From: Candidatus Muiribacteriota bacterium
GTDB lineage: Bacteria; Muiribacteriota; Muiribacteriia; Muiribacteriales; Muiribacteriaceae
Direction of reading: 5' to 3'
Assembly (NCBI GenBank): GCA_051747805.1
Contig: JBNJGP010000001.1
Location: forward strand, 5,281-69,280
DNA length: 64,000 bases
The position numbers were made by a program, and so were the translations under genes. How positions within the stretch are numbered: the stretch's first letter is position 1; each line of letters opens with the position of its first letter. Shown here one piece after another: positions 1 through 64,000 of the stretch. The notes beneath the pieces are model-generated. The model was given only the letters and a program-made list of their open reading frames with translations, had not been told where the DNA came from and ran no database searches.

Positions 1-2901
1 CTGGAACTTTCAAAATCCCATTTCAAAGAATTATATGAATATGCTCCTATAGGTTATGTAATATATGATTTTGAGCTTAAAATAATATCTACTAACAATT
101 ATTTTAATAATTTTTTTAAAAACCATGATATTATTAAGAAAGTTATAACAGATTTTATACATCCCGAAAGTCAGGATTGCTTTTATTTTCATACTCGTTC
201 GCTTATAAAAAATTCCAGAGCCTCCTCCTGTGTTATAAAAATGAAATTAGAGAATAAAACAGTTTTATTTAAAGTTGAAAGTAACACTTTTGAAGAAAAT
301 AAAAAAAAATATATAAGAAGTGCCTTTATAGATGTAACAGTTGAAAAAGAATATGAAAAAGCACAGAATGATTTGAACAATAAATTAATTGAACAGTCAA
401 GAGACCTTTCCGAATATAAGGCGCGACTTGAATCAACAATGCTTTATGGCAATATGGCCTGGTGGCAGGTGAACTTAAAAGATGGAAGTGTGATTTTTAA
501 TAAAAATAAAACAGATATGATTGGAAGAAAGTCTGAGGATTTTACTAATTTTACTAATTTTACAGATTTACTTCATCCAGAAGATTATGAAAAAGCAATG
601 AAGGCAATGAGAGATTATATTTCGGGAGTAAAAGCATCTTATATTGTTGATTATAGAATAAAGCATGTTGATGGCGGTTACAGATGGTTTCATGATATTG
701 GGATTGGTTCTGAGTTTGACGAAAATGGACAGCCTGTTTTAATAAATGGAATTGTTATTGATATTACAGAAAATAAAAATCATGAAAGACTGATTAATTA
801 TCAGAATAAATTTTTAAAGTTAATTGCAGATATTTCTTCTGATTTTATAAATATTAACTTTGATAATATCCATGAAAAAATTAATAGAATGCTTAAAGTA
901 TGCGGGGAATTTTTTAAAGTAGACCGTTGTTATCTTCTTCAGTTTGAAAATGATGAACATATTTTTTCAAATTCTCACGAATGGGTAAATGATGGTGTTG
1001 AGCCAATGATTGATAGAATGCAGAAATTTAATATAAAAGATTTTAAATGGTGGCATAAAAAAATTCTTGAGAATGAAACAGTGTTTGTAAATGATGTTGA
1101 AAAAATGCCTGCTGAAGCTTCTTCTGAGAAAAAAGAATTTAAAAGTCAGAGTATTAAATCGCTTCTGGTAATTCCAATATACAGCAGAAAAAAATTAATG
1201 GGAGTTTTTGGTTTTGATAATGTAAAATTTAGAAGATCGTGGGAAGAAAGTGAAATTGAAAAAATGAAAGTTTTTGCCAATATTGTTTCAGACGCTTTAA
1301 AAAAATATAAAATAGAAAAAGATTTATTACTTGCTAAAAAACAGGCGGAAGTAGCAAATGTTGCCAAGTCGGACTTTCTTGCAAATATGAGTCATGAAAT
1401 CAGAACTCCTTTAAACTCTGTTATTGGTTTTACTGAGCTTTTATATGATACTGAGGTAGATTTTGAGCAGAAACAGTTTTTAAATAATGTGAAAACTTCA
1501 GCTTCATTTCTTTTAGAGCTTATAAATGATATACTTGATTTTTCTAAAATTGAGGCCGGCCATCTGGAGCTAGAAGAAACCCGCTTAAATGTTATAGAGT
1601 TATTAAAAGATATAGTTAATATTATTAAATTCAAAATACATGAAAAAGGGATTAATCTAAAGTTAGAAATAGATGAATTTGTTCCAAAGTTTATAATGAT
1701 TGATATAAACAGGCTTAAGCAGGTTTTAATTAATCTGCTTACAAACGCAGTTAAATTTACAAAAGAGGGCGAAATAACTTTGAAAATAAATTTTAATAAG
1801 AAAAATAATGAGTTTTTATTTGCGGTCTGTGATACAGGAATTGGCATAAAAAAGGAAAATATATCAAAACTTTTTAAAAAATTCAGTCAGGCAGATACTT
1901 CTACTACAAGAAATTTTGGTGGAACTGGATTAGGACTTGTTATTTCCCAAAAAATAATTCAAAAAATGAAAGGAGAAATCTGGGTAGAAAGTGAATACAA
2001 AAAGGGTAGCAGTTTTAAGTTTAAATTCAAAAAAACACCTCTTAATAATAAGGTGTTAAGCAAAAATGATATTCGCTTTCTTCAAAAACTTTTTCTTGAA
2101 GATAGCTTTGAACTGAAACAGGTAAAAACAGATAAAAAAGTTTATTATAATAAATTAAAGGTGCTTTTAGTTGAAGATGTGCTTATGAATATGAACCTTA
2201 TCAGAAGGCTGATAAAAAAAATTCTTCCTGAAGCAGAAATTATAGAAGCTTATAACGGGGTGAAAGCCTTAAATAATTATATAAAAAATCACCCTGATAT
2301 TGTTTTTATGGATATACAGCTTCCGCAAATGGACGGCCGGGAGGCTGCCAGAAAAATAAGAGAATATGAAAAAAAAAATAAAACATTGAAAACTACCATT
2401 ATAGCACTTACGGCCGGGGCTCTAAAGGAAGAAAAAGAAGAATGTCTCCAGGCTGGTATGGATGATTTTCTGACCAAACCAATTTCAGTTAAAAGGTTGA
2501 ATTATATTATATCAAAATATCTTTCAGGTTTATCCTTTAAACAAAATGAGGAACAAGATAAAAATATAAAAAACAGTCACTTTGATAAAAATGAATTTTT
2601 AACTGAGCTGGATAATGATAAAGAACTTTTTAATGAAATGATAGTTTTTGCGATGGAAGAGCTTCCAATACAAATTAATCAATTGGAAAAAAGCATATTA
2701 AATGATAATATAGAGCAGATTAAAGAGCTGGCACATAAAATAAAAGGTTCGGCATATACTATGAAATTTTATAAGCTTGGCAATATTTCGGATGAAATTT
2801 TTTTGAATTTCAACAAAGAAAAATATAAGCTTAGATTGTTGTTTGATATGTTAAAAAAAGAATACGAAGTTGTTTCTAAGTTTTTACGGGAGGAAAAGTA
2901 A
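1..2901 (+). CDS. Hybrid sensor histidine kinase/response regulator, 5' end outside window. Domains: PAS, PAS, GAF, HisKA, HATPase_c, REC, HPt.
   Basis: Frame 1 is open from nt 1 through the ATG at 241 with no stop. The translated upstream part ([26 protein letters not shown]...) is PAS-like, so the gene starts before the window. H-box HEIRTPLN; HATPase G-boxes (DTGIGI, GGTGLGL); receiver with DIQLPQMDG and TKP; C-terminal HPt-like helix (HKIKGSA). Confidence 0.85.
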
Positions 2902-4199
2902 TGGCGGCAAATGATATGAATACAATAGTTTCACTGGCAAAAAGAAGAGGCTTTATATTTCAGTCAAGTGAAATATACGGCGGATTAACTTCCTGCTGGG
3001 ATTATGGTCCATACGGAGTCCTATTAAAAAACAATGTTAAGCAGGCTTGGTGGAAAGACATGGTTTTAACACGCAAAGATATGGTTGGGCTGGATAGCTC
3101 AATATTAATGTCCCCAAAAGTGTGGGAGGCTTCCGGACATGTTGATAATTTTTCTGATCCACTTGTTGACTGTAAGAAGTGTAAGCAGAGATATCGACAG
3201 GATCATATAGAAGGCGAGGAATGTCCTTCATGTAAAGGTGAGTTAACAGAGGCAAGACAGTTTAACTTAATGTTTAAAACTTTTATGGGACCAGTTGAAG
3301 ACGCTGGAAGCACAGCTTTTTTAAGACCTGAAACAGCACAGGGAATTTTTGTAAATTTTAAAAATATAGCAACAACCTCAAGAAAGAAAGTTCCTTTTGG
3401 AATTGCTCAAATAGGTAAATCTTTCAGAAACGAAATTACTCCTGGAAATTTTACTTTTAGAACAAGGGAATTTGAGCAGATGGAGGCTGAATTTTTCTGT
3501 TATCCTGAGGAGTCAGAAAAATTTTATGATTACTGGTCAAATCAGAGATATGAATGGTACAAAAAACTTGGAATAAAAGAAGAAAACCTTCAGTTGAGAG
3601 AGCATGATAAGGATGAACTTGCCCATTATGCTTTAAGTTGTGCAGATGTAGAGTACAGGTTCCCGTTTGGTTTTTCTGAGCTTGAAGGTATTGCCAATAG
3701 AACCGACTTTGATTTAAAAAGGCATATAGAGTTTTCTGGAAAAGATTTAAGTTACGTAGACCCTAAAACAAATAAGAAGTTTGTGCCGCATGTGATTGAG
3801 CCTTCTGCCGGTGCCGACAGGGCAACTCTTGCATTTTTAATTGATGCTTATCATGAAGAAGAACATGACGGTAAAAAAAGGGTGGTGCTTAAATTTGATT
3901 CTGAGCTTGCTCCGGTAAAATTAGCAGTTTTTCCGCTTATGAAAAAGCCGCCATTAAAAGAATTGGCTCAGAAAATATTTGATGAGTCAGTAAAACACTT
4001 TTCTGCAGAGTATGATGAGGTGGGCAGTATTGGAAAAAGGTATAGAAGACAGGACGAAATAGGAACGCCATTTTGTGTTACTGTGGACTTTGATTCTCTG
4101 GAAGATAATACTGTAACAGTTAGAAATCGGGATACTATGGAACAGGAAAGGGTGGCGATAAATAAATTAAGCAAATATATTAAAGACGCCTTGAATTAA
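2901..4199 (+). CDS. glyQS: Glycine--tRNA ligase, dimeric class II (alpha2) type
   Basis: N-terminus [39 protein letters not shown] and [21 protein letters not shown] are typical of alpha2 GlyRS. The start ATG overlaps the upstream stop (TAATG). Confidence 0.9.
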
Positions 4200-4284
4200 A
4201 ATGTTATACTTTGGAAAAAATAATAGATTTCCTCTTTATTATACGTTATAATTATTAAACGACACTTTGTAAGGGGGATTAAAA

Positions 4285-5274
4285 ATGAGAAATTCAAAAA
4301 GGAACTTTATTTTTTTGATTTTACTTTTCTGTATTTTTTCACCTATGGGAAATATTCTTGTTGTAGCAGACGGGGCGTATCCGAATGATGTGAAATATTA
4401 TACAGACAGATTAAGTCAGTTTGAGTATGAGGTTATGGATTCAGAAAATGTTGATATTGATTTATTAAATAATTATAAAGCTGTTTTCTGGATTTGCGGA
4501 GATGCTTTTACCACACTTAAAAATGAGCAGAAAGATATGCTTAAACAGTATATTACAACTGACAATCAAACAGGTTTATTTATTGAGGGCGAAAGATTAA
4601 TGTATGATGCTGCATGGATAGATTATAAGTTCTTTTTCAGAAATTTCTTTAAATCTGATTTTGGCGGACATAAAACTGGAAATGTAAATTTTTCAACTCA
4701 CTGGTCAAATGTTATAACTTGGGGAATAAGAGATGATTTTTATGTAAATCTCGCGGGGAGAGACCTGGATTTTATTGATTATAGAGGAATGTCAGACAAC
4801 GAGGTGCTTTTTGAAATCAAAGAACCTAATCAGAGAGGAAGTTCTTCTAAAGTGGAAGCTGCGGGAGTAGCAATAGATAATTACAAAAATAGAGTTGCCC
4901 TTCTTTCTTTTTCACCGGCTTCTAGAAGCTTCTGGGAAATAGATTCTTCGGATTTTGTAAGAAATCTTGCAGAATGGCTTGTTTATGACATAAGAAACGT
5001 AATGTCAGAATATAATAAAATTGCCTCAAGAAGAACTGAAGAAGATTATGATGAGGCTCAAAGATATACTGAAATGGCTTTTCAGAGAATAGTTGCCGGC
5101 TTTGAAAATAATAATTATCAGGAGTTTGATTATTTAAAAAAAGCAGTAGAAAATCATCAGGTTTCAAAAGAACTCTCAGAAAAAATTTTTATGAGATTAA
5201 AGGAAAAATATACTTCATTAGAAGAATGGCAGCAGAATTTTTCAATAAAAACAAGAATAGAGTTTATGAAGTAG
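4285..5274 (+). CDS. Hypothetical exported protein (signal peptide, then flavodoxin-like/ThuA-like N-domain?)
   Basis: Hydrophobic N-terminus FIFLILLFCIFSPMG. RBS GGGGGA upstream. No recognisable catalytic motif. Confidence 0.5.
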   Translation: MRNSKRNFIFLILLFCIFSPMGNILVVADGAYPNDVKYYTDRLSQFEYEVMDSENVDIDLLNNYKAVFWICGDAFTTLKNEQKDMLKQYITTDNQTGLFIEGERLMYDAAWIDYKFFFRNFFKSDFGGHKTGNVNFSTHWSNVITWGIRDDFYVNLAGRDLDFIDYRGMSDNEVLFEIKEPNQRGSSSKVEAAGVAIDNYKNRVALLSFSPASRSFWEIDSSDFVRNLAEWLVYDIRNVMSEYNKIASRRTEEDYDEAQRYTEMAFQRIVAGFENNNYQEFDYLKKAVENHQVSKELSEKIFMRLKEKYTSLEEWQQNFSIKTRIEFMK

Positions 5275-5301
5275 AATTAATTTATTTATAAGGAGTTTTA
5301 T

Positions 5302-6630
5302 ATGTCGTATGAAGTTATAGTAATTGGTGGAAATGCTGCCGGTTTATCAGCCGCGATGGAGGCTAAAAGGCAGAATCCATCATTTAAAATAACAGTTTTT
5401 GAAAAAGGGGAGTTTATTTCCTATGGGGCCTGCGGACTACCTTATTATCTAGGTGGAATGTTAGAAAACCCTGATGATTTAATGGCAAAGCCCCCTTCCT
5501 ATTTTGAAAAAAAAGATGTAAAAGTTTATAAAAACACTCCGGTTATTGATATAAACAGCCGTGATAGAAAAATTACTGCATTATTTAACAATAAAGAACA
5601 GGAGTTTGGCTGGGATAAACTTATAATTGCAACAGGAGCCTATCCTAGAAAACTACCTTTTGAAAAAGAAAATCTTAAAAACCTGTTCCATTTTACTAAA
5701 ATAGAGCATGTTGTAAACGTAAAAAAATTTATAAACGAGAATAATGTAAAAAAAGTTATGATTATTGGTGGCGGATATATTGGTATTGAAGTTGCGGATA
5801 ATCTTGTTAAATCTGGTATAGATGTTTCAATGGTTGAGTTAAACAGGATTTTATCAGTTTTTGATAAAGATGTTTTAAAACCTGTGTACAATAAAATAAA
5901 TAATAATAAAAAATTCACTTTATATGAAGAAATAGGTATCAGCAGTTTAAATGAAGAAAATAATAAAGTTAGAAGTGTTTCTCTTTCAAATGGCGAAAAA
6001 TTACCATGTGATATGATAATTGTCAGTGCGGGTGTTATTCCCGAAACAGAGCTGGCGCAGAAGGCTGGGATAAAAATTGGTGAAACTGGTGCAATTGAGG
6101 TTAACTCAAAGGGGCAGACAAGTAATCACAATGTTTTTGCGGCCGGGGACTGTGCTGAGATTTATCATGACTTGCTTAAAAAAAATGTTTATATACCTCT
6201 TGGAACCAACGCAAACAGAGCTGGTAAAACTGTGGGCAGAAATCTTGAAGTTGCAAAAGAAGAGGTCAAAGTACTGGGAAACTCTATGCTTGAAGCTTTT
6301 GATGTTGAAATTGCCAGTGTTGGTTTAACCGAAAGTCTCGCCATAAAAAATAACTATAATTATATTGCCAGAATGTCAAGTTTTAGATTAAAACCTGGTT
6401 ATGTTTCGAATCAAAAAATTTTGATAAAATATATTATTGATAAATATTCAAAACAACTTCTGGGTGTTCAGATGGCTGGTGATGCAGAGGTTCATGGTAA
6501 AATAAACTGTGCCTCGATAATGATTAATAATAAAATGACCTTAAAAGATATTCAGAAGTTGGATTTTGGCTATCACCCTCTGCTTTCAGGACTTTGGGAT
6601 CCTCTTGTACTTATGGTCAGGAAGTTTTAA
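5302..6630 (+). CDS. FAD-dependent pyridine nucleotide-disulfide oxidoreductase, CoA-disulfide reductase / NADH oxidase family
   Basis: GxGxxG FAD site VIVIGGNAAGLSAA. Redox Cys in SYGACGLPYY, the CoADR/Nox/Npx signature. Second Rossmann IIGGGYIGIE. RBS AAGGAG. Confidence 0.8.
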   Translation: MSYEVIVIGGNAAGLSAAMEAKRQNPSFKITVFEKGEFISYGACGLPYYLGGMLENPDDLMAKPPSYFEKKDVKVYKNTPVIDINSRDRKITALFNNKEQEFGWDKLIIATGAYPRKLPFEKENLKNLFHFTKIEHVVNVKKFINENNVKKVMIIGGGYIGIEVADNLVKSGIDVSMVELNRILSVFDKDVLKPVYNKINNNKKFTLYEEIGISSLNEENNKVRSVSLSNGEKLPCDMIIVSAGVIPETELAQKAGIKIGETGAIEVNSKGQTSNHNVFAAGDCAEIYHDLLKKNVYIPLGTNANRAGKTVGRNLEVAKEEVKVLGNSMLEAFDVEIASVGLTESLAIKNNYNYIARMSSFRLKPGYVSNQKILIKYIIDKYSKQLLGVQMAGDAEVHGKINCASIMINNKMTLKDIQKLDFGYHPLLSGLWDPLVLMVRKF

Positions 6631-6677
6631 AATAGCCTCCTCTTGACTTTTCGGTTTTTTTTCGCTATTGTTTTTAT

Positions 6678-9479
6678 ATGATAAAAATAAAAGGTGCATG
6701 TGAACATAATTTAAAAAATATAGATGTAAATATTCCCAGAAACTCAATATCTGTAGTCACAGGATTATCAGGTTCTGGGAAATCTTCCTTGGCTTTTGAT
6801 ACAGTATATGCTGAGGGGCAGCGAAGATATGTTGAAAGTCTTTCTCATTATGCAAGACAGTTTCTTGGTATTATGAAAAAACCTGATGTTGAAAATATAG
6901 AGGGGCTTTCTCCGGCTATTGTCATTGAACAGAGGGGATTTGCCCATAATCCCCGTTCAACAGTAGGAACAATTACAGAAATTTATGATTATCTCCGGCT
7001 TCTTTATGCAAGAGTCGGTGATGTATTCTGTCCGTACTGTGATATAAAAATTCAAAGTCGTTATAAACAGGATATTTTAAAAGATATAAAAAAGTTCCCC
7101 GAAAATATACGTCTTATTCTTTTAGCTCCGATTATTTCTTCCAAAAAAGGGGAGCATAAGAAAATAATTGAAAAAATTCAAAAGGGTGGCTTTACTAAAA
7201 TAAAAATTGATAATGAGTATTATGATATTGAAGAAATACCTGAGCTTGACCGTCATAAAAAACATACTATTCAAATTGTAGTAGACAGAATAAAAAACAC
7301 GGCTCAGAACAAAGAAAGATTATCAAGTTCTGTAGAACTTGCCTTGAATATGGGGCACAGAACTGTTATTGTAGAAGAATACAGTACACAAAAAGAACAT
7401 TTATTTTCTGAACATTTTGCCTGTCCTGAATGCGGTTTTTCGCTTCCTGAGATAAATCCCCGTTTTTTTTCATTTAACAGCCCTTTCGGGGCCTGTCCAA
7501 AATGCGAGGGTATAGGTTTTACAAAAAGTGTGGAACCTTCATTAATTATTGATGATGAGGTTGAGATTTCCAGAAATCCTTTTATTCCCTTCAGAAACAA
7601 AAAATCGGAAGGTTACTACAATAGTATAATTTCTTCAATAATAGATGAATATAATATTCCGCCTGATACAAAGTTTAAAGACTTATCAACTTATCATAAA
7701 AATATTTTTTTGTACGGTACAGATAGAAAAATTAATCTTAAAATTAAAACAAAAAAAGCCAGATTTAACTATGAAACATACAAAAAAGTTGAGGGTTTTA
7801 TTTCCCGGTTAGAAAGAGTATATAATGATACAGACTCTGAAGGTTCAAGAAAAAAAATTGAAAAGTTCATGAATATGGATTTATGTCCTTCCTGCAACGG
7901 CGCCAGATTAAGCCGGGCAGCATTGGCTGTTAGAGTGGGGGGGATAAATATTGCAGAGTTTTCAGCCTTCTCAATTAAAAACGCTCTTAAATTTGTTCAT
8001 AAACTGAATCTTTCTAAAGAAAAGGCTTTTATTGCAAAACAGGTTTTCAGAGAGGTGAAAAACAGGCTTTTATTCCTTCAGAATGTCGGGTTGTCGTATT
8101 TGAATCTTGACAGGCTTGCTTATACACTTTCGGGCGGGGAGTATCAGCGAATAAGGCTTGCCACTCAGCTTGGAACTGGTCTTACCGGCGTGCTTTACGT
8201 TCTTGATGAGCCCTCTATTGGATTGCATCAGAAAGATAATAAAAAACTTCTTGATACACTTGAAGGACTCCGTAATCTTGGTAATACAGTGCTTGTTGTG
8301 GAACATGATGAAGAAACTATAAGAAAGGCAGATTATGTTGTTGATATGGGACCTGGAGCTGGAATTCATGGTGGTGAAGTAGTTTTTTCTGGAAATGTAA
8401 AAAAACTTTTAAAAGATAAAAAATCAATTACGGCCAAATACTTAAGACGGGAAAAACGTGTTTTTACCCAGAAGTCAGAAAGATTAGAAAGTAATAATTT
8501 TATTAAATTAAAAGGCTGCAGAGGTCATAATTTAAAAAACATAGATATAAATATTCCAGAGGGAAGATTTGTTGTGGTTGCTGGAGTATCAGGGTCTGGA
8601 AAATCAACTTTAATTAACGATACTCTATATGAGGCTTTAATGAAAAAAATTTATAAGGGTGCGCATTTTTCGCTTTCCCATAAATCTCTTGAAATTCCCC
8701 CTGATTTAAAAAAAGTTGTTATGATTGATCAGATGCCTATAGGTAAAACTCCGCGGTCTAATCCTGCTACCTATACTGGTTTGTTTACTCATATTAGAAA
8801 GATTATGACAATGACTGATGAGGCTAAGATGCGTGGATATAAAATTGGCAGATTTTCCTTTAACGTCAAAGGGGGGAGATGCGAAATATGTGAGGGGCAG
8901 GGTATAAAAAAGATTGAAATGCAGTTTCTGCCTGATGTTTATATTGAATGTGAGGAATGTAAAGGTGCCCGCTATAATGAAGAAACTCTTGAAATTAAAT
9001 ACAGGGGTAAAAATATTGCTCAGATTCTTGATATGACGGTTGAAGAGGCGCTTTATTTTTTTGAAAATCATAATGCCTTAAAAAGAAAATTAAAAACTCT
9101 TAACGATGTTGGTTTGTCTTATATGCATCTTGGACAGCCCGCAACTACCCTATCCGGTGGTGAGGCTCAGAGAGTTAAACTTTCAACCGAGCTTTCGCGG
9201 GTTTCAAGCGGAGATACTTTGTATATTTTAGACGAGCCTACTACTGGGCTTCATTTTGATGATGTCAGTAAGCTTCTTGTTGTGCTTGACAGGCTTACTG
9301 CCCGGGGAAATACTGTTGTTGTTATTGAACATAATTTAGACGTTATTAAGTTTGCAGATTATATAATTGATCTTGGTCCTGATGGTGGTGAAGGTGGTGG
9401 AGAACTTCTATATCAGGGCGGGCTTAAAGGTTTAAAGAAATGTAAAAAATCTTATACTTCTCAGGCTCTATACAAATAA
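6678..9479 (+). CDS. uvrA: Excinuclease ABC subunit A
   Basis: Two ABC ATPase modules (GLSGSGKSSL, GVSGSGKSTL), zinc-finger Cys clusters (CPECGFS..CPKCEG; CEICEGQG..CEECKG), signature LSGGEYQR / LSGGEAQR. 933 aa. Confidence 0.95.
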   Translation: MIKIKGACEHNLKNIDVNIPRNSISVVTGLSGSGKSSLAFDTVYAEGQRRYVESLSHYARQFLGIMKKPDVENIEGLSPAIVIEQRGFAHNPRSTVGTITEIYDYLRLLYARVGDVFCPYCDIKIQSRYKQDILKDIKKFPENIRLILLAPIISSKKGEHKKIIEKIQKGGFTKIKIDNEYYDIEEIPELDRHKKHTIQIVVDRIKNTAQNKERLSSSVELALNMGHRTVIVEEYSTQKEHLFSEHFACPECGFSLPEINPRFFSFNSPFGACPKCEGIGFTKSVEPSLIIDDEVEISRNPFIPFRNKKSEGYYNSIISSIIDEYNIPPDTKFKDLSTYHKNIFLYGTDRKINLKIKTKKARFNYETYKKVEGFISRLERVYNDTDSEGSRKKIEKFMNMDLCPSCNGARLSRAALAVRVGGINIAEFSAFSIKNALKFVHKLNLSKEKAFIAKQVFREVKNRLLFLQNVGLSYLNLDRLAYTLSGGEYQRIRLATQLGTGLTGVLYVLDEPSIGLHQKDNKKLLDTLEGLRNLGNTVLVVEHDEETIRKADYVVDMGPGAGIHGGEVVFSGNVKKLLKDKKSITAKYLRREKRVFTQKSERLESNNFIKLKGCRGHNLKNIDINIPEGRFVVVAGVSGSGKSTLINDTLYEALMKKIYKGAHFSLSHKSLEIPPDLKKVVMIDQMPIGKTPRSNPATYTGLFTHIRKIMTMTDEAKMRGYKIGRFSFNVKGGRCEICEGQGIKKIEMQFLPDVYIECEECKGARYNEETLEIKYRGKNIAQILDMTVEEALYFFENHNALKRKLKTLNDVGLSYMHLGQPATTLSGGEAQRVKLSTELSRVSSGDTLYILDEPTTGLHFDDVSKLLVVLDRLTARGNTVVVIEHNLDVIKFADYIIDLGPDGGEGGGELLYQGGLKGLKKCKKSYTSQALYK

Positions 9480-9599
9480 AAATTTTTTCTGGTATTTTTA
9501 GAACTTGAGTTTAGAATTGTTTTGTTGACAACTAATGTTTTTTAGTGCAGATTAGGTTAGAAGAATATTTTTTTAAAGTAGATGCGGAGGTTTATTATT

Positions 9600-9923
9600 A
9601 TGATGTTTAAATGTTCAAAATGTGATTTTATTATTGATGAAAGAAAAGTTGAAAAATGTCCCGGTTGTGGCGAGGATAATCTTATAAAATTAAATGCTGA
9701 GCAGGAAGAAAAAATTTCTAACTCAAGAGAAGAAAATGATTTGCTTATGGAGCTTTCAGGTCTTGTTTCTAATTGTATTGAAATATCGCTTGAGTTAAAC
9801 GAAATAATGGAAACAGGCTCTGATGAAAAATTAATTGAAAAAATGTTAACAAATTTTCCTGAAATAAGAGCATTAATTTATTCAAGGCTTGCCGAAAATG
9901 TAAAAAATGAAAAATGGGGTTAA
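9600..9923 (+). CDS. Small zinc-ribbon protein (CxxC-x15-CxxC) with helical C-terminal region; function unknown
   Basis: MMFKCSKCDFIIDERKVEKCPGCGE. GGAGG RBS 9 nt upstream of ATGATG at 9600. The ORF-track start at 9582 lies upstream of the RBS. Its stop overlaps the stop of the convergent gene. Confidence 0.5.
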   Translation: MMFKCSKCDFIIDERKVEKCPGCGEDNLIKLNAEQEEKISNSREENDLLMELSGLVSNCIEISLELNEIMETGSDEKLIEKMLTNFPEIRALIYSRLAENVKNEKWG

Positions 9924-10510
9924 GAGGCCTTTTTCTCAGATTTTGCCTCTTCTACATTATTACAGCAGAAAATATAAGTTGGCGGAATATTTCTTATAAC
10001 TCTTTTTACATCAATTTTATTAAAAAAAGTTTTAAAGTATTTATGTTTTGCTTTTGAATACTGTATTGTGCTGAATTTACCATTTTTATCAAGTAGCTGT
10101 ATTGACTTATTTAAAATAGTATTAGAAACATTTTCCGGCAGACAGGTATAGGGAAGAGCCGAAACAATATAATCAATACGAGGCATATCAAACTCTTTCA
10201 TATATTCATCAATGTTTTCAGCAGACCCCTGCACAATATGAAGGTTTTCAATATGACCATATTTCTTTTTCAGAAGTTTTGAAAAAGGTTCATTAATTTC
10301 TATTGTTAAAATAACAGTATCATCATTGCATTTTTTTATTAGTTCTTCTGTAAATACACCTGTACCTGGTCCATATTCAACAATATATTTAGATTTTGAA
10401 AAATCAATATCTGAAACCATTTTTCGAGCAGCATATTTTGAGCATGGCATAGCTGTTCCAACATTCACAGGATTAAAAATAGACTGTTTTATAAAAGTAA
10501 ATAATTCCAT
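9920..10510 (-). CDS. Class I SAM-dependent methyltransferase (rRNA-adenine-dimethylase-like fold; COG3963/PmtA-like size)
   Basis: SAM motif I VEYGPGTGVFTEEL, acidic motif II LTIEINE, ~196 aa. Substrate is not assignable from sequence. Confidence 0.55.
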   Translation of the reverse strand: MELFTFIKQSIFNPVNVGTAMPCSKYAARKMVSDIDFSKSKYIVEYGPGTGVFTEELIKKCNDDTVILTIEINEPFSKLLKKKYGHIENLHIVQGSAENIDEYMKEFDMPRIDYIVSALPYTCLPENVSNTILNKSIQLLDKNGKFSTIQYSKAKHKYFKTFFNKIDVKRVIRNIPPTYIFCCNNVEEAKSEKKAS

Positions 10511-10698
10511 GTATAATTGCTCCCTGAATTTAAAGTATTTTTTAATATTTTACTAAATTAACCATAAAAAGTCAATTAAAAAAATTATAGAGCCTAAATT
10601 CTTATTGAGAATTGCAGGAAAAATATATTACGTTATAAAAAAAATTATGTTATAATTAAACAGAATTAGAATATTGAATTAAGTATGGGGGAATCCTT

Positions 10699-12411
10699 AT
10701 GATTAGAAAAACTAAAATTTTCCTTTTGTTTTTACTTGTTTTTTCATTTACTTTTTTTGCATATGAGTATGATCAGGGAGTTACTGTTGAAGGAAATGAC
10801 GTTTATTTTAGATTCTGGGCGCCAGGCAAACAGACCGTATCTGTTGTTGGTGATTTTAATGACTGGGACAAAGAAGCCAACCTTTTAGAACTTGATGGTA
10901 ATGGATATTGGAAAACTCATATTCAGCTTTCAAATGGTCAATATAGATATCAATACCTGATTAATGGTGAAAAGTATATTGGTGATCCATATGCTCGTGA
11001 GGTTGACTGGGACTTTCATGGTCCTAATGCTGTTTTAAGAGTTGGAGAACCTGAATTTGAATGGACTAATGATGATTTTCACATGGCTAATCAGAACGAT
11101 TTAATAATATATGAAATGCATATAGGTGATTTTTCTCCGGAAGGTACATTTAACGGTGCCAGGGAAAGAATACCATATCTTGCAGAGCTTGGAATTAATG
11201 CTGTTAAAATAATGCCAATTAAAGAATTTCCAGGAGATATTTCATGGGGATACAATCCGGCATATTATTTTGCGCCTGAAAACGCTTATGGTACACCTAA
11301 TGAATTAAAAGCTTTGATAAATGAACTTCATAATAACGGTATAGGAGTAATTCTTGATAATGTATTTAATCACTGTTCACATGACCACCCTTTTAATCAT
11401 CTTTACAATTATCATTCAAATCCATACTTTAATAATGTTGGTAATGAATGGGGAATGCCTAACTTTGATGTCTGGGCAGATGCGACAAAAAGACATGCCC
11501 GCGATGTTGTCCATTACTGGGTGAGAGAGTTTAGAATTGACGGCTTCAGATATGATTATACAAGTGGTATTGGATATGATGGCACAGATGGTATGAGTTT
11601 TATTTCCTGGGAGGCAAGAATGGCTGGTAATGCCATGGGTAAATATATTTATCAAATTGCAGAAAATCTCCCAATGAACCCGCATATGACACATACAACT
11701 GAAATAGATGCTCAGTGGAATGATATTTTTCATCATCAGTTAAAGGCAAATCTTCGTGAGGGAAAGTATAAAGATGACTTTTACTTTGGAAATCTTAAAA
11801 GAACTATGCAGGGAATTGATTATGAACAGCTTGGTTATAATGATCACACTCAGGTAATTAATTTTACAGAAAATCATGATGAAGAGCGCGTAATATATGA
11901 GGCTATGACTAATCCTCATATTGATTATCATAAAGCTGTTAGAAAGGCAAAACTAGGCGCAGTTGCTCTATTTACTTCAGCCGGGGTGCCTATGATTTAT
12001 CATGGTCAGGAGTTTGGTATGGATAGTGCTAGAACACTTGATCCGAATAAGATTGATTGGGATAAGTTAAACGAAAGTTATCCCGGCAGTGAATTATATT
12101 CTCATTTTAGGGCACTTATAAATTTAAGGAAAAATCATATGGCTTTAAGACAGAATAATATTGAAGAGGTTTACAGATATAATAATGAAAACGTCTTAAT
12201 TTACAAAAGATGGGATAATCATGGTGATATAATAATAGTTGCTCTGAATTTCTCAGATCAGGATCAATGGGTTGATATACCTGTACCTCATGATGGAACA
12301 TGGCATGAATATTTATTTGATTATAAAGCAAACGCTTCTTCTGGAAAAATTGCCGATGAGCAAATACCGCGTTCTGGGGCTAAAATATTCAGCTTGAAAA
12401 AAACATGGTAG
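10699..12411 (+). CDS. Secreted GH13 alpha-amylase-family glycoside hydrolase with N-terminal CBM48/E-set domain
   Basis: Signal peptide. VYFRFWAPGKQTVSVVGDFNDWD (CBM48 as in branching/debranching enzymes). GH13 regions DGFRYD, ENHDE, VLDNVFNH. RBS GGGGGA. Confidence 0.8.
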   Translation: MIRKTKIFLLFLLVFSFTFFAYEYDQGVTVEGNDVYFRFWAPGKQTVSVVGDFNDWDKEANLLELDGNGYWKTHIQLSNGQYRYQYLINGEKYIGDPYAREVDWDFHGPNAVLRVGEPEFEWTNDDFHMANQNDLIIYEMHIGDFSPEGTFNGARERIPYLAELGINAVKIMPIKEFPGDISWGYNPAYYFAPENAYGTPNELKALINELHNNGIGVILDNVFNHCSHDHPFNHLYNYHSNPYFNNVGNEWGMPNFDVWADATKRHARDVVHYWVREFRIDGFRYDYTSGIGYDGTDGMSFISWEARMAGNAMGKYIYQIAENLPMNPHMTHTTEIDAQWNDIFHHQLKANLREGKYKDDFYFGNLKRTMQGIDYEQLGYNDHTQVINFTENHDEERVIYEAMTNPHIDYHKAVRKAKLGAVALFTSAGVPMIYHGQEFGMDSARTLDPNKIDWDKLNESYPGSELYSHFRALINLRKNHMALRQNNIEEVYRYNNENVLIYKRWDNHGDIIIVALNFSDQDQWVDIPVPHDGTWHEYLFDYKANASSGKIADEQIPRSGAKIFSLKKTW

Positions 12412-12467
12412 TTTGATAAAATATATTAATTAATGTATTAAATATAGTTGGCTTGGGGTATGTTTAG

Positions 12468-13277
12468 TTGTTAAAAAATAAAAAAGTTTTAGTTGTTGAC
12501 GATGAGAAAGATATTTTAAATATTATTGAGTTTTTCTTAAAAAAGCATGGTGCAAACGTGTTGAAGGCGCCTGATGCTTTTTCCGGTCTTGAATATATTT
12601 ATGATTCAGAAAATAAAATTGATATAGTTCTTCTTGATATTATGCTTCCAATACTTGATGGGTTTCAGGTGGCAAAAATTCTTAAAATGCAGAGGGATTA
12701 TAATAAACTGCCTATAATAATGCTTTCGGCCCTTGGGGAAAGTGAAAATATTAAAAAAGGGTTTCAGGTTGGTGCCGATGAATATATTGTCAAACCAGCT
12801 TCTGAAGAATTTATTGTAGATACAATTAAGAATGTTTTGAAAAAAAATGAAAAGCTTATAAACTCAGGAAGAATGTACAACATAAAATTCGAGCTTAAAA
12901 GTGATTTTTCATATATTAAAGAAATCAATGATATGGCCAAATGGATTTTCTCAAATACAGTTGCTCAGGAACAGATGGTGTCGGATTTGATTTATTCTTT
13001 GAATGAAATGTGTGCAAATGCTATTGAGCATGGAAATCGCAAACAGGTGGAAAAAAAGGTTTTTGTCGAATGTGATGTTTTTAAAAATAAAATTATTATT
13101 TCAATAAAAGATGAAGGAAAGGGATTTGATCCTGTTGATACATTAGATCGGCTTGAAAACGCCGATATGTTCAGGATGCGCGGTCGTGGAATGTTGATAA
13201 CCAGAAGTTTAATGGATGAAATTGAGTACAAGGAAAATGGAAAAAAAGTCGTAATGGTTAAAAAGTTTAATTCATAA
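12468..13277 (+). CDS. Response-regulator receiver fused to RsbW/SpoIIAB-like GHKL serine-kinase (anti-sigma factor-like) domain
   Basis: TTG start. REC: VLVVDDEKDIL...VLLDIMLPILDG...YIVKP. C-terminal HATPase_c_2: EMCANAIEHGNR (N-box), KDEGKGFD, GRGMLITRSLMDE (G-box). Confidence 0.75.
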   Translation: MLKNKKVLVVDDEKDILNIIEFFLKKHGANVLKAPDAFSGLEYIYDSENKIDIVLLDIMLPILDGFQVAKILKMQRDYNKLPIIMLSALGESENIKKGFQVGADEYIVKPASEEFIVDTIKNVLKKNEKLINSGRMYNIKFELKSDFSYIKEINDMAKWIFSNTVAQEQMVSDLIYSLNEMCANAIEHGNRKQVEKKVFVECDVFKNKIIISIKDEGKGFDPVDTLDRLENADMFRMRGRGMLITRSLMDEIEYKENGKKVVMVKKFNS

Positions 13278-13314
13278 AAAAAGGGGGCCGTTGAATTTGC
13301 CCCCCCTTTTTTTA
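13274..13314. terminator. Bidirectional rho-independent terminator between convergent genes
   Basis: AAAAAAAGGGGGCcgttgaatttGCCCCCCCTTTTTTT. GC stem flanked by an A-run and a T-run, 0-5 nt from both stop codons. Confidence 0.7.
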
Positions 13315-13322
13315 TTTCTGTT

Positions 13323-14567
13323 TTATTCTAATTCATGAACAATTAAACCGCTTCTTAATTTCGGTTCAAACCAGGTTGATTTAGGTGGCATAACTTCGTC
13401 AGCATCTGCAACATTCATTAGATCATTTATTGATGTAGGATACATTGAAAAACTTACTTTGAATTTATTATTCTTTACAATTCTTTCAAGTTCTTCAAGA
13501 CCTCTTATGCCTCCGATAAAATCAATTCTGTCGTCAGTTTTTGGATCACCAATGTTTAATACAGGTTTAAGAAGATTTTTATATAATATACTTACATCAA
13601 GTGAGTCTATTACATCAGCTTCATTAAAAGTATCTTTTATGGGGGTTAGTTTATACCATTTGTCTTCTAAAAACATTCCAAAAGTGTGTTTTTTTTCAGG
13701 TTTATATTTTTGATTTTGTTCCTCAATTGTGAAATTATTTGAAATTTCTTTAAGAAAGTCTTCGCTGCAAAGACCGTTTAAATCTTTAACTGCACGATTG
13801 TAATCCATAATATAGAGCTCATTGTGAGGAAAAATAATTGATAAAAACCAGTTATACTCTTCATTGCCTGTATGATCCGGGTTTGCCTGTCTCCTGCGGT
13901 CACCGGTTTTTGCGGCGGCAGCCGACCGGTGATGACCATCTGCAACATAAAGGGCTTCAACATCATTAAATTTTTCAATAAGTTTTTTTAGAATATCTCT
14001 GTCGTTAATTTTATAAAATTTATGCTCTATTCCATCCTCTGTTTTAATATTATATACAGGAGAATATGAATTAATCCAGGAATCAATAATGTACTGTATT
14101 TCCCGGTTTTGTTTATACGTTAAAAAAACCGGCCCTGTATTAGCGTTGACTGTGTCCACATGTTTAATTCTATCTTCTTCTTTGGCGGTTCTTGTATGCT
14201 CGTGTTTTTTTATTCTGTTTTCAAGATAATCATCTATATGACAACATACAACAAGCCCTTTCTGATATATATCTCCCATTTTTTCAGTATAAATATATAA
14301 TGAATCTTCCTTTTCCTTTATTAGAATATTATTTTTTTTTAAATTCTCATAATTTTCTTTCCCTTTTTTATAAACCTCATCTGAATATAAATCATTTCCT
14401 GCCGGTAAATCAATTTCGGGTTTTGAAACATGTAAAAAACTGTAATCATTTCCAGAAGCAATTTCTCTGGCTTCTTCGGTGTTTACAACATCATAGGGGA
14501 AAGCAGCAACTTTTTGAGCATGTTCTTCTGCCGGTCTAACGCCTTTAAATGGCTTAATTCTAATCAT
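13323..14567 (-). CDS. DUF1015-family conserved hypothetical protein
   Basis: N-terminus MIRIKPFKGVRPAEEHAQKVAAFPYDVV and ~410 aa length match the DUF1015 pattern. Internal ADGHHRSAAA motif. Confidence 0.55.
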   Translation of the reverse strand: MIRIKPFKGVRPAEEHAQKVAAFPYDVVNTEEAREIASGNDYSFLHVSKPEIDLPAGNDLYSDEVYKKGKENYENLKKNNILIKEKEDSLYIYTEKMGDIYQKGLVVCCHIDDYLENRIKKHEHTRTAKEEDRIKHVDTVNANTGPVFLTYKQNREIQYIIDSWINSYSPVYNIKTEDGIEHKFYKINDRDILKKLIEKFNDVEALYVADGHHRSAAAAKTGDRRRQANPDHTGNEEYNWFLSIIFPHNELYIMDYNRAVKDLNGLCSEDFLKEISNNFTIEEQNQKYKPEKKHTFGMFLEDKWYKLTPIKDTFNEADVIDSLDVSILYKNLLKPVLNIGDPKTDDRIDFIGGIRGLEELERIVKNNKFKVSFSMYPTSINDLMNVADADEVMPPKSTWFEPKLRSGLIVHELE

Positions 14568-14726
14568 AATAAAACCTCCCAGTCTTTTTATATTTTTGGT
14601 AAACGTTTATCTGTAATTATCTATTTAAATTTAAATTTTAAAAAAGGTCAAGTAAAAATAAAGCAATTCATAATGGAAACAGTATTTTCTGATAAATTTA
14701 GAATTGCCTGTAAAAATAGAAGTGTT

Positions 14727-16115
14727 TTAAAGTGATTCTTTTAATGATTTTAGTTTTGTTGTTTCTGGAAGATTTTTTGTAAGGTCGTCAAATATTGATG
14801 AGAAAAATTCAATTTTACCCTGTTTTTGATAAATATCATGAAGTTTTATTATATATGCCTCTTTTTCAAGAGGGGTTTTAGACAGGCTAATTAGTTTCTC
14901 AACATAAAACAGGGTTTTATTTAAATCTTTATTTTTATAAAAGTTAAAACCCATATTTAAAGTTTCAATATCATTTAAGGCAAAAACTCTTTCAAATTGA
15001 AGAGCTTTTTTAACGTCTGTTTCTTTATAAAGAGAAAGTAATGTTTCATTAATTTTATTAGAGTTAAGATAAAGCAGTTTTTTTCCTATTTTAACTGCAG
15101 TATCTAATTCCCCGCTTTTTTTTAAACCAGTTATAAGTTGTATATATTCATCTATATTATCTGCAGAATATTCACTCATTTCAAAAAATGAAGAGGCGGC
15201 CCCGGTAAAATTTTTTTCTCTTAAATTAGATTTGAACTCAAAATAGTTTTTAATAATTTCAGAGTTTATTTTACTGTAATCTATTTTGTCCTGTTTTGTT
15301 TCTTCATTTTTTAAAAAAGAAAAAACTCTGCCTTTTTTATCATTAGTTATATTATTATAAGCGAAAATATCTTTCTGTATGTTATGAAAATGAAAGTTAG
15401 ATAAAAAAATAATTGTGAGTAATATAAAAATTGAAATGATAGATATAAAAGTATATTTCTGGTTTTTTTCGATTTTTTTTATAGTTTTCAGTAAAAAATA
15501 TTTATCAGAATTTTTATTTTCAGTTTTTTGAACAGAATCAAATTCTGAAGCAACAGGGCTATCTATAAGTTCTTCAATATTTTTATGGGAATTAATAATA
15601 TTTTTAACACTTTCATAAGCGCTTTCTTTTATCTGCTGGTCATCGGAGTATAAAAACACATTAAAATCATTTGATATAATGTTGTTAATGATAAGGTAAT
15701 AAGAATTCCAGGCGTTAATTTTTATTAACTGATTACCGCTTTCGGTTAGAGGTTTTATTAAATTTAATATATCAGGATTTGAACATTTTCTGATAGATTT
15801 TAAGGTGTTCAGCTTAATATCATTATCCCGATGATATAATAATTTTTTAAGAGAATCTTTAATTTTGACAAAAGGAAGCTCGTTAATCAGGGTTATAATA
15901 AAGTTTCTAATTTCTGTGTTAAAGAGACTGAAATTTTTTAACAGATTATTTAAAGCACTGTAGTCTTCAAGAATTCTAATATATTCAAGAAACTTAATTT
16001 TATCCTGATTTGTAATATTTTCATTCTGTAAAAATTCTACAGCATTATTTTTATTTATAAAAACGTTTTTCCCCTTTTTATAAAGGAGTTTGTCGTTTAA
16101 ATATTTTTCAATCAT
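14727..16115 (-). CDS. Membrane protein: cytoplasmic HEAT/PBS-like repeats, single TM, periplasmic TPR-like helical domain
   Basis: Repeats around LKKLLYHRDNDIKLNTLKSIRKCSNPDILNLIK. TM segment YTFISIISIFILLTIIFLSNF. C-terminal half is helical-repeat-like. Start overlaps the upstream small ORF (ATGA). Confidence 0.5.
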   Translation of the reverse strand: MIEKYLNDKLLYKKGKNVFINKNNAVEFLQNENITNQDKIKFLEYIRILEDYSALNNLLKNFSLFNTEIRNFIITLINELPFVKIKDSLKKLLYHRDNDIKLNTLKSIRKCSNPDILNLIKPLTESGNQLIKINAWNSYYLIINNIISNDFNVFLYSDDQQIKESAYESVKNIINSHKNIEELIDSPVASEFDSVQKTENKNSDKYFLLKTIKKIEKNQKYTFISIISIFILLTIIFLSNFHFHNIQKDIFAYNNITNDKKGRVFSFLKNEETKQDKIDYSKINSEIIKNYFEFKSNLREKNFTGAASSFFEMSEYSADNIDEYIQLITGLKKSGELDTAVKIGKKLLYLNSNKINETLLSLYKETDVKKALQFERVFALNDIETLNMGFNFYKNKDLNKTLFYVEKLISLSKTPLEKEAYIIKLHDIYQKQGKIEFFSSIFDDLTKNLPETTKLKSLKESL

Positions 16116-16300
16116 TTTTTCTTTTTATCAGATTTTTTTTTAGGTTGATTATTGTTTTTCATTTCTTCTCTTAATTCTTCAAGAACTTTTAGATTATATT
16201 TAACCTCGTTTTTATTTATGATGTTCATATCGTTCATTTTTTTAAAAATATTGTCAAGATTTTCGGCCAGTTCATAGTTTATAAATTCTTTGTAATCCAT
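16112..16300 (-). CDS. Small (62 aa) protein with Lys-rich C-terminal tail, translationally coupled to the downstream membrane protein
   Basis: MDYKEFINYELAENLDNIFKK...KKKSDKKKK. 4-nt ATGA overlap with the next gene. Divergent from the REC-STAS gene. Confidence 0.4.
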   Translation of the reverse strand: MDYKEFINYELAENLDNIFKKMNDMNIINKNEVKYNLKVLEELREEMKNNNQPKKKSDKKKK

Positions 16301-16415
16301 ATTAAAGCTCCTTCCTGTAATTTTTTTGATTTTGTATTTTTGTTTAATCTAACATAAACTTGAAATTAAATCAATTATACGATACTCTTAAAAAAAAATT
16401 CAAGGTATTTCAAGT

Positions 16416-17786
16416 ATGATATTAAAATTAGTAGATGAATTAAAAGAAGAAGATGTTTTAGCCAAGGAAGTAACTCAGCGTGATTCAATTTTATATAAGT
16501 CTGGTAAAGTAATTTCTGAGGACGTTATAAAAAAAATAAAATCACTTGGGATTGGGTTCGTTTATATTGAAGGAAAACCCGGGAAAGATGAGTTAATAAG
16601 ACAGTATAAAATTGAGTTAGAAAATTCACTGCAGACTTCTATTTCCGATGATGAGAAAATCACTTTTTTAATTAAAGAGAAAGTTTCAGCAGAGGATATT
16701 TTTTCTTTTTATGAAAAAATTAATGATATTAATGTAAAAAAAAATTATATTGATTATTGTTTTAAGGATTTTTCAGACAATATATTTAATTTCTTTTTAA
16801 AAAAAATACGGCATGGAATTGAACCTGAAATTGTCTTATATATACTGGATTATCTGGAAAAAAACATAAAGAATATTAATGCTGAAAGTATTATCACTCT
16901 TTATAAAAATTCTAATGCTGAAGTTGTTGAAAAGGTTAAAAATATTCTAAAAAACAATTATTCATTAAGACAGCTTTATGATTTAAAAAAAAGACTTGAG
17001 CTTAAAAACGAGAAGTACGATTTTTTTGACAAAGATGTAAACTTTAACCTTATGCCTCATAAATCTTTCTGGGATATTAGAATTATGGTAGTTTCAAAAA
17101 ATACTGTTGAGCATAATATATTAAAGAGCTATCTTGAAAACCTTGAAATGAACGTAAAGTATTGCGAACCAGATAAAGCCTATGATTTAATTTCCAGTTT
17201 TGATCCTTACATTATCTTTTTTGATTTTGACAGAATTAAAAATCCTTTGAATAAATTTCTATCTGTTTCAAATGAGTTTTATAAAAAGATTTTTTTTATC
17301 ATCAGTTCGAGTGCAGATATCAAACTTTTAAAAAAAACTATGAGGGCCGGGGCAGATTATTTTTTAAAAAAGCCATACTCGCTTCCAAAAATTCAGACTT
17401 ATCTTTCAAAGGCTGTAAAAAATGGCAAGCTGATAGAGCAGCTGGATTTATCTAATAATTTGCTTAAAGTTGATATTAGATATTTTGGTTATAAAATCAA
17501 GAAATTTGACTTTTATGGTGAGTTATCTGCTATGACAACAGATGAAATTAATGAACCTGTTTTAAATAATATTCAAATTGATAAATTTTATTTTTTTGAT
17601 ATGCAAAACTTAGACAGTATTGATATGTCGGGAGTAAGATTTCTTTTAAAAGTAAAAGATGTTGTTAAACAGAAAACAGCCGAGCTGTATCTGCTGAACT
17701 GTTCAGATAAAATTCTTGAACAAATGGGAAATTACAGTAATCATGTTAATATTGTAGAATCCTGGGAAAAGGCAATATGGGTTTAA
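16416..17786 (+). CDS. Multidomain signalling protein: N-terminal helical region, receiver-like domain, C-terminal STAS (anti-sigma-factor-antagonist) domain
   Basis: REC-like: IRIMVVSKNTVEH...YIIFFDFD...YFLKKP. STAS: FFDMQNLDSIDMSGVRFLLKVKD...LYLLNCSDKILEQMG (SpoIIAA-like DxSxxxxDSSG region, here DMSG). Confidence 0.65.
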   Translation: MILKLVDELKEEDVLAKEVTQRDSILYKSGKVISEDVIKKIKSLGIGFVYIEGKPGKDELIRQYKIELENSLQTSISDDEKITFLIKEKVSAEDIFSFYEKINDINVKKNYIDYCFKDFSDNIFNFFLKKIRHGIEPEIVLYILDYLEKNIKNINAESIITLYKNSNAEVVEKVKNILKNNYSLRQLYDLKKRLELKNEKYDFFDKDVNFNLMPHKSFWDIRIMVVSKNTVEHNILKSYLENLEMNVKYCEPDKAYDLISSFDPYIIFFDFDRIKNPLNKFLSVSNEFYKKIFFIISSSADIKLLKKTMRAGADYFLKKPYSLPKIQTYLSKAVKNGKLIEQLDLSNNLLKVDIRYFGYKIKKFDFYGELSAMTTDEINEPVLNNIQIDKFYFFDMQNLDSIDMSGVRFLLKVKDVVKQKTAELYLLNCSDKILEQMGNYSNHVNIVESWEKAIWV

Positions 17787-18286
17787 TCCGGAATTTTTTA
17801 TTTAATTCTGATAAAGAGGGCTTAAAAAGAAGAAAGTCTGAAAAAATAATTAACAGACATAATAATAAAATATTAAAAAGAAATTTTAATTTTAATGCCG
17901 AAGATATCCTGATATTAATGCCGCACTGTGTTCAGTATAAACTTTGTAAAATACGTATTACTTTTAATCCTGAAAATTGTAATCACTGTGGACAATGTGA
18001 TGTTGGAAAACTGGTAAATTATTGTAAAAATAATAATCTTAAACTTGCAATTGCAACAGGCGGTACACTTGCAAGACGTATTATCAGAGAAATAAAACCT
18101 TCCGCAGTTGTTGCGGTTGCATGTCATCGCGATCTCTTATCCGGACTGAAAGAAATAAAAAAAATACCTGTTATTGGAATCTTAAATCAGATTGGAGAAG
18201 ATGGTCCCTGTGTTTCAACAGGATTTGATTTGAAAGAAATAAAAAAGGTTGTTAATTTCTTTCAGGGTTTTGACAAAAAAAATTAA
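17777..18286 (+). CDS. Cys-rich conserved hypothetical protein (DUF116-like)
   Basis: CVQYKLCKIRITFNPENCNHCGQCDVGKL...IATGGTLARRI. Overlaps the upstream gene by 10 nt. The family assignment comes from memory of the motif pattern only. Confidence 0.4.
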   Translation: MGLIRNFLFNSDKEGLKRRKSEKIINRHNNKILKRNFNFNAEDILILMPHCVQYKLCKIRITFNPENCNHCGQCDVGKLVNYCKNNNLKLAIATGGTLARRIIREIKPSAVVAVACHRDLLSGLKEIKKIPVIGILNQIGEDGPCVSTGFDLKEIKKVVNFFQGFDKKN

Positions 18287-18314
18287 AAAATATATCATTT
18301 CTTCGAGGTCAATA

Positions 18315-19283
18315 ATGAAAAAGAAAAAAGACGGAAGTATATTTACTGCTATTTTATATATTATTACATTTGTGGTTCTGGTAAGAGGCATGTTTGTCGG
18401 AACTATTTATGTTATTGAGGATTTTTTTAACGAGGGGCAGGTTCGAGTTCCGGATTTTGTAGGAATGTCTCTTAATGATGCTATGGAACTGGCCCCCAGA
18501 TATAAACTGCGTCTTGAAGTTAAGGGTGAAGCCCATGATGAGCATCTTGAAAAAAATTATATTATTAAACAGGATCCTATTAGTAATTTTTCTGTAAAAA
18601 AAGGGCGCACAATTGAGTTTATAATAAGCAAAGGGAAAAAAGAAAGTATAACTCCCAATCTCAGGGGGATTTCTGTCAGAGAAGCAGAAAGAGTAATTCT
18701 TCAGAATAACTTTTCTATTGGACGTAAAAGCTACGTTTATTCTGATGAACCAGAGGGGGTTATTGTTTCTCAACAGCCTCTGGCTGGCATAAATTATAGA
18801 GAGGGGCAGTTTATAAGTATGCTTGTTTCCAAAGGTGATAAAACTGAGTATGTAATTCTTCCCGAATTTATCGGGGGGAATTATAATAATGTCAAAGATA
18901 CAATTAGAATGATGGGGCTTGAAGTTGGAAACATAAAATACGATTTTGCAGATGAAAAAGAACCCGGCGAAATAATTGATCAACAGCCAGCTTCTGGAAC
19001 CAGACTTGAAAAAGGGGCAGAAATAAACTTGAGAGTGAACCGGAATCGAACCACCAGCCGACAGGAAACCAAGAGAAAAACGGTGAATTTTGAATATGAA
19101 ATTCCAGACGGAAGAGGAGAAAAAGAGCTTAAAGTTATATTGATTGATGACCTCGGCATCAGAGAGGTTCACAGAAGCACATACTCTCCGGAAGCAAGAG
19201 CTTCTTTTACTTTGCATGGCAGCGGAAGAATGAAAGCTTTAATTTATATAGACAATTTAAAAGTCGATGAGAGAGAATATTGA
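18315..19283 (+). CDS. Membrane-anchored PASTA-domain protein (N-terminal TM plus three PASTA repeats)
   Basis: ATG at 18315 (MKKKKDGS) followed by TM FTAILYIITFVVLV. Three repeats of the pattern VPDFVGMS..A...L / ITPNLRGIS..EA / ILPEFIGGNY..V, each ending in xSKG/RVN. Also IIDQQPASG. Confidence 0.75.
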   Translation: MKKKKDGSIFTAILYIITFVVLVRGMFVGTIYVIEDFFNEGQVRVPDFVGMSLNDAMELAPRYKLRLEVKGEAHDEHLEKNYIIKQDPISNFSVKKGRTIEFIISKGKKESITPNLRGISVREAERVILQNNFSIGRKSYVYSDEPEGVIVSQQPLAGINYREGQFISMLVSKGDKTEYVILPEFIGGNYNNVKDTIRMMGLEVGNIKYDFADEKEPGEIIDQQPASGTRLEKGAEINLRVNRNRTTSRQETKRKTVNFEYEIPDGRGEKELKVILIDDLGIREVHRSTYSPEARASFTLHGSGRMKALIYIDNLKVDEREY

Positions 19284-20323
19284 AAATAATCGGACTAGTA
19301 TTAAAACAAAAATATCAGATATTACAGAGAATTGGAGAAAATGAAAGATTTTATACTTTCAGAGGAATTAATATAAAAAATGAATCTCCAGTATTTATCA
19401 AGGTTGTAAAGCAGTCACTTCTTAAAGATAAGAAAAAAATTAAATTTTTCACAGAAGAAGTAAAATCCCTTGCAAAAATAAAACATGAAAACGTAGTAAA
19501 AGTATATGATGTTGATTTTAAAAACGGTATTTTATATGTGGTTACTGAATATATTGAGGGAAAAAGTCTTTATCAGTATATAAGCCAGAAGAAAAAATTT
19601 GATTTCTGGCAGGTTATTCAGATTGTAAATCAGCTTGCCTCTGTTTTGAAATATGCCTTTGATAAGGGAGTTAAATACAGAACTGTTAAACATTCAAATA
19701 TAATTATTACAGATGATATGAAGGTTAAAATTTTATCTTTTAACGTTCCCAGGTCAATTTTATCTCCGCTTCCTGTTAAAATAAAAGAAAACGAGGGTAT
19801 TGACCCGGATATTTTTTTTCTGGGAGTTGTTTTATATGAACTTTTCACACTTAAGTTTCCTCTCAGGGATAAGGATTTACCTGTAACAGATATTTCTATG
19901 CTGGATGAAAATCTACTTGATACAAGGTGGAATATAACATTTGCAGATATTGAGTCTCCCGAAAAAAAAGAAGGAATTGAAAAAGTGATTTATCATTCAG
20001 TTACCCGTAATATACTTGATAGATATAAAAGTATTGAGGAATTTTTAGATGATTTAAAACAATATATAGAAAAAAAAGATAGAAAAGAAAAAACAATGAA
20101 AACTGCAAGTGATGTTACAAATGAACTCGGTGTTAATGAATATGTTTTTAATAAGAGATTTAATGGAAAAAATAAAAATTATTCTAAAAAAACAAAAGAG
20201 GATAAAATATTCAATATTCCAGAGGAAGAACCGGGAGTATTAAGAAAGCAGATAATATTTTTAGTTTCTGCCTTCTCGGTAATTCTTGCGTTAATTTATT
20301 TTATTTACACGCTTCTGTTTTAA
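19280..20323 (+). CDS. Ser/Thr protein kinase-like pseudokinase with C-terminal TM anchor
   Basis: Hanks fold is recognisable (beta3 Lys in VFIKVV, helix-C Glu in EEVKSLAKIKHENVV, APE-region DIFFLGVVLYELFTLKFPL). Catalytic motifs are degenerate: Gly loop GENERF, HRD replaced by YRT (VKHSN retained), DFG replaced by SFN. C-terminal TM IIFLVSAFSVILALIYFIY. 4-nt overlap with the PASTA gene. Confidence 0.7.
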   Translation: MKIIGLVLKQKYQILQRIGENERFYTFRGINIKNESPVFIKVVKQSLLKDKKKIKFFTEEVKSLAKIKHENVVKVYDVDFKNGILYVVTEYIEGKSLYQYISQKKKFDFWQVIQIVNQLASVLKYAFDKGVKYRTVKHSNIIITDDMKVKILSFNVPRSILSPLPVKIKENEGIDPDIFFLGVVLYELFTLKFPLRDKDLPVTDISMLDENLLDTRWNITFADIESPEKKEGIEKVIYHSVTRNILDRYKSIEEFLDDLKQYIEKKDRKEKTMKTASDVTNELGVNEYVFNKRFNGKNKNYSKKTKEDKIFNIPEEEPGVLRKQIIFLVSAFSVILALIYFIYTLLF

Positions 20324-20334
20324 GGGAGATTATT

Positions 20335-20973
20335 ATGTTAGTAGCACCATCAATATTATCTTCAGATTTTAATATACTTGGTGAAGAGGTTAATAATGTA
20401 AAAGAAGCTGGTGCCGACTGGATTCACGTTGATGTGATGGACGGGCATTATGTTCCTAATATTACAATTGGTCCAGTAGTAATTAAAAATTTGAAAAAAA
20501 TATCAGAAAATCTTATTCTGGATTGTCATTTAATGATAACCAATCCTGATAAATATATAGAATCTTTTGTTGAGGCCGGAGCCGATATTATAACTGTACA
20601 TTCAGAAACCTGCCCTCACCTTAATAAAACTCTGAATTATATAAAAGAACTCGGGATAAAGGCCGGAGTAACATACAATCCTGCCACTTCCATGAATAAT
20701 TTAAAATATATAAAAGATATTGTTGATGTTGTGCTTATAATGTCGGTTAATCCAGGTTTTTCAGGACAGAAATTTATACCATCATCATTAGAAAAAATTA
20801 AAGAGGTTAGACAAATCTGCCCTCCTCATGTAAAAATACAGGTTGACGGGGGAATTAATAATAAAAATATTGCTGATATAAAAAAAGCCGGTGCAGATGT
20901 TGTGGTTGCCGGGTCTTATATTTTTGGTTCAGATAATTACAGAGAAAAAATAGAGAGTTTAAAAAGAGGATAG
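20335..20973 (+). CDS. rpe: Ribulose-phosphate 3-epimerase
   Basis: MLVAPSILSSDFNILGEEV...HVDVMDGHYVPNITIGP...VDGG are Rpe hallmarks. RBS AAGGGAG. Confidence 0.9.
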   Translation: MLVAPSILSSDFNILGEEVNNVKEAGADWIHVDVMDGHYVPNITIGPVVIKNLKKISENLILDCHLMITNPDKYIESFVEAGADIITVHSETCPHLNKTLNYIKELGIKAGVTYNPATSMNNLKYIKDIVDVVLIMSVNPGFSGQKFIPSSLEKIKEVRQICPPHVKIQVDGGINNKNIADIKKAGADVVVAGSYIFGSDNYREKIESLKRG

Positions 20974-20977
20974 TAAA

Positions 20978-21958
20978 ATGGCAGAATTAAGGAAGGATCC
21001 AGTTTCACAAAGATGGATTATTATATCTGACAAGGAGTTAAATCCTGAAGATTATCTTTATAACGAGGCTAAGAATTCCAACAACACAGAAAATTGTCCT
21101 TTCTGCGATAAAAATTCACATATGATTGAAAAGGAGATTTTAAGAACATCATATAATAATCGATGGGCTGCAAGAATTGTAAATAATAAATTTCCTGCCC
21201 TGATTTCTGAGGTAGAGCTTGAAAAAGAGGCGGACGGTGTTTATGATAAAATGAGTGGTTACGGCTATCATGAGGTTATAATTGACAGTTATGAACATTT
21301 TGTCCCGTTTCACAAGACAAGTCCCGAAAAGATAGAAAAAGTTCTTGAGGCCATGGTAAAAAGGTACAGAGAATTAAAAAAAGATAAGAATTTAAAATAT
21401 GTACTTTTTTTTAAAAATTACGGAGCTTCTGCGGGGGCTTCACTTTCCCATTCACATGCACAGCTTGTTGCTACGCCTGTTGTTCCAAAAATCGTAATGA
21501 ACGAGCTTCTTTTTTCAAAAAAATATTTTAATTATAAAGAAAGATGTTTATTCTGCGATTTAATTAATCAGGAAAAAAAAGATAAAGAGAGATTAATAAC
21601 TTTTAATCAGGATTTTTATGCGTTTGTTCCCTATGCTCCAAGATTTCCTTTTGAAACATGGATTTTACCTGAACTTCATAATTCCAGCTTTGGAAATATA
21701 AAAAATTGTGAATTGAAAAATTTAGCTGTTATAATTAAAGAATGTATTAACAGATTAGAAAAAGTTTTTAAAAACCTTCCTTTTAATTTTGTAATACATA
21801 CAGCTCCTTTTGAAAATAATTGTGGGGATTACTATCACTGGCATATTGAGATTATGCCCCGGCTGACAAAGGTGGCCGGTTTTGAATGGGGCTCGGGGTT
21901 TTATGTAAATGAAACAAGCCCTGAAAAAGCTGCCGGGATTTTAAGAGAGGCATTTTAG
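20978..21958 (+). CDS. GalT-like (HIT superfamily) hexose-1-phosphate nucleotidyltransferase, paralog 1
   Basis: Zn-site CPFCDKNSH. HIT-type HSHAQ histidine motif (SLSHSHAQLV). C-terminal HWHIEIMPRLTKVAGFEWGSGFYVN, conserved with paralog 2. Confidence 0.75.
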   Translation: MAELRKDPVSQRWIIISDKELNPEDYLYNEAKNSNNTENCPFCDKNSHMIEKEILRTSYNNRWAARIVNNKFPALISEVELEKEADGVYDKMSGYGYHEVIIDSYEHFVPFHKTSPEKIEKVLEAMVKRYRELKKDKNLKYVLFFKNYGASAGASLSHSHAQLVATPVVPKIVMNELLFSKKYFNYKERCLFCDLINQEKKDKERLITFNQDFYAFVPYAPRFPFETWILPELHNSSFGNIKNCELKNLAVIIKECINRLEKVFKNLPFNFVIHTAPFENNCGDYYHWHIEIMPRLTKVAGFEWGSGFYVNETSPEKAAGILREAF

Positions 21959-21975
21959 GAATAACTGGAGGTCTT

Positions 21976-23409
21976 ATGAATATTACCCATATTTGTTCAG
22001 AGTTAAATCCTTTTATAAAAACTGGTGGACTGGCCGATGTTACGGGGTCACTGCCAAAAGCTCAGGCTAAGTCTAAAAATGAAATAAACATTATTGTACC
22101 ACTTTATAAAGATATAATAGAAAATTATTCTCTGGATTACTATGCTGACTTTCCAATGGAAACGCCCCTGGGGCTTAAAACAGTTATTGTTAAAAAAACT
22201 AAAATTAAAAGAAAGTTGACAGTTTATTTTATAGGTGAACACTCCTATTTTTATAGAGATAAAATCTATGGTGATTATGAAGATAATCCGCAGCGTTTTG
22301 CATTTTTTTCAAAGGCGGCACTTAACTTTCTGGAAAAATATAATAATATTCCAGATGTTGTTCACTGTCATGACTGGCAGACCGGACTTGTATCTCTTTA
22401 TGCCCGGGGGAATAATAAATTTAAAAACACGGTTTTTGGTTATACTATTCATAATATAGCATTTCAGGGCTTATTTGATTTTACTGATTTATACTCTCTT
22501 GAGCTGAACTCCTATTATTTTACACCCGATAAGCTTGAATTCTTTGGAAAAGGGAGTTTTTTAAAAGCTGGTATTATTTATTCAGATTTTGTAAACACAG
22601 TAAGTCCAACTTATAGAGACGAAACCTTTACCCCAGAATATGGTTTTGGTCTTCAGGGGCTTCTTGAATGGAAGCGTAAGGATTATTATGGTGTTATAAA
22701 TGGAATAGATAAGGATGAATGGAATCCTCTCAAAGATAATAAAATATTTAATAACTACTCATATTTAAAAATTGCCGAAAAAGAACCTAATAAAAAAGAA
22801 CTTTTAAAAAAGGTAAATCTTCCCTTTAAAAAGGACAGGGCCCTATTTGTTTCAATAACTAGACTGGCGGATCAGAAAGGGATAGACCTTATTATTAATT
22901 CTGCCTCAAACATCGTGAAAAAAGGTCATTATCTCATAATTCTTGGAAGTGGGGACACTTTTTATGAAGAGCTTCTAAAAGAGTTTGAAAAAAAATTCCC
23001 TCAGAATATAAGGGTATTTCTTAGATATGATTTTGAACTTGCGCATCAGCTTTATGCTGGCGGTGATTTTTTTCTTATGCCCTCAAAATTTGAGCCCTGT
23101 GGTTTAAGTCAGCTAATATCAATGAGATATGGAAACATTCCTGTTGTAAGAAAAACAGGAGGGCTTGCTGATACTGTAGATGATTGGAGCGAAAAAGAAA
23201 AAAAGGCGACGGGATTTGTTTTCAGAAACTTTGACTCTGATTCTTTTAATTATACGATAAACAGGGCGCTTGATGTTTTTAAAAAAGAAAAAGATTTTAA
23301 AAGTTTAATTAAAAATTGTATGAAGCAGAATTTTTCATGGGATGAAACAGCCAAAACTTATAAGAAACTGTATGAAAAATATACAAAAAAAAATCCGGAG
23401 AAATATTAA
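21976..23409 (+). CDS. glgA: Glycogen/starch synthase (GT5, NDP-glucose dependent)
   Basis: N-terminal KTGGLADV motif, HCHDWQTGL, C-terminal GGLADTV. RBS GGAGG. Confidence 0.9.
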   Translation: MNITHICSELNPFIKTGGLADVTGSLPKAQAKSKNEINIIVPLYKDIIENYSLDYYADFPMETPLGLKTVIVKKTKIKRKLTVYFIGEHSYFYRDKIYGDYEDNPQRFAFFSKAALNFLEKYNNIPDVVHCHDWQTGLVSLYARGNNKFKNTVFGYTIHNIAFQGLFDFTDLYSLELNSYYFTPDKLEFFGKGSFLKAGIIYSDFVNTVSPTYRDETFTPEYGFGLQGLLEWKRKDYYGVINGIDKDEWNPLKDNKIFNNYSYLKIAEKEPNKKELLKKVNLPFKKDRALFVSITRLADQKGIDLIINSASNIVKKGHYLIILGSGDTFYEELLKEFEKKFPQNIRVFLRYDFELAHQLYAGGDFFLMPSKFEPCGLSQLISMRYGNIPVVRKTGGLADTVDDWSEKEKKATGFVFRNFDSDSFNYTINRALDVFKKEKDFKSLIKNCMKQNFSWDETAKTYKKLYEKYTKKNPEKY

Positions 23410-23411
23410 CA

Positions 23412-24422
23412 ATGAGAGATTACAGAAAAGACCCAATTACACGACGCTGGGTAATAATATCTTCTGATAGAAGCAAGAGACCAAGAGATTTTGGTCATGT
23501 AACAGATATTACTGATGACAAAAACTGCCCTTTCTGCGAAGGAAACGAAGATATGACTCCTCCTGAAATTTTTGCACTCCGGGAAAATGGCGAAGAAAAC
23601 GGCCCAGGGTGGAAGGCAAGAGTAATTCCTGACAAATATTCCATTCTTGAAAATAGAGGAGATGTTAAAAAAAAGGGCCATGGTATATATGATAGCATGA
23701 GTGCCACAGGATTTCATGAACTTATAATAGAAACGCCTAATCATATGGGAAGTCTTGCAAATTTAAGTTTTGATGAAATAAAAACCTATTTAAAGGTGTT
23801 AAAAACAAGAATGGGGGAACTTAAAAACGATTATAGAATACAGTATATACTTGCCGTTAAAAATTATGGATCTGAGGCAGGGGCCAAGTTTAAACATTCA
23901 CATTCACATTCTCATATTGTTGGCCTGCCTATTGTTCCAAAAAGAGTTAAAGAAGAGATTGACGGAGCAAAAGAATATTACAGCTTCCGGGAAAGATGTG
24001 TATTCTGTGATATTGCCGCCCAGGAACTTGCTGAAAACGAAAGAATAATATTAAATAATGAGGATTTTATATCATTATGTACATATGCGGCCCGGTTTCC
24101 ATATGAAACACATATTTATCCTAAAAAACATATTTCATCCTTTGAGGATACGCCTGAGGAAATGTTTGATAATCTGGCCCGTATTTTAAAAAAAACTATT
24201 TTATCTTTATGTAAGGTTATTGATACATTAGCCTATAATATAGTTATTCATACTAAACCAGTTAACCAGGTTGTGCCTGTTTTATATCACTGGCATATTG
24301 AAATAATGCCTAGAGTAACAAAAGTTGCAGGGTTTGAATGGGGTTCAGGTTTTTATATTAATTCTGTTCTTCCTGAAGATGCTGCAAAGTTAATGAAAGA
24401 AAAAATTAATGAGGGGGTTTAA
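23412..24422 (+). CDS. GalT-like (HIT superfamily) hexose-1-phosphate nucleotidyltransferase, paralog 2
   Basis: CPFCEGNEDM, FKHSHSHSHIVGLP, HWHIEIMPRVTKVAGFEWGSGFYIN. Same architecture as 20978..21958. Confidence 0.75.
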   Translation: MRDYRKDPITRRWVIISSDRSKRPRDFGHVTDITDDKNCPFCEGNEDMTPPEIFALRENGEENGPGWKARVIPDKYSILENRGDVKKKGHGIYDSMSATGFHELIIETPNHMGSLANLSFDEIKTYLKVLKTRMGELKNDYRIQYILAVKNYGSEAGAKFKHSHSHSHIVGLPIVPKRVKEEIDGAKEYYSFRERCVFCDIAAQELAENERIILNNEDFISLCTYAARFPYETHIYPKKHISSFEDTPEEMFDNLARILKKTILSLCKVIDTLAYNIVIHTKPVNQVVPVLYHWHIEIMPRVTKVAGFEWGSGFYINSVLPEDAAKLMKEKINEGV

Positions 24423-25835
24423 ATGAAATTTTATAATGATGGATGGTATGGTAAAATTTCAGATGATTTTATTTATTCTAATATTAAAACCCTGGCCAAA
24501 GCTATTGCTAAATACATAATTTCTCATGATCTTGCTAAAAAAAAGGTGATAATTGGTTATGATAGCCGTTTCTTATCGTATGAGCACGCTCAGCTTGTAG
24601 CAGAGGTGCTAATGGGTAATAAACTTGACTGCTGTATTTCCGATAGAGATGTTCCTTCTGTTTTTACTGCGGCAACTTTGAAAAGTTATAAAGGGGCCTC
24701 TGCTGTTCATATTACCGGGCAGAATCAGAAGTATTTTAACAATGGGCTGCTTTTTTTCCCCGAATATGCCGGTCCTCCTTTCAGCCATATTTCAATGGAA
24801 ATTGAAAGAAATATCAGATTGATTAAAGACCTTGATGAAGAAATCGAAATAAAAGGTTTTCAAAAGGGAATTGCCGTAAACTCTCTTCAGGCAATTGATT
24901 TTTACTCAGAATATGCAAAATGTGTTAACAGAATAATTGATTTAAAGAAATTTAAGGATAGTGATTTAAAGATTGTAGTTGATTATATGAATGGCAGTAT
25001 GAGGCATTTTTTAAATAAATTAGTACCAAGAGGGGTTGAATGGATAGAATTAAATCATACATTTAATCCTTATTTTAATGGAATAAAGCCTGACCCTGTT
25101 TCAGGTAAGCTGGAATTTCTTGTAGAAAACATTAAAAATACTGAGGCTGATTTTGGTGTGGCTTTTGATTCTGACGGTGGAAATATATGTTTTATTGATT
25201 CAAATGGACAAAAAATCCATAGGGATATTCTCCTTGGAATTGTTCTTGAATATATTATTAAAAACAAAACTAAAAATGGAATTGTGGTTAAAACAAATTC
25301 AACTACCTCATTAGTGGATGAAGTTTGTCAGAAAAATGGAGTTGAAATAGAAGAAACATATTCTGGATTCAGGCATATTGTTGAAAGATTAATTAAAAAC
25401 AAGGTGATTCTCGGAGCTGATAATTCTGGTGGTATAACAAGTTCTGATCATGTTCCCGTTAAAGATTCAGTTCTTTTTCTTCTTTATATAATTGAAATAA
25501 TGAGTCTGAAGAAGAAATCCCTGACTGAACTGGTTGAGGAATTCAATAGCGAGTATGGACAATTTTATTCAAAATGTTTTGAAATAAAACATAATTCAGA
25601 AGAGGAAAAGCTTAGAATAATTAGTAAATTAAAAAAATTCAGTGATTCTTTCAGAGAAGAAGATATAAAAGATATTTATCAAACAGATGGTTTAAAAATG
25701 ATATTTAAAGATAAAAGCTGGTTTTACATTAGAATTCACTCTGCGGCATTAAAATCTGAGGTTATTATTGAAAGTCAGGATAAAAATATTACAGAAAAAC
25801 TTCAGAATAAAATAAATAAAATCTTAAAAGATTAA
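24423..25835 (+). CDS. Alpha-D-phosphohexomutase superfamily protein (PGM/PMM-like), divergent active-site loops
   Basis: Domain II metal loop AFDSDGGNICFID (cf. DGDGDR). Domain III ADNSGGITSSDHVPVKD (cf. GEESFGTGSDHIREKDG). The catalytic phosphoserine loop (T/SASHNP) is not recognisable; the closest is GASAVHITGQN. Confidence 0.6.
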   Translation: MKFYNDGWYGKISDDFIYSNIKTLAKAIAKYIISHDLAKKKVIIGYDSRFLSYEHAQLVAEVLMGNKLDCCISDRDVPSVFTAATLKSYKGASAVHITGQNQKYFNNGLLFFPEYAGPPFSHISMEIERNIRLIKDLDEEIEIKGFQKGIAVNSLQAIDFYSEYAKCVNRIIDLKKFKDSDLKIVVDYMNGSMRHFLNKLVPRGVEWIELNHTFNPYFNGIKPDPVSGKLEFLVENIKNTEADFGVAFDSDGGNICFIDSNGQKIHRDILLGIVLEYIIKNKTKNGIVVKTNSTTSLVDEVCQKNGVEIEETYSGFRHIVERLIKNKVILGADNSGGITSSDHVPVKDSVLFLLYIIEIMSLKKKSLTELVEEFNSEYGQFYSKCFEIKHNSEEEKLRIISKLKKFSDSFREEDIKDIYQTDGLKMIFKDKSWFYIRIHSAALKSEVIIESQDKNITEKLQNKINKILKD

Positions 25836-25846
25836 GGGGATTTTTT

Positions 25847-26389
25847 ATGCATATCAGGAAAAATTATTTTGTTGATAAGGGTTTTCAGACTGAAATTATA
25901 TTTGCTCTGCTTTTTTTAACTTTTTTTATTATTTTCATAACTTTTTTTAATCTGTATTTTTTTGTAGAGTATTTTACTTTAAACGTTCTTGAACCTGAAG
26001 AGTATAAGCAGTTTACACTTCTTTTATCAAAAGCCTGGACGCTTTTGAGTGATAAAATATTTTTTTTGCTTTTTATTGACTTTTTGATAATTGTGTTTGT
26101 TGGATTATTTCTATCTCATCAGATAGCAGGACCTGGTTTTAAATTAAAAAAATCCATAAATAAAATTGCAGATGGCAACTTAAACTTTAAAGTAAAGCTG
26201 AGGCAGGGAGATAAGTTCGTATCAATGGCTGAAAGTTTAAATTATTTAATTGAAAAATATCAGAACAGGTTTAAATCATTAAAATTTTATACTGCAAAAC
26301 TTAAAGACTCAATTATTGAGAAAAAGGACAAAGAGGCCCTGGAAAATCTTGGGGAAATTGAAAAAAATATGGATGAAATAAATTTTTAA
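25847..26389 (+). CDS. Small membrane protein with two TM helices and a HAMP-like domain, no output domain
   Basis: TM1 IIFALLFLTFFIIFITFF and TM2 FFLLFIDFLIIVFVGLFL, followed by the HAMP-like sequence LSHQIAGPGFKLKKSINKIADGNLNFKV. Ends at 180 aa. RBS AAGGGGA. Confidence 0.45.
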   Translation: MHIRKNYFVDKGFQTEIIFALLFLTFFIIFITFFNLYFFVEYFTLNVLEPEEYKQFTLLLSKAWTLLSDKIFFLLFIDFLIIVFVGLFLSHQIAGPGFKLKKSINKIADGNLNFKVKLRQGDKFVSMAESLNYLIEKYQNRFKSLKFYTAKLKDSIIEKKDKEALENLGEIEKNMDEINF

Positions 26390-26391
26390 TA

Positions 26392-26985
26392 ATGATTTTA
26401 GGTATTTGTGGAAAAATTGGCAGTGGAAAAACATTGTTGTCTGAATTTTTTAAAAATAATCAAAACAGTTATATAATTAACTGCGACAAACTGGCCTCAG
26501 AGTTAATTAACGATAAACAGGAAATTCTTGAATTAATTTCAAAAAATTTCGGCTCCAAACTGATTATAAATAATCAGCTGAATAAAAAAATGATGAGAAA
26601 AATTGTCTTCAATGATAAAAAAAGTCTTTATAAACTTAATCAGATAGTTCATCCCTTTCTTTTTAATGAAGTGAAAAATATTTTAAATATAGAAGAGCTT
26701 AAATCTGAATACAGTTATATAGTTGTAGAGGCTGCTGTTTTATATGAAGCTTCTTTATATAAGCTTGTTGATAAAATTATATGGGTGAGTGCAAAGCTGC
26801 ATAATATACTTCAGAGAGTAAGTTTAAGGGATAAAGATAAAAGAAAAAATATTGAAAATATATACAAAATTCAAAAATCATATAATGAAGTGCAACCAGA
26901 GCCTGATATAGTTATAGAAAATAATAAAACAGTCAATGAATTTAAAAAAAAAGCAGGGAGTCTTGTTGCCTCCCTTAATAAATAA
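26392..26985 (+). CDS. coaE: Dephospho-CoA kinase
   Basis: P-loop ILGICGKIGSGKT at the N-terminus, ~197 aa, CoaE-like layout (HP motif in IVHPFL). Confidence 0.75.
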   Translation: MILGICGKIGSGKTLLSEFFKNNQNSYIINCDKLASELINDKQEILELISKNFGSKLIINNQLNKKMMRKIVFNDKKSLYKLNQIVHPFLFNEVKNILNIEELKSEYSYIVVEAAVLYEASLYKLVDKIIWVSAKLHNILQRVSLRDKDKRKNIENIYKIQKSYNEVQPEPDIVIENNKTVNEFKKKAGSLVASLNK

Positions 26986-27116
26986 CTTGAGTTTAGCAAA
27001 AAATAGAAATTTTAACCTGTCAGCAATTCTCAATGAAAATAGAGAAAATCCTTGATTTGATGGGGTCAGGCCGAGCCCAAATTTAAGCCAGCAGAGGTCG
27101 GCCTGACCACTCAAGT
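26986..27116. repeat. Intergenic repeat element copy A (TIR-bearing MITE-like / structured-RNA-like family); internally deleted and inserted relative to copy C
   Basis: Shares its first 29 nt (cttgagtttagcaaaaaatagaaatttta) exactly with the element at 40791. Contains an 11-bp perfect hairpin GGTCAGGCCGA/TCGGCCTGACC. Ends in ACTCAAGT, matching the right TIR of copy C. Fills the whole gap between convergent coaE and the dehydrogenase gene. Confidence 0.6.
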
Positions 27117-27125
27117 TTAAATTTA

Positions 27126-28037
27126 CTATATAAAGTCTTTAATAATTGAAACTATTTCATCACCAACACGCCCCTGTGCTTCTTTTGTCTGTGCTCCAAC
27201 ATGAGGAGAGGCCACAAGAACTTTTTCGTGGTTAACAAGGTCAGAATTATCTGTTGGTTCTTTTTCATAAACATCAATTCCTGCTCCGGCAATTTCATCA
27301 TTATTTAAAGCATTAAGCAGAGATTTTTCACAAACTACACCACCGCGGGCACAGTTAATAAGAAATGAAGTGTTTTTCATTTTTTTAAGCTCATCTTCGG
27401 CAATTACAGGTTCGCCTGTAAAAGGAACGTGAAGTGAGATAAAGTCGGCGTATGATAAAACAGCTTCTTTATCTTTGAAATCAATGTATGAGGGAAGATT
27501 ATCGACTTTGAAAACATCACAGGCAACTACTTTCATACCAACAGCATTAGCAACTTTCGCAAGCTGTTGTCCTATTCGTCCAATTCCTATAATTCCAAGG
27601 GTTTTTCCGGCTAGTTCAAACCCTTTGAATTTTTTCTTTTCCCATTTACCTTCTTTCATTGAAGTGGTTGAATTATAGAGATTTCTTGCAATTGTAAACA
27701 TCATGGCAATTGCTAATTCTGCAACTGCAGCTGAGCTTGCACTTGGAGTATTTGTAACTTTAATTCCTAATTCTCTAGCTCTATCAAGGTCAATATTATC
27801 AAGCCCAACACCACCTCTGATAATAAGTTTCATATTTTGAGCTTTTTCAAGAATTTCTGCTCTCATTTTTGTGGCAGAACGTACAACTGCGATATTATAC
27901 TCTGGTACAACTTCTTTTAACTCATCAGGATTCATACCTGTTTTAACAGTAACATCCAAACCTGAAATGTTTTTTAATGCTTCAAGACATGAATCGGCAA
28001 CCGGATCACAAATTAACGCTTTCATAAAGCCTCCCAT
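27126..28037 (-). CDS. D-isomer-specific 2-hydroxyacid dehydrogenase family (phosphoglycerate dehydrogenase/hydroxypyruvate reductase-like), NAD-binding
   Basis: GIIGIGRIGQQLAKVANAVGMKVVACD (NAD Rossmann). Catalytic region NCARGGVV..E..L and HVGAQTKEA (His/Glu pair). Confidence 0.8.
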   Translation of the reverse strand: MGGFMKALICDPVADSCLEALKNISGLDVTVKTGMNPDELKEVVPEYNIAVVRSATKMRAEILEKAQNMKLIIRGGVGLDNIDLDRARELGIKVTNTPSASSAAVAELAIAMMFTIARNLYNSTTSMKEGKWEKKKFKGFELAGKTLGIIGIGRIGQQLAKVANAVGMKVVACDVFKVDNLPSYIDFKDKEAVLSYADFISLHVPFTGEPVIAEDELKKMKNTSFLINCARGGVVCEKSLLNALNNDEIAGAGIDVYEKEPTDNSDLVNHEKVLVASPHVGAQTKEAQGRVGDEIVSIIKDFI

Positions 28038-28214
28038 TTTTTTTATTTAATCAGATTTTGATTAAATAAAATTATAACATTCCTTTTTTTTTATTCAACA
28101 AAAAAACATTACTTTCCGATTAAGTTATGAGGTCCTGACAAAGGTTTTACAATTAAAATTGATATTATATAGAGCATATTAGAATTGCCCATAATAAATC
28201 AGGAGGAATAGTTT

Positions 28215-28352
28215 ATGAGACATTGTAATGAATGCGGAAATGAAATGCAGGAGTTTTTTGAATGGAAATTTGAATATGGATTAAAAAAGAAACAAATTGT
28301 TAAATGCGAAAATTGTGGGGAAAAAATCACAATGGGACTTGTTGAATTATAA
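28215..28352 (+). CDS. 45-aa zinc-ribbon miniprotein (CxxC-x21-CxxC), absent from the ORF track
   Basis: AGGAGG RBS 8 nt upstream of the ATG. MRHCNECGNEMQEFFEWKFEYGLKKKQIVKCENCGEKITMGLVEL. Ends 23 nt before the next gene's RBS. Confidence 0.45.
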   Translation: MRHCNECGNEMQEFFEWKFEYGLKKKQIVKCENCGEKITMGLVEL

Positions 28353-28375
28353 TTTTTTAAAAAAAAGGAGCTATT

Positions 28376-29605
28376 ATGGGAAAGAACAGATTTTTATTAA
28401 TTACTTTTATACTTTTATATATATATACGGGTTATGCTAATACTTTTAACCGGCTTGACGAGAGGATGAGTGGCTTTGAACTTATGTATGGTGTTGAGTC
28501 TTATGAGAATGAATTTGGGGATTTTCAAAATTATTTTAAACTTCAGTTTTTTCCGGAATTTCAAATTAGACCAGAGACCAGATTAGTGCTGGATCTATCA
28601 TTTATATATGATACAGATGGGAATATCTTGCTTGATCATTATTCTGGAAGTGGTGATATCCTTGAAAAAATACATTTTATTGAGCATGATGACGGGTTTA
28701 GAAATAAAATGAGAATAGGATATCTGGATAATGTTACATTTGGAAATGGTTCCATAATGAATAACTATACAAATATGGGACGTTTCCCGGAAGAAAGAAA
28801 GTTAACGGGACTTTATGCTAATTTTGAAAACTCTCATGATGACGGCTGGGAAGTGGTTTTTAATGATTTAAAAAAACTTTCAATGGCTGGTGTTAGAAAA
28901 TATATTGTTCCTCTTGATGATGTAGAAATCGGCGGCAGTTATTTTATAGACCGACGTCCTTCTGCTAGCAATAACGGTGACTCTGTTCGAGTTTATGGAC
29001 TTGATTATATAACCCCGGTTTATTTAGGGTTTTCAAGAAAAGTTTTTTTGTATCAGGATTTAACTAGAATAAAAGGAACAGGTTCATGTTATACAACTGG
29101 TGCAAAAATTGGCAACGGAGATGGCTTTGGGGCGCAGGTAGAGATTAAAAGTTATTCAGGAAATTTTATACCACATTATTTTGACTCCCTTTATGAAGTG
29201 GAAAAACAGAGGAAATATAATGAACTTAAGTCTGGACAGAATAATGGACGGGTCAGAAGTCTGAATGTTCAGACAAACTATAATATGGGGCGTCATTTAG
29301 AAGGGAAACTGTTGTATGAAATGTACGATGTTTCTGATATTAATCCTAAATTAGGTGTTCAACTTTCAATGGATGGTATGTTTCTTCCTGAAGGTTTGCA
29401 GTTTGAATGGACATATTTAAACAAAGATGCAGATTTTTCTAATATAAATCAAAATAAAAATTCAAAAGATGTATATATAAACACAAAGTTATCCTATAGG
29501 GCGCCTTTTGGTGTTGAGTTAGAGTTAAACAGAAAAAGAACGGTAAGCCAGAGTGGAAATGCTGAGTATGTTACATCATTCATGACTGGTTTCAGGTTTA
29601 GATGA
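28376..29605 (+). CDS. Secreted beta-strand-rich protein (outer-membrane beta-barrel-like), function unknown
   Basis: Signal peptide FLLITFILLYIYTGYA. Alternating hydrophobic pattern throughout. RBS AAGGAG. Confidence 0.5.
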   Translation: MGKNRFLLITFILLYIYTGYANTFNRLDERMSGFELMYGVESYENEFGDFQNYFKLQFFPEFQIRPETRLVLDLSFIYDTDGNILLDHYSGSGDILEKIHFIEHDDGFRNKMRIGYLDNVTFGNGSIMNNYTNMGRFPEERKLTGLYANFENSHDDGWEVVFNDLKKLSMAGVRKYIVPLDDVEIGGSYFIDRRPSASNNGDSVRVYGLDYITPVYLGFSRKVFLYQDLTRIKGTGSCYTTGAKIGNGDGFGAQVEIKSYSGNFIPHYFDSLYEVEKQRKYNELKSGQNNGRVRSLNVQTNYNMGRHLEGKLLYEMYDVSDINPKLGVQLSMDGMFLPEGLQFEWTYLNKDADFSNINQNKNSKDVYINTKLSYRAPFGVELELNRKRTVSQSGNAEYVTSFMTGFRFR

Positions 29606-29952
29606 GTTTGTTTTTAAGAAGTTTAAAAGTTTCCAGAAAAAATAATATACCGTTTATATTTTTTATAATTTCGTATAATCATTTAAAAAAGGTGTTAAAA
29701 AAAATACCGTTAAAATCTATTGATTCAATTATAAGTGAAGAAAATATTATTATTACTGTCGATAAAAAAATGAAAAAAAAAGGTTCTATTAAGGGGAATA
29801 AAATAAAAGTTAAATATGAAAAAAATAATTTAGAATATGAAGAGGTGCTTTTTCATGAATTGTTTCATTATTTTGAAAATAAATTTAATATACAGAAAAA
29901 TCAAATAATTTCAGAAACTGCGGCAAGAATTTTTTCAAGTCTATATTCATAA
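29602..29952 (+). CDS. Small protein with HExxH (HELFH) motif, possible minimal zinc metallopeptidase-like; translationally coupled to upstream gene
   Basis: EEVLFHELFHYFENKF. ATGA overlap with the upstream stop. Confidence 0.4.
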   Translation: MSLFLRSLKVSRKNNIPFIFFIISYNHLKKVLKKIPLKSIDSIISEENIIITVDKKMKKKGSIKGNKIKVKYEKNNLEYEEVLFHELFHYFENKFNIQKNQIISETAARIFSSLYS

Positions 29953-30025
29953 TAATGCTTAGAAACATAACGGGGTCTGTGCCGAGCCTGAATTTAAGCT
30001 TACAGAGGTCGGCCTGACCACTCGC
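29953..30025. repeat. Intergenic repeat element copy B (core module only, no 29-nt left module)
   Basis: cggggtctgtgccgagcctgaatttaagcttacagaggtcggcctgaccactc aligns to the cores of copies A and C (GGGG.C.TGTGCCGA ... AATT ... GAGGTCGGCCTGACCAC). Confidence 0.5.
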
Positions 30026-30097
30026 TTTATATTAAAATTTTTTGGACAGTATAAAAAGATTATGTTAAATTATAAAAAAGTTTCTGGAGGAAATTCA

Positions 30098-30625
30098 GTG
30101 TATAAAGTTTGTTATTATGGTAATCCAGTATTAAGAAAAGAAAGTAAGGATGTTGAGGTTAATGAAGAAAATCTTAAACTGGCCTATAAAATGCTTGAAG
30201 TAATGAAAAAATATAAAGGAATAGGTTTAGCTGCTCCTCAAATCGGAATATCAAAAAAAATTTTTGTTGCTCAGCTTGCCGAAGAAGAAGACCCATTAAT
30301 TATTTTTAATTTAAAAATACTTGAATATTCTGAAGAAAAAAATGTGATGGAAGAGGGGTGTCTTTCTCTCCCGGGAATATATGAACAGGTAACAAGACCT
30401 GAAAAAGTTAAAGTTAGTTTTCTTGATAAAGAGGGAAAAGAGCATATAAAGGTAGTTGATAAAGTTCTTGCCAGAGTATTTCAGCATGAGGGAGACCATT
30501 TATATGGAAAACTTTTTATAGATTATCTTTCTCTTATTAAAAAGAATTTATTAAAGAAGAAGTTAAATAAAATTAAAAAAGGTATTATTCCAGAAGAGTT
30601 TCTTCCGGAGGAAGACCTAAAATGA
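30098..30625 (+). CDS. def: Peptide deformylase
   Basis: GIGLAAPQIG, EGCLSLPG, HEGDHL(Y) are the three Def motifs. GTG at 30098 preceded by GGAGG fits the Def N-terminus better than the ORF-track ATG at 30062. Confidence 0.85.
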   Translation: MYKVCYYGNPVLRKESKDVEVNEENLKLAYKMLEVMKKYKGIGLAAPQIGISKKIFVAQLAEEEDPLIIFNLKILEYSEEKNVMEEGCLSLPGIYEQVTRPEKVKVSFLDKEGKEHIKVVDKVLARVFQHEGDHLYGKLFIDYLSLIKKNLLKKKLNKIKKGIIPEEFLPEEDLK

Positions 30626-31560
30626 AAATTGTTTTTATGGGAACGCCGGAATATTGTCTTCCCGCGCTCAGGTCAGTTTTTAAAAAACATGAGCTGGCAC
30701 TGATTGTAACTCAACCTGATAAAAAATCAAACCGCGGTCACAAGGTTCATTTTAATCCAGTTAAAAAATTTGCATGTAAAAATAATATTACCTGTGTTCA
30801 GCCGGAAAAAATAAAAAAAAATTCAGATTTAGTTAACACACTGAAAAAAATAGCTCCAGAGGTTATTCTTGTTATAGCTTATGGAAAAATACTCCCCTCA
30901 TCAATACTTAATATTCCATCTTGCGGGTGTGTAAATATTCATGGTTCTCTTCTGCCAGAGTTAAGAGGGGCGGCTCCAATACAGTATGCTATTATGAGAG
31001 GATATGAAAAAACCGGTGTAACCTCGATTTTAATGAACTCTAAAATGGATGAAGGTAATATGCTTGTGAAAAAGGAGTGTGAAGTAAAAAAAGATGATAA
31101 TGCCGGAACTCTTCACGATAGATTATCAATTCTTTCTGCCGATTGTGCGCTTGAAACTCTTGATAATATAGAGAAAAATACGGTTAACCCTCTGCCTCAG
31201 AATCATGCTATGGCAACCTATACAAAAATAATTAAAAAATCTGATGGAATAATAAACTGGGGAATGAACGCCAGAAACATTTATAATCATTTCAGGGCAA
31301 TGATACCCTGGCCCGGTGCTCAGACCTATATGAAGAAAAAGTATATTAAAATTTTAGATATGGAAATAATTAACAAAGACATTAAATATAAAGAGGCCGG
31401 AAAAATAATTAAAGCTGATAAAAATGGGCTGGAAGTAGCTTCCGGGGAGGGCTCCCTTATAATAAAAAAACTTCAGCTACCGGGAAAAAAACCTGCTGAG
31501 GCAGGTCTGCTTCTTAATGGATATAAATGGTTAGGAAAAGGAAATACGTTTGATTTTTGA
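30622..31560 (+). CDS. fmt: Methionyl-tRNA formyltransferase
   Basis: MKIVFMGTPEYCLPAL N-terminus, HGSLLP, formyltransferase core plus C-terminal domain. Overlaps the def stop, giving the classic def-fmt pair. Confidence 0.9.
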   Translation: MKIVFMGTPEYCLPALRSVFKKHELALIVTQPDKKSNRGHKVHFNPVKKFACKNNITCVQPEKIKKNSDLVNTLKKIAPEVILVIAYGKILPSSILNIPSCGCVNIHGSLLPELRGAAPIQYAIMRGYEKTGVTSILMNSKMDEGNMLVKKECEVKKDDNAGTLHDRLSILSADCALETLDNIEKNTVNPLPQNHAMATYTKIIKKSDGIINWGMNARNIYNHFRAMIPWPGAQTYMKKKYIKILDMEIINKDIKYKEAGKIIKADKNGLEVASGEGSLIIKKLQLPGKKPAEAGLLLNGYKWLGKGNTFDF

Positions 31561-31611
31561 CTTTATAAAAATATAGGTTTATAATTACCTACAAGAAAAT
31601 TAAGGAGGAAT

Positions 31612-31914
31612 ATGATGGGTTTAGATACTTTACAATTGATACTGCTTGTGGTTCATACACTTGTTGCGATTTCAATAATTGTTTTTGTTCTTATGCAGGC
31701 TGACAAAGGAGAAGGTTTATCAGGAGCTTTCGGTGGCGGAGCCGCTCAAACTATGTTTGGTGCAAAAGGAAGTCTTGATTTTTTTGGAAAGATGACAACA
31801 ATACTTGCGATAATCTTTATATTAACCTCAATAACTTTAACATATATATCAAGCAGAGATTATGGAACTTCGCCAAGTATTAATCCTAATGATGCTCAGC
31901 AGCAAGATGCTTAA
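31612..31914 (+). CDS. secG: Preprotein translocase subunit SecG
   Basis: Two TM helices with LMQADKGEGLSGAFGGGA between them. RBS AGGAGG. Confidence 0.85.
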   Translation: MMGLDTLQLILLVVHTLVAISIIVFVLMQADKGEGLSGAFGGGAAQTMFGAKGSLDFFGKMTTILAIIFILTSITLTYISSRDYGTSPSINPNDAQQQDA

Positions 31915-31935
31915 AAATAGTTAGAGGAGAAATAA

Positions 31936-34521
31936 ATGAAAAAATTTTTTTTATTGTTACTTATATTAGGTTTTTTTTTATCAGTTAATGCTTTTGAAGG
32001 GCAAGAGAAAATAGTTGAGCTTGAAAATGGATTAACTGTTGTTTTAAAAGAAACACATATAGTTCCAATGGTTTCAATGCAGGCCTGGGTAAGAGCAGGT
32101 TCTATTCATGAAGGAGATTTGTTTGGAACAGGTATAGCGCATTATTTTGAGCATATGCTTTTCAAAGGAACCAAAAGAAGAGGACCAGGTGAAATACCTC
32201 AGGAAATTCACAGGGCGGGTGGCTCAGATTTTAATGCTTATACAACTTTTGACAGAACCGTATATCATTTTACAATATTAAATGAATATACTGATACTGG
32301 TCTTGATGTGCTGGCAGATATGTTCAGGAACTCGGTTTTTGATGAAGAAGAGGCCAATAAAGAATCAAAAGTTATTTTAAAAGAAATTAATCAGTCGGTA
32401 GATGAGCCCGATTCAAACCTTTACTGGCGTCTTATGAAGACAGCTTATCAGAAACATCCATTTAGAAATCCAATATTAGGATATGAAGAACTGTTTAAAA
32501 CGCTTGAGCGTGAGGATGTTGACAAGTTTTATAAAACTTTTTATTCTCCCTCAAATGTTGTTCTTTCATTAGTTGGAAGTTTTCAAATGGACGAAATGGT
32601 AGATAAAGTTAGACATTATTTTGGTGACTGGGAAAGACAGATTGTACCACCTTCTGTAATTCCTGAAGAGTCAAAACAGAATAATTTCAGGTTTGTTGAG
32701 TATGAAGATGATGTAAATAACTCAAGACTTTTTATGGGATATCAGAGTGTTGATATGTATGATGATGATGCCTATGCTCTTGACTGTCTTGGCTCAATAT
32801 TGGGCTCAGGCAACACATCAAGATTATATAAAAGACTTGTTGAAGAGGATAGAATTGCTCATACAGCTGTTGCAGGTTCATGGACACCAAAATATCCTGG
32901 AATCTTTCAGGTAAGAGCAACTTTTGATGTTGAAAATTATACAAAAGTACGTTTTGCAATTCAGGATGAAATAAATCGTTTCAAATATGAAAAAGTAACA
33001 TCTGAGGAACTTGAAAGAGTTAAAAACAATGTACTTTCAGCAACTGTTTATAACAGAGAAACTATTAGTCAGCAGGCAGACGGTCTTGCCTACAGCTATT
33101 TTTATACAGGAACCCTTAACTCCGATCAGCGTTATATTGATGGAATTAACAGAGTTACTGCTGAAGATATTAAGAGAGTTGCTCAGAAGTATCTTAATAT
33201 GAATAATTTATCTATGATTCATATGAAACCACAGACTGAAAAAACTGAAATTAAAAGAGAAAAGACTAAAACAGCCCATCCAGATGTTGAGCTTAAAAAG
33301 CTTGATAATGGTATTAAAGTTATTTTAATGGAAGATTCAAAACTTCCAATGGTTTCTGTAAACGCCGGTTTTTTTGGAGGACTTATTGTTGAGGATGAAG
33401 AGAAACACGGTATAAGTAAACTCGCAACCTCATTGTTAACAGAAGGGACAAAATCATACTCTAAAGAAGAAATTCGTGATATTGTAACTCAAACAGGCTC
33501 CTCAATAAATGCCAGCTCTGGAAATAATTCAATGTTTGTTTCTGCCAAAACTTTAACAGATAATCTTGATAAAATATGGGATGTTTATACAAGTATTATT
33601 TCAGAAAGTAAATTCAGCGATGAGGATTTTGGGCTTGTTAGAGATAGGGCGCTTGCTACAATAAGGCAGAATAAGGAAGATATTAATCACATTAATAATA
33701 TTCTTTCCCGCTCAAAAACTTTTGACAACCATCCTTATAGATTTGATCAGCAAGGAACCGTTGACAGTATTTCCGCGATTAGTGCTGATGATGTAAGGGA
33801 GTTTATTTCAACACATATTGTACCTGATAATATGACTATTGCCGTAGTGGGTGATTTTAGAAGCGAAGATATGTTTAAAAGAATTAACAGCACACTTGGA
33901 AGAATGCCTGACACCGGTTATGAACTGAAAGAAATACCCAAACCCTCATCTATAATAGGTCAGAATAAGTATGTTGAACATATGCCCGAAAGAAGACAGA
34001 GTATTGTCAGAATGTCATTCAGGGGAGTTGATTTTAATAATGATGACAAATATGTTCTTTCTGTAATAAGTAATATTTTAAGCGGATTAGGAAGCAGACT
34101 GTTTGAGAATCTAAGAAGCAAACATTCTCTTGCCTACAGTGTTTATGCTTATCCGTGGAATGGAATAAATACCGGAGCTTTTATTTTCTATATTGCAACT
34201 ATACCCGAAAAAAGAGATTTTGCTCTGGAACTTATGAAAGAAGAAATAGAGAAACTTCAGAATGAGCCTGTTTCTTCGCTTGAGCTTGAAAGGGCAATTA
34301 ATCGTTTAATTGGACAGGATTCATCTGATATACAGGAAACATTGGGCATGGCGCAAAGTTTTGTTCTTGATGAAATGTACGGAATTGGCTATCAGGAAAC
34401 TTTTGAATTTGCCGAAAAAATCAGACAAATATCAAAAGAAGATATTATGCGTGTGGCAAATAAGTATTTTGATTTGAATAATTATGTGATTGGGGTTGTA
34501 GAACCACCAGGAAACAAGTAA
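31936..34521 (+). CDS. Secreted tandem M16 (pitrilysin-family) zinc peptidase
   Basis: Signal peptide. Inverted zincin HxxEH motif HYFEHMLFKGT. Two M16 active/inactive-type module pairs, ~861 aa. Confidence 0.85.
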   Translation: MKKFFLLLLILGFFLSVNAFEGQEKIVELENGLTVVLKETHIVPMVSMQAWVRAGSIHEGDLFGTGIAHYFEHMLFKGTKRRGPGEIPQEIHRAGGSDFNAYTTFDRTVYHFTILNEYTDTGLDVLADMFRNSVFDEEEANKESKVILKEINQSVDEPDSNLYWRLMKTAYQKHPFRNPILGYEELFKTLEREDVDKFYKTFYSPSNVVLSLVGSFQMDEMVDKVRHYFGDWERQIVPPSVIPEESKQNNFRFVEYEDDVNNSRLFMGYQSVDMYDDDAYALDCLGSILGSGNTSRLYKRLVEEDRIAHTAVAGSWTPKYPGIFQVRATFDVENYTKVRFAIQDEINRFKYEKVTSEELERVKNNVLSATVYNRETISQQADGLAYSYFYTGTLNSDQRYIDGINRVTAEDIKRVAQKYLNMNNLSMIHMKPQTEKTEIKREKTKTAHPDVELKKLDNGIKVILMEDSKLPMVSVNAGFFGGLIVEDEEKHGISKLATSLLTEGTKSYSKEEIRDIVTQTGSSINASSGNNSMFVSAKTLTDNLDKIWDVYTSIISESKFSDEDFGLVRDRALATIRQNKEDINHINNILSRSKTFDNHPYRFDQQGTVDSISAISADDVREFISTHIVPDNMTIAVVGDFRSEDMFKRINSTLGRMPDTGYELKEIPKPSSIIGQNKYVEHMPERRQSIVRMSFRGVDFNNDDKYVLSVISNILSGLGSRLFENLRSKHSLAYSVYAYPWNGINTGAFIFYIATIPEKRDFALELMKEEIEKLQNEPVSSLELERAINRLIGQDSSDIQETLGMAQSFVLDEMYGIGYQETFEFAEKIRQISKEDIMRVANKYFDLNNYVIGVVEPPGNK

Positions 34522-34564
34522 TCTGAAACTGATAAATAAGATAGTAGTTTAATAAAAATAAAAA

Positions 34565-34592
34565 GGGCAGACGGAAAGTCTGCTCTTTTTTT
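34565..34592 (+). terminator. Rho-independent terminator after the M16 peptidase gene
   Basis: GGGCAGACggaaaGTCTGCTC followed by TTTTTTT. Confidence 0.65.
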
Positions 34593-34678
34593 AAATTGAA
34601 TTGCATGGTTTTTTGCAACATTTCTTAAAAAAATGTGGTAACCTGACAAATAAAGGACTGATTGATAGAGGATATTAT

Positions 34679-35983
34679 ATGAAATACTACGTTGATATAG
34701 AAAAAAGACTTCAAAATTCAAATGATTATTCCTTATGTGACGAGGTTATTCCTGAAAGGGTTTATTATCCAGATAATGCAGGGGAAGTTTCGGAAATAAT
34801 TAAACAGGCCTTAAAAGAGGATAAAAAAATTTCGCCCAGAGGTGGCGGCTCTGGTGTTAATGGTGGCTGTATTCCTCAAAACAAACAGGACTGGGTTATT
34901 AATACCGGGGATATGAATAATTATGAAATTTTTGCAACAGATTTTATGGCCTGGGCAGAGCCCGGTGTAATAACACTTGACTTTCAGAATGCCTGTGAAA
35001 AAAAGGGGTTTTGTTTTCCGCCGGATCCTTCAAGTGCAGATATTTCTACAATAGGGGGAAATATTGCATGCGGTGCAGGTGGAATGAGAGGATTTAAATA
35101 TGGAACTATAAGGGATTATGTACTTCAAATTGAATTTGTGGACGGTCTTGGCAACATACACCTAACAGGCACAGAAACTTTAAAACGTTCGGCCGGCTAT
35201 AATCTAACAAATCTGCTGGTTGGGGCAGAGGGAACTCTTGGAATAGTAACTGGAGCACTTTTAAAGCTTATACCGCTACCTGAATATAAAAAATCTGTTT
35301 TTCTTCAGTTTACTGATTATCAGAAAATGCTTGATTTTTTTCTTCAAATCATGAATTCCGGGATTGTTCCTTCAAATGCAGAACTCATGGATACAAATAC
35401 TTTAAAGGTTGTTAATAAGAATTTAAAAGAAGTTGAGCTCACTCAAAAATGTGCATTATTAATTGAAGTTGATGGTGCCTCCAAGGATTATGTGGATTAT
35501 CAGTTTAATTCAATTGTTTCAAAAGCCTCAAAAAACCAGGTTATATTTGGTGAGAAGCTTGAAAAAATATGGGAAGAGAGAAAAAAGCTTAGAATTAATT
35601 TAGAAAAAATCAAACCTAATGTTTTTAGCGAGGATTTTGTATTAAAATACTCAAAAATCCCAGGGTTTCTTACGTTTTCAGAGCAGTTGTGTAACAGAAA
35701 AGGCGTTTTTTTCTGTAATTTTGGACATATAATTGATGGAAATATTCATTTTTCTGTAGTTTATGATTCAAAAGAAGAAAAAGATAAGGTTGAAAGTATA
35801 ATTCATGAGCTTGCAGAATATGTAATCCAAAATAAGGGAACTATATCAGGAGAGCATGGGATAGGAAAATATAAAACCGACTTGCTTCAAAGAGAAATTG
35901 GAAATCAGGGAATTTTTTTTAAAAAGATAAAAGAAATTTTTGATCCATTAAAAATTCTTAATCCGGGAAAAATTATTAAATGA
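34679..35983 (+). CDS. FAD-linked oxidase (GlcD / D-lactate dehydrogenase family)
   Basis: FAD-binding PCMH region SPRGGGSGVNGG. GlcD-like C-terminal domain (GTISGEHGIG). The ATG at 34679 follows the terminator and a GAGGA RBS; the ORF-track start at 34601 lies inside the terminator. Confidence 0.8.
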   Translation: MKYYVDIEKRLQNSNDYSLCDEVIPERVYYPDNAGEVSEIIKQALKEDKKISPRGGGSGVNGGCIPQNKQDWVINTGDMNNYEIFATDFMAWAEPGVITLDFQNACEKKGFCFPPDPSSADISTIGGNIACGAGGMRGFKYGTIRDYVLQIEFVDGLGNIHLTGTETLKRSAGYNLTNLLVGAEGTLGIVTGALLKLIPLPEYKKSVFLQFTDYQKMLDFFLQIMNSGIVPSNAELMDTNTLKVVNKNLKEVELTQKCALLIEVDGASKDYVDYQFNSIVSKASKNQVIFGEKLEKIWEERKKLRINLEKIKPNVFSEDFVLKYSKIPGFLTFSEQLCNRKGVFFCNFGHIIDGNIHFSVVYDSKEEKDKVESIIHELAEYVIQNKGTISGEHGIGKYKTDLLQREIGNQGIFFKKIKEIFDPLKILNPGKIIK

Positions 35984-37290
35984 AAAAAAATTGTTTAATA
36001 ATAATATTTTTATTACTAAGCTTATCATTATATTCTGTAGAAATTTCAATATTTTTTACAAATGATACTCATGGTAGAATATTACCAGAAAAACTGCTGC
36101 GCAATTTATATCAAAGTGAAAATTATACAATAGGTGGAGCGGCATATCTGGCAAATGCTAAAAAGAAATATCAGAAAGAGGCCCCTTTAAATTTTTTAAT
36201 GGATGCCGGAGATATTTTTGAGGGAGCATATATTACAGATAAATTTCTTGGAAAACCGCAAGTTGAAATAATGAATCAAATGGGGGTGGATGTTTTTATA
36301 CCCGGAAATCATGATTTTGCTTTTGGGCTGGATAAACTTATTGAATATACAGAAGCCTCCTCTTTTAAAACAGTTTGCACTAATCTTGTAAATAAAAATT
36401 ATGACCATATCTTTAAACCATATTTAATACTTAAAAAAGAAAATATAAAAATTGGAGTACTTGCTTTCTTAACAATGAGTACACCGCGGTCTGATAACTA
36501 TACGGTAATTAATCCCTATGAAATTGCTTCTTACTGGAAAAATAAACTTGAAAAAAAGGGGGTTGATTTAATAGTTTTTTTAAATCATATGGGTTTTGAT
36601 GAAGATAAAAAAATGGCTGCTCGTTTTTCGCCTGATATTATTATAAGCAGTCACTCCCATATTAAGCTGGATAAACCTTATTATATCGGAGATACATTAA
36701 TAGCACAGGCTGGAGCTTATTATAGAAATCTTGGACACATAAAACTTGAGTTTGAAAAAAATAACCTTAAAAACAGAGAATATAAAGTTTATGATATAAA
36801 TTCACAAAAATACTCAAAAGATAAGGAAATACAAAAAATTATTGATAAATACGCGCAGGAAGTTAACCCAAAGATGCAGGAGCTTATTGGAATATTACCA
36901 GAAAATTTTAAAAGAAATGGCGGTGTAAATTCAAAATTGTATAAATTTTTATCAAATGCTTTAATAAAGGAAAAAAAAGTGGATATCGCTCATTTAAACA
37001 CAACGGGAATCAGGGCAGATTTAAAAAAAGGGGAAGTTTTAAGAAGGGATGTATATAATGTGCTTCCTTTTGGCAACAGGGCGGTTGTTGCCAAAATAAA
37101 AGGGGAAAATCTGACTGAAGATAATTATATTCACGTTCCTTTCAAATTAGAAAACAAAAAAATATATAAAGTTCTTACAAATTCGTTTATTGCCGGATTA
37201 TCACATTCATTTAAAAATTCTTGCGAAAAAGAAGTTCTTGATGAAGAAGTAAGAGAAATTATTGTGAATTATATTAGAAAAAACTATTAA
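35980..37290 (+). CDS. Secreted 5'-nucleotidase/UDP-sugar hydrolase family metallophosphoesterase
   Basis: Signal peptide. Calcineurin-like motifs DTHG, DAGD, GNHDF, then C-terminal 5'-nucleotidase domain. Confidence 0.7.
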   Translation: MKKNCLIIIFLLLSLSLYSVEISIFFTNDTHGRILPEKLLRNLYQSENYTIGGAAYLANAKKKYQKEAPLNFLMDAGDIFEGAYITDKFLGKPQVEIMNQMGVDVFIPGNHDFAFGLDKLIEYTEASSFKTVCTNLVNKNYDHIFKPYLILKKENIKIGVLAFLTMSTPRSDNYTVINPYEIASYWKNKLEKKGVDLIVFLNHMGFDEDKKMAARFSPDIIISSHSHIKLDKPYYIGDTLIAQAGAYYRNLGHIKLEFEKNNLKNREYKVYDINSQKYSKDKEIQKIIDKYAQEVNPKMQELIGILPENFKRNGGVNSKLYKFLSNALIKEKKVDIAHLNTTGIRADLKKGEVLRRDVYNVLPFGNRAVVAKIKGENLTEDNYIHVPFKLENKKIYKVLTNSFIAGLSHSFKNSCEKEVLDEEVREIIVNYIRKNY

Positions 37291-37640
37291 TTTTTTTCTT
37301 TTATATCATTATTCTCATTAAGAAGAACAATTTTTGGTTTATGTTTTAAAAGGTCGGCGGGTTTAACAAGACTATAGGAAACAATAATTATAATATCGCC
37401 TTTGGTACCAAGTCTGGCTGCAGCTCCATTTAAACCTATAGTTTTGCTGCCTGCCGGAGCCTCGATAGCATAAGTTTCAAACCTTTGCCCATTGGTAATA
37501 TTGTAAATATGGACTTTTTCATTTGGAAGAATATCGGCTGCCGCTAGAAGCTCAGTATCAACTGCGCAACTTCCTTCATAAGTTAAATCACATTCAGTAA
37601 CTCTTGCTCTATGAATTTTTCCACTTAGCATAAATTTCAT
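37287..37640 (-). CDS. panD: Aspartate 1-decarboxylase
   Basis: MKFMLSGKIHRARVTECDLTYEGSC. The G-S self-cleavage site in YEGSCA is typical of PanD. 117 aa. Confidence 0.9.
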   Translation of the reverse strand: MKFMLSGKIHRARVTECDLTYEGSCAVDTELLAAADILPNEKVHIYNITNGQRFETYAIEAPAGSKTIGLNGAAARLGTKGDIIIIVSYSLVKPADLLKHKPKIVLLNENNDIKEKN

Positions 37641-37644
37641 ACTT

Positions 37645-38403
37645 TTATTTTACCTCAAACCATAATTTTTTAACTTTTATATTATTGTTGAATCTATAAA
37701 AGCTGAACTGATTATAAATATTAATCAGTTCATCTACTGTATAGTCTAAATTCTTATTATTGTCAACTATAGAAGATAATTTATTAAAAAAAGAAGAAAC
37801 AAGAGAATAATACTCCTGAAGAGAATAATCATCAGCGTTATTTTTAAGAGATTTTATATAGAATTCAATATCATCCTCTCTGCTTGAATAATATTCCGCG
37901 ACTCCTTCTAAATCATTATCATTTAAAAGTGTGGAAAATTCCTTCATTAAATGGGTTTCAACATTATAGAAAGTATCGCCAAATATTGTTTCAAACTCAA
38001 CCTGTGCGTATTGAAGCTGTTTTTTAGCATCTGAAAAGTTTTTATTTGTAAATTGAGTAACACCCTGTCCAATAAAATCACTTATTGAACTGATTTTACG
38101 GAGCCAGTTCTTATCAACTTCAGCTGGAACGGCAATATCATCCTCTTCTTCTGTAACTTCAATCCAAGCTTCATAATGATAATATAAATCCATCCACTTA
38201 GTAAGAAGCGCCCGAAACTCACGTGAAGAGTGTGCTCCGAAGTTTTCAAGAAGTTCTTCAAAATGAATATCTATTTCATCTATCATTTTATCAAATTTCT
38301 GCCGGACTTCTTCGGGCGAGGTATTAACAAGGTCATAAACCGGGCAGGTTAAAATAACAAAAGAAAAACATAATATAAAAAGGCAAATTGTGATTTTTTT
38401 CAT
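37645..38403 (-). CDS. Hypothetical exported alpha-helical protein
   Basis: Signal peptide ITICLFILCFSFVILTCPV. No motif recognised. Confidence 0.5.
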   Translation of the reverse strand: MKKITICLFILCFSFVILTCPVYDLVNTSPEEVRQKFDKMIDEIDIHFEELLENFGAHSSREFRALLTKWMDLYYHYEAWIEVTEEEDDIAVPAEVDKNWLRKISSISDFIGQGVTQFTNKNFSDAKKQLQYAQVEFETIFGDTFYNVETHLMKEFSTLLNDNDLEGVAEYYSSREDDIEFYIKSLKNNADDYSLQEYYSLVSSFFNKLSSIVDNNKNLDYTVDELINIYNQFSFYRFNNNIKVKKLWFEVK

Positions 38404-38462
38404 TTAATATCCTCCTGATATATTACATTATAACATAAAAATATGTTTCATAAAAAACTTGA

Positions 38463-38490
38463 TTGAAAAATACTATGTTTCTGATATAAT
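38463..38490 (+). promoter_or_regulatory. Sigma70-like promoter (TTGAAA-N16-TATAAT) ending 7 nt upstream of the rSAM ATG; possible leaderless transcript
   Basis: ttgaaaaatactatgtttctgatataat, then cttttttATG at 38498. No Shine-Dalgarno sequence between the -10 and the ATG. Confidence 0.35.
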
Positions 38491-38497
38491 CTTTTTT

Positions 38498-40231
38498 ATG
38501 GAAAAAAAAGACCCGCTTCTACGTGAAATTGCCAATCCGGCTCGTTATTTCCCCTGTGAGTTTGGGAATGCAAAAAAGAGTTTCAAAAACTCAGAACTCA
38601 AGGTTTGTATTTCCTATCCAGATGCTTATGAAGTTGGAATGTCAAATCTTGGTCTTCGAATTCTTTACAGCATTGCAAATTCCGTTCAGAAAGTTGTATG
38701 CGATAGAATTTTTGCTCCTTTTCCAGATATGGCAGAACTTTATAGAAGTAAAAAATTTGATTTTGTTTCAATCGAGCATAAAAAACCTTTAAAAGACTTT
38801 GATATAGTAGGATTTTCCTTTCAATATGAGTTATTATACACAAATTTTTTAAATATATTAGATTTATCAGATATACCACCAGAAAAGGATAAAAGAGAAG
38901 AAGAAACACCGTTAATAATTGCCGGTGGTCCCGCAATGATGAACCCTGCAATTATGATGGAATTTGCCGATTTTATTTTTATTGGCGAGGCCGAAGAGAG
39001 CTTTAATAAGTTTCTGAAAAAGGTAAAAAAACTAAAGAAAGAAGGTAATAATAAAATAGAAATTATTTCAAAAATTAAAAACGAAGATGGAATACTGAAC
39101 TGTCATTTTCCGCAAAAAACTAAAAGAACTTATATAAAAGATTTGAATTTTGCTCCCTTTCCTGATAACTGGATTGTTCCAGTAAATTCTATTGTTCATG
39201 ATAGAATTTTCCTTGAAATAATGAGAGGCTGTGTTCATGGTTGTCGATTCTGTCAGGCCGGCTATATTTACCGTCCCATAAGATATAAAAATTTTCAAAC
39301 ACTTAAAAAACAATCAAAACAGCTACTTGAAAAAACGGGTTATGATGAAATTTCTCTTATCTCTCTCTCTACTGGAGACTATCCTGATATTAAAAAAATA
39401 TCAGAATATATTGCAGATAACTGGAGTAATAAAAAAGTTTCTCTGAGTCTTCCCTCGCTTCATGTAAATAGTAAAACTCTTGATATTTTACAAAATGTTT
39501 TAAAAGTAAAAAAAACAGGATTAACTTTTGCCTGTGAGGCAGGAGCTCAAAGCCTGCGTAATAAAATTAATAAAAAAATTTCAAATACTGAGCTTATTGA
39601 AAAAGTAACAGAAGTTTTTAAAAAAGGCTGGCTGACTATTAAATTATATTTTATGATTGGGCTTCCTTTTGAAAAAGAAGATGATTTAATTGAAACAGTA
39701 AAACTTATTTCAGAATGTTCTAAAATTGCAAGAAATTATGGCGGAAAAAGGGCTAAAATTAATGTGGCATTTTCTACTTTTATACCAAAACCGTTTACTC
39801 CTTTTCAGTGGTCAGAGATGTTATCACTAGAAGAGATAAATAATAAACTCAATTTTCTTAGAAAAAATTTAAATCAAAAAAATGTAAGATTAAAATACAA
39901 CAGTCCGAATTTATCTGTTATTGAGGGTATTTTTTCCCGGGGAGACAGTGAACTTTCAGAGGTGCTTCTTGAGGCTTACAGGCTTGGTGCCCTTTTTGAT
40001 GGCTGGTCGGAGTGGTTTAAGTATGAAATTTGGAAACAGGCTTTTGAAAATAAAAATATTAACATGGAAAAATATCTGAAAAAAATTCCTGTGAATCAGG
40101 AACTTCCATGGGATATTGTTGATAATACAGTTAATAAGGAATTTTTTATTAATGAGCTTCAAAAAGCAGAAAAAGAAGAAAAAACACAGGATTGTAAAAT
40201 CGGCCTTTGTAAAAAATGCGGGGTTTGTTAG
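38498..40231 (+). CDS. Radical SAM protein with N-terminal B12-binding-like domain (TIGR03960-type, uncharacterised)
   Basis: N-terminus LLREIANPARYFPCEFGN matches the family N-terminus. rSAM cluster CVHGCRFCQAG. The ORF-track TTG start at 38459 lies inside the promoter; ATG at 38498 is preferred. Confidence 0.8.
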   Translation: MEKKDPLLREIANPARYFPCEFGNAKKSFKNSELKVCISYPDAYEVGMSNLGLRILYSIANSVQKVVCDRIFAPFPDMAELYRSKKFDFVSIEHKKPLKDFDIVGFSFQYELLYTNFLNILDLSDIPPEKDKREEETPLIIAGGPAMMNPAIMMEFADFIFIGEAEESFNKFLKKVKKLKKEGNNKIEIISKIKNEDGILNCHFPQKTKRTYIKDLNFAPFPDNWIVPVNSIVHDRIFLEIMRGCVHGCRFCQAGYIYRPIRYKNFQTLKKQSKQLLEKTGYDEISLISLSTGDYPDIKKISEYIADNWSNKKVSLSLPSLHVNSKTLDILQNVLKVKKTGLTFACEAGAQSLRNKINKKISNTELIEKVTEVFKKGWLTIKLYFMIGLPFEKEDDLIETVKLISECSKIARNYGGKRAKINVAFSTFIPKPFTPFQWSEMLSLEEINNKLNFLRKNLNQKNVRLKYNSPNLSVIEGIFSRGDSELSEVLLEAYRLGALFDGWSEWFKYEIWKQAFENKNINMEKYLKKIPVNQELPWDIVDNTVNKEFFINELQKAEKEEKTQDCKIGLCKKCGVC

Positions 40232-40762
40232 ATGAGTTATAGAGGAATTACAGGATTTAAGGTGAAAAACGATTTTAAATTTGTGTCTCATCTTGATACT
40301 GTAAAAATGTTTGAAAGGCTGCTTAGAAAATATAATGTTTCACTTATATACAGTGCTGGTTTCAGCCCGCATCCCAAAATATCTATTCCTGTTCCACGTC
40401 CTGTAGGAGTTGAAAGCAGGGCAGAATATGTTGAATTTTTATATGAAGACGGTGATATAGAATTTTTTAAAGACGTTTTTGATAGTAATTTAATAGAAGT
40501 TTTTTATATTAAACAATATTTTTTGAATACTCCCTCTCTTTCAAAAAGGATTAAAAATATTGATTATTTTTTTTCGGATTTTGATTATGAAAAAATTAAT
40601 TCAGAAATTTTAAAAAACTTCAGAGGAATAAATAACTGGAAATTTTTAGATAATATTTTTAAAATAAGTACAGGCAGGGATTTTTCTTTATCTAAATTCA
40701 GCAGAGAATACTGTTTTAAAAAAGTAAAAAGAAAAGTTAATATTAAAAAAATTGATGATTAA
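40232..40762 (+). CDS. Radical-SAM-linked protein (TIGR03936/DUF2344 type)
   Basis: FVSHLDTVKMFERLLRK...GFSPHPKISIPVPRPVGVES matches the ISHLD...GFNPRPK...PLGVES pattern of this family. Starts 1 nt after the rSAM stop. Confidence 0.75.
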   Translation: MSYRGITGFKVKNDFKFVSHLDTVKMFERLLRKYNVSLIYSAGFSPHPKISIPVPRPVGVESRAEYVEFLYEDGDIEFFKDVFDSNLIEVFYIKQYFLNTPSLSKRIKNIDYFFSDFDYEKINSEILKNFRGINNWKFLDNIFKISTGRDFSLSKFSREYCFKKVKRKVNIKKIDD

Positions 40763-40789
40763 TAAAATAAGCAGGCTGGTTATTCAGTA

Positions 40790-40939
40790 ACTTGAGTTTA
40801 GCAAAAAATAGAAATTTTACCCCGTAGACACTTAAAAAGCTTGATTTCACGGGGGGGCTGTGCCGACATCAAATTCTGATAAGAATTTGTGTAGGCCTGA
40901 CCACAAAAGCCTTTTAAGAAAATTTGCTAAACTCAAGTC
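40790..40939. repeat. Intergenic repeat element copy C, most complete, with 16-nt terminal inverted repeats
   Basis: Left TIR cttgagtttagcaaaa (40791-40806) and right TIR ttttgctaaactcaag (ttgctaaactcaag at 40925-40938; the window shows 'atttgctaaactcaag'). Internal CCCCGT...ACGGGG stem. Core gggggggctgtgccgac...aatt...taggcctgaccac is shared with copies A and B. Confidence 0.6.
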
Positions 40940-40962
40940 AGTAATTATAATGGAGTTTTAAT

Positions 40963-42468
40963 ATGAGTAAAAAGATTTTGGTTAATAATGATGAGGATCA
41001 GATAAGAATTGCTATAACAGAAGAAGATAAATTTGTAGAATATTATGAAGAAAATGCCGATTCTGCAAGAATTGCCGGAAATATATACAAGGGAAGGGTT
41101 AGAAATATTCTTCCTGGTATGCAATCGGCCTTTATAGATGTGGGGCTTGAAAAAGATGTTTTTTTGCATATAAATGATGTTTATTTTGAAGAGGAAGAAC
41201 AAACCGGTCTTATTGATGAAGTTATAGATGAAGATAGAAGTAAATCAGAAGAAACTCTTCAGGAAAAGGGAATTTTTATTGAAAATCTTCTATCAAAAGG
41301 GCAGGAAATAATAGTTCAGATTATAAAAGAACCTATTGGAAATAAGGGTCCCCGCGGAACCACGCTCATAACCCTGCCAGGACGTTACATTGTCTTAATG
41401 CCTAATCAAAAACATATTGGTGTATCAAGAAGAATTCAGGACGAAGATGAAAAAGAAAGGCTGAAAGAAATTGGACATAAAATATGCCCTGAAAATATGG
41501 GAATAATTATGCGTACGGTTTCAAAAGGGAAGAGTTTTAATGACTTTGAAGAGGACATTACATTTTTACTTAAGCTATGGTCTAAAATTGATAAAAAAAT
41601 CCAACAGGCCTCAACTCCCGAGCTTATTTATTCAGATCTTGAGCCTGTTTTAAAAATGGTAAGAGACCTTTTTTCAGATAATGTTGAGGAACTGTTAGTT
41701 GACACAAAAATCGATTTTGATCGTATAAATGATTTTTTTGATTTTCTTCCAGAAAAAATGCTTAAAAGAATAAATTATTATTGTGAAGTCTCTCCGATAT
41801 TTGAAAAGTTTGGAATTGAAAGAGAAATATCCAGGCTTTTAAATAAAAATGTTGGGCTTAAATGTGGGGGATATATAGTAATTGAAAAAACAGAAGCTTT
41901 AACGGCTATTGATGTGAATACTGGTAGCTTTGTCGGAAAAACTTCTGATCTTGAAAAAACTGTTTTCAGAACGAACATGGAGGCGGCTAAAGAAATTTCA
42001 AGACAGCTTCGACTGAGAGATATAGGCGGCATAATAATATTGGATTTTATTGATATGCTGAGAGAAGAAAATAAAAAACTGGTGGTTGAAGAACTTAAAA
42101 AAGAATGTGAAAAAGATAAAATGCCAATAACCATATGTGATTTAAGTGAGTTTGGTCTTGTAGAGATGACAAGAAAACGTGTAAGAAAATCACTTCTTGG
42201 TCAGGTAACCCAGCCCTGTTCATACTGCAAGGGAAAAGGTTTTGTATTATCTCCTCAGGAAATAAGTAGTAAGGTTAGACGGGAAATTAGAAGGCATGCA
42301 AGAAAAATCACTAAAAACAATATTCTTGTCTCTGTTCATCCTGAAGTTGGTTTTTATTTAATTGGCGAAGACGAAAAAAATCTTTCAAGAATGGAAGCCG
42401 AGACTCAGAAAAAAATATATATCAGAACAGAAAAAGATTTTCATATTGAAAATTTTGTTATTTCTTAA
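40963..42468 (+). CDS. rng: Ribonuclease G / RNase E-family endoribonuclease
   Basis: S1 domain GNIYKGRVRNILPGMQSAFIDVG. DNase-I-like and Zn-link regions (CxxC: CSYCKGKG). ~500 aa, Rng-sized. TATAAT and GGAG precede the ATG. Confidence 0.85.
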   Translation: MSKKILVNNDEDQIRIAITEEDKFVEYYEENADSARIAGNIYKGRVRNILPGMQSAFIDVGLEKDVFLHINDVYFEEEEQTGLIDEVIDEDRSKSEETLQEKGIFIENLLSKGQEIIVQIIKEPIGNKGPRGTTLITLPGRYIVLMPNQKHIGVSRRIQDEDEKERLKEIGHKICPENMGIIMRTVSKGKSFNDFEEDITFLLKLWSKIDKKIQQASTPELIYSDLEPVLKMVRDLFSDNVEELLVDTKIDFDRINDFFDFLPEKMLKRINYYCEVSPIFEKFGIEREISRLLNKNVGLKCGGYIVIEKTEALTAIDVNTGSFVGKTSDLEKTVFRTNMEAAKEISRQLRLRDIGGIIILDFIDMLREENKKLVVEELKKECEKDKMPITICDLSEFGLVEMTRKRVRKSLLGQVTQPCSYCKGKGFVLSPQEISSKVRREIRRHARKITKNNILVSVHPEVGFYLIGEDEKNLSRMEAETQKKIYIRTEKDFHIENFVIS

Positions 42469-42510
42469 TTTCTACTTGTCAATATTGGCTTTTTCGCTTA
42501 AAATTAAATT

Positions 42511-44265
42511 ATGAAAAAAATTTTATATATTTTATTTATATTTTTATTTCTAAATTTTGTATTTGCATCTACTTCTTTTGAGATACAATATAATAATTTT
42601 GTTCAGACTTTTACAAATGGATGGAGTGCAAGCTTTTCACAGGAAGAGGAAAAGTTAATTTATTTAATTTTATCTGAAAAGAAATATATAGAAAAATTTT
42701 TAAATAAAATTAAAAAAAGAGACGAACAGGACCTGTTACCTTTTTATAATATACTTAAAGTAATTTCTGAAAAAGAAAAAATAGATTTTATTCAAAATTC
42801 TGACCCTGATAACAATTTGATTAAAATAGATAATTTATTAAAAAAAATACGTTCAAATGAAAATATAGTTGAACAAAATGTTGATACTATTACGGCGATA
42901 GAATCTATGTACACTGCTTATACCACCGGGAACACCCGGGAGGGCGATAAAAATCTTACCACCCTTTATATAAATGCCTTTCAGGAGTATATTGATGGTG
43001 AAATTTCGCCTCAGGATATAGATTATATACGTGAGGTCGCTGATAATTATTTTTATTATGGCACCCCTCTTCCAGATTATAGGCTAATAGAGGATTCTGC
43101 TGAAGTTTATTCTTATAAAACTGATAATTTTATTATAAAATATCATATGACAGGTCCGCATCAGGTTTATAAACCTGATATGGATGAAAATGACAGCGGG
43201 ATACCAGATTATGTTGAAAAGACAGGAGAGTTTTTTGAAGAAGGGCTGGAGTTTATAGTTGAGGAATTACAGATGAAACAACCTGCCACTGTTCCAGAGC
43301 TGGAAATAAGAATAGCTGATTTAAATGGTTATGGTGCCACGGTTCCATATATGGAATTTAAAGGGGACAATCGCTGTTATATTATAATTGATAATAATTT
43401 TGAGGGTGAGATTTATAATACAAAGGGCATTGATGCTCTTTCTGTAACAGCTGTCCATGAACTTTTTCATGCAACTCAGGCAATGTATGGTTTGTTTGAT
43501 AATTCCGAACTTTCCCGGAAAATGTGGTTTACAGAGGGGACAGCAGTCTGGATTGAAAATCAGATTTTTCCTGAGGTTAAAGATTATATAAACTATGTTA
43601 ACGATGGAGGTAATCTATATTTTATAGAGCCGAATTTTGGAATAAACGAACTTTTCCCTTCAAACTCATATACTGGAGTTTTATGGTTTAATTTTCTAAC
43701 TGAAAATTTTATTTTTGATAATCAGCTTAAAAAAGGTTATTTAAATAATGAAACTCATATTATAAAGACTTTATGGGAGACTGTACATAATAATAATGTT
43801 GGAGGTCTTGAGGCTCATAAAATAGTTTTTGACAAAAAGATCAAAAATATTTTTTCTGATTTTAATACTGGCAGGTATACTCAGGAAATATGGGAGCATA
43901 ATGAATTGTTTGAAGAAGAACTGTTTTTAATCTCTGAAGTTAAACAATATCCATATGAGAGGGAGTTTATTTCATTTGAAACCCCCCATGCTTTCGGGGC
44001 AAACTATATGAAGTTTGAACCTGCAGATGACGATAGAGGCACATTAATGTTGAATTATAACTCTATTGATGCCCAGAGAGGGCTTCCTGCTGTTATTTTA
44101 ATTAAAAAGGATAATAATTTTAAAACTATTAAAAAAAATAATAAAGATAAATGGGAATTTAAAGTCCAAAATTTCGGGGATGAAATAAAAGAAGTGGTGC
44201 TGATAATTTATAATACAGAAAAAGAAAACGAGAACAATCCCTATATAATTCGGGCAGATTATTGA
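42511..44265 (+). CDS. Secreted putative gluzincin-type zinc metallopeptidase (HExxH ... E)
   Basis: Signal peptide. HELFHATQAMYG, with a downstream WFTEGTAVW as a candidate third ligand 21 residues after the second His. Confidence 0.5.
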   Translation: MKKILYILFIFLFLNFVFASTSFEIQYNNFVQTFTNGWSASFSQEEEKLIYLILSEKKYIEKFLNKIKKRDEQDLLPFYNILKVISEKEKIDFIQNSDPDNNLIKIDNLLKKIRSNENIVEQNVDTITAIESMYTAYTTGNTREGDKNLTTLYINAFQEYIDGEISPQDIDYIREVADNYFYYGTPLPDYRLIEDSAEVYSYKTDNFIIKYHMTGPHQVYKPDMDENDSGIPDYVEKTGEFFEEGLEFIVEELQMKQPATVPELEIRIADLNGYGATVPYMEFKGDNRCYIIIDNNFEGEIYNTKGIDALSVTAVHELFHATQAMYGLFDNSELSRKMWFTEGTAVWIENQIFPEVKDYINYVNDGGNLYFIEPNFGINELFPSNSYTGVLWFNFLTENFIFDNQLKKGYLNNETHIIKTLWETVHNNNVGGLEAHKIVFDKKIKNIFSDFNTGRYTQEIWEHNELFEEELFLISEVKQYPYEREFISFETPHAFGANYMKFEPADDDRGTLMLNYNSIDAQRGLPAVILIKKDNNFKTIKKNNKDKWEFKVQNFGDEIKEVVLIIYNTEKENENNPYIIRADY

Positions 44266-45503
44266 TTTTCCATTATAATACTCATAGAATATTTTCCATC
44301 ATCGATTTCAAGGTCAACAATATAATAATCCTTATATAGTTTTGGAATATTTGTATCAACTGCTGTCATAATATAATTCCCCTGTGGTATATCAGAAAAA
44401 CTGAACCAGCCGTCTTCCTCGCTTTTTGAAACAAATGGTATATACTCGCCCGTGACCTCATTATAAAGCCTTAAAGTAATATTTATTTCAGGGAGCAGAT
44501 TATCCTCGTCTGAAATAACAATTCCTGTTATATTTGAAGTTTCATTTACGGTATGTGGTTTTGGAGTTAACATAACATCGAAGGTATTTTCTCCTTCAGT
44601 TAAATCTAAAGTCTTTGTGAAATCATAATAATTTCCTGACGGATCAATAAAGGTGACAGTTCTCTGACCTGCAGGAATATTGTTGATTTTATAATATGAT
44701 TTTAAAGTATCATCATTTCCATCACCAGATTCATCCATTCCGGAACTGACAGCCGGATATCCGCTGACTTTTACAATAATATCTGTTAGCAGGGCATTTG
44801 TAATTTCATCCCTTACTACCCCTGACAGTGAGCTGACCTCGGTTAATGAACCGCTGTTTTTATCAAGATTAATATTATAATCTGTATGATTTTCTTCTAA
44901 TTCAATTATAGTTGAATATCTTAAGATGGCTCCTGTATAAATTTTCATAAAATGGTTGCCGGGTGCTAAATCAGAAAATGAAAAGTAGCCGTTTGTATTA
45001 GAAAATGTATTTTCGTCACCTATCTGTATTCTGACACGGGATTCAGGATTTCCGTTTTCGGTTACAAGGCCAGAAAGCGAGGCTGTGATTCTATTTAATC
45101 CAAAATCAGTTTTTATATTTTCGCCAGAAGGAAAAGCTATTTCTTCCTCAAGAGTGTCATAAGTGTCGGCCTCAACTTTTACAGTTTCTTTTGGCACTTC
45201 TTCTGCGTCAGGAAATAATATTTTATTTATACTGTAATAACCATTAATATCAGTATAGGTTATTGTATAATCTTCTAACATAACTTTTGCCCCAATAACA
45301 GGCTTTTGAGTATTTCTATCTAAAACATGACCAGATATAGATGAGGGTTTATATACTACAGGAGAGGGAGAATCGTCTTCAGAAACTGGTTGATTAAAAA
45401 AACTCTCTGAAAGAGTACCAGAATCCGAAGATGTACATCCGAATAAAAATAATTGTAATAATAAAATTCCAGTTATCATCCATACAATTTTTTTTGTCTT
45501 CAT
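44259..45503 (-). CDS. Lipoprotein with four carboxypeptidase-regulatory-like (CarbopepD_reg) beta-sandwich repeats
   Basis: Lipobox LFLFGC. Four repeats of the form ISGHVLD...GAKV, LSGLVTENG..VRIQ, LSGVVRDE..IIVKV, ITGIVISDE..INITL. Confidence 0.55.
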   Translation of the reverse strand: MKTKKIVWMITGILLLQLFLFGCTSSDSGTLSESFFNQPVSEDDSPSPVVYKPSSISGHVLDRNTQKPVIGAKVMLEDYTITYTDINGYYSINKILFPDAEEVPKETVKVEADTYDTLEEEIAFPSGENIKTDFGLNRITASLSGLVTENGNPESRVRIQIGDENTFSNTNGYFSFSDLAPGNHFMKIYTGAILRYSTIIELEENHTDYNINLDKNSGSLTEVSSLSGVVRDEITNALLTDIIVKVSGYPAVSSGMDESGDGNDDTLKSYYKINNIPAGQRTVTFIDPSGNYYDFTKTLDLTEGENTFDVMLTPKPHTVNETSNITGIVISDEDNLLPEINITLRLYNEVTGEYIPFVSKSEEDGWFSFSDIPQGNYIMTAVDTNIPKLYKDYYIVDLEIDDGKYSMSIIMENQ

Positions 45504-46111
45504 TAAATTATATCCTTTTTCTGAGCAAGATATAAAACTTCATTAATAGAATTTCTAATCGTTCGCTGCATTAAGTATTTTTTTAAAGTAACCATACCAA
45601 AAAGGCGGTTTCTGGTTTCTCTTTCAACAGAGAATGAGTCCACTATTTTCTTTTGATTAACACAGTAAAATTGTGTGTCCATTTTCACGCTCCCTGTAAT
45701 TGACGTGTTAAGAGCAGGTTCAAGCAAAGCAAGTCCCAGACGTACACCTCTATGGGCATCGTAATCATATACAGAAGTATAAATAACAATGTCTGCATCA
45801 GATTCCAGGGCAATTTCATGAATATTATCCAACTCAATTGGATTGCCTGGCTTCAGATTATTTTTTTGAAGGTATAAATCCAGATAAAAAGGAGTTGTTG
45901 TAACAAAACCAAGCTTAATTAAGGATTTTTCCATAAATTTCATGTAATAAGAGATAACAGACTCATGACCCTCCTGACTAACTTCGGGATAAATAACAAG
46001 AATTCTTTGTCCGGTATTATACTCAAACTGTGTAAAGCCTGTAATAAAAATTAAAATCGAACAAGTTAAAAATGCAAATAAAAAAATAAAGTTTAATCGT
46101 CTGAAATCCAT
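45503..46111 (-). CDS. Membrane-anchored hypothetical protein
   Basis: N-terminal TM FIFLFAFLTCSILIFITGF. No motif recognised. Confidence 0.5.
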   Translation of the reverse strand: MDFRRLNFIFLFAFLTCSILIFITGFTQFEYNTGQRILVIYPEVSQEGHESVISYYMKFMEKSLIKLGFVTTTPFYLDLYLQKNNLKPGNPIELDNIHEIALESDADIVIYTSVYDYDAHRGVRLGLALLEPALNTSITGSVKMDTQFYCVNQKKIVDSFSVERETRNRLFGMVTLKKYLMQRTIRNSINEVLYLAQKKDII

Positions 46112-46493
46112 TGTTTAAAAGCCTTTGCTATTTTTTTAACAGTTTCCTCGTCAGGATTTTCTGGAAGATTTAATTTCTCAAGAGGATTTTCTTTTTTTAT
46201 ATTGATTTTATCATTTTTTCCCTTTTTTTTATTGACTGTAATTTTTTTGTCATTATCTTTTTTTTTAGCCATATAACCCCCAGGTTAGAGATTTCATCAC
46301 TGATAAATCACAGTTTATAAACATCCTTATATATATATCGGTTATTTTGGTTGATTTTCTAAAGTGATTTATTTAGAATTACGTTATTGTTGATTATGAG
46401 CAAATTGACTCAACTCAGATTTATTAAAATTATAATAATTTTTTAAGCTAGACTTGGTTGTTAGAATTAATAATTTTTTTTCAGGGAGCTAAT

Positions 46494-48050
46494 ATGGAAA
46501 AGGGTACTGCAGAAAAGATTTCAGAGTTTAAAAAAAGAACAGAAAAAATCAAAGAGGGCGGTGGTCCAAAAAGAGCTGAAAAACAGCATGAAAAAGGTAA
46601 AAAAACCGCACGTGAAAGACTTGATATTTTATTTGACCCAGAAAGTTTTCAAGAGCTGTTTATGTTTTCAAAACATCGATGTAACACTCTTGGTATGGAA
46701 AAAAAGGACCTGCCGGCGGACGGTGTTGTAACAGGATGTGGACAGGTCGAGGGAAAAAATATTTATGCTTTTTCTCAGGACTTTACCGTAGCCGGAGGTT
46801 CATCTGGCGAAATACATGAGAAAAAAATATGCGAAGTGATGGATATGGCCTTAAAATGCGGCACCCCGTTTATAGGCGTTAATGACGGCGCTGGCGCACG
46901 CATTCAGGAGGGAGTTGATTCTCTATCGGGTTATGGTCAGATTTTCTATCGAAATACCCTTTTATCTGGAGTTGTTCCTCAGATTTCAATAATAGCCGGT
47001 CCATGCGCAGGTGGTGCCGCGTATTCACCTGCTCTGACTGACTTTATTATAATGGTTAAAAACTCTGCTCAAATGTTTATTACAGGCCCAAACGTTATTA
47101 AAACTGTAACCGGGGAAAATATTTCTTCTGAGAAGCTTGGCGGTGCTATGGCACATGCTAAAAAATCTGGTGTCTGTCATCTGGTTGCAGAAGATGATGA
47201 TCATGCACTTTTTTTAACAAAAAAATTATTATCTTATTTACCGTCTAATAATCTTGAAGAACCACCAGAGTATGAGATGAAAGAAGAAGTCGAGGATGTT
47301 GATGAGAGTCTGAACACTATAGTTCCTGATGATTCAAGACAGCCTTATGATATGCGTAATATTATTAAAAAATCAGTTGACCCTGAAAGTTTTTTTGAAA
47401 TACAGGAATTTTTTGCTCCGAATATGATAATCGGATTTGCCAGATTAAATGGAAAAAGTATTGGAATAGTTGGTAATCAGCCTAATCATCTGGCCGGTGT
47501 TCTGGATATAGATTCATCTGATAAATCCTCCCGTTTTATACGTTTTTGTAACTGTTTTAACATTCCAATAGTAACATTTGTTGATGTGCCGGGGTTTTTA
47601 CCTGGAGTTGCCCAGGAGCATGGTGGTATTATCAGGCATGGTGCAAAAATGCTTTTTGCATATTCTGCTACTATTGTTCCAAAATTAACAGTTATTGTCA
47701 GAAAAGCTTATGGAGGAGCCTATCTTGCTATGTGCAGTAAAGATATGGGAGCAGACAGGGTACTGGCCTGGCCAACTGGCGAAATAGCCGTTATGGGTGC
47801 TGAAGGGGCTGCCAGCATAATTTATCGAAAAGAAATAGAAAAAGCAGTAGATAAACAGGCAGAAACTCAAAAGCGTATTAAAGAGTATAAAGAAAATTTT
47901 GCAAATCCATATGCAGCTGCCTCAAGAAATTATATTGATGAGATAATCGAACCAGCTTATACTCGCAAACATCTTATCAGAGCTTTGGAGGCAATATTTT
48001 CAAAAAGAGACGTAAGACCGCCAAAAAAACACGGAAATATGCCGTTTTAG
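46494..48050 (+). CDS. Carboxyltransferase subunit of a Na+-translocating biotin decarboxylase (methylmalonyl-CoA decarboxylase alpha-like / propionyl-CoA carboxylase beta family)
   Basis: N-terminus MEKGTAEKISEFKKRTEKIKEGGG...RERLDILFDPESF and paired crotonase-like CT domains. ATG at 46494 has an AGGGAG RBS; the ORF-track start at 46458 lies upstream of the RBS. Confidence 0.85.
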   Translation: MEKGTAEKISEFKKRTEKIKEGGGPKRAEKQHEKGKKTARERLDILFDPESFQELFMFSKHRCNTLGMEKKDLPADGVVTGCGQVEGKNIYAFSQDFTVAGGSSGEIHEKKICEVMDMALKCGTPFIGVNDGAGARIQEGVDSLSGYGQIFYRNTLLSGVVPQISIIAGPCAGGAAYSPALTDFIIMVKNSAQMFITGPNVIKTVTGENISSEKLGGAMAHAKKSGVCHLVAEDDDHALFLTKKLLSYLPSNNLEEPPEYEMKEEVEDVDESLNTIVPDDSRQPYDMRNIIKKSVDPESFFEIQEFFAPNMIIGFARLNGKSIGIVGNQPNHLAGVLDIDSSDKSSRFIRFCNCFNIPIVTFVDVPGFLPGVAQEHGGIIRHGAKMLFAYSATIVPKLTVIVRKAYGGAYLAMCSKDMGADRVLAWPTGEIAVMGAEGAASIIYRKEIEKAVDKQAETQKRIKEYKENFANPYAAASRNYIDEIIEPAYTRKHLIRALEAIFSKRDVRPPKKHGNMPF

Positions 48051-48060
48051 AGGAGAAAAT

Positions 48061-48456
48061 ATGAGCAGCGAATTAATTTTAAAAGGATTATCGGTTAGTG
48101 TAACTGGTGTTGTGGTTGTATTTTCAATACTTATTTTAATTTCAGTTGTTATTTATTTATTGCAGTTTTTAAACCCGGAACTCCGTAAAAATAAGGTAAA
48201 AGCCTCTCTCAATGAGTCAGAAACTGAATCTAACAAACAAGTTTCAGATGAGGAAGTTAAGGAAGAAGAAATTATAGCTGTAATATCGGCGGCTGTCAGT
48301 GTGCTTTTTTCTGGAAGAAATTTCAGCATAAAATCTGTTAGAGAAGCTAAAAATAATTTGCAGCTAAAGCATAAAAATCTTAACATGTGGGGAAAATACG
48401 GAAGAATGAACGTTATGACCACCCATCAAAATTTTGGAAAAGGCAGGTTACGATAA
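48061..48456 (+). CDS. OadG-family small membrane subunit (gamma/delta) of Na+-translocating decarboxylase
   Basis: MSSELILKGLSVSVTGVVVVFSILILISVVIYLL single TM, OadG-like. RBS GGAGAA. Confidence 0.7.
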   Translation: MSSELILKGLSVSVTGVVVVFSILILISVVIYLLQFLNPELRKNKVKASLNESETESNKQVSDEEVKEEEIIAVISAAVSVLFSGRNFSIKSVREAKNNLQLKHKNLNMWGKYGRMNVMTTHQNFGKGRLR

Positions 48457-48806
48457 TGGAAAAATTAAAAGTAAAAGTCAATGGCAAGGTTTATGATGTT
48501 GAGGTTGAATTTGAAGGGGGCGCTCCAAGAGAGGCTCGACCTGCATCAGACAAATCTAAAACATCTGTAACAGAATCTAGCACACCTGCTTCAAACGGAG
48601 AAGGAATTTCATCACCAATTGCTGGTGTAGTAAAAGAAGTTAAAGTTAAAAAAGGAGAAAGTGTAAAAGAAAATCAGGTTGTTGCAGTACTTGAGGCAAT
48701 GAAAATGAACACAAATGTTGTGGCAGAAACATCAGGTACAGTTAAAAATATAAAAGTGAACTCAGGCGACTCTGTTACACAAGGACAAGTTCTTATTGAA
48801 TTATAA
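48456..48806 (+). CDS. Biotin carboxyl carrier protein subunit of Na+-translocating decarboxylase
   Basis: Biotinyl domain with EAMKM motif (VAVLEAMKMNTNVVAETSGTV). ATG overlaps the upstream stop (TAATG). The ORF-track GTG start at 48387 overlaps the preceding gene. Confidence 0.8.
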   Translation: MEKLKVKVNGKVYDVEVEFEGGAPREARPASDKSKTSVTESSTPASNGEGISSPIAGVVKEVKVKKGESVKENQVVAVLEAMKMNTNVVAETSGTVKNIKVNSGDSVTQGQVLIEL

Positions 48807-48826
48807 TAATTTTTAAGAGGTATAAT

Positions 48827-49966
48827 ATGTCAGAAATATTTGAAATGTTGTTAGAATTTTTTAGAAACAGCGGGTTTACTCAGCTTGACCCTCTTCAGAT
48901 TATAATGGTACTTGTAGGATTTTTACTGATATATCTTGGTATAAAAAAAGAGTTTGAACCTATGCTGCTGATACCAATTGGTTTTGGAGCAGTTATTATT
49001 AACCTGCCTGGTGTAACTTTGATGAATCCTCCGGTAGGTGATCAGGCCGGCGGTCTATTCTATTATATTTATCAGGGCGTAAAGCTTGAAATTTTCCCGC
49101 CTATTATTTTTATGGGGGTGGGCGCCCTTACAGATTTTTCGCCTTTAATTGCTCATCCAAAAACTTTTTTGCTTGGTGCTGCGGCTCAGATTGGTATTTT
49201 TTTAACTTTTTTTGGTTCAATTCTACTTGGATTTACCGGACAGCAGGCAGCTTCTATCGGTATAATTGGTGGGGCAGACGGACCTACAGCAATATTTACA
49301 ACCTCCAGACTGGCACCTGAGCTTATTGGCCCTATTGCTGTTGCAGCATACTCCTATATGGCTTTAGTCCCTTTAATTCAGCCTCCTATTATGAAACTGC
49401 TTACAACAAAAAAAGAAAGAAATATTGTTATGAAAAACCTGAGGGAAGTTTCAAAGGCTGAAAGGGTTATATTTCCGATTGCAGCAATGCTTGTTTGTAT
49501 ATTTTTTGTTCCTGCCTCGGCTCCGTTAATAGCAATGCTCATGTTTGGAAATCTTCTGCGCGAATCGGGTGTTGTCGAGAGACTTTCGAGTGCTGCTCAA
49601 AATGAAATTATTAATATAACAACTATCTTTCTTGGTCTTTCGGTGGGTGTTACAATGACTGCCCACAGTTTTTTGAGAATGGAAACAATGAAAATTATAA
49701 TAATGGGAATGGTGGCTTTTGGACTTTCTACATTTGTAGGAGTTGTTTTTGGAAAAATAATGTGTTTCTTCACAAAAGGAAAAATAAATCCTCTTATAGG
49801 AGCGGCTGGTGTTTCTGCCGTGCCGATGGCAGCTCGTGTTGTGCATAAAGTTGCCTCAGATGAGAATCCCAGAAATTTTCTTCTAATGCACGCAATGGGA
49901 CCTAATGTTGCGGGTGTGATAGGTTCGGCTGTGGCTGCCGGGATTTTAATGTCTATATTTGGATAA
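48827..49966 (+). CDS. Beta subunit (Na+ pump, OadB/MmdB/GcdB family) of Na+-translocating decarboxylase
   Basis: Polytopic membrane protein with GGADGPTAIF and conserved Asp/Ser-rich helices typical of OadB. Confidence 0.85.
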   Translation: MSEIFEMLLEFFRNSGFTQLDPLQIIMVLVGFLLIYLGIKKEFEPMLLIPIGFGAVIINLPGVTLMNPPVGDQAGGLFYYIYQGVKLEIFPPIIFMGVGALTDFSPLIAHPKTFLLGAAAQIGIFLTFFGSILLGFTGQQAASIGIIGGADGPTAIFTTSRLAPELIGPIAVAAYSYMALVPLIQPPIMKLLTTKKERNIVMKNLREVSKAERVIFPIAAMLVCIFFVPASAPLIAMLMFGNLLRESGVVERLSSAAQNEIINITTIFLGLSVGVTMTAHSFLRMETMKIIIMGMVAFGLSTFVGVVFGKIMCFFTKGKINPLIGAAGVSAVPMAARVVHKVASDENPRNFLLMHAMGPNVAGVIGSAVAAGILMSIFG

Positions 49967-49978
49967 ATAAAAAAAATT

Positions 49979-50644
49979 ATGAAACTTAAAATTAAAATAT
50001 TTTATATATTTTCGGTAATAGTATTAACTTTTTCTACAGGGTGTGTTTTTGATATTGAAGACGAAGAAACAAATTGGGTTTCGGGCTGGCATAATGAAAT
50101 CAGATGTACTTCGTTTAAGATTGAAGGAGGTTCTGCCTGGGGTGAAACAAAAGAAACTGTAAATCCATTTTTTGCCGCACTGCCATTTAATAATAGAACA
50201 TATAAAATTTATCATGAAAAAGGGTATGAAACCGCTTTCCCGTTTTCACCCGCTACCTTGAGACAGGAAGTTAAGAATCAGTGGATTGAGATTTATTATG
50301 GTGGAAAAACTGTTTTTGTTCAGTGGCAAGATGTTGGTCCCTGGTTTGTCGAAGATTATGAATATGTTTTTGATACATCTGCTGCTATCAGGCCCAGGGC
50401 CGAAAGTTTTATTGGAGAGAAAGTTGACCGTTTTGGAACCTATTCTCAGCAGGGTTTTGTAGAACCAGGCATATCAAAAAGCATTTGTAATGGGGCTGGA
50501 ATAGATATAAGTCCTGAGGCAATGGAATATTTAACCGGTGAAAAAATGAATCATGTGAAGGTTAGATGGAGGTTCGCCCTTGCCGAAGAGGCACTGCTTT
50601 CTGATCCTCTCAAATTACGCTGGGCTAAAAAAATTAATGAATAA
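49979..50644 (+). CDS. Lipoprotein with RlpA/3D-like double-psi beta-barrel domain (tentative)
   Basis: Lipobox LTFSTGC. IYYGGKTVFVQWQDVGPWF resembles the VxVxNxxNGKSVxVRVNDRGPF core of DPBB domains. Confidence 0.4.
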   Translation: MKLKIKIFYIFSVIVLTFSTGCVFDIEDEETNWVSGWHNEIRCTSFKIEGGSAWGETKETVNPFFAALPFNNRTYKIYHEKGYETAFPFSPATLRQEVKNQWIEIYYGGKTVFVQWQDVGPWFVEDYEYVFDTSAAIRPRAESFIGEKVDRFGTYSQQGFVEPGISKSICNGAGIDISPEAMEYLTGEKMNHVKVRWRFALAEEALLSDPLKLRWAKKINE

Positions 50645-50668
50645 AATTGATTTCAAAAAGGATTAAAA

Positions 50669-51715
50669 ATGATTTTTACTGTTGATATTGGAACAGGAAC
50701 ACAAGATATTATGCTTTATGATTCAGAAGAACGTTTTAAAGAAAATTTAATAAAAATGATTTTTCCATCCTATTCGCTTAAATTTTTTAAAAGAGTAAAA
50801 AGTTTGAAAGGTGATATATTTGTCAGCGGAATGCCTATTGGAGGCGGTCCTTTTAAAAAAGCTCTAAAAAAGCATCTGGAAAAAGGATATAAAGTTGCCC
50901 TGACGCCTCTTGCCGCAAAAACTGTTAGAGATTCAAAAGAAGAAGTCCTTTCAAAGGGATTTGAGATTTTAGAGAAAAATCCAGGTTATGCTAATGAAAT
51001 TTGTCTTGGAGAATTTGATATTGATTTTTATCAAAAAATCTTTGATTATTTTGATAAAAAATGGGACAAAATAGATAAAATTGCAATAGCCTGTCAGGAC
51101 CATGGATTCAGGGATTTAAAAGGGACAGAAAGAGAGTTCAGGCTTGATTTTTTTCAAAAAAGTCTTAAAAAAAATTCTGATGTAAGGTCTTTTTTATATC
51201 ATGGTGATAATATTCCGGATACCTTTATCAGAATGAATTCAATTGCAGAACACATACGGAATCAGGGTTTTAAAAAAGATATTTTTCTTATGGATACTGT
51301 TTTTGCTGCATGTATTGGTGTAACTGAGTCAGAAAGTTTTGATAATTCAAAATTTAATCTTATTTTAAATTTCGGTAATAGTCATACACTTGGAATAATT
51401 ATTAAAGAATACAAGATTTATGCGCTTTTTGAACATCATACAAGATTTTTAAATAAAAAAGTCAAATTAGAAGAACTTATAAATAAATTTATAGAAAAAA
51501 ATCTCAACTCAAAAGAAGTTATGACACAGGAAGGACATGGTGCAATCTATATGTGTAAAGATTTTGACTATGTAAATAATATTTATGTTACCGGTCCACG
51601 CCGGGAAATAGCTCATACAATAAAAAAAGCTTTTATAAAGGCTTCGCCTTGGGGTGATATGATGATTACTGGAAATATTGGACTTATAAAGGCGGTTTCT
51701 TTTTTTTGTAATTAA
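50669..51715 (+). CDS. ASKHA-superfamily-like protein (DUF1786-like), function unknown
   Basis: N-terminus MIFTVDIGTGTQDIMLYD is the phosphate-1-like DxGxGT motif seen in DUF1786. Confidence 0.4.
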   Translation: MIFTVDIGTGTQDIMLYDSEERFKENLIKMIFPSYSLKFFKRVKSLKGDIFVSGMPIGGGPFKKALKKHLEKGYKVALTPLAAKTVRDSKEEVLSKGFEILEKNPGYANEICLGEFDIDFYQKIFDYFDKKWDKIDKIAIACQDHGFRDLKGTEREFRLDFFQKSLKKNSDVRSFLYHGDNIPDTFIRMNSIAEHIRNQGFKKDIFLMDTVFAACIGVTESESFDNSKFNLILNFGNSHTLGIIIKEYKIYALFEHHTRFLNKKVKLEELINKFIEKNLNSKEVMTQEGHGAIYMCKDFDYVNNIYVTGPRREIAHTIKKAFIKASPWGDMMITGNIGLIKAVSFFCN

Positions 51716-51834
51716 AAGGAAAGTGTTATATAATATTTCATTAGATTTTACTCAACAAATTGAATAAGAGTTTGTAAAAAAACTTTAAATAATTACACTT
51801 TTGTTATTAATCTGATTTTAGTCAGGGAGGAATT

Positions 51835-53181
51835 TTGCATTGTAATAAAATAATAATTCTGATAGTAATTCTATTTCAAATGATTTTTATAACTCCTGCA
51901 GAACAAAATAAAGATATAATTGATGAAATTTTTGGCGATGAGCTTGAACGTCAGGAGATGGAGGAAAAAAAAGAAAGTCCGGAATTTTTTATTGAGCTGG
52001 CCAATGAGCAGAAACAAGAAGGAAACTATCGTCAGGCTGCTGATTTATTTAAAAGAGCCTCTGATTTAGACCCGTCAGCTCCGGGAATACGTGCCCAAAG
52101 ATTTAAAATGGAAGCTCTGGCCTATATTAATGAGTACATTTTTGTTATTTATCTTACCGCTTTTATTGTTATTTTTTCTATAATAATGAAAATAGCCTCA
52201 AGTATTTCTAAAAATTCCGACAAAAGAGTAGAAGATAGAAAGAAAAAAGATATAAAAAAATTAAAAGATGCGTTTATGGCAGGTAAATATGATAATGCTA
52301 TAAAAAAAGGTCGTGATATTTTAGAAAAAACTTATGTGTTGTCTATACCTGATAAATTCAATATTTACACTATTTTATCCAAAGCTTATTATAGGAAAAA
52401 AGTTTTTGTTTCTGCTAAAAAATATGCGTACGATGCCCTGAAATTAAAAAGTGCAGCTCCTGAACTGCACGATATTTTATGTAATATTTTTCTGTCTCAG
52501 CGGGAAATGTCTCCAAGGGCCATAAAAGAATACGAAAGAGCCCTTAAAAAGAAACCTAATGATACTAAACTTCTTAAAATCCTTTTTGAATACTATTATG
52601 CTAAAAAAGAGTTATCAGATAATGCTGTGGCAATTTATAATAAAATTTTAAAGTTTTTTCCTGATAAAATTGAAGCCTACGATATGTTATGTCTGCGAGG
52701 CATCAGAAAAAAAGATTTATCCGAAGGGATAATTCCAATTTACGAAACAGTAATAGACCAGCTCAGACCCCATGATATTTCTTTAAAAAATATTTTGCTG
52801 AAAGCATATTTTAATAACAGTAAATATAAAAAGGCTAATAAACTCGTTCGGGAACTTATAGTTCTTCCTGAGTTTATTGAGGATAGAGAAATGCATAAAA
52901 TATTATTTAAAACTTCACAGGCTTTAAATAAATTTGATGAAATGAATAATCTCTATAATGAATTAAAAGAGAAATATCCGGATTCAAAAAGTCTTGCAAA
53001 TATTTATGAGGAGACAAGTTCCAGGCATGAAGATTATCAACTTGAAGAAAAAATTAAAAATAACAAAGATAAAAATCAATCAACTATTAATAAAGGAATA
53101 AAAATATGTACAGTATGTGCACATATAAATGTTCAGGATGCAAAGTTCTGCGAAAAATGCAAAAAGCCTCTAAATATTTAA
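51835..53181 (+). CDS. TPR-repeat membrane protein with C-terminal zinc ribbon
   Basis: TTG start with GGGAGG RBS. N-terminal hydrophobic segment, second TM YIFVIYLTAFIVIFSIIM, then TPR-like helices. C-terminal CTVCAHINVQDAKFCEKCKK. Confidence 0.5.
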   Translation: MHCNKIIILIVILFQMIFITPAEQNKDIIDEIFGDELERQEMEEKKESPEFFIELANEQKQEGNYRQAADLFKRASDLDPSAPGIRAQRFKMEALAYINEYIFVIYLTAFIVIFSIIMKIASSISKNSDKRVEDRKKKDIKKLKDAFMAGKYDNAIKKGRDILEKTYVLSIPDKFNIYTILSKAYYRKKVFVSAKKYAYDALKLKSAAPELHDILCNIFLSQREMSPRAIKEYERALKKKPNDTKLLKILFEYYYAKKELSDNAVAIYNKILKFFPDKIEAYDMLCLRGIRKKDLSEGIIPIYETVIDQLRPHDISLKNILLKAYFNNSKYKKANKLVRELIVLPEFIEDREMHKILFKTSQALNKFDEMNNLYNELKEKYPDSKSLANIYEETSSRHEDYQLEEKIKNNKDKNQSTINKGIKICTVCAHINVQDAKFCEKCKKPLNI

Positions 53182-55679
53182 TTGTTTTTGCATTAATATT
53201 AATTTTTAGCACAGTTTGCTTGGCAGAGAATTTTGAGGATATTCTAAGACAGGGTATTTTATACTTTAATTCAGGTGACTTTAACCGGGCCCTGGATAAC
53301 TTTAAACATGCAGTCAGCATTAAAGAGGATGATTTAAATGCCAGGTATAATCTGGCTGTTACTTATTTTAAGCTTGGAGAATATTCTGAGGCTCTCAAAG
53401 AAACTAATATGATTTTGCAGATATATCCCACTGATGAAGCCACACTGGAACTATTATCTCAGATTAAAAATCAGACTGTTGAAAAGTTAGAGGGCAGAAT
53501 TGAAAGTTTCCCTTATGAGGAAAAATGGTATTTAGATCTCGGAAGAATTTATTTTTTAACTCAGAATTATAATAAAGCTTTTGATATTGTTAATAAAGGT
53601 ATTGAAAATATTTCTGAATCAGCCAAACTTTTTGAGCTTAGAGCAGAAATTTTTCAGAAGCAGGGGGATTTTGATGAGGCTATGCAGGATATAGAAAAGG
53701 CTTTCAGTCTTGCGCCAGATGATCCGTTTATTTTTGAAAAAATGAAGGATATTGTAAAAGAACGCTCTAAATTTGGCGCTTCTTCCGGTTCAGATGATGG
53801 AGAAGAGGTTTCAGAAGTTGGTGATTATGCTGAAAAGTTTTTTGTCCAGGCAAATAACTATTTCAGGGCTAAAAGATGGGAAGAGGCAGAAGAGGCCATA
53901 AAAAAGGCTCTGCGTATTTCTCCTAATAATGCAACATATCAGAGCAGGCTGGAAGAAATAGAAAATGCCAGAAAAAGCTCTGAAAGAGCATCCGAGCTAT
54001 ATTCAGACGGAAGGCAGGAATATCGACTGGGCAGATATTTGCGTGCTGTTTCTACTATAGAGGAGGCACTTTCAATAACTCCCAACGAAATAAATTATAT
54101 AGAGGCCAGTCTTATTATTGTAGAATCTTATAAAGCCCTTAAAAACTATGAAAAAATGATTGAATACTGTTATAAAATTCTTCAGCAGGATAGAAATAAC
54201 TTTCAAATATGGTTATATCTTGCTGATGGTTATTATTTAACTGGAAATTACGAAAATGCTTATGAATACTTTAATAAAATAAAAGAAGATTTTGGAGATT
54301 ATCTTAAATCATATCCTTCTATAAATGAAAATATAAACCGGAGACTCAGGAACATACGTTTATCACGAATGGGACCCATGCTTAGACAGCTTGCGCTGGG
54401 GGGCCTTTTAATACTGGCTCTTGGTATAGTTGTATTTTATTCTCCATTTGTTAAAAAACATCGTAATTATAAAAAGGCAAGAGAAAGTTTTGCTAAAAAA
54501 TCATGGTCTGAGGTTGTAGAATATCTTGAACCTGTTTTAAATTATAAATATGGTCATTTTAAAAAGGTTGAAATATATAAAATGCTTATTTCCGCCTATA
54601 TTTATTTAAGAGATCTTGATAAGGCAGATGAGCTTCTTAAAGAGGGAATGAAAGTTGCTGGTAACAGCGAAGATTTTATAAAATTTTATGCAATGATTGC
54701 GCTAAAAAGAAATGAGTTTACCCCAGAAGCCCTTTATGCCTATAAAGTATATTATAATATTGATAAAACAAATATTAAGCTTTTGAAAATGATTGTAAAA
54801 TATTTATGGGCTAGAAACAGAAATCTCGATTTTAAGCCAGTAATTGACCTTTTTGAGCAGGATAAAATCCCGATTTTAGAAAAAGTTTTCAAAGTAGATA
54901 AAGACAATGTTGAGGTTGTTAATTTACTGGCAGATGAATATGAAAAAAAACAGATTTTTAATAAACAGGCTATTAAAGTTTTTGAAAAGCTGCTTGAGTT
55001 TAATTTTGAAAATATTAAAGTTCATCTACTGCTCGGAAAAGCTTATGTTGCAACCGGAAAGTATGAGGCGGCAGTTAAAGAGGCTAAGTTTATTTTCAGA
55101 CGGGATATAAATAACTCAGAGGCTCATGATATTTTTAAGAAAAGTTATATTGCCCAGGGAAATTATGATCAGCTCTTAATTGAGTATGAGAACCTTCTGC
55201 AAATTGATCCGGGAAATATGTTAATTATAGATTCAATAAAAGATTTAAGAAAAATGAGGGCTAATTATAACGAGGATGTAGAAGAACAGAATCCACAAAA
55301 AGAACCCAGTAATATTTTTAAACATGCCCAGCAACTTTTTAATGAAGGTAAAATAAACGAAAGTATTACTTTGTTTTCTCAGCTTTTTGAAGAGTCGTTC
55401 AAGAAAAAAGAAACAGGTTTTTATTTGACATATGCCTACTTAAAGAAGGATTTACTGGATTTGGCCTATAAACAGTATAAACAATCGGATTTTGACGAGG
55501 AAATTCTGCCTAAAAAAATGAAAGAGCTTATTTACAAGCTGGGCCTTAAATTTGAAGATACCGCTCAATATTCAAAGGCTCTGGAAATGTTTGATAAAAT
55601 ATGTAAAGTAGATATTTCCTATAAAGATGTATTTGAGCGATATGAAAATATTGCCTTAAACCTTGAAGAAACTGGTTAG
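53157..55679 (+). CDS. Large TPR-repeat protein with signal peptide and an internal TM segment
   Basis: MQKASKYLIVFALILIFSTVCLA signal. Many TPR units (e.g. ALDNFKHAVSIKEDDLNARYNLAVTYFKLGEY). Mid-protein TM LALGGLLILALGIVVFY. The start is ambiguous (53106 or 53157) and overlaps the upstream gene by 25-76 nt. Confidence 0.55.
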   Translation: MQKASKYLIVFALILIFSTVCLAENFEDILRQGILYFNSGDFNRALDNFKHAVSIKEDDLNARYNLAVTYFKLGEYSEALKETNMILQIYPTDEATLELLSQIKNQTVEKLEGRIESFPYEEKWYLDLGRIYFLTQNYNKAFDIVNKGIENISESAKLFELRAEIFQKQGDFDEAMQDIEKAFSLAPDDPFIFEKMKDIVKERSKFGASSGSDDGEEVSEVGDYAEKFFVQANNYFRAKRWEEAEEAIKKALRISPNNATYQSRLEEIENARKSSERASELYSDGRQEYRLGRYLRAVSTIEEALSITPNEINYIEASLIIVESYKALKNYEKMIEYCYKILQQDRNNFQIWLYLADGYYLTGNYENAYEYFNKIKEDFGDYLKSYPSINENINRRLRNIRLSRMGPMLRQLALGGLLILALGIVVFYSPFVKKHRNYKKARESFAKKSWSEVVEYLEPVLNYKYGHFKKVEIYKMLISAYIYLRDLDKADELLKEGMKVAGNSEDFIKFYAMIALKRNEFTPEALYAYKVYYNIDKTNIKLLKMIVKYLWARNRNLDFKPVIDLFEQDKIPILEKVFKVDKDNVEVVNLLADEYEKKQIFNKQAIKVFEKLLEFNFENIKVHLLLGKAYVATGKYEAAVKEAKFIFRRDINNSEAHDIFKKSYIAQGNYDQLLIEYENLLQIDPGNMLIIDSIKDLRKMRANYNEDVEEQNPQKEPSNIFKHAQQLFNEGKINESITLFSQLFEESFKKKETGFYLTYAYLKKDLLDLAYKQYKQSDFDEEILPKKMKELIYKLGLKFEDTAQYSKALEMFDKICKVDISYKDVFERYENIALNLEETG

Positions 55680-55686
55680 ATTTTTT

Positions 55687-56613
55687 ATGAAAAAATTTTT
55701 ATTATTTTTAAATATTATATTTTTAAATATATTTATTTTCGGTTTTGAACTTAACGGAACTGTTTTTGATGAAAAACTGCTTCCGATTGAAGGGGCTCAG
55801 ATTAAAACAAGTATTTCGCAAGGTACGTTCTCCTCGTCTGAGGGAAGTTTTTTTCTAGAAGAGCTACCCCCTGAATTTGAGCTTGAAGTATCAAAAGAAG
55901 GTTTTGAAACCTATAATAGAACTGTTAATCTTGTGGATGATTCTACATTTTCAATTATGCTAAAGAAAAATAATAAAAAAACAGTGACTGTTTCAAACCC
56001 TCAACTTTCTACACAGAGTTTATATGGATTAGGCGGAGGATTTAATCTTATTTATCCATATATATTAAATGAAGAAAGCAGTATGTTTACCTATTCCTAT
56101 TTTAGTTTAAGCGGTAGAGATGAAAATGATGAAAAAGTCAGACGTAACAGTAACAGCCTGAAGTATTTAAAAGCTTTTGAAGAAAATATTGAGCTGGCTT
56201 TTTCAATAATTATTTCTGAAGACGAGGAATTTGAAGTGCTTAATGAAGAGAATATTGTTTCTATGAAATATAAATTTGTTGAACTTCCTTTAAGTTTCTT
56301 TGCCTTTAATAGAGGCGGTAACACCTCAATTGGAGTTTCAAATGAATATATTATTGAAGATAATCTTTATAGTATAACTAATTTATATTATAATTTATCT
56401 TCGAATGATTTCATAGTAGATAACGGGCTGTTGTTTATAAAAGAAAATCGCAGAATATGTCTGGAATTGTTAAGAAACAGTAATAATAAACTAACTACTT
56501 ATGTAATAAACTATGATATAGAATTTGAAGATTATACGTTTTCACTGTATCATGGAAATAATAGAGACCTTGATTATCAATACACAGGAATTTCAGCTGG
56601 GTTTATTTTTTAA
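55687..56613 (+). CDS. Small outer-membrane beta-barrel protein with N-terminal CarbopepD_reg-like domain
   Basis: Signal peptide. LNGTVFDEKLLPIEGAQIKTS. The C-terminus ...YQYTGISAGFIF ends in Phe, the OMP beta-barrel signature. Confidence 0.5.
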   Translation: MKKFLLFLNIIFLNIFIFGFELNGTVFDEKLLPIEGAQIKTSISQGTFSSSEGSFFLEELPPEFELEVSKEGFETYNRTVNLVDDSTFSIMLKKNNKKTVTVSNPQLSTQSLYGLGGGFNLIYPYILNEESSMFTYSYFSLSGRDENDEKVRRNSNSLKYLKAFEENIELAFSIIISEDEEFEVLNEENIVSMKYKFVELPLSFFAFNRGGNTSIGVSNEYIIEDNLYSITNLYYNLSSNDFIVDNGLLFIKENRRICLELLRNSNNKLTTYVINYDIEFEDYTFSLYHGNNRDLDYQYTGISAGFIF

Positions 56614-56741
56614 ATTAGAGCTGGGGTTCGGTTTTAGTAACATTGACCTTTTTTGTGATTTTTGGGGGGCAGAATTTTAGAAATAATTGTTTTTTTAAGT
56701 GCCTCTCGGGAACAAATACCTTGAAAAAAGGGGAATTTTTT

Positions 56742-57290
56742 ATGAACAGAGAGATTAAAAACAAAATTCTGGATATTGCTTATAAATCTATTTTACATTT
56801 TATTGAAAATAAGGAATTAATTTCTGATTCCCAGCTGAAAATTGATGAAATTAAGGAGCTCAAAGATAAAAGAGGAGCTTTTGTTCTGCTTAAAGATAAA
56901 GAAAGTGATGAGCTTATAGCTTATGAGTATAATATTAATTCTAAAAGGTCTCTATATTTAAACATAAGAGACTTAGCTGTAAAATGTATAAAAAGAGATT
57001 TTAAAGATATTTTGTCCACAGTCGTGGAGCTGAATAAAATTAAGTTTCAAATTATACTTCCTTATAATCTTAAAGCCTGTAGAAAAAAAGAAAATATTGA
57101 AAAATCCAGCCAGGGTATATGTATTCAGTATATGAATAAAACCGCCGCAACTGTTCCTTTTTTAATTAATAAAAAAGAAAAATTAGATAATATACTACAA
57201 AATCTTTGTATTGAGGCAGAACTGCAAAAAGATTTTTATTTGAATGATAATCTTATTTTGTTTACTTTTGATATATTAAATATTTCATGA
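56742..57290 (+). CDS. Hypothetical cytoplasmic protein
   Basis: ATG at 56742 with AAAGGGGAA RBS; the ORF-track start at 56643 lies upstream of the RBS. Stop overlaps the start of the histidine-kinase gene. Confidence 0.45.
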   Translation: MNREIKNKILDIAYKSILHFIENKELISDSQLKIDEIKELKDKRGAFVLLKDKESDELIAYEYNINSKRSLYLNIRDLAVKCIKRDFKDILSTVVELNKIKFQIILPYNLKACRKKENIEKSSQGICIQYMNKTAATVPFLINKKEKLDNILQNLCIEAELQKDFYLNDNLILFTFDILNIS

Positions 57291-58663
57291 AAACCCGATT
57301 AACTAATAAATTAATTTTAACATACTCAATTTTTTTAATTATAATTCTTATAATATCTATTTTTACATATATTAAGTTGAACGAAATAAATAGTATTTTC
57401 CATTCAGCCATTAGAGAATATGAGTTGATTTTAAGAATAAACCGAGTAAAAATTGAATACTTTGAAGATAATAATCTTCATTTAAAAAATGATGAGGAAA
57501 TCAAAGATTTAAATATTGAGCTAAGAGAAATTCGAGAAATGCTGGAAAAAGTTTTAGAAGAAAATGAAATGTTTAATGTTCCTGATTTAACACTTCCTGG
57601 AACCCAAAATTATAATGAGAGAGTGTTAACTTTTATAAATCATTCTGAAAACACTCTGAGAAATCTTTATGAAATAAATATGCAGGAGGTTCAGGTAGCA
57701 AGAAATACTCTTATGGTTTTTGTTTCTTTTACTTTTATATTTGGAATTTTTCTTACCTTTTATTTTTCCCTCACTATTTCACGTCCAATAAATAATCTTT
57801 TAAAGGCGGTAAGGAAGTCAGAAGGTGATAAAATAACGAAAGTTGATAATAAGCTAATGGGAGGGGATGAGTTTGAACTCTTAAACAACGAGTTTAACCA
57901 GCTTTTAAAAAAAGTAAATAATTCCAAAAAAGAACTTTCGCGTATGAATGAAAATTTAGAGATTAAATTAAAGAAAAAAGCAGAAGAAATTAATGAAATT
58001 AACAAGAGAATGTATCATCATCAAAAGCTCTCTGCGCTTGGAAGGCTTGTGTCTGGAATAGCCCATGAAATAAAAAATCCCCTCAATGTTATGTTAAATA
58101 TTCTTCCTGATATTAAAACCGAGGATAAAGAAACTGTCGCTGTATTAAGAAAACAGATAAACCGGATAAATGTCCTCGTATCAGGATTTCTGGATTATGC
58201 AAGATATGAAAAATACTCCATTAAAAAGTTTGATTTTATAAACAGTCTCCAATCTGTTGTTTCTTTTTTTCAGAGGGCCAATAAAAATATTAATGTTATT
58301 ATGGATAATAAAACTGGAAACGATATTATTATTAATGGGGACGAAAACAGACTGGAACAGGCTTTTTTAAATTTACTTGTAAATTCAAAAGAAAGTATGC
58401 AAAATAATATAGAACCTGAAATTACAGTTGAAATTAAATGTATTAAAAATAAAGTTCAAATCAAATTCAGAGACAATGGTATTGGAATTCAAAAGTCAAA
58501 TATACAAAAAGTCTTTGAACCATTTTTTACCACTAAAAAAGAAGGGAATGGTCTTGGACTGGCAATTGTTTATAATATTATAAAATTTCATAAAGGAAGT
58601 ATTGAAATTGACAGCAGGAGGGGGGAATATACGGAGTTTACAATTTGCCTTAATATTGATTAA
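57287..58663 (+). CDS. Membrane sensor histidine kinase (HAMP-HisKA-HATPase_c), NtrB/AtoS-like
   Basis: Two TM segments, HAMP, H-box HEIKNPLN, N-box NLLVNSKE, G-boxes DNGIGI and GNGLGLAIV. Confidence 0.85.
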   Translation: MKTRLTNKLILTYSIFLIIILIISIFTYIKLNEINSIFHSAIREYELILRINRVKIEYFEDNNLHLKNDEEIKDLNIELREIREMLEKVLEENEMFNVPDLTLPGTQNYNERVLTFINHSENTLRNLYEINMQEVQVARNTLMVFVSFTFIFGIFLTFYFSLTISRPINNLLKAVRKSEGDKITKVDNKLMGGDEFELLNNEFNQLLKKVNNSKKELSRMNENLEIKLKKKAEEINEINKRMYHHQKLSALGRLVSGIAHEIKNPLNVMLNILPDIKTEDKETVAVLRKQINRINVLVSGFLDYARYEKYSIKKFDFINSLQSVVSFFQRANKNINVIMDNKTGNDIIINGDENRLEQAFLNLLVNSKESMQNNIEPEITVEIKCIKNKVQIKFRDNGIGIQKSNIQKVFEPFFTTKKEGNGLGLAIVYNIIKFHKGSIEIDSRRGEYTEFTICLNID

Positions 58664-58706
58664 TGGATTTAAACATAAATAGAAAAACAAAGAAAGGAAT
58701 TAAATT

Positions 58707-60053
58707 ATGAATGAAAAATTATTAATTTTAGAGGATGAAAACGAGGTTCTTTTTGCGCTGGAAAAGAATTTAAAAAAAGATTTTGATATTGAAATTGCAA
58801 CAGACCTGGAAATGTTTCATGAAAAAATAAACTATTTTAATCCAGAAGTGCTTTTGATGGATGTAAGATTGCCTGATGGGAACGCCATTGATTACATAAA
58901 AAAAGAAAAATTAAATAAAAAGAATTCCCTAATTTTTTTAATGAGCGGTTACGCTGAGGAAGAATATGTTATTGAGGGTTCCAAGCTGGAAATTTCAGGT
59001 TTTTTTAAAAAGCCTGTTCCTTATAATGAAATAAAATATATAATCAGAAAAAATATAAAAGAAAAAAATATAAAAGATGCTAATAAAATTTTGACAAGTA
59101 AGTTTGGAACTGAAATTATATGTAAAAGTCCGAAGATGGAAAAAACTCTGGAGGATGCTGTTACATTTGCACAGACAAATCAACCAGTTCTGATTACTGG
59201 GGAAACAGGTTCAGGAAAGCAGGTAATGGCCAACTTTATACATATTCATTCTAAGAGAAACAACAATACTTTTTTAGATATAAACTGTGCGGCTATTTCA
59301 GAGACATTGCTTGAATCTCAGCTTTTTGGCCATAAAAAGGGGGCTTTCACCGATGCGAAATCTGATTTTAAAGGTTTCTTTGAGCTTACTGATGGAGGCA
59401 CTTTATTTTTAGATGAAATTTCAGAAATGCGGCCGGAACTTCAAGCTAAACTTTTAAAAGTTGTTGAAAATCATGAAATTCTTCCGATTGGTGCAAATAA
59501 ACCTAAAAAAGTAGATGTTAGATTAATAACCGCAACAAATAGACCAATAGTACAGTATATAGAAAAAGGAAAATTCCGACAGGATTTATTTTATAGACTT
59601 AATGTTTTAAATATAAATATTCCGCCTCTTAGAAAACGTAAAGAAGATATACCCCTTCTTATTAAAAATTTTGTAAAAGAAGCTTCTAAAAAATTAAACA
59701 GGAGGGTTGAAGTTATTCCTGATAAAACTATGAAGAAATATATAGATTATGAATGGCCAGGTAATGTAAGAGAGTTAAAAAATGTAATATACCGCGCTGT
59801 TTTACTCTCAAGTGGAGAAGAACTTGAGGGGGATTTTTTTGTTGCGGGTAAAACAGCGAATAATTTTCAAAGCTATGAAATACCAGAGGAAGGAATAGAG
59901 TTAGAAAAAATTGTAATGGAACTTGAAAAGAATTATATTAAAAAGGCCCTGTATAAAACTGGAGGCTCTCAGAGCCAGGCTGCAAAGCTTCTGGGGATAA
60001 CCCGTGATATGTTAAGATATCGAATAAAAAACTATAAGATTACTTGCAAATAA
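58707..60053 (+). CDS. Sigma-54-dependent response regulator (NtrC family: REC-AAA+-HTH)
   Basis: REC LLMDVRLPDGNA. Walker A GETGSGKQ. ESQLFGHKKGAFTDA (GAFTGA motif variant). C-terminal HTH QSQAAKLLGITRDMLRYRIK. Confidence 0.9.
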   Translation: MNEKLLILEDENEVLFALEKNLKKDFDIEIATDLEMFHEKINYFNPEVLLMDVRLPDGNAIDYIKKEKLNKKNSLIFLMSGYAEEEYVIEGSKLEISGFFKKPVPYNEIKYIIRKNIKEKNIKDANKILTSKFGTEIICKSPKMEKTLEDAVTFAQTNQPVLITGETGSGKQVMANFIHIHSKRNNNTFLDINCAAISETLLESQLFGHKKGAFTDAKSDFKGFFELTDGGTLFLDEISEMRPELQAKLLKVVENHEILPIGANKPKKVDVRLITATNRPIVQYIEKGKFRQDLFYRLNVLNINIPPLRKRKEDIPLLIKNFVKEASKKLNRRVEVIPDKTMKKYIDYEWPGNVRELKNVIYRAVLLSSGEELEGDFFVAGKTANNFQSYEIPEEGIELEKIVMELEKNYIKKALYKTGGSQSQAAKLLGITRDMLRYRIKNYKITCK

Positions 60054-60098
60054 AAAAATTTACTGGTAATATTAATAAGATTTATTTAGGAGGCGAAC

Positions 60099-60389
60099 AT
60101 GGAATTTTTCAAGAAGTTATTTGGTTTAATGGTAAAACTTGGTTTTTTCCTAGTTGCATTAGGAGGGCTTTTTGTTTTTGGTTTAATTGCTTATGCTTAT
60201 GTTATGGATAAACTTGAAGAGGACGATGAGGAGGATTTTGATTTAGACGAAGATTTTGATGATGAAGATGAAGATGACTTTGAAGACGAGGAATCCGTAG
60301 AAGAAAGCGATGAATTTGATGATTTTGAAGAAGAAGAAAAGGCAGAAATTCATGATTTAAATGAGGATGAAAACAAAACTGAAAATTAA
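60099..60389 (+). CDS. Small membrane protein with extremely acidic (D/E-rich) C-terminal tail
   Basis: GGAGG RBS. TM LGFFLVALGGLFVFGLIAYAYV, then ~55 residues that are >60% Asp/Glu. Confidence 0.5.
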   Translation: MEFFKKLFGLMVKLGFFLVALGGLFVFGLIAYAYVMDKLEEDDEEDFDLDEDFDDEDEDDFEDEESVEESDEFDDFEEEEKAEIHDLNEDENKTEN

Positions 60390-60855
60390 ACAAGTTAATA
60401 TTAACGATAAGGAAAGTTTAAAAGAAATTTTAAAAATTGAAAAAGAGGCTTTTGGAAAAGGAGCTTTGCACTCCTGGGTGCTGGCTCCTTTTGTTATTTC
60501 ACAGGAAGTTTTTATTTTAACTGAAAAAGATAAAACGGTTGGTTGTGCAATTTTATTAAATGATTTTTCAAAAGAAACTTTTTTCTTTTTTTCCTTTGCA
60601 CTCTTAAAAAAATATCGTGGCAAGGGACTGGGTAAATATTTTTTTGGAAGAGTAATAAATAAAATATTTCAAAAATATAATGAACTTAATTACTTAAAAT
60701 TAACTGTTGATCCTGAAAAACAAGTTAATTTAAAATTATTTAAAAAAGTTGGTTTTGAAGAAAAAAAATTTTTAGAAGATTTTTATTCAGAAAATGAAAA
60801 TAGAATTTTAATGGAAATTTCAAGAAAGAGGTTTTATGAAGGCAATACTTTTTGA
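60361..60855 (+). CDS. GNAT-family N-acetyltransferase
   Basis: Acetyl-CoA motif A region KKYRGKGLGKYFFGRVINK (R/Q-x-x-G-x-G/A). Confidence 0.6.
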   Translation: MRMKTKLKIKQVNINDKESLKEILKIEKEAFGKGALHSWVLAPFVISQEVFILTEKDKTVGCAILLNDFSKETFFFFSFALLKKYRGKGLGKYFFGRVINKIFQKYNELNYLKLTVDPEKQVNLKLFKKVGFEEKKFLEDFYSENENRILMEISRKRFYEGNTF

Positions 60856-61504
60856 TATTGATGGCACTTTGATAAACTGTAATAAGGCTGGAAGAATAGC
60901 TGTTAGAAAAACATTTCTGGATCTTTACCATATTGATATAGAAAAAGAAAATATTGATTTTACTGGTAAAACTGATTTTTTAATTTACAGTCTGATAAAA
61001 AAAAGATTTGGCCTGAAAATATCAGATTATGATCAAATTATGATTACCTATATAAGTTATTTGGGACAAACAATAAAAGAAACTAAAGGATTTACATTAC
61101 CGGGGGTTTATGAACTGATAAGAACTCTCGCCCGGGATTCAGAGCTGGTGCTTGGTCTTTTAAGCGGGAATATTTATGATGGGGCAAGAATTAAACTGGA
61201 TTATTTTGACCTTTTTGATTATTTCCCCTTTGGAATATTTGGAAACAGCTCTCATGACAGGAATACTCTGGCTGATTTTGCCCTTAGAAGACTTAAACAT
61301 TTATATAATGACGATTTTAAGGGAGAAGATATTGTTGTAGTTGGAGATACAAAATTTGATATTATCTGTGGCAAATATATTGGCGCTAGAACAATTGGAG
61401 TTTTAACAGGTAAAACCTCAGAAGATGTTTTTAAAGAATATGAGGCAGATTATATTATCGAAGATCTTTCAAATCCGTCTCATTTCCTAAGTATAATAAA
61501 ATAA
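60836..61504 (+). CDS. HAD-superfamily hydrolase (phosphoglycolate phosphatase-like)
   Basis: Motif I MKAILFDIDGTLI, motif II LSGN, motif IV VVVGDTKFDI. Confidence 0.8.
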   Translation: MKAILFDIDGTLINCNKAGRIAVRKTFLDLYHIDIEKENIDFTGKTDFLIYSLIKKRFGLKISDYDQIMITYISYLGQTIKETKGFTLPGVYELIRTLARDSELVLGLLSGNIYDGARIKLDYFDLFDYFPFGIFGNSSHDRNTLADFALRRLKHLYNDDFKGEDIVVVGDTKFDIICGKYIGARTIGVLTGKTSEDVFKEYEADYIIEDLSNPSHFLSIIK

Positions 61505-61517
61505 CAAATTCTATGTA

Positions 61518-61538
61518 GGGCGCCCCTTTAGGGCACCC
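61518..61538. terminator. Possible hairpin between convergent HAD gene and ileS (weak; no T-run)
   Basis: GGCGCCCctttaGGGCACC. The 7-bp stem has one mismatch. Confidence 0.25.
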
Positions 61539-61575
61539 ATAATTTATTAAGGAAACAATATTTTTACCTCAGCGT

Positions 61576-64000
61576 TTAATTTACCTTAAGAGCAAGTTTT
61601 ACATTTTTACCATTAATATTCCATTCCATATAATCTAAAGAATCATCTTTTTCAAAAATAATTTTATTACATAAAGTTTCGGATTTCAGATAATCTTCAA
61701 AGTTTTCAACAGCCTTTTCTAACTCACTGTCTGAGTCAACAAATAAGAGAATTCTATCCATTACGTTAAATTCATTTGACTTTCTCATATTCTGAACTTT
61801 ATTAACAAGCTCTCTTACAAAACCTTCCTCAAGAAGCTCGGGAGTTATGTGGGTATTTAAGGCCACAAAAACCCCGCTTTCAGTAATAACAGAAAAATCT
61901 TTTTTCCCGTGACTTAGAATATTAACATCCTCATGGGACAGACTGACTTCTGAAGATTCAATATTAATTATAACCTGCTCCTCGTTTTGAAGCAGTTTTT
62001 TAGCAATGGAATTTTTAATTTCTTCGTTCATATTGGCAAGATACTCTTTTATTTTATTGACAAGTTTCCCATATTTTGGACCAAGAGTTTTAAAGTTAGG
62101 TTTTAATTCAAAATTAACAAATCTGGAATTATCTTCAGCAAAATTTACATCTTTAATATTTAATTCTTCCTGTATAAGATAAAGAGTTTTATGAAGGTTT
62201 TGTTCTACCGACTTGTTTAAACCACCTACAGTAAGCTCCGAAAGAGGCTGTCTGTTTTTTATTTTACTATCGTTTCTTGCGGCTCTGCCCATTGAAACAA
62301 TTTTAATAGTATTTTCCATTAACTCCTCAAGCTCTGAATCAATAAGCTCTCTGTTTCCTTCAGGATAATCATCCATATGAACGCTTAAAGGAGCGTTTTC
62401 GTCTATTTCCACTACAAGGTTCTGATAAATATCTTCAGATATAAAAGGAACAAAAGGAGCACATAATTTGGAGAGCTCGGTTAAAACAGTATAAAGGGTA
62501 TTATAGGCAGAAATTTTATCTTCATTGAATTCAGAAGCCCAGAATCTTCGTCTCGAGCGTCTTAGATACCAGTTTGAAAGATTGTCCACAAACTCCTGTA
62601 TTGCGCGTGTTGCCTTTGTAACATCATATTTTTCCATATATTCATTAACTTCAACAGCCACTCTGTTATAATAGGAAAGAATCCACTTATCAAGCAGGGG
62701 AAGTTCTCTGCCGGTTTTAAATTTATTCGGGTTGTAACCATCGATATTTGCATATAAAACAAAAAATGAGTAGGTGTTTTTTAAAGTACCCAGAAACTTC
62801 TGAATAGTTTCTGTAACAGCCTCAGGATAAAAAGCTTTCGGGGTCCAGGCAGGAGAACAGGAATAAAAATACCATCTTATAGCGTCAGCTCCCTGCTTGT
62901 TAAAAATATCCCAGGTATCAACTGTGTTTCCTTTTGATTTTGACATTTTATAACCATCTTTACCAAGAACATGTGCAGTTACCAGACAGTTTTTATAGGC
63001 GGGTTTATCATAAAGCAGGGTAGAGGTCGCAAGAAGTGAATAAAACCAGCCGCGTGTCTGATCAATTCCTTCACTTATAAATTCAGCCGGCATTGATTTT
63101 TCGAACTCTTCTTTGTTTTCAAAAGGATAATGAAGCTGTGCAGTGTGCATACAACCAGAATCAAACCAGCAGTCAATTACCTCAGAAACTCTTTTCATCT
63201 TTGAGTTACATTGTGGGCATTTTAAATATACATCATCAACATAAGGTTTATGAAGTTCAATATCATCAGGGCAGTTAATGGCTTTAGACTTCAGCTCTTC
63301 AATACTTCCAACTGAAACTTTATGCCCGCATTTATTATTTTCACAAATCCATATATTCAGAGGTGTTCCCCAGTATCTTTCGCGGGAAATTGCCCAGTCA
63401 ATGACATTTTCGAGGAAGTTTCCAAATCTTCCTTTTTGAATATAATCAGGTATCCAGTTTATCTGATCGTTATTTTTTAAAAGTCTGTCTCTTATTTCCG
63501 AGGTTTTTATAAACCAGGATTCTCTTGCAAAATAAAGCAGTGGGGAATCGCATCGCCAGCAGAACGGGTATGTATGCTCCACTTTCCTTGATTTATATAG
63601 TTGATTTCTTTTTTTTAGCACATACAGGATTTCAGGGTCCGCGTCTTTAACAAACATTCCTTTAAAATCAATAATATTTTCTTCAAACTTTCCTTCAAGA
63701 GAAACTGGCTGAAAAAAACCAAGATTGTTTTCAACTCCAATTTTATTATCATCTTCACCAAATGCTGGTGCAATATGAACAATACCAGTTCCATCTTCCA
63801 TACTTACAAAATCAGCATGAACTACCTCAAAGCCTTTTTTTCCTTCCTGAAGCTCACAATATTCAAAAAGCTGCTGGTATTTTTTGCCTACTATAGCTTT
63901 TCCATCAAATTCCTGAATAATTTTATAATCTTCTTCAATTACCTCCAGCCTTTTTTTAGCAAGAATAAGTTCGCCTTTTTCTGTTTGTATTCGGACATAT
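61576..64000 (-). CDS. ileS: Isoleucine--tRNA ligase, C-terminal ~800 codons; N-terminal part lies beyond the window end
   Basis: DGTGIVHIAPAFGEDD, KMSKS motif (KMSKSKGN), and anticodon-binding/C-terminal domain. The minus-strand frame stays open from the track's Met at 63801 to nt 64000 (..KKGFEVVHADFVSMEDGTG..), so the true start is outside the window. Confidence 0.9.
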   Translation of the reverse strand, partial: YVRIQTEKGELILAKKRLEVIEEDYKIIQEFDGKAIVGKKYQQLFEYCELQEGKKGFEVVHADFVSMEDGTGIVHIAPAFGEDDNKIGVENNLGFFQPVSLEGKFEENIIDFKGMFVKDADPEILYVLKKRNQLYKSRKVEHTYPFCWRCDSPLLYFARESWFIKTSEIRDRLLKNNDQINWIPDYIQKGRFGNFLENVIDWAISRERYWGTPLNIWICENNKCGHKVSVGSIEELKSKAINCPDDIELHKPYVDDVYLKCPQCNSKMKRVSEVIDCWFDSGCMHTAQLHYPFENKEEFEKSMPAEFISEGIDQTRGWFYSLLATSTLLYDKPAYKNCLVTAHVLGKDGYKMSKSKGNTVDTWDIFNKQGADAIRWYFYSCSPAWTPKAFYPEAVTETIQKFLGTLKNTYSFFVLYANIDGYNPNKFKTGRELPLLDKWILSYYNRVAVEVNEYMEKYDVTKATRAIQEFVDNLSNWYLRRSRRRFWASEFNEDKISAYNTLYTVLTELSKLCAPFVPFISEDIYQNLVVEIDENAPLSVHMDDYPEGNRELIDSELEELMENTIKIVSMGRAARNDSKIKNRQPLSELTVGGLNKSVEQNLHKTLYLIQEELNIKDVNFAEDNSRFVNFELKPNFKTLGPKYGKLVNKIKEYLANMNEEIKNSIAKKLLQNEEQVIINIESSEVSLSHEDVNILSHGKKDFSVITESGVFVALNTHITPELLEEGFVRELVNKVQNMRKSNEFNVMDRILLFVDSDSELEKAVENFEDYLKSETLCNKIIFEKDDSLDYMEWNINGKNVKLALKVN

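Follow-up and report, generated by a model that had tools for sequence, protein, structure and literature searches.

The stretch of DNA analyzed here, referred to below as the window, comprises 64 kb from a member of the candidate phylum Muiribacteriota, and all positions are those of the window (Table 1). At its center of interest is a gene whose product matches the NCBI MAG protein P0001 at 100% identity, annotated as "response regulator [Candidatus Muiribacteriota bacterium]". The open reading frame begins with a TTG codon directly after an in-frame TAG, with GGGG about 9 nt upstream of this start, and ends with TAA. A gene in the same direction, coding for a GH13 alpha-glucan hydrolase with an N-terminal hydrophobic, signal-peptide-like segment, lies 56 nt upstream, and a search of the intervening gap for terminator-like sites found none. 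We infer that the two genes probably belong to one transcription unit. An extended -10 candidate overlapping this gap (12394-12422) was discounted, since the promoter scan of positions 10400-16500 returned 40 sites versus 34 expected and was uninformative in this AT-rich DNA. The GH13-regulator pair is also kept in three other loci (L001, L004, and L084), giving four Muiribacteriota loci with 57 to 73% protein identity.

Immediately behind the regulator gene, sequence reading and RNA folding revealed a GC-rich hairpin that has an A-run on one side (13276-13282) and a T-run on the other (13307-13313); its folding energy is -15.8 kcal/mol (z = -2.6) for the plus strand and -18.8 kcal/mol (z = -3.5) for the minus strand. 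Our consensus terminator scan was limited to loops of at most 8 nt, and this hairpin, with its 10-nt loop, thus fell outside it. The element resembles an intrinsic terminator that would work in both directions, for the convergent regulator and DUF1015 genes that it separates, and it would close the transcription unit right behind the regulator gene.

Table 1. Genes, domains, and sequence elements discussed in the text, with positions in the window
Feature	Position	Strand	Details	Basis
Hybrid histidine kinase gene	241..2901	+	PAS-GAF-HisKA-HATPase_c-REC-Hpt	Pfam
GH13 alpha-glucan hydrolase gene	10699..12411	+	with CBM48	Pfam Alpha-amylase + CBM_48
Response regulator gene	12468..13277	+	receiver + RsbW/SpoIIAB-like GHKL (HATPase_c_2), 269 aa	ORF list
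Receiver domain	12486..12827	+	residues 7-120	Pfam Response_reg
Receiver helix alpha5	12804..12863	+	residues 113-132	AlphaFold2 secondary structure
RsbW/SpoIIAB-like GHKL domain	12870..13262	+	from about residue 135	Pfam HATPase_c_2, alignments
N box	13005-13037	+	E180-N190 (E180, N184, H188, G189, N190)	alignment
G1 box	13110-13127	+	D215-F220 (D215-E-G217-x-G219-F220)	alignment
G2 box	13182-13190	+	G239-G241 (G239-R240-G241)	alignment
GC-rich hairpin	13283..13304	strandless	GGGGGC / 10-nt loop / GCCCCC	sequence reading + RNA folding
STAS protein gene	16416..17786	+	456 aa, only STAS protein in the window	Pfam STAS, E 4.1e-9

The original prediction described the product of 12468..13277 as a receiver fused to an RsbW/SpoIIAB-type kinase, and the domain searches bear out this architecture. 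Pfam assigned exactly two domains, Response_reg (residues 7-120, E = 1.5e-23, 83.5 bits against a cutoff of 30.2) and HATPase_c_2 (residues 153-265, E = 1.1e-21, 77.6 bits against a cutoff of 27.4), and found no other output domain, no SpoIIE (PP2C) domain, and no DHp/HisKA domain. The catalytic and switch residues of the receiver are all present (D11, D12, D57, S87, Y106, and K109), and the motifs quoted in the prediction are found in place, with D57 (codon 12636-12638) within VLLDIMLP and K109 within YIVKP. D12, D57, Y106, K109, and P110 are invariant in an alignment of 11 full-length relatives, and the nearest receivers are of the PhoB/YycF (OmpR) type.

The GHKL domain is equally well preserved. 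Its N, G1, and G2 boxes are invariant among the same 11 relatives; among the 150 nearest cluster representatives, E180 (the Glu four positions ahead of the N-box Asn), N184, G189, and G241 are invariant (150/150) and D215, G217, and G219 are conserved in at least 90%. On proper alignment to solved structures, the box residues are intact and line up with those of Bacillus subtilis RsbW (6M36), SpoIIAB (1TH8), Rv1364c, and LvrC (9QIH); LvrC aligns best over this domain, followed by RsbW, Rv1364c, and SpoIIAB. In the AlphaFold2 model (pLDDT 83.9), helix alpha5 of the receiver is followed within two residues, and without a flexible linker, by a strand at residues 135-143 that forms beta1 of the kinase domain, and this predicted alpha5/beta1 junction may couple the two domains. 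The receiver and the ATP-binding and catalytic boxes are all intact, which upholds the general notion of an RsbW-like output gated by phosphorylation of the Asp. The view that such an arrangement is unusual is not supported, as response regulators with a receiver (REC) and an RsbW-like output are common and have already been described.

This architecture was noted as early as a 2006 response-regulator census, as that census is cited in the report on TciR (PMC12826045), the authors of which documented its broad distribution. We consider it somewhat probable that 12468..13277 encodes an orphan response regulator of this known REC + RsbW-like (Rec-Bergerat, LvrC/TciR) class. A structure has been solved for the member LvrC (lic11110) from Leptospira interrogans (PDB 9QIH, entered under the name "SenB"), whose canonical N-terminal receiver leads straight into a Bergerat-fold domain of the RsbW/SpoIIAB kind with nucleotide-binding boxes, as in the product of 12468..13277. 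Its receiver is phosphorylated by the kinase LvrB, and the crystal contains an ADP:Mg dimer formed via beta1/alpha1, with receiver contacts of the 4-5-5 type (PMC13269768, Nat Commun 2026). LvrC is the best PDB sequence match for the C-terminal domain (E = 1.4e-7), and 9QIH is the sole PDB entry matching both domains of our model (Foldseek E = 1.7e-17 over 304 aligned columns). Owing to a different orientation of the domains, this match has a global TM-score of just 0.43 (rmsd, 15.8 A). The two proteins are also only 21 to 22% identical, the stretch from N box to G1 box is longer in LvrC by about 25 residues (spacing of about 56 versus 31 residues), and LvrC has a cognate kinase in LvrB, whereas none adjoins 12468..13277.

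The second member, TciR of the betaproteobacterium Vogesella indigofera, is likewise a REC + RsbW-like response regulator with conserved kinase residues; it is encoded with the kinase TciK, acts genetically downstream of it, and controls the indigoidine pigment (PMC12826045, J Bacteriol 2025). TciR probably belongs to the subtype that carries the insert between the boxes, unlike the product of 12468..13277, and the one betaproteobacterial relative that we classified (L048) is of that subtype. Since the LvrC and probable TciR subtype differs in box spacing and in often having an adjoining kinase, extrapolation from either protein to 12468..13277 is uncertain.

Two further groups of known proteins share part of this design. 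In HsbR of Pseudomonas, CrsR of Shewanella, and SypE of Vibrio fischeri, a receiver controls an RsbW-like serine kinase/anti-sigma domain of the same polypeptide, which is exactly the concept of a phosphorelay-gated partner-switching kinase that the original prediction put forward. In HsbR/CrsR and SypE alike the kinase substrate is a STAS protein (among them HsbA, at Ser56, and SypA), and HptB-dependent phosphorylation of the receiver turns the RsbW-like kinase of HsbR off. However, these proteins also carry a PP2C domain and have the STAS substrate encoded alongside, and neither is the case for 12468..13277. Stand-alone RsbW and SpoIIAB (6M36 and 1TH8) match in the HATPase_c_2 domain, the boxes, and the 31-residue spacing but have no receiver, and their genes sit with that of a STAS antagonist and, in most cases, that of a sigma factor; in 12468..13277 the receiver is fused and no partner gene adjoins.

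A scan of species genomes recovered at least 450 relatives of the 12468..13277 product. Many of the nearest in sequence are RsbW-like proteins of the stand-alone kind, about 135 aa in length, a receiver is present in 31 of the 150 closest cluster representatives, and forms fused to PP2C make up a separate group (14/150). The N-box-to-G1 spacing divides the class. It is 31 residues in the product of 12468..13277 (the "short" subtype) and 56 to 58 residues in Leptospira and proteobacterial members, which carry an insert of about 25 to 27 residues; the insert is absent from our protein, which therefore falls outside the LvrC subgroup. Gene neighborhoods differ accordingly. A histidine kinase gene adjoins 14 of the 35 insert-subtype loci, whereas no histidine kinase, PP2C, or STAS gene occurs within three genes of any of the 23 short-subtype loci. 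When neighborhoods were examined for enrichment of partner genes (STAS, PP2C, or sigma factor), only histidine kinases were enriched, and only in the insert subtype. Neighbors of the short subtype are housekeeping genes, so that genomic association points to no partner. After the Muiribacteriota sequences, the next closest relatives lie behind genes for thioredoxin-domain and SIR2 proteins, and Acidobacteriota relatives lie among genes for DNA polymerase III delta-type (DNA_pol3_delta2) proteins, thymidylate kinase, and GcpE. These patterns suggest that the class splits into an insert-bearing, kinase-adjacent (LvrC-like) subtype and a short orphan subtype. In L084, a Muiribacterium contig, the receiver and HATPase_c_2 domains are found in two separate genes. 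We rejected this pair as a natural separation of the domains, as translation revealed that FLVGADEYIVK is duplicated locally, together with an in-frame stop, and the split is most likely an assembly or strain artifact.

The window was surveyed for phosphodonors and partners by Pfam searches of the 56 long open reading frames taken as genes, together with a six-frame check. Neither method found a PP2C gene, a sigma-70-type gene, or a single-domain STAS gene in the 64 kb, in agreement with the original prediction that PP2C phosphatases and sigma factors are missing from the window and that a REC-STAS protein is present in it. The hybrid histidine kinase at 241..2901 lies 9.5 kb upstream of 12468..13277 and is the nearest possible phosphodonor for its receiver, as a candidate only; the other kinase, at 57287..58663, forms a pair with a sigma-54 activator.

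The product of 16416..17786 begins with an N-terminal domain, about 220 aa long, that has no match in Pfam, and continues with a receiver-like domain (residues 221-336) and a STAS domain (about residues 338-456) with the motif D403-M404-S405-G406. The middle domain is a pseudo-receiver. Its Response_reg score of 18.3 bits is below the cutoff of 30.2, and comparison with the SLN1 and NtrC1 receivers places S227-K228 at the acidic pair, with D270 and K319 kept; the acidic-pair position is S-K, S-T, or S-Y in all four orthologues. In the AlphaFold2 model (pLDDT 87.6), this domain matches KdpE receivers (TM-scores of 0.83 to 0.87), and the STAS domain matches the anti-sigma antagonists 4HYL, SpoIIAA (1TIL_B and 1TH8_B), and RsbS, with target-normalized TM-scores of 0.77 to 0.86. 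The REC-STAS description given in the prediction is thereby confirmed at the level of fold, and the STAS domain is of the SpoIIAA/RsbV type rather than that of a transporter. The D-x-x-G motif, at which helix 404-419 starts, reads DMSG in this protein and its closest orthologue (P0271) and DSAG in the two others (P0272 and P0273), such that one Ser within the motif is kept in all four.

The features described above point to a mechanism in which D57 would be phosphorylated by a histidine kinase or an Hpt protein encoded elsewhere, the alpha4-beta5-alpha5 face would rearrange, and the rearrangement would be relayed via the alpha5/beta1 junction to the N-terminal dimerization and partner-binding surface of the RsbW-like domain. 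The switch would then lie in whether the ATP-loaded domain holds, and probably phosphorylates on serine, a protein partner, and the output would be partner binding and release instead of DNA binding. No gene for this partner adjoins 12468..13277. The partner has nearly an even chance of being a regulator or sigma factor encoded elsewhere; a STAS protein is possible, with a smaller probability; and something else altogether would be rather unlikely, as would, to a slightly greater degree, the 16416..17786 STAS protein in particular.

One proposal for the partner is the original one, in which a phosphorelay-gated serine kinase acts on 16416..17786 to form a partner switch; the target residue would be S405 in its D-M-S-G motif. 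The intact kinase boxes with the conserved E180, the SpoIIAA/RsbV/RsbS fold of the only STAS domain in the window, the Ser retained at the start of helix 404-419, and the occurrence in the window of a hybrid kinase with an Hpt domain are all consistent with this proposal. However, the position of SpoIIAA Ser58 and RsbV Ser56 is a Met in 16416..17786 and also in its closest orthologue, and the middle domain is a pseudo-receiver. The two genes lie no more than 3 to 5 kb from each other in three Muiribacteriota assemblies, but this proximity belongs to a collinear block that spans unrelated genes: L084 is collinear with the window from the methyltransferase gene (9920..10510) through the 2-hydroxyacid dehydrogenase gene (27126..28037), about 9.9 kb to about 28 kb, and in L004 the collinearity begins at the GH13 gene and continues until that locus runs out, at about 22 kb of the window. 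Because the proximity reflects collinearity of the whole region, we rejected it as evidence of linkage. The two genes are moreover in different transcription units, with a terminator and two opposite-strand genes between them, and the family of the STAS protein comprises four proteins found only in Muiribacteriota, whereas short-subtype kinases occur across phyla (in UBP15-like, Acidobacteriota, and other genomes) with a STAS gene nearby in 0 of 23 loci. The PASTA protein and the Hanks-type Ser/Thr kinase encoded co-directionally with 16416..17786 are equally plausible partners, and the window provides no PP2C to reverse the phosphorylation. We therefore regard 16416..17786 as an improbable substrate. 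A somewhat better, if still doubtful, explanation is that the dimer, while unphosphorylated, keeps sequestered an alternative sigma factor whose gene lies elsewhere and that phosphorylation of D57 sets this factor free; a STAS antagonist would not be needed because the fused receiver takes its place. This has been proposed for LvrC (PMC13269768), the architecture-identical best structural match, and by the TciR authors, whose organism has no RsbV homologue (PMC12826045), and a STAS-independent switch of this kind fits with the 23 short-subtype loci, none of which has a STAS or PP2C gene nearby. Yet neither LvrC nor TciR has been assigned a sigma factor (PMC13269768, PMC12826045). The window holds no sigma-70-family gene, and among the immediate neighbors of 57 relatives this family is absent from the 25 commonest Pfam families and accounts for at most 2 of the 113 neighbor proteins scanned. 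In addition, the putative catalytic E180 in 150 of 150 representatives suggests that phosphotransfer has been selected, beyond binding. SpoIIAB, however, also requires ATP binding in order to bind sigma F.

Two other explanations concern the purpose of the regulator and the nature of its output domain. One of them, which can be combined with each of the partner models, would give the regulator a role in the metabolism of alpha-glucans (glycogen or starch) that is particular to this lineage: co-transcribed with the secreted GH13/CBM48 hydrolase, it would adjust the use of carbohydrates post-translationally, much as partner-switch modules govern polysaccharide enzymes. The terminator-free gap after the GH13 gene, the strong terminator behind the regulator, the recurrence of the pair in four Muiribacteriota loci, and the glycogen genes (GlgA, two GalT/HIT-like, and PGM) in the cluster that begins with the STAS gene all point in this direction, and SypE/SypA as well as the HenR/STAS module of Anabaena (PMC13555669) exhibit partner-switch-like control of polysaccharide synthesis. 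However, these are four loci from one phylum with extended collinearity, so conservation of the pair carries little weight, and the other relatives, located by thioredoxin-domain, SIR2, DNA_pol3_delta2, and GcpE genes, reveal no general link to glucans, which makes a glucan role quite unlikely. The other explanation, that the GHKL domain is a relic of a histidine kinase catalytic domain or a purely nucleotide-sensing module with no partner switch, is less probable still, to the point of being hardly credible. It draws on a weak additional match to HATPase_c (27.7 bits, cutoff 26.4) and on the fact that kinase activity has been demonstrated for no REC + RsbW-like protein in the LvrC and TciR literature, but the HATPase_c_2 score is far higher, a DHp/HisKA domain is absent, and all boxes are strongly conserved. 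Further, the nearest relatives are stand-alone RsbW-like proteins, three of which (L061, L068, and L072) adjoin a single-domain STAS gene.

Taking the short subtype as a functionally distinct orphan branch, one may speculate that Muiribacteriota have recruited 16416..17786, with its DMSG motif and a Ser shifted by one position, as the partner, which would link two-component input to alpha-glucan degradation through the GH13 hydrolase and to glycogen synthesis through the GlgA cluster; we consider this scenario a long shot. In more general terms, the fusion of a receiver to an RsbW-like domain forms a direct bridge from two-component to partner-switching signaling. Such a bridge has already been documented functionally by HsbR/CrsR and SypE, genetically by TciR, and structurally by LvrC, and 12468..13277 therefore adds one more member to these systems, from a poorly studied candidate phylum. 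The split into two subtypes should be weighed before the mechanism of LvrC is generalized to the class as a whole. Well-resolved members of the REC + RsbW-like class such as this one may aid a comparative search for the proteins on which these regulators act.

An open reading frame lies exactly where the original prediction had placed a receiver fused to an RsbW/SpoIIAB-type domain, and its Pfam matches, receiver residues, and N, G1, and G2 boxes confirmed that architecture. The window is AT rich (G+C of ~31%), and the TTG start of the gene is the earliest possible one past an in-frame TAG, with GGGG ~9 nt 5' of it. An NCBI MAG protein from a 78-kb contig is 100% identical to the product and is labeled "response regulator [Candidatus Muiribacteriota bacterium]". 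The receiver, for which PhoB/YycF (OmpR-type) receivers are the nearest type in NCBIfam, has a complete set of active-site and switch residues (D11, D12, D57, S87, Y106, and K109). Absence of the N- and G-box residues on alignment had been named as grounds for rejecting the fusion; the boxes can be aligned to those of RsbW (6M36), SpoIIAB (1TH8), and Rv1364c, and the observation therefore survives. Across the 150 closest representatives of 50%-identity clusters, E180, N184, G189, and G241 do not vary, while D215, G217, and G219 are conserved at 90% or more. Judged by these residues, the receiver and the ATP-binding and catalytic residues of the GHKL domain are intact.

Features of the window discussed in the text
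Feature	Position	Strand	Remarks
Regulator gene	12468..13277	+	ORF, 269 aa
Response_reg	residues 7-120 of regulator		Pfam, E 1.5e-23
HATPase_c_2	residues 153-265 of regulator		Pfam, E 1.1e-21
N box	E180, N184, H188, G189, N190		invariant in 11 full-length relatives
G1 box	D215-E-G217-K-G219-F220		invariant in 11 full-length relatives
G2 box	G239-R240-G241		invariant in 11 full-length relatives
GH13/CBM48 alpha-glucan hydrolase gene	10699..12411	+	signal-peptide-like N terminus; 56 nt upstream of regulator gene
GC-rich hairpin	stem 13283-13288/13299-13304	both	directly 3' of regulator gene; A- and T-runs on either side (13276-13313)
STAS gene	16416..17786	+	456-aa product
PASTA protein and Hanks-type Ser/Thr kinase genes	18249-20323		three PASTA repeats; separate kinase gene just downstream, 4-nt overlap
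Glycogen genes	20978-25835		GlgA-type glycogen synthase between two paralogous GalT/HIT-like (DUF4921-type) genes, then phosphoglucomutase
Hybrid PAS-GAF-HisKA-HATPase-REC-Hpt kinase	241-2901		two-component element
Histidine kinase, then sigma-54-dependent NtrC-type regulator	57287-60053		two-component element
Decarboxylase cluster	46458-49966		carboxyltransferase, OAD gamma, biotin carrier, OAD beta genes
Class I aminoacyl-tRNA synthetase ORF	61576-63801	-	DUF5915 C-terminal domain; Pfam tRNA-synt_1 match starts at profile position 185

The fusion had been regarded as unusual, a view that its distribution and precedents contradict. A scan in which each GTDB species was represented by a single genome gave at least 450 tblastn-confirmed relatives, of which 80 loci were retained, from Acidobacteriota, Planctomycetota, Alpha-, Beta-, and Gammaproteobacteria, Leptospira, Ignavibacteriales, and others. 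An exhaustive HMMER search with the C-terminal 140 residues against 1.84 billion cluster representatives returned 6,922 matches (E ≤ 1e-3); among the best 150 of these, a receiver is present in 31, a PP2C (SpoIIE) domain in 14, and a fused STAS domain in 3, the remainder being mainly stand-alone RsbW-like proteins. The PDB entry that the C-terminal domain matches best by sequence is 9QIH, which was deposited under the name "SenB" and is called LvrC (lic11110 of Leptospira interrogans) in its release paper; that paper describes a canonical Rec domain and a Bergerat-fold RsbW/SpoIIAB-like domain (PMC13269768). LvrC is also the top PDB match of the AlphaFold2 model of the regulator (pLDDT 83.9) and the sole entry covering both domains (E 1.7e-17, 304 columns), with a global TM-score of only 0.43 because the domain orientation differs. 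TciR of Vogesella indigofera, which has the same architecture, acts genetically together with its kinase TciK; its authors collected 100 such proteins and, by their account, the architecture was already contained in Galperin's 2006 census (PMC12826045). Further, HsbR/CrsR and SypE/SypA are established cases in which a receiver controls an RsbW-like kinase that acts on a STAS protein; HptB-dependent phosphorylation of the HsbR receiver inhibits the kinase, whose target is HsbA Ser56. The regulator thus belongs to a known, common class and is not a novel fusion.

Two subtypes of REC plus RsbW-like proteins can be distinguished among the window protein and loci L004 to L083 from other assemblies by the distance that separates the N-box Asn from the G1 Asp. 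This distance is 31 residues in the short subtype, as in stand-alone RsbW-like proteins, and 56 to 58 in the insert subtype. The window protein, other Muiribacteriota, UBP15-like genomes, and many Acidobacteriota have the short form, whereas Leptospira and Proteobacteria have the insert form, including LvrC (~56 by alignment). Only the insert subtype tends to neighbor histidine kinase genes (adjacent in 14 of 35 loci versus 0 of 23 short loci); its loci also have adjacent PP2C genes in three cases and a STAS gene in one (two within three genes), while all three gene types are absent, adjacently and within three genes, from all 23 short loci. Pfam analysis of the 113 immediate neighbors of 57 relatives found HisKA plus HATPase_c in 16 and SpoIIE in 3, and neither STAS nor sigma-70 domains were among the top families. 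The next closest relatives (L006 to L008; 32 to 36% identity), short-subtype proteins from UBP15-like and unclassified MAGs, lie downstream of a thioredoxin-domain gene followed by a SIR2-family deacetylase gene in a conserved three-gene order (L006:8406-10840, L007:342-2744, and L008:8131-10622), for which Pfam matches were obtained in L006 and L007, while L008 has matching gene sizes and a fitting SIR2 count. Acidobacterial short-subtype genes neighbor DNA polymerase III delta-type (DNA_pol3_delta2), thymidylate kinase, and GcpE genes. The window protein is thus an orphan response regulator.

Gene context does not reveal the partner. No terminator was detected in the 56-nt gap between the GH13 and regulator genes, and the pair recurs in three related loci (L001, L004, and L084); its conservation has little discriminating power because the collinearity of these loci with the window extends far beyond the pair. 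The hairpin that separates the regulator gene from the convergent DUF1015 gene folds at -15.8 and -18.8 kcal/mol on the two strands (z of -2.6 and -3.5), consistent with a strong bidirectional terminator-like element that a consensus terminator scan missed because its loop is 10 nt. In L084, a Muiribacterium-like metagenome contig, the orthologue is split into one ORF for the receiver and another for the kinase (3988-4872); the cause is a short duplication ("FLVGADEYIVK" twice) that contains an in-frame stop and is probably an artefact of the assembly or the strain. A kinase-only cluster of eight member sequences (P0008) is represented by a 172-residue "partial" protein.

The product of the STAS gene had been proposed as the kinase's substrate and called REC-STAS. 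That label is right at the fold level, since its AlphaFold2 model (pLDDT 87.6) contains a receiver fold (TM 0.83 to 0.87 to KdpE receivers) and a STAS fold like that of anti-sigma antagonists (4HYL, SpoIIAA in 1TIL/1TH8, and RsbS); the STAS domain also matches Pfam (E 4.1e-9). However, the receiver is below the Pfam threshold (18.3 bits versus a cutoff of 30.2) and, although D270 and K319 are kept, has S227-K228 in place of the acidic pair (S-T or S-Y in orthologues), which by sequence makes it a pseudo-receiver. The N-terminal ~220 residues are without a Pfam match and are modeled as a small beta region and then helices. Aligned to SpoIIAA and RsbV and to five single-domain STAS proteins from relatives' loci, the protein has Met at the phospho-serine position (D403-M404-S405-G406), whereas two more distant orthologues have D-S-A-G, so the acceptor serine is ambiguous. 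The family comprises only four proteins among 5.8 billion sequences, all from Muiribacteriota. The terminator-like hairpin and two opposite-strand genes separate the regulator gene from the STAS gene, which heads a co-directional cluster (DUF116, PASTA protein, Hanks-type kinase, Rpe, GalT-like, GlgA, second GalT-like, PGM, and CoaE). We consider it unlikely that this protein is the substrate. As had been noted, six-frame searches of the 64-kb window found no PP2C or sigma-70-like protein; a second STAS or RsbW-like protein was likewise absent.

Elsewhere in the window, the PASTA and kinase genes are split and in reversed order relative to PknB/PrkC, in which PASTA is C-terminal to the kinase, and this arrangement is kept in L004 and L084; the glycogen genes share the direction of the STAS, PASTA, and kinase genes. 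In gene content, the decarboxylase cluster corresponds to a Na+-translocating biotin-dependent decarboxylase. The aminoacyl-tRNA synthetase ORF seems to be without the N-terminal part of its catalytic domain; a frameshift, splitting of the gene, or use of another start are possible causes.

In the regulator model, receiver helix alpha5 (113-132) leads into GHKL strand beta1 (135-143) with a two-residue break. RsbW, SpoIIAB, and LvrC dimerize through beta1/alpha1, and the LvrC receiver touches the Bergerat domain via its alpha4-beta5-alpha5 face (PMC13269768). By homology with this interface and these contacts, phosphorylation of D57, by a kinase or Hpt protein that would be encoded elsewhere, would probably re-set the dimer and partner-binding surface, which would toggle partner binding and probably serine phosphorylation of the partner. 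The hybrid kinase with its Hpt domain is, by position, the nearest candidate phosphodonor. By analogy, the partner might be a sigma factor or a different regulator, as in the LvrC/TciR model, or else a STAS protein, as in the HsbR/SypE model. For this widespread family, only two points are new, and mildly so: the division into short and insert subtypes and the fact that the short subtype is orphan.

Follow-up and report, generated by a model that had tools for sequence, protein, structure and literature searches.

The gene at positions 16416..17786 (+) of the window, which is the whole 64-kb stretch of DNA analyzed here, encodes a cytoplasmic protein of four modules that ends in a STAS domain. 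Each of its individual domains is of a familiar type, and the protein represents an uncommon version of a switch component that is already known; it does not define a novel type of circuit. We tentatively favor, at somewhat less than an even chance, a reading in which this protein is a scaffold that supplies the STAS component of a module of the partner-switching type. The best candidate for its partner is a receiver-RsbW (REC-RsbW) protein encoded about 3 kb away.

The predicted 456-aa open reading frame (ORF) proved to be a real gene, initiated by ATG and closed by a stop codon at 17784-17786. Its product was 100% identical to a "STAS domain-containing protein" recorded at NCBI in a Ca. Muiribacteriota MAG. 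Orthologs with 39-50% identity were found in four more lineages. An exhaustive profile search of 1.84 billion representatives returned four full-length relatives of the protein and added a single ortholog, P0125, whereas a word-index search, a scan of species genomes, and a scan of metagenomes produced the same lineages each time and no further orthologs. All named relatives and loci of the gene belonged to Ca. Muiribacteriota, a phylum for which a literature search on signaling found nothing. The five-lineage comparisons given below include the window protein and the orthologs P0002, P0003, P0004, and P0125. The 64-kb window itself was annotated using direct Pfam scans.

In the AF2 model (mean pLDDT of 87.6), the protein consisted of four modules. 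Module 1 (aa 1-55; 16416..16580, +) is a small, DUF3391-like beta-hybrid domain, and module 2 (aa 56-215; 16581..17060, +) is an alpha-helical repeat of the HEAT/ARM-like type. Module 3 (aa 216-336; 17061..17423, +) is a receiver-fold domain that lacks the acidic Mg2+-binding pair, and module 4 (aa 337-456; 17424..17783, +) is a STAS domain of the SpoIIAA/RsbV (anti-sigma antagonist) class. The original prediction had correctly recognized the receiver fold and the STAS domain but had overlooked the N-terminal 215 residues, which hold the beta-hybrid domain and the helical repeat. The helical module was also considered as a paralog of a neighboring HEAT/TPR-like gene; the two showed no similarity, and this origin was ruled out. 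None of the 20 top matches inspected from the exhaustive search was a REC-STAS fusion. Those matches were REC-REC tandems, multi-STAS proteins, histidine-kinase fragments, or spurious hits. No REC-STAS combination was found by literature search either.

The assignment of the C-terminal domain to the STAS family, behind the receiver fold, was upheld. Residues 364-437 matched PF01740 at 36.6 bits (GA, 22.6; E value of 4.1e-9), and the ortholog P0125 matched the same family at just 20.7 bits. The module displays the SpoIIAA fold, a four- to five-stranded beta-sheet with alpha-helices, and its nearest matches by both sequence and structure were the anti-sigma antagonists 4hyl, SpoIIAA, RsbV, and TM1081. 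The RsbR chains 7o0i and 7b0u were among the weaker matches of the protein. Against the NCBIfam model for anti-sigma factor antagonists, TIGR00377, the score was 25 bits, which is under the cut-off of 53.45. The best matches that consisted of STAS only and had a named source came from Leptospiraceae, Tissierellia, and Planctomycetota. An MlaB-like or SulP-like identity was rejected on the basis of weak scores, the lack of Mla or transporter genes nearby, and the lack of a membrane domain.

The window protein does not have the canonical phospho-acceptor of this class. The D-S-x-G motif is represented by Asp403-Met404-Ser405-Gly406 (17622..17633, +), with methionine at the acceptor site. The acceptor column was placed in two ways, by profile alignment to SpoIIAA and by a MAFFT alignment that included SpoIIAA plus eight single-domain STAS proteins; the column contained serine in SpoIIAA and in all eight of these proteins. 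The serine of the DMSG motif had been proposed to correspond to the phosphorylated Ser58 of SpoIIAA. Instead, it aligned with Ser59, the D-S-S-G residue that follows the acceptor and is not phosphorylated, and the acceptor column was occupied by Met404. Apart from the acceptor, the loop follows the canonical pattern (D..N....D-x-x-G), in which D403 and G406 were invariant.

Across the five lineages, the acceptor column contained methionine in the window protein and in its closest ortholog, P0002, serine in P0003 and P0004, and threonine in P0125. Ser/Thr interchange is typical of a retained phosphosite. Since three sister lineages carry serine or threonine at this column, the ancestor of the family was, judging from these sequences, probably a phosphorylatable substrate.

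The same residues bear on the model initially put forward for this locus, in which Ser405 is phosphorylated by the REC-RsbW kinase and the receiver fold of the STAS protein is a true phosphorelay input. Consistent with that model, Ser405 lies one residue past the canonical acceptor position and at the N terminus of helix alpha2, which begins at residue 404 in the AF2 model; furthermore, the kinase is intact in the window lineage. However, STAS proteins that keep the true acceptor often have Ser, Thr, or Ala at the position of SpoIIAA Ser59, with which Ser405 aligns, and Ser405 is therefore not a relocated acceptor. It is established, moreover, that in SpoIIAA, RsbV, RsbS, HsbA, and SypA the phosphorylated residue directly follows the aspartate (PMC8256260).

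The other half of that model concerns module 3. This module has a CheY-like (beta-alpha)5 fold and scored 18.3 bits against PF00072, under the GA of 30.2; in a phmmer search of the PDB, it matched the SLN1 and NtrC1 receivers with E values of about 4e-4. Three receiver residues are invariant in the five lineages and speak for a true input, namely, Asp270 at the end of beta3 (17223..17225, +), which is equivalent to the phospho-acceptor aspartate, Ser298 in beta4, and Lys319 in beta5. The beta5-alpha5 face of the module is almost invariant as well. In the alignments with SLN1 and NtrC1, however, the positions of the Mg2+ ligands Asp12 and Asp13 of CheY were occupied by Ser227-Lys228 (17094..17099, +). 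Both columns were non-acidic in all five lineages, with S, S, S, S, and T in the D12 column and K, T, Y, T, and N in the D13 column. The acidic Mg2+-binding pair of receivers is required for phosphotransfer. With both acidic ligands missing in five lineages, module 3 is thus probably a pseudo-receiver that probably provides no phosphorelay input. The idea that both partners carry receiver inputs is accordingly unlikely, and the model that combines such an input with phosphorylation of Ser405 appears very improbable to us.

The receiver of the putative partner is a different matter. The gene at 12468..13277 (+) encodes an LvrC-like response regulator made of a canonical receiver and an RsbW-type GHKL domain (aa about 135-269), in agreement with its initial description. 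Pfam detected only these two domains, Response_reg at 83.5 bits and HATPase_c_2 at 77.6 bits, and no PP2C domain. The best PDB sequence matches of the GHKL domain were Leptospira LvrC (9qih; 1.4e-7) and Bacillus subtilis RsbW (6m36; 1.9e-7), and the whole protein matched LvrC 9qih with an E value of 3e-13. The DD pair, D57, K109, the N-box, G1, and G2 were invariant across six homologs. From these features, the GHKL domain is predicted to be of the serine kinase/anti-sigma-like type.

The kinase residues are also intact in both lineages with a methionine acceptor. In the lineages where the STAS domain lacks the acceptor, the activity is therefore kept for another substrate, or for Ser405, which counts against the favored reading. 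A SpoIIE/PP2C phosphatase is encoded two genes away from a distant REC-HATPase_c_2 homolog (locus L007), which ties this type of kinase to partner-switch chemistry. The loci of the distant homologs, all on short contigs, contained no STAS gene and nothing relevant beyond the SpoIIE of L007. An apparent split of REC and kinase in M. halophilum was considered as evidence of modularity and set aside, as the split is an in-frame stop within a duplicated FLVGADEYIVK segment; in another MAG of M. halophilum, the REC-kinase gene is fused.

The STAS scaffold and the REC-RsbW protein are the sole STAS and the sole HATPase_c_2 proteins encoded in the 64 kb, and a distance of about 3 kb separated their genes in all related loci that were long enough for both. 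This proximity is weak evidence, because synteny across the phylum extends over the whole region of 25 kb. The two genes belong to different transcription units with two to four genes between them; in the window, they are separated by two genes on the opposite strand. No PP2C phosphatase or sigma factor was found among the ORFs of at least 100 aa across the window or in the flanks (up to 10 kb on each side) of related loci, and the window contained no second STAS gene. Given the separate transcription units and the lack of a PP2C phosphatase, sigma factor, or second STAS in the window, these two proteins make a plausible but putative partner-switching pair. The view that such a circuit had not been characterized was half true, in that the Rec-RsbW-like LvrC and receiver-controlled partner-switch enzymes are already published (PMC13269768, PMC8256260, PMC10950880, PMC13555669).

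Among its conserved neighbors, the STAS gene was linked most tightly not to the REC-RsbW kinase gene but to the genes for a DUF116 protein, a PASTA protein, and a pseudokinase. The STAS gene is preceded by a 115-bp intergenic region (16301..16415, +), which separates it from a divergent 62-aa ORF and probably holds a promoter and a ribosome-binding site. A promoter scan (58 sites versus 46 expected) and a terminator scan were both uninformative in this AT-rich DNA (26-33% GC). The DUF116 gene (17777..18286, +; PF01976, 142 bits) encodes a Cys-rich protein with a CxxCxxC motif. Its ATG at 17777 precedes the STAS stop codon at 17784-17786, which creates a 10-nt overlap, and the two genes are probably translationally coupled. 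They overlapped or closely abutted in all five lineages (with a 22-nt gap in one gene call). A literature search for DUF116 gave matches to DUF1162 only.

The next gene encodes a PASTA-repeat membrane protein (18315..19283, +; PASTA, 116 bits, three repeats). Its listed ORF begins with TTG at 18249, but translation probably starts at the ATG at 18315, where a GAGG precedes the codon and the product has 322 aa; this start was chosen from the sequence and from relatives of 320-323 aa. The PASTA gene is followed by a gene for a Hanks-type pseudokinase with a C-terminal membrane anchor (19280..20323, +; Pkinase, 90 bits), in which YRT stands for HRD and SFN stands for DFG. These replacements were invariant in three orthologs with 62-63% identity. 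Translational overlap had been predicted along this set of genes, and it was found between STAS and DUF116 and between PASTA and the pseudokinase (4 nt), whereas DUF116 and PASTA are probably separated by a 28-nt gap.

The order STAS - DUF116 - PASTA - pseudokinase - Rpe was invariant wherever the contig was long enough. On the same strand, and with ORF spacing of 18 nt or less, the string continues with genes for Rpe, a GalT-like protein, a GlgA-like glycogen synthase, a second GalT-like protein, phosphoglucomutase, a 180-aa protein of unknown identity, and CoaE (20335..26985, +), named according to the Pfam annotation of the window ORFs and to syntenic loci. This arrangement makes it plausible that the STAS gene heads an 11-gene operon that runs past 20323 to about 26985.

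Such linkage raises the possibility that the protein is an adaptor for the co-transcribed envelope-sensing genes and not a partner of REC-RsbW. Through its STAS, pseudo-receiver, or HEAT modules, the adaptor would attach to the pseudokinase, the PASTA protein, or the DUF116 protein and relay cell-wall or redox status without phosphorylation to the downstream sugar-phosphate/glycogen enzymes or to another target. The 10-nt overlap with DUF116, the overlap or abutment in five lineages, and the invariant gene order all point in this direction, as do the absence of the canonical acceptor and the near-invariant beta5-alpha5 face, which is what a protein-protein interface would show. In addition, the Hanks-type protein has lost catalysis but is 62-63% conserved, and it must therefore work through binding. 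On the other hand, if the order DUF116 ... PASTA-kinase ... rpe is as widespread in other phyla as it seems to be, the linkage may reflect inherited gene order and not a functional tie to the STAS gene, and no STAS-pseudokinase complex is known to us as a precedent. Furthermore, the Ser/Thr acceptor in three lineages argues for a serine kinase, for which the RsbW-like protein is the one active candidate in the vicinity. We consider an adaptor of this kind to be rather unlikely.

The downstream genes also suggest that the protein could be a direct, sigma-independent regulator of an enzyme of the glycogen cluster, such as the GlgA-like synthase or phosphoglucomutase, which would be bound by the STAS and HEAT modules. 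The putative operon headed by the STAS gene includes Rpe, two GalT-like genes, GlgA, PGM, and CoaE, and the RsbW-like gene lies directly 3' of a CBM48-alpha-amylase gene in every locus that includes it. Anabaena All4160, a STAS-controlled glycosyltransferase, offers a precedent (PMC13555669). However, All4160 is a fusion of STAS domain and enzyme, which the window protein is not, the operon includes the unrelated housekeeping gene CoaE, and the argument is solely one of guilt by association; a direct action on these enzymes is, in our estimate, unlikely. We regard as slightly less likely still a sigma-independent switch specific to the Muiribacteriota in which REC-RsbW and the scaffold join two-component and PASTA/pseudokinase envelope signals and act directly on the enzymes of the glycogen/sugar-phosphate cluster that surrounds both genes, with a recent change of the STAS acceptor from Ser/Thr to Met within the family.

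For the favored reading, a partner-switching-type module in which the scaffold is the STAS arm, we infer the partner, the direction of signaling, and the output as follows. The STAS domain would have a GHKL (RsbW-type) protein as its binding partner, for which the LvrC-like regulator at 12468-13277 is the best candidate, and the receiver of this regulator would be set by a histidine kinase. The pseudo-receiver of the scaffold would serve as an interaction surface. With Met404 in place of the acceptor, the STAS domain would be a binder that cannot be phosphorylated, like an S58A mutant of SpoIIAA or like RsfA of M. tuberculosis. The availability of the domain would then be governed by the receiver of the kinase and by the N-terminal modules of the scaffold and not by a cycle of serine phosphorylation and PP2C action. 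The output need not be a sigma factor. There are precedents for receiver-controlled partner-switch enzymes and for non-phosphorylatable antagonists (PMC8256260, PMC10950880), and a non-sigma output is known from a system in which STAS phosphorylation controls a polysaccharide enzyme (PMC13555669).

If the pairing with REC-RsbW is real, the scaffold would be the first candidate STAS partner for the LvrC class of receiver-controlled RsbW-like regulators, and it would be a partner-switch component that bears a degenerate receiver and a scaffold module. The lineages with Ser/Thr and those with Met make a natural comparison that could reveal how partner switches lose phosphorylation control. Should the sigma-independent switch be true, the change from Ser/Thr to Met would amount to a natural experiment in partner-switch rewiring. 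The practical impact is limited, since the named relatives all come from one uncultured phylum and the domain types are familiar.

Compared with the single-domain antagonists SpoIIAA and RsbV, the 456-aa window protein has three extra N-terminal modules and methionine at the acceptor site. Its gene is not part of an operon with an adjacent kinase, phosphatase, and sigma factor, and its STAS domain scores below the TIGR00377 cut-off. M. tuberculosis RsfA (Rv1365c) is a STAS antagonist that has no acceptor serine and uses redox cysteines as its input (PMC10950880). The STAS domain of the window protein likewise has no acceptor serine; however, RsfA is a single-domain protein with a known anti-sigma target, UsfX, and no redox cysteine pair is evident in the window protein. 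RsbR, YtvA, Rv1364c, and All4160 resemble the scaffold in that input or effector modules are joined to a STAS domain, which is located at the C terminus (or the N terminus). Proteins of this type carry globin, LOV, PAS-PP2C-kinase, or glycosyltransferase modules, whereas the window protein carries a beta-hybrid domain, a HEAT-like repeat, and a pseudo-receiver. Nothing points to a stressosome, as neither a gene for RsbS (a second STAS) nor an adjacent RsbT-like kinase gene was found in the window or in related loci.

A description of the Rec-RsbW-like response regulator LvrC (Leptospira lic11110; PDB 9qih) appeared in 2026 (PMC13269768). LvrC shares its two-domain architecture with the 12468 protein and is the top PDB match of the GHKL domain of the latter, but the two are only distantly related, and no STAS partner has been described for LvrC. 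In HsbR-HsbA of Pseudomonas, SypE-SypA of Vibrio, RsfR-RsfB of Mycobacterium, and HenR-All4160 of Anabaena, a receiver-controlled kinase and/or phosphatase acts on a STAS protein (PMC8256260, PMC10950880, PMC13555669). In HsbR, SypE, RsfR, and HenR, the receiver is located on the enzyme, which includes PP2C, and the STAS partner has no receiver. In the HsbR/SypE type, a response regulator combines an RsbW-like kinase domain with a PP2C phosphatase domain and is encoded beside a single-domain STAS gene. By contrast, the enzyme encoded in the window has a kinase domain only, and the STAS protein is multidomain, contains a degenerate receiver, and is not encoded adjacent to the enzyme. This degenerate receiver has its own parallel in the atypical receivers, which have kept the central Asp, the Ser/Thr, and the Lys, have lost the Mg2+-binding acidic pair, and show a conserved alpha4-beta5-alpha5 face. 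Module 3 is like them in the residues that were kept and lost and in this conserved face, but it is fused to a STAS domain.

The open reading frame at 16416..17786 (+) spans 456 codons from an ATG start, and its product matches, residue for residue, an NCBI entry named "STAS domain-containing protein" that comes from a MAG of Candidatus Muiribacteriota. Four more lineages of this phylum carry full-length orthologues, 39-50% identical (P0002, P0003, P0004 from M. halophilum, and P0125). When 1.84 billion representative proteins were searched exhaustively with a HMMER profile, these four alone exceeded 546 bits; the next best, domain-only matches, reached 71 bits. No further lineage came from scanning species-representative genomes and metagenome contigs, which gave back those already known. 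Thus, the STAS protein family is real and conserved, and all of its named relatives come from one uncultured phylum.

The STAS domain (aa 364-437) scored 36.6 bits against a Pfam threshold of 22.6. The receiver match at aa 225-329 was sub-threshold (18.3 versus 30.2 bits), and a Pfam match to DUF3391 at aa 25-61 was weak. The AlphaFold2 model, built from only four input sequences, was confident (mean pLDDT of 87.6) and resolved four modules. Residues 1-55 form a small beta-rich domain and residues 56-215 about ten helices; a (beta-alpha)5 domain (aa 216-336) and a STAS fold (aa 337-456) follow. The original prediction of a C-terminal STAS domain preceded by a receiver-like fold was therefore sound, but it had overlooked the two N-terminal modules. 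No solved chain matched the receiver and STAS modules together.

Whether the Ser of the DMSG motif matches the phosphorylated Ser of SpoIIAA had been set as a check on the STAS domain, and for this protein it does not. In SpoIIAA, RsbV, RsbS, HsbA, and SypA, the phosphorylated residue is the one directly after Asp (reviewed in PMC8256260). The family STAS profile aligned to SpoIIAA with "i-d-s-a-G" paired to "m-D57-S58-S59-G60", and in an independent MAFFT alignment the acceptor column was Ser in nine of nine comparison proteins (SpoIIAA and eight single-domain STAS proteins). Within the family, this column holds Ser in P0003 and P0004, Thr in P0125, and Met in the window protein and P0002. 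Both alignments thus put Met at the acceptor position, and the Ser in question, Ser405 of D-M-S-G, is the equivalent of SpoIIAA Ser59. A relocated acceptor at Ser405 was likewise rejected: it matches the variable second position, which is often Ser, Thr, or Ala where the true acceptor is also present. The window protein thus carries a D-S-S-G motif with Met substituted for the acceptor. The Ser, Ser, and Thr of three lineages suggest an ancestral protein that could be phosphorylated, with loss of the site in the clade containing the window. M. tuberculosis RsfA provides a precedent for a non-phosphorylatable antagonist (PMC10950880).

Receiver residues were read from alignments to the SLN1 and NtrC1 receivers and from the five-sequence family alignment. 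Three positions do not vary among the five lineages: Asp270, Ser298, and Lys319, which correspond to the phospho-acceptor Asp, the beta4 Ser/Thr, and the beta5 Lys. The acidic pair after beta1, which provides the catalytic Mg2+ ligands, is missing from all five, with Ser/Thr and Lys/Thr/Tyr/Thr/Asn in its place. Receivers without this pair do not catalyze phosphotransfer. At 47% mean pairwise identity, the receiver-like domain is the most conserved module of the protein, with a near-invariant beta5-alpha5 stretch (KPYSLP.IQ.YL). This combination fits a pseudo-receiver kept as an interaction surface, which makes it unlikely that both partners carry receiver inputs, as had been supposed. Taken literally, with phosphorylation at Ser405 and a genuine receiver input on the STAS protein as well, that model is very improbable.

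The candidate partner, encoded at 12468..13277 (+), combines a canonical receiver with a HATPase_c_2 domain (83.5 and 77.6 bits, respectively). In PDB sequence searches, its C-terminal domain matched Leptospira LvrC (9qih, labelled SenB; 1.4e-7) and then B. subtilis RsbW (1.9e-7) best, bearing out its predicted REC-RsbW identity. Six homologues, those of the Met-acceptor lineages among them, show no variation in the N-box, G1, and G2 motifs or in the receiver residues. In the M. halophilum ENA assembly (L001, 3988-4869), the orthologue is broken by an in-frame stop within a short tandem duplication (FLVGADEYIVK...stop...FLVGADEYIVK). The fused gene is intact in another M. halophilum MAG (P0008), and the stop is either an assembly artefact or a strain-specific lesion. 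A more distant REC-HATPase_c_2 homologue (35% identity) on metagenome contig FWPV01018050.1 (L007, 5977-8887) precedes genes for a MeaB-like GTPase and a SpoIIE/PP2C phosphatase, in that order; the 9.6-kb contig shows no STAS gene. The window also encodes a hybrid histidine kinase (241-2901; PAS-GAF-HisKA-HATPase-REC-Hpt), for which related genomes lack synteny. By analogy with HptB-HsbR, this kinase might act as phosphodonor to the REC-RsbW protein. At 57287-60053 lies a second two-component pair, apparently an ordinary one (a histidine kinase, then a sigma-54 enhancer-binding response regulator, REC-AAA-HTH_8).

The evidence for pairing the REC-RsbW and STAS proteins is circumstantial. Among ORFs of at least 100 aa, they are the sole HATPase_c_2 and the sole STAS protein of the 64 kb, and roughly 3 kb separates their genes wherever a related locus is long enough to include both. 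A further point for the pairing is that the distant L007 homologue of the kinase lies two genes from a SpoIIE-type phosphatase. The proximity of the REC-RsbW and STAS genes is non-specific, since the whole ~25-kb region is syntenic across the phylum. The two genes are in separate transcription units with two opposite-strand genes between them; the kinase gene starts 56 nt after a CBM48-alpha-amylase gene (10699-13277 together), and this gap is ~45-65 nt in related loci. No PP2C phosphatase or sigma factor is encoded among these ORFs of the 64-kb window. Also against pairing, the kinase is still intact where the STAS acceptor has been lost. Divergent from the STAS gene is a 62-aa, highly charged ORF (16112-16300, -) that overlaps by 4 nt the start of a HEAT/TPR-like membrane protein gene (14727-16115); every related locus that reaches this position has a called equivalent of 51-60 aa there.

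Downstream, the start of the DUF116 gene (17777-18286; a CxxCxxC motif and weak 4Fe-4S ferredoxin matches) overlaps the STAS stop codon (17784-17786) by 10 nt. Overlap or close abutment of the two genes recurs across the five lineages, one gene call leaving 22 nt between them. For the PASTA gene, the probable start is ATG 18315, preceded by GAGG and 28 nt past DUF116; the gene overlaps a Hanks-type kinase homologue by 4 nt. Of the translational overlaps that had been predicted, two are thus upheld, with a probable gap at DUF116-PASTA, and a single operon is plausible. Same-strand genes continue with gaps of at most 18 nt to 26985 (Rpe, GalT-like, GlgA-like synthase, second GalT-like, phosphoglucomutase, a 180-aa unknown, and CoaE), so the operon is likely much longer than assumed. 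A consensus scan, a weak method in AT-rich DNA, found no strong terminator within 16416-20323. The main rival reading, which we consider rather unlikely, ties the STAS protein to the genes co-transcribed with it (DUF116, PASTA, and pseudokinase) and not to the RsbW-like protein at all. Literature searches on DUF116 gave nothing relevant.

In the Hanks-type homologue, HRD is replaced by YRT and DFG by SFN in all three orthologues compared. Identity across the three lineages is 62-63%, and it is thus a conserved pseudokinase, a binding-only "dead" kinase under selection. A PknB-type PASTA kinase is here split and permuted (window, 18315-20323; L001, 12142-14123; related locus L004, 11957-13951), with a gene for a transmembrane, three-PASTA protein followed by a separate pseudokinase with a C-terminal membrane anchor.

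Both signalling genes lie inside a glycogen/sugar-phosphate supercluster (amylase, two GalT-like paralogues around GlgA, and PGM). The paralogous GalT/HIT-like genes (20978-21958 and 23412-24422; DUF4921/DUF4931 type) flank the glycogen synthase gene, an arrangement conserved in related loci long enough to show it, and could encode nucleotide-sugar phosphorylases that act in an unusual glycogen pathway. A direct metabolic output of the STAS protein on this cluster is suggested by gene association alone, with All4160, a glycosyltransferase under STAS regulation, as precedent (PMC13555669); we regard such an output as improbable.

The best-supported reading, which we favor tentatively, is a multidomain STAS scaffold in a partner-switching-type module. 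Its binding partner would most likely be the LvrC-like REC-RsbW protein. The STAS domain in the window genome would be a non-phosphorylatable variant, controlled through the receiver of the kinase and the scaffold's other modules. The STAS protein, from an uncultured phylum, is of interest to partner-switching specialists without being a surprise of principle.

Every domain of the STAS protein is from a familiar family, and partner switches under receiver control are amply documented (HsbR-HsbA, SypE-SypA, RsfR-RsfB, and HenR-All4160). The circuit had not been recognized as characterized, which no longer holds for its REC-RsbW half: LvrC, like the protein at 12468 a Rec plus RsbW-like response regulator, is now a characterized precedent, for which neither a sigma factor nor a STAS partner has been identified (PMC13269768). 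The fused architecture was found neither among the 20 top hits inspected of the exhaustive search nor in the searched literature. What is new relative to these systems is that a SpoIIAA-class STAS domain is fused to a degenerate receiver and a beta-hybrid/HEAT-like scaffold, and that the acceptor residue is polymorphic within the family.

Follow-up and report, generated by a model that had tools for sequence, protein, structure and literature searches.

A PASTA sensor and a tail-anchored pseudokinase encoded as a pair in Muiribacteriota and other candidate phyla

In a 64-kb stretch of DNA from a Candidatus Muiribacteriota MAG (hereafter the window), two overlapping genes immediately upstream of rpe encode a membrane-anchored PASTA protein (gene A) and a tail-anchored Hanks-type kinase fold stripped of its catalytic motifs (gene B), and the pair apparently represents an undescribed family that extends across several candidate phyla; no description of a split PASTA/pseudokinase module was found in the literature on PASTA proteins (Riflebacteria, diderms) and on pseudokinases. 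In Gram-positive bacteria, PASTA kinases play a central part in controlling cell-wall synthesis, division and beta-lactam tolerance, and it is debated how the binding of a ligand outside the membrane is transmitted and which functions of these receptors require kinase activity. Here sensor and kinase fold are separated and catalysis is genetically dead, yet both parts are kept under selection in one housekeeping operon across phyla, and the pair thus offers a natural system for the non-catalytic functions of this receptor class.

Both open reading frames located by the first-pass annotation of the window are present at those positions, while the gap between gene B and rpe, given there as 12 nt, is in fact 11 nt, from the stop at 20323 to the ATG at 20335. 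The locus contains the following features.

17777..18286, forward strand: DUF116 gene, the upstream neighbour (Pfam DUF116, E=1.2e-41), with synteny in L001-L004, Muiribacteriota loci only
18270..18298, forward strand: promoter-like site TTGACA-17-TATCAT, 16 nt before the gene A ATG and partly within the 3' end of the DUF116 gene; putative, from a consensus match only
18315..19283, forward strand: gene A, 322-aa PASTA sensor subunit, whose short basic N-tail leads into a single TM helix, followed by three PASTA repeats and, at the C-terminus, a beta domain
19280..19283, forward strand: 4-nt start/stop overlap TTGA, read from the sequence, in which the TTG of gene B lies on the TGA of gene A
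19280..20323, forward strand: gene B, 347 aa, TTG start, tail-anchored PknB/PrkC-type pseudokinase
20335..20973, forward strand: rpe, ribulose-phosphate 3-epimerase (TIGR01163, E=3.6e-91), 11 nt past gene B

The promoter-like site upstream of gene A was the top score (11/12) in a scan of 16000-27200. The same 4-nt overlap between gene A and gene B recurs in L004, L008, L010 and L013, that is, with the window, in five divergent lineages, and this arrangement indicates that the two genes are translationally coupled.

Gene A starts at the ATG at 18315, in agreement with the N-termini of its orthologues (seven, with 53-100% identity), and its product is divided into three parts.

18333..18431, forward strand: TM helix followed by an FFN juxtamembrane motif, residues 7-39 (AF2 helix 7-39; sole hydrophobic segment)
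18438..19040, forward strand: three PASTA repeats, residues 42-105, 110-172 and 179-242 (Pfam stretches, AF2 secondary structure, phmmer)
19074..19277, forward strand: C-terminal six-strand beta domain, residues 254-321 (AF2 strands 254-321), counterpart of the domain that follows the PASTA repeats of S. aureus PrkC/Stk1

The repeats had been called PASTA from the letters of the sequence, and each comparison bore this out: the protein matches Pfam PASTA in three stretches (E=4.9e-34), its PDB sequence matches (phmmer) are the PASTA regions of Stk1 and PknB only, and the best PDB match of its ectodomain model is 3py9, the complete ectodomain of S. aureus PrkC/Stk1, the alignment spanning 289 columns of the 280-residue ectodomain (AF2, pLDDT 80.6), PBP2x being a far weaker structural match. 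Hydropathy places the single hydrophobic segment at about residues 5-35; the TM region is strongly conserved within Muiribacteriota, the FN motif directly after it is kept in distant lineages, and the C-terminal beta domain is kept in every distant PASTA partner. TM residues that are conserved in Muiribacteriota vary in distant lineages; among them, Arg24 of gene A was considered as an intramembrane contact and dropped, since it is invariant in Muiribacteriota and kept outside them in one other lineage only.

Gene B encodes a Hanks-type fold with a C-terminal TM helix, as had been proposed. It matches Pfam Pkinase (E=2.2e-25), its best PDB sequence matches are Stk1 and StkP, and its AF2 model (pLDDT 80.5) has the kinase domains of Stk1 and PknB as its best Foldseek matches; hydropathy shows one hydrophobic segment, residues 319-347, at the extreme C-terminus. 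The best NCBIfam model is PknB_PASTA_kin for both proteins, gene A matching model positions 326-562 with 125.3 bits and gene B scoring 148.5 bits with its best stretch at positions 2-156, the kinase part, against a cut-off of 450 bits. AF2 and hydropathy together support the earlier proposal that an N-in TM-PASTA protein and a tail-anchored kinase fold recreate the PrkC topology from two polypeptides. The features of gene B are as follows.

19331..19351, forward strand: Gly-rich loop in degenerate form, IGENERF at residues 18-24, opposite GGGGMST in the alignment to Stk1 (PDB 4eqm)
19400..19402, forward strand: beta3 lysine K41, kept (FIKV, the VAIK equivalent, by alignment)
19676..19699, forward strand: catalytic loop YRTVKHSN, residues 133-140, aligned to HRDIKPQN (Stk1) and HRDVKPAN (PknB), with the catalytic Asp replaced by Thr135
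19736..19744, forward strand: SFN in place of DFG, residues 153-155, with the DFG Asp replaced by Ser153, followed by the family-specific VPRS and a short activation segment
20231..20317, forward strand: C-terminal TM helix (tail anchor), residues 318-346 (AF2 helix, pLDDT about 90; hydropathy peak 2.64), with one residue beyond it

Residue-level alignment to Stk1 (4eqm) upheld the annotated loss of both Asp residues (catalytic and DFG) and of the Gly-rich loop (YRT, SFN, GENERF) as well as the retention of the beta3 Lys and the helix-C Glu (E59/E60). One glycine is left in the Gly-rich loop, where the charged residues E20, E22 and R23 are conserved and E20, N21, R23 and F24 are invariant among orthologues. 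The catalytic loop keeps the HRD Arg, the loop Lys and the Asn (Y133, R134, K137, H138, S139 and N140 are invariant among orthologues, and R134, the HRD Arg, in the whole family), and F154 and P157 are invariant in the 23-sequence family alignment. Relative to Stk1, about 14 residues are missing from the activation segment, in which the alignment to Stk1 and PknB shows no recognisable APE motif or P+1 region. An intact catalytic Asp elsewhere in gene B was looked for in the orthologue and family alignments, and no invariant acidic residue was found in the catalytic cleft that could replace the lost Asp residues; in the same alignments the K41-E60 pair, R134, D177 and R248 are invariant or nearly so. 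With neither a catalytic base nor a metal-binding Asp, and with its Gly-rich loop gone, gene B would be incapable of canonical phosphate transfer. The kept Lys-Glu pair and catalytic-loop Asn may still allow a nucleotide to bind. As judged from its sequence, gene B is a bacterial pseudokinase under the general definition, a kinase fold with triad substitutions conserved in orthologues, and the database annotation of its relatives as 'serine/threonine-protein kinase' is probably wrong.

The PknB L33D/E mutants are monomerising. The back-to-back N-lobe dimer of PknB was considered as a possible mechanism of output. Among its contacts, D76 is kept in gene B as D77 and L33 is replaced by a polar residue (N/D/T) at position 34, while the equivalence of PknB R10 with K11 is putative, the N-terminal 30 residues lying outside the alignment. 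With a polar residue at the L33 equivalent, the canonical PknB route of dimerisation is doubtful for gene B.

The dead state is shared throughout the family. All seven gene B orthologues (54-100% identity) carry the same GENERF/YRT/SFN-type motifs without variation, and this invariance, at an overall identity of only 54-63%, shows purifying selection on the dead motifs and not decay. Over their full length both proteins are 53-63% identical within Muiribacteriota and 25-36% in other phyla, with intact reading frames. The distant relatives of gene B were taken from an exhaustive profile search, clade-specific peptide patterns having given three Muiribacteriota loci. At 50% identity the wider family falls into 19 clusters, which come from Muiribacteriota, Wallbacteria, Rifleibacteriota and further lineages; none of these short tail-anchored clusters (0/19) has the HRD Asp, the DFG Asp or a Gly-rich loop, and every one of the 19 has the C-terminal TM. 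Many members carry E-[ND]-[ED]-[KR]-[VF]-like patterns in the Gly-rich loop, and at the beta3 position most clusters have K, three have R and one has H. The same PASTA protein, C-terminal domain included, is encoded upstream of the pseudokinase in 15/15 loci. Near-full-length family members score at least 308 bits against the profile versus 182 bits for the best canonical kinase, and the profile aligns the TM of gene B with that of canonical PASTA kinases. A neighbour-joining tree separates the pseudokinases, as a single clade, from 30 active kinases in 100/100 bootstraps, a grouping that shared motif loss and long branches could inflate.

The pair had been assigned to the conserved prkC position, and this position is clearer in relatives (L010, L009, L012) than in the window itself. 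In Firmicutes, prpC-prkC-cpgA adjoins rpe (PMC6449344). The order in L010 is priA-def-fmt-rsmB-rlmN-PASTA-pseudokinase-rpe, which by gene order corresponds to the Firmicute prpC-prkC slot, and L009 and L012 read rlmN-PASTA-pseudokinase-(ispH)-rpe. Downstream of the pseudokinase, rpe follows in L001-L004 and L010-L014 and, in L009, after ispH; at least one contig with the pair, that of L009, also encodes KdtA- and LpxL-like LPS genes. DUF116, which we take to be part of the clostridial def-fmt-...-prkC cluster, and an upstream STAS/receiver-like protein were considered as signalling partners and set aside, as they are syntenic within Muiribacteriota only. A Pfam scan of 48 window ORFs found no PP2C, FHA or RsgA gene, consistent with the annotated lack of PrpC and RsgA at the locus; the gene tables of related loci hold no PP2C, the 64-kb window no second kinase-like ORF, and neither a kinase or FHA gene in any related locus nor a conserved cytoplasmic partner gene across lineages adjoins the pair. 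T7SS genes are absent from the window and the related loci. The nearest canonical PASTA kinase that was looked up (P0233) lies in an actinobacterial-type fhaA-fhaB-PP2C-rodA-pbpA-pknB cluster and is uninformative for the gene B lineages.

We consider it reasonably likely that the two genes descend from prkC and encode a PASTA receptor of two subunits, in which gene B serves as a non-catalytic cytoplasmic scaffold. The two products would be the halves of a PrkC/PknB-type receptor made as separate membrane proteins: gene A with a short cytoplasmic tail (N-in), a TM and a PrkC-like ectodomain outside, and gene B with its kinase fold on the cytoplasmic side, held at the membrane by the C-terminal TM. 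By analogy with PASTA kinases, the gene A ectodomain may bind fragments or precursors of peptidoglycan on the outer side of the cytoplasmic membrane. We infer that the two proteins assemble through their TM helices, assembly being most likely because they are translationally coupled and always co-occur, and since gene B has no ectodomain, any contact between them would have to be intramembrane. The signal might then be a change in the assembly or localisation of the pseudokinase, which would dock cytoplasmic partners as a scaffold and leave them unphosphorylated; cell-wall sensing in these lineages probably works without phosphorylation by the gene B protein. The simplest origin would be a tandem duplication of prkC, after which the first copy lost its kinase domain and the second its PASTA region, a reciprocal loss that would account for the gene order and for a TM helix in each product.

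A different role for a dead fold would be to serve an active Hanks kinase from another part of the genome as substrate or adaptor, in which case it would be phosphorylated in its disordered juxtamembrane linker or short activation segment and would then recruit FHA-type partners like MviN (PknB, FhaA). The HRD Arg contacts phospho-residues in RD kinases, and its invariance across the gene B family fits such a role, as do the linker between fold and TM (about residues 270-317), which is of low confidence in the AF2 model, poorly conserved and Ser/Thr-containing, and the precedent of the M. tuberculosis MviN pseudokinase with PknB and FhaA (PMC12599244). However, no kinase, PP2C or FHA gene occurs in the window or adjoins the pair in related loci, and no Ser/Thr position of the linker is conserved across lineages, and we regard this role as unlikely. 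Still less probable, in our view, is that gene B remains an enzyme of non-canonical type, an atypical kinase or a nucleotide-binding switch acting through the kept Lys, Glu and Asn. Although K41, E60 and N140 are kept and under selection, and ATP binding or catalysis of a different reaction is described for some eukaryotic proteins formerly classed as pseudokinases (PMC12599244; bioRxiv 10.1101/2025.01.12.632604), both Asp residues and all but one of the Gly-loop glycines are gone, conserved charges (E20, E22, R23) occupy that loop, the cleft offers no invariant acidic substitute, the Lys is R or H in some clusters, and the activation segment is truncated, without a P+1/APE region.

That gene A and gene B are functionally independent, or are what is left of a decaying prkC (a peptidoglycan-binding protein acting by itself beside an unrelated relic), seems highly improbable. 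The homologues are indeed parted by a 134-aa ORF in L009 and by a 191-nt spacer in L012, but conservation over the full length with intact frames recognisable in other phyla, co-occurrence in every one of the 15 loci and the start/stop overlap in five lineages all argue against independence or decay.

The two-subunit receptor can be taken further, to the proposal that in Muiribacteriota, Wallbacteria, Rifleibacteriota and other lineages a phosphorylation-free receptor long ago took the place of the PrkC/PrpC phosphorylation switch, a ligand-binding PASTA protein gating an inactive kinase-fold scaffold through intramembrane contacts, with no need for another Hanks kinase. We put this forward tentatively, as possible though rather doubtful; if true, it would show by a natural example that cell-wall sensing through PASTA domains is able to dispense with phosphotransfer. 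By motif and architecture, gene B in any case adds a membrane pseudokinase family outside the seven bacterial families catalogued in 2025.

The closest known systems are the PASTA Ser/Thr kinases PrkC/PknB/Stk1/StkP (NF033483; the 'KAPD' family of the bacterial STK atlas), which share the kinase fold with gene B, the type of ectodomain with gene A (three PASTA repeats plus a terminal beta domain, PDB 3py9) and the overall membrane topology with the two jointly, and PrkC shares the genomic slot between rlmN and rpe (PMC6449344). By contrast, PrkC/PknB/Stk1 is one polypeptide, whereas here there are two with the sensor gene first, both scoring under the 450-bit cut-off of NF033483; in gene B both the catalytic and the DFG Asp are missing, as are the Gly-rich loop and the greater part of the activation segment; neither a PP2C phosphatase nor RsgA/CpgA is encoded next to the pair; and PASTA kinases belong to Firmicutes and Actinobacteria, the gene A/gene B pair to candidate phyla.

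Two membrane pseudokinases offer further parallels. The pseudokinase linked to MviN (MurJ) of M. tuberculosis (ActPs3) is a membrane-tethered dead Hanks fold with a short activation loop and a docking site, linked to peptidoglycan synthesis (PMC12599244). Gene B is likewise a membrane-tethered dead Hanks-type fold with a shortened activation loop, but ActPs3 is fused to the MurJ flippase, lacks the VAIK Lys and is actinobacterial, whereas gene B is separate, tail-anchored, PASTA-paired and keeps the Lys; MviN is absent from the 60 best PDB sequence matches of gene B. EssB/YukC of type VIIb secretion is a bitopic protein whose cytoplasmic pseudokinase, with degraded catalytic motifs and Gly-rich loop and a reduced activation loop, acts as a structural hub (PMC12599244). 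Gene B shares the bitopic membrane pseudokinase with degraded motifs, but EssB has its own extracellular domain and lies in T7SS operons, whereas gene B ends one residue past its TM with no T7SS genes around it and is closest in sequence to PASTA kinases, not EssB.

In layout gene B resembles B. subtilis YabT and M. tuberculosis PknA, in which a linker joins the kinase fold to one TM and next to nothing lies outside, and PknA is among its structural matches; YabT and PknA, however, are active kinases without a separate PASTA partner, whereas gene B is dead and PASTA-paired. In all seven bacterial pseudokinase families the VAIK Lys is substituted, in CP1 and DYD in part of the members (bioRxiv 10.1101/2025.01.12.632604). 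Compared with these families (ActPs1, ActPs2, ActPs3, GLW, CP1, DYD and DLHK), in which no PASTA-partnered architecture is described (PMC12599244), gene B, with K41 invariant in orthologues and K in most clusters, is set apart by both motif and architecture.

The two genes directly upstream of rpe were both recovered as open reading frames at the positions proposed by the first-pass annotation.

18270-18298: promoter-like site just upstream of gene A, the best match in 16000-27200, by consensus match alone
18315-19283, + strand: gene A, PASTA protein of 322 aa
19280-20323, + strand: gene B, pseudokinase of 347 aa with a TTG start
11 nt after the gene B stop: rpe (TIGR01163, E=3.6e-91)

The TGA of gene A is overlapped by the TTG of gene B (TTGA), and the spacer between gene B and rpe, previously given as 12 nt, is 11 nt in the sequence and contains GGGAG.

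Gene A, whose only hydrophobic segment lies close to the N-terminus, matched Pfam PASTA in three stretches (E=4.9e-34), bearing out the earlier reading of its repeats as PASTA, and also positions 326-562, the C-terminal part, of the NCBIfam PASTA-kinase model NF033483. In its AF2 model (pLDDT 80.6) a TM helix at 7-39 precedes three PASTA units, and six beta strands at 254-321 form a further domain. Among PDB structures the model matched 3py9 best, over 289 columns; that entry is the whole extracellular region of S. aureus PrkC/Stk1. Structural matches to PASTA domains of the PBP type were far poorer. Gene B matched Pfam Pkinase (E=2.2e-25), its best stretch against NF033483 covering model positions 2-156, and carried its sole hydrophobic segment at the extreme C-terminus (residues 319-347). 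An AF2 model from the family alignment (mean pLDDT 80.5) adopted a confident kinase fold, >90 through most of the N-lobe and core, followed by a disordered linker (~270-317) and a confident terminal helix (318-346), and most closely resembled the kinase domains of Stk1 and M. tuberculosis PknB in the PDB. Taken together, gene A and gene B match a PASTA kinase in parts and topology, a structural statement that we make with high confidence.

The first-pass annotation described a kinase that has lost the catalytic Asp, the DFG Asp and the Gly-rich loop while keeping the beta3 Lys and helix-C Glu, and residue-level alignment to Stk1 (4eqm), profile alignment to PknB and exact-coordinate translation all agreed with it. 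GENERF occupies the Gly-rich loop where Stk1 has GGGGMS, the catalytic loop reads YRTVKHSN versus HRDIKPQN in Stk1, placing Thr135 at the catalytic Asp position, and SFN stands at the DFG position. The activation segment is ~14 residues shorter, with no P+1/APE region recognisable in the alignments to Stk1 and PknB. Retained are the beta3 Lys (K41), helix-C Glu (E59/E60), HRD Arg (R134), catalytic-loop Lys and Asn (K137, N140), helix-F Asp (D177) and subdomain XI Arg (R248). In the ortholog and family alignments, the rest of the cleft offers no invariant acidic residue as a replacement for the two missing Asp residues. In public records the gene B protein and related proteins are entered as 'serine/threonine-protein kinase' or 'protein kinase', the former being the name of an NCBI protein 100% identical to gene B; with both catalytic Asp residues invariably lost, such names are probably misleading.

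The window comes from a Candidatus Muiribacteriota MAG. Seven orthologues each of gene A (53-100% full-length identity) and gene B (54-100%) were found in Muiribacteriota, and E20, N21, R23, F24, Y133, R134, K137, H138, S139, N140, S153, F154 and N155 are invariant in those of gene B. Four related contigs (L001-L004) keep the gene order STAS/receiver-like, DUF116, PASTA, pseudokinase, rpe, GalT-like, glgA. Searched exhaustively by profile, a set of 1.84 billion representative proteins yielded, in addition to the Muiribacteriota cluster, 18 others at 50% identity. These are all short single-domain proteins (321-460 aa) with a C-terminal TM helix, and every one lacks the HRD Asp, DFG Asp and Gly-rich loop. 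A second search with the family alignment yielded 65 clusters at 90% identity, with near-full-length members scoring at least 308 bits versus 182 bits for the best canonical PASTA kinase; the few clusters carrying taxon names belong to Candidatus Rifleibacteriota/Riflebacteria and Candidatus Wallbacteria. In a simple neighbour-joining distance tree, in which shared motif loss may inflate the bootstrap values, 25 pseudokinases formed one clade apart from 30 active kinases (100/100 bootstraps).

Gene order at distant loci with gene B relatives
L010: priA-def-fmt-rsmB-rlmN-PASTA(399 aa)-pseudokinase(412 aa)-rpe
L009: rsmB-rlmN-PASTA-134-aa ORF-pseudokinase-ispH-rpe
L012: rlmN-PASTA-pseudokinase-rpe
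L013 (Wallbacteria): PASTA-pseudokinase-rpe
L014: pseudokinase-rpe

A local HMM check placed a homologue of gene A, including the C-terminal beta domain, upstream of the pseudokinase in 15/15 loci, and five divergent lineages have the 4-nt overlap of start and stop. This co-occurrence and the conservation contradict a reading of the two genes as independent or decaying; judged from sequence, the pair is not a decaying relic. The assignment of the pair to the prkC position is well supported, and more clearly in relatives than in the window. Because the L010 cluster is intact (2791-9914), rearrangement of such a cluster appears to have given the Muiribacteriota locus, with def (30062-30625) and fmt (30622-31560) moved 10 kb downstream of the pair on the same strand, DUF116 (17777-18286) directly upstream, and rsmB and rlmN not seen in the window. 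In L009, whose contig also carries KdtA- and LpxL-like genes, the 134-aa ORF (7566-7970) has no Pfam match and may be an extra subunit or an insertion.

As for origin, simple fission of a kinase-TM-PASTA protein does not account for a TM helix in both products, and it would also put the two genes the other way round. In the exhaustive profile search, the alignment of canonical PASTA kinases to gene B extends across its terminal TM, and the gene A match to the PASTA-kinase model begins at position 326, just upstream of the PASTA part. We infer a tandem prkC duplication in which copy 1 lost its kinase domain and copy 2 its PASTA region; this would yield the exact gene order, two TM helices and the stop/start junction.

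We moderately favour a non-catalytic complex as the mechanism. By analogy with PrkC, PknB and StkP, an ectodomain of this architecture would sense peptidoglycan-derived ligands or wall-synthesis sites, and the two products probably associate in the membrane, judging from the strict co-occurrence and translational coupling of their genes and from conservation of the TM and juxtamembrane segments. With such residues, gene B would be incapable of canonical phosphotransfer; the output would come from a kinase fold that is structurally intact and active-like (Lys-Glu pair, HRD Arg, helix-F Asp, subdomain XI Arg), whose assembly or localisation would depend on ligand and which would dock putative cytoplasmic partners. 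A PknB-type back-to-back dimer appears doubtful because the PknB L33 position is N, D or T here, comparable to the L33D/E substitutions that make PknB monomeric in PDB entries. The retained Lys, Glu and Asn leave room for some non-canonical form of nucleotide binding or catalysis, but with both Asp residues, the Gly-rich loop and the P+1 region gone this is unlikely. We regard it as rather improbable that gene B serves another active kinase as substrate or adaptor, as in the case of MviN, PknB and FhaA; in the window, the local HMM check revealed no other kinase-like ORF.

No neighbouring cytoplasmic gene is conserved across lineages. Pfam detected no PP2C, FHA or RsgA gene among 48 window ORFs, as the first reading had it for PrpC and RsgA, a faint RsgA_GTPase match being the UvrA P-loop. 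Two partner-switching-like proteins are encoded nearby, one joining a receiver domain to an RsbW-type HATPase_c_2 domain (12468-13277), the other 456 aa long with a C-terminal STAS domain and a region weakly resembling a receiver (16416-17786). The DUF116 gene overlaps the end of the latter gene by 10 nt. Their synteny with the pair is confined to Muiribacteriota, and therefore they are probably not core partners.

Elsewhere in the window, GalT/HIT-family paralogues (20978-21958 and 23412-24422) flank a glycogen synthase gene (21976-23409) in an order kept in L001-L004, followed by a phosphoglucomutase-family gene (24423-25835), with a branching-enzyme-like gene at 10699-12411; with no glgC seen in the window, this gene set hints that glycogen is made by a nucleotide-sugar route of the GalT type. 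At 46458-49966 lies a cluster of the Na+-translocating decarboxylase type, which encodes a carboxyltransferase and the gamma and beta subunits of OAD. ORFs without a Pfam match are 14727-16115 (-) (462 aa; E<=0.1) and, at E<=1e-5, 28376-29605 (409 aa), 42511-44265 (584 aa) and 4285-5274 (329 aa); for 28376-29605 and 14727-16115, related Muiribacteriota contigs carry ORFs of similar size and position without a confident Pfam match.

Full-text literature searches found no description of a split PASTA/pseudokinase module and no paper linking PASTA domains to these candidate phyla. A 2025 Ser/Thr kinase atlas and a review list seven bacterial pseudokinase families, ActPs1-3, GLW, CP1, DYD and DLHK (bioRxiv 10.1101/2025.01.12.632604; PMC12599244). 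By their descriptions, the gene B family is set apart from these, none of which is described as PASTA-partnered (PMC12599244), and it keeps the Lys in most clusters, unlike the VAIK-Lys substitution reported for all seven (bioRxiv 10.1101/2025.01.12.632604). In the atlas, the kinases that bear PASTA domains ('KAPD') have the fused and active form (bioRxiv 10.1101/2025.01.12.632604). The module lacks the intact catalytic residues, the single polypeptide and the adjacent cognate phosphatase of a PASTA kinase and scores below the curated cut-off, and we infer that it descends from such a kinase and operates in a similar way.
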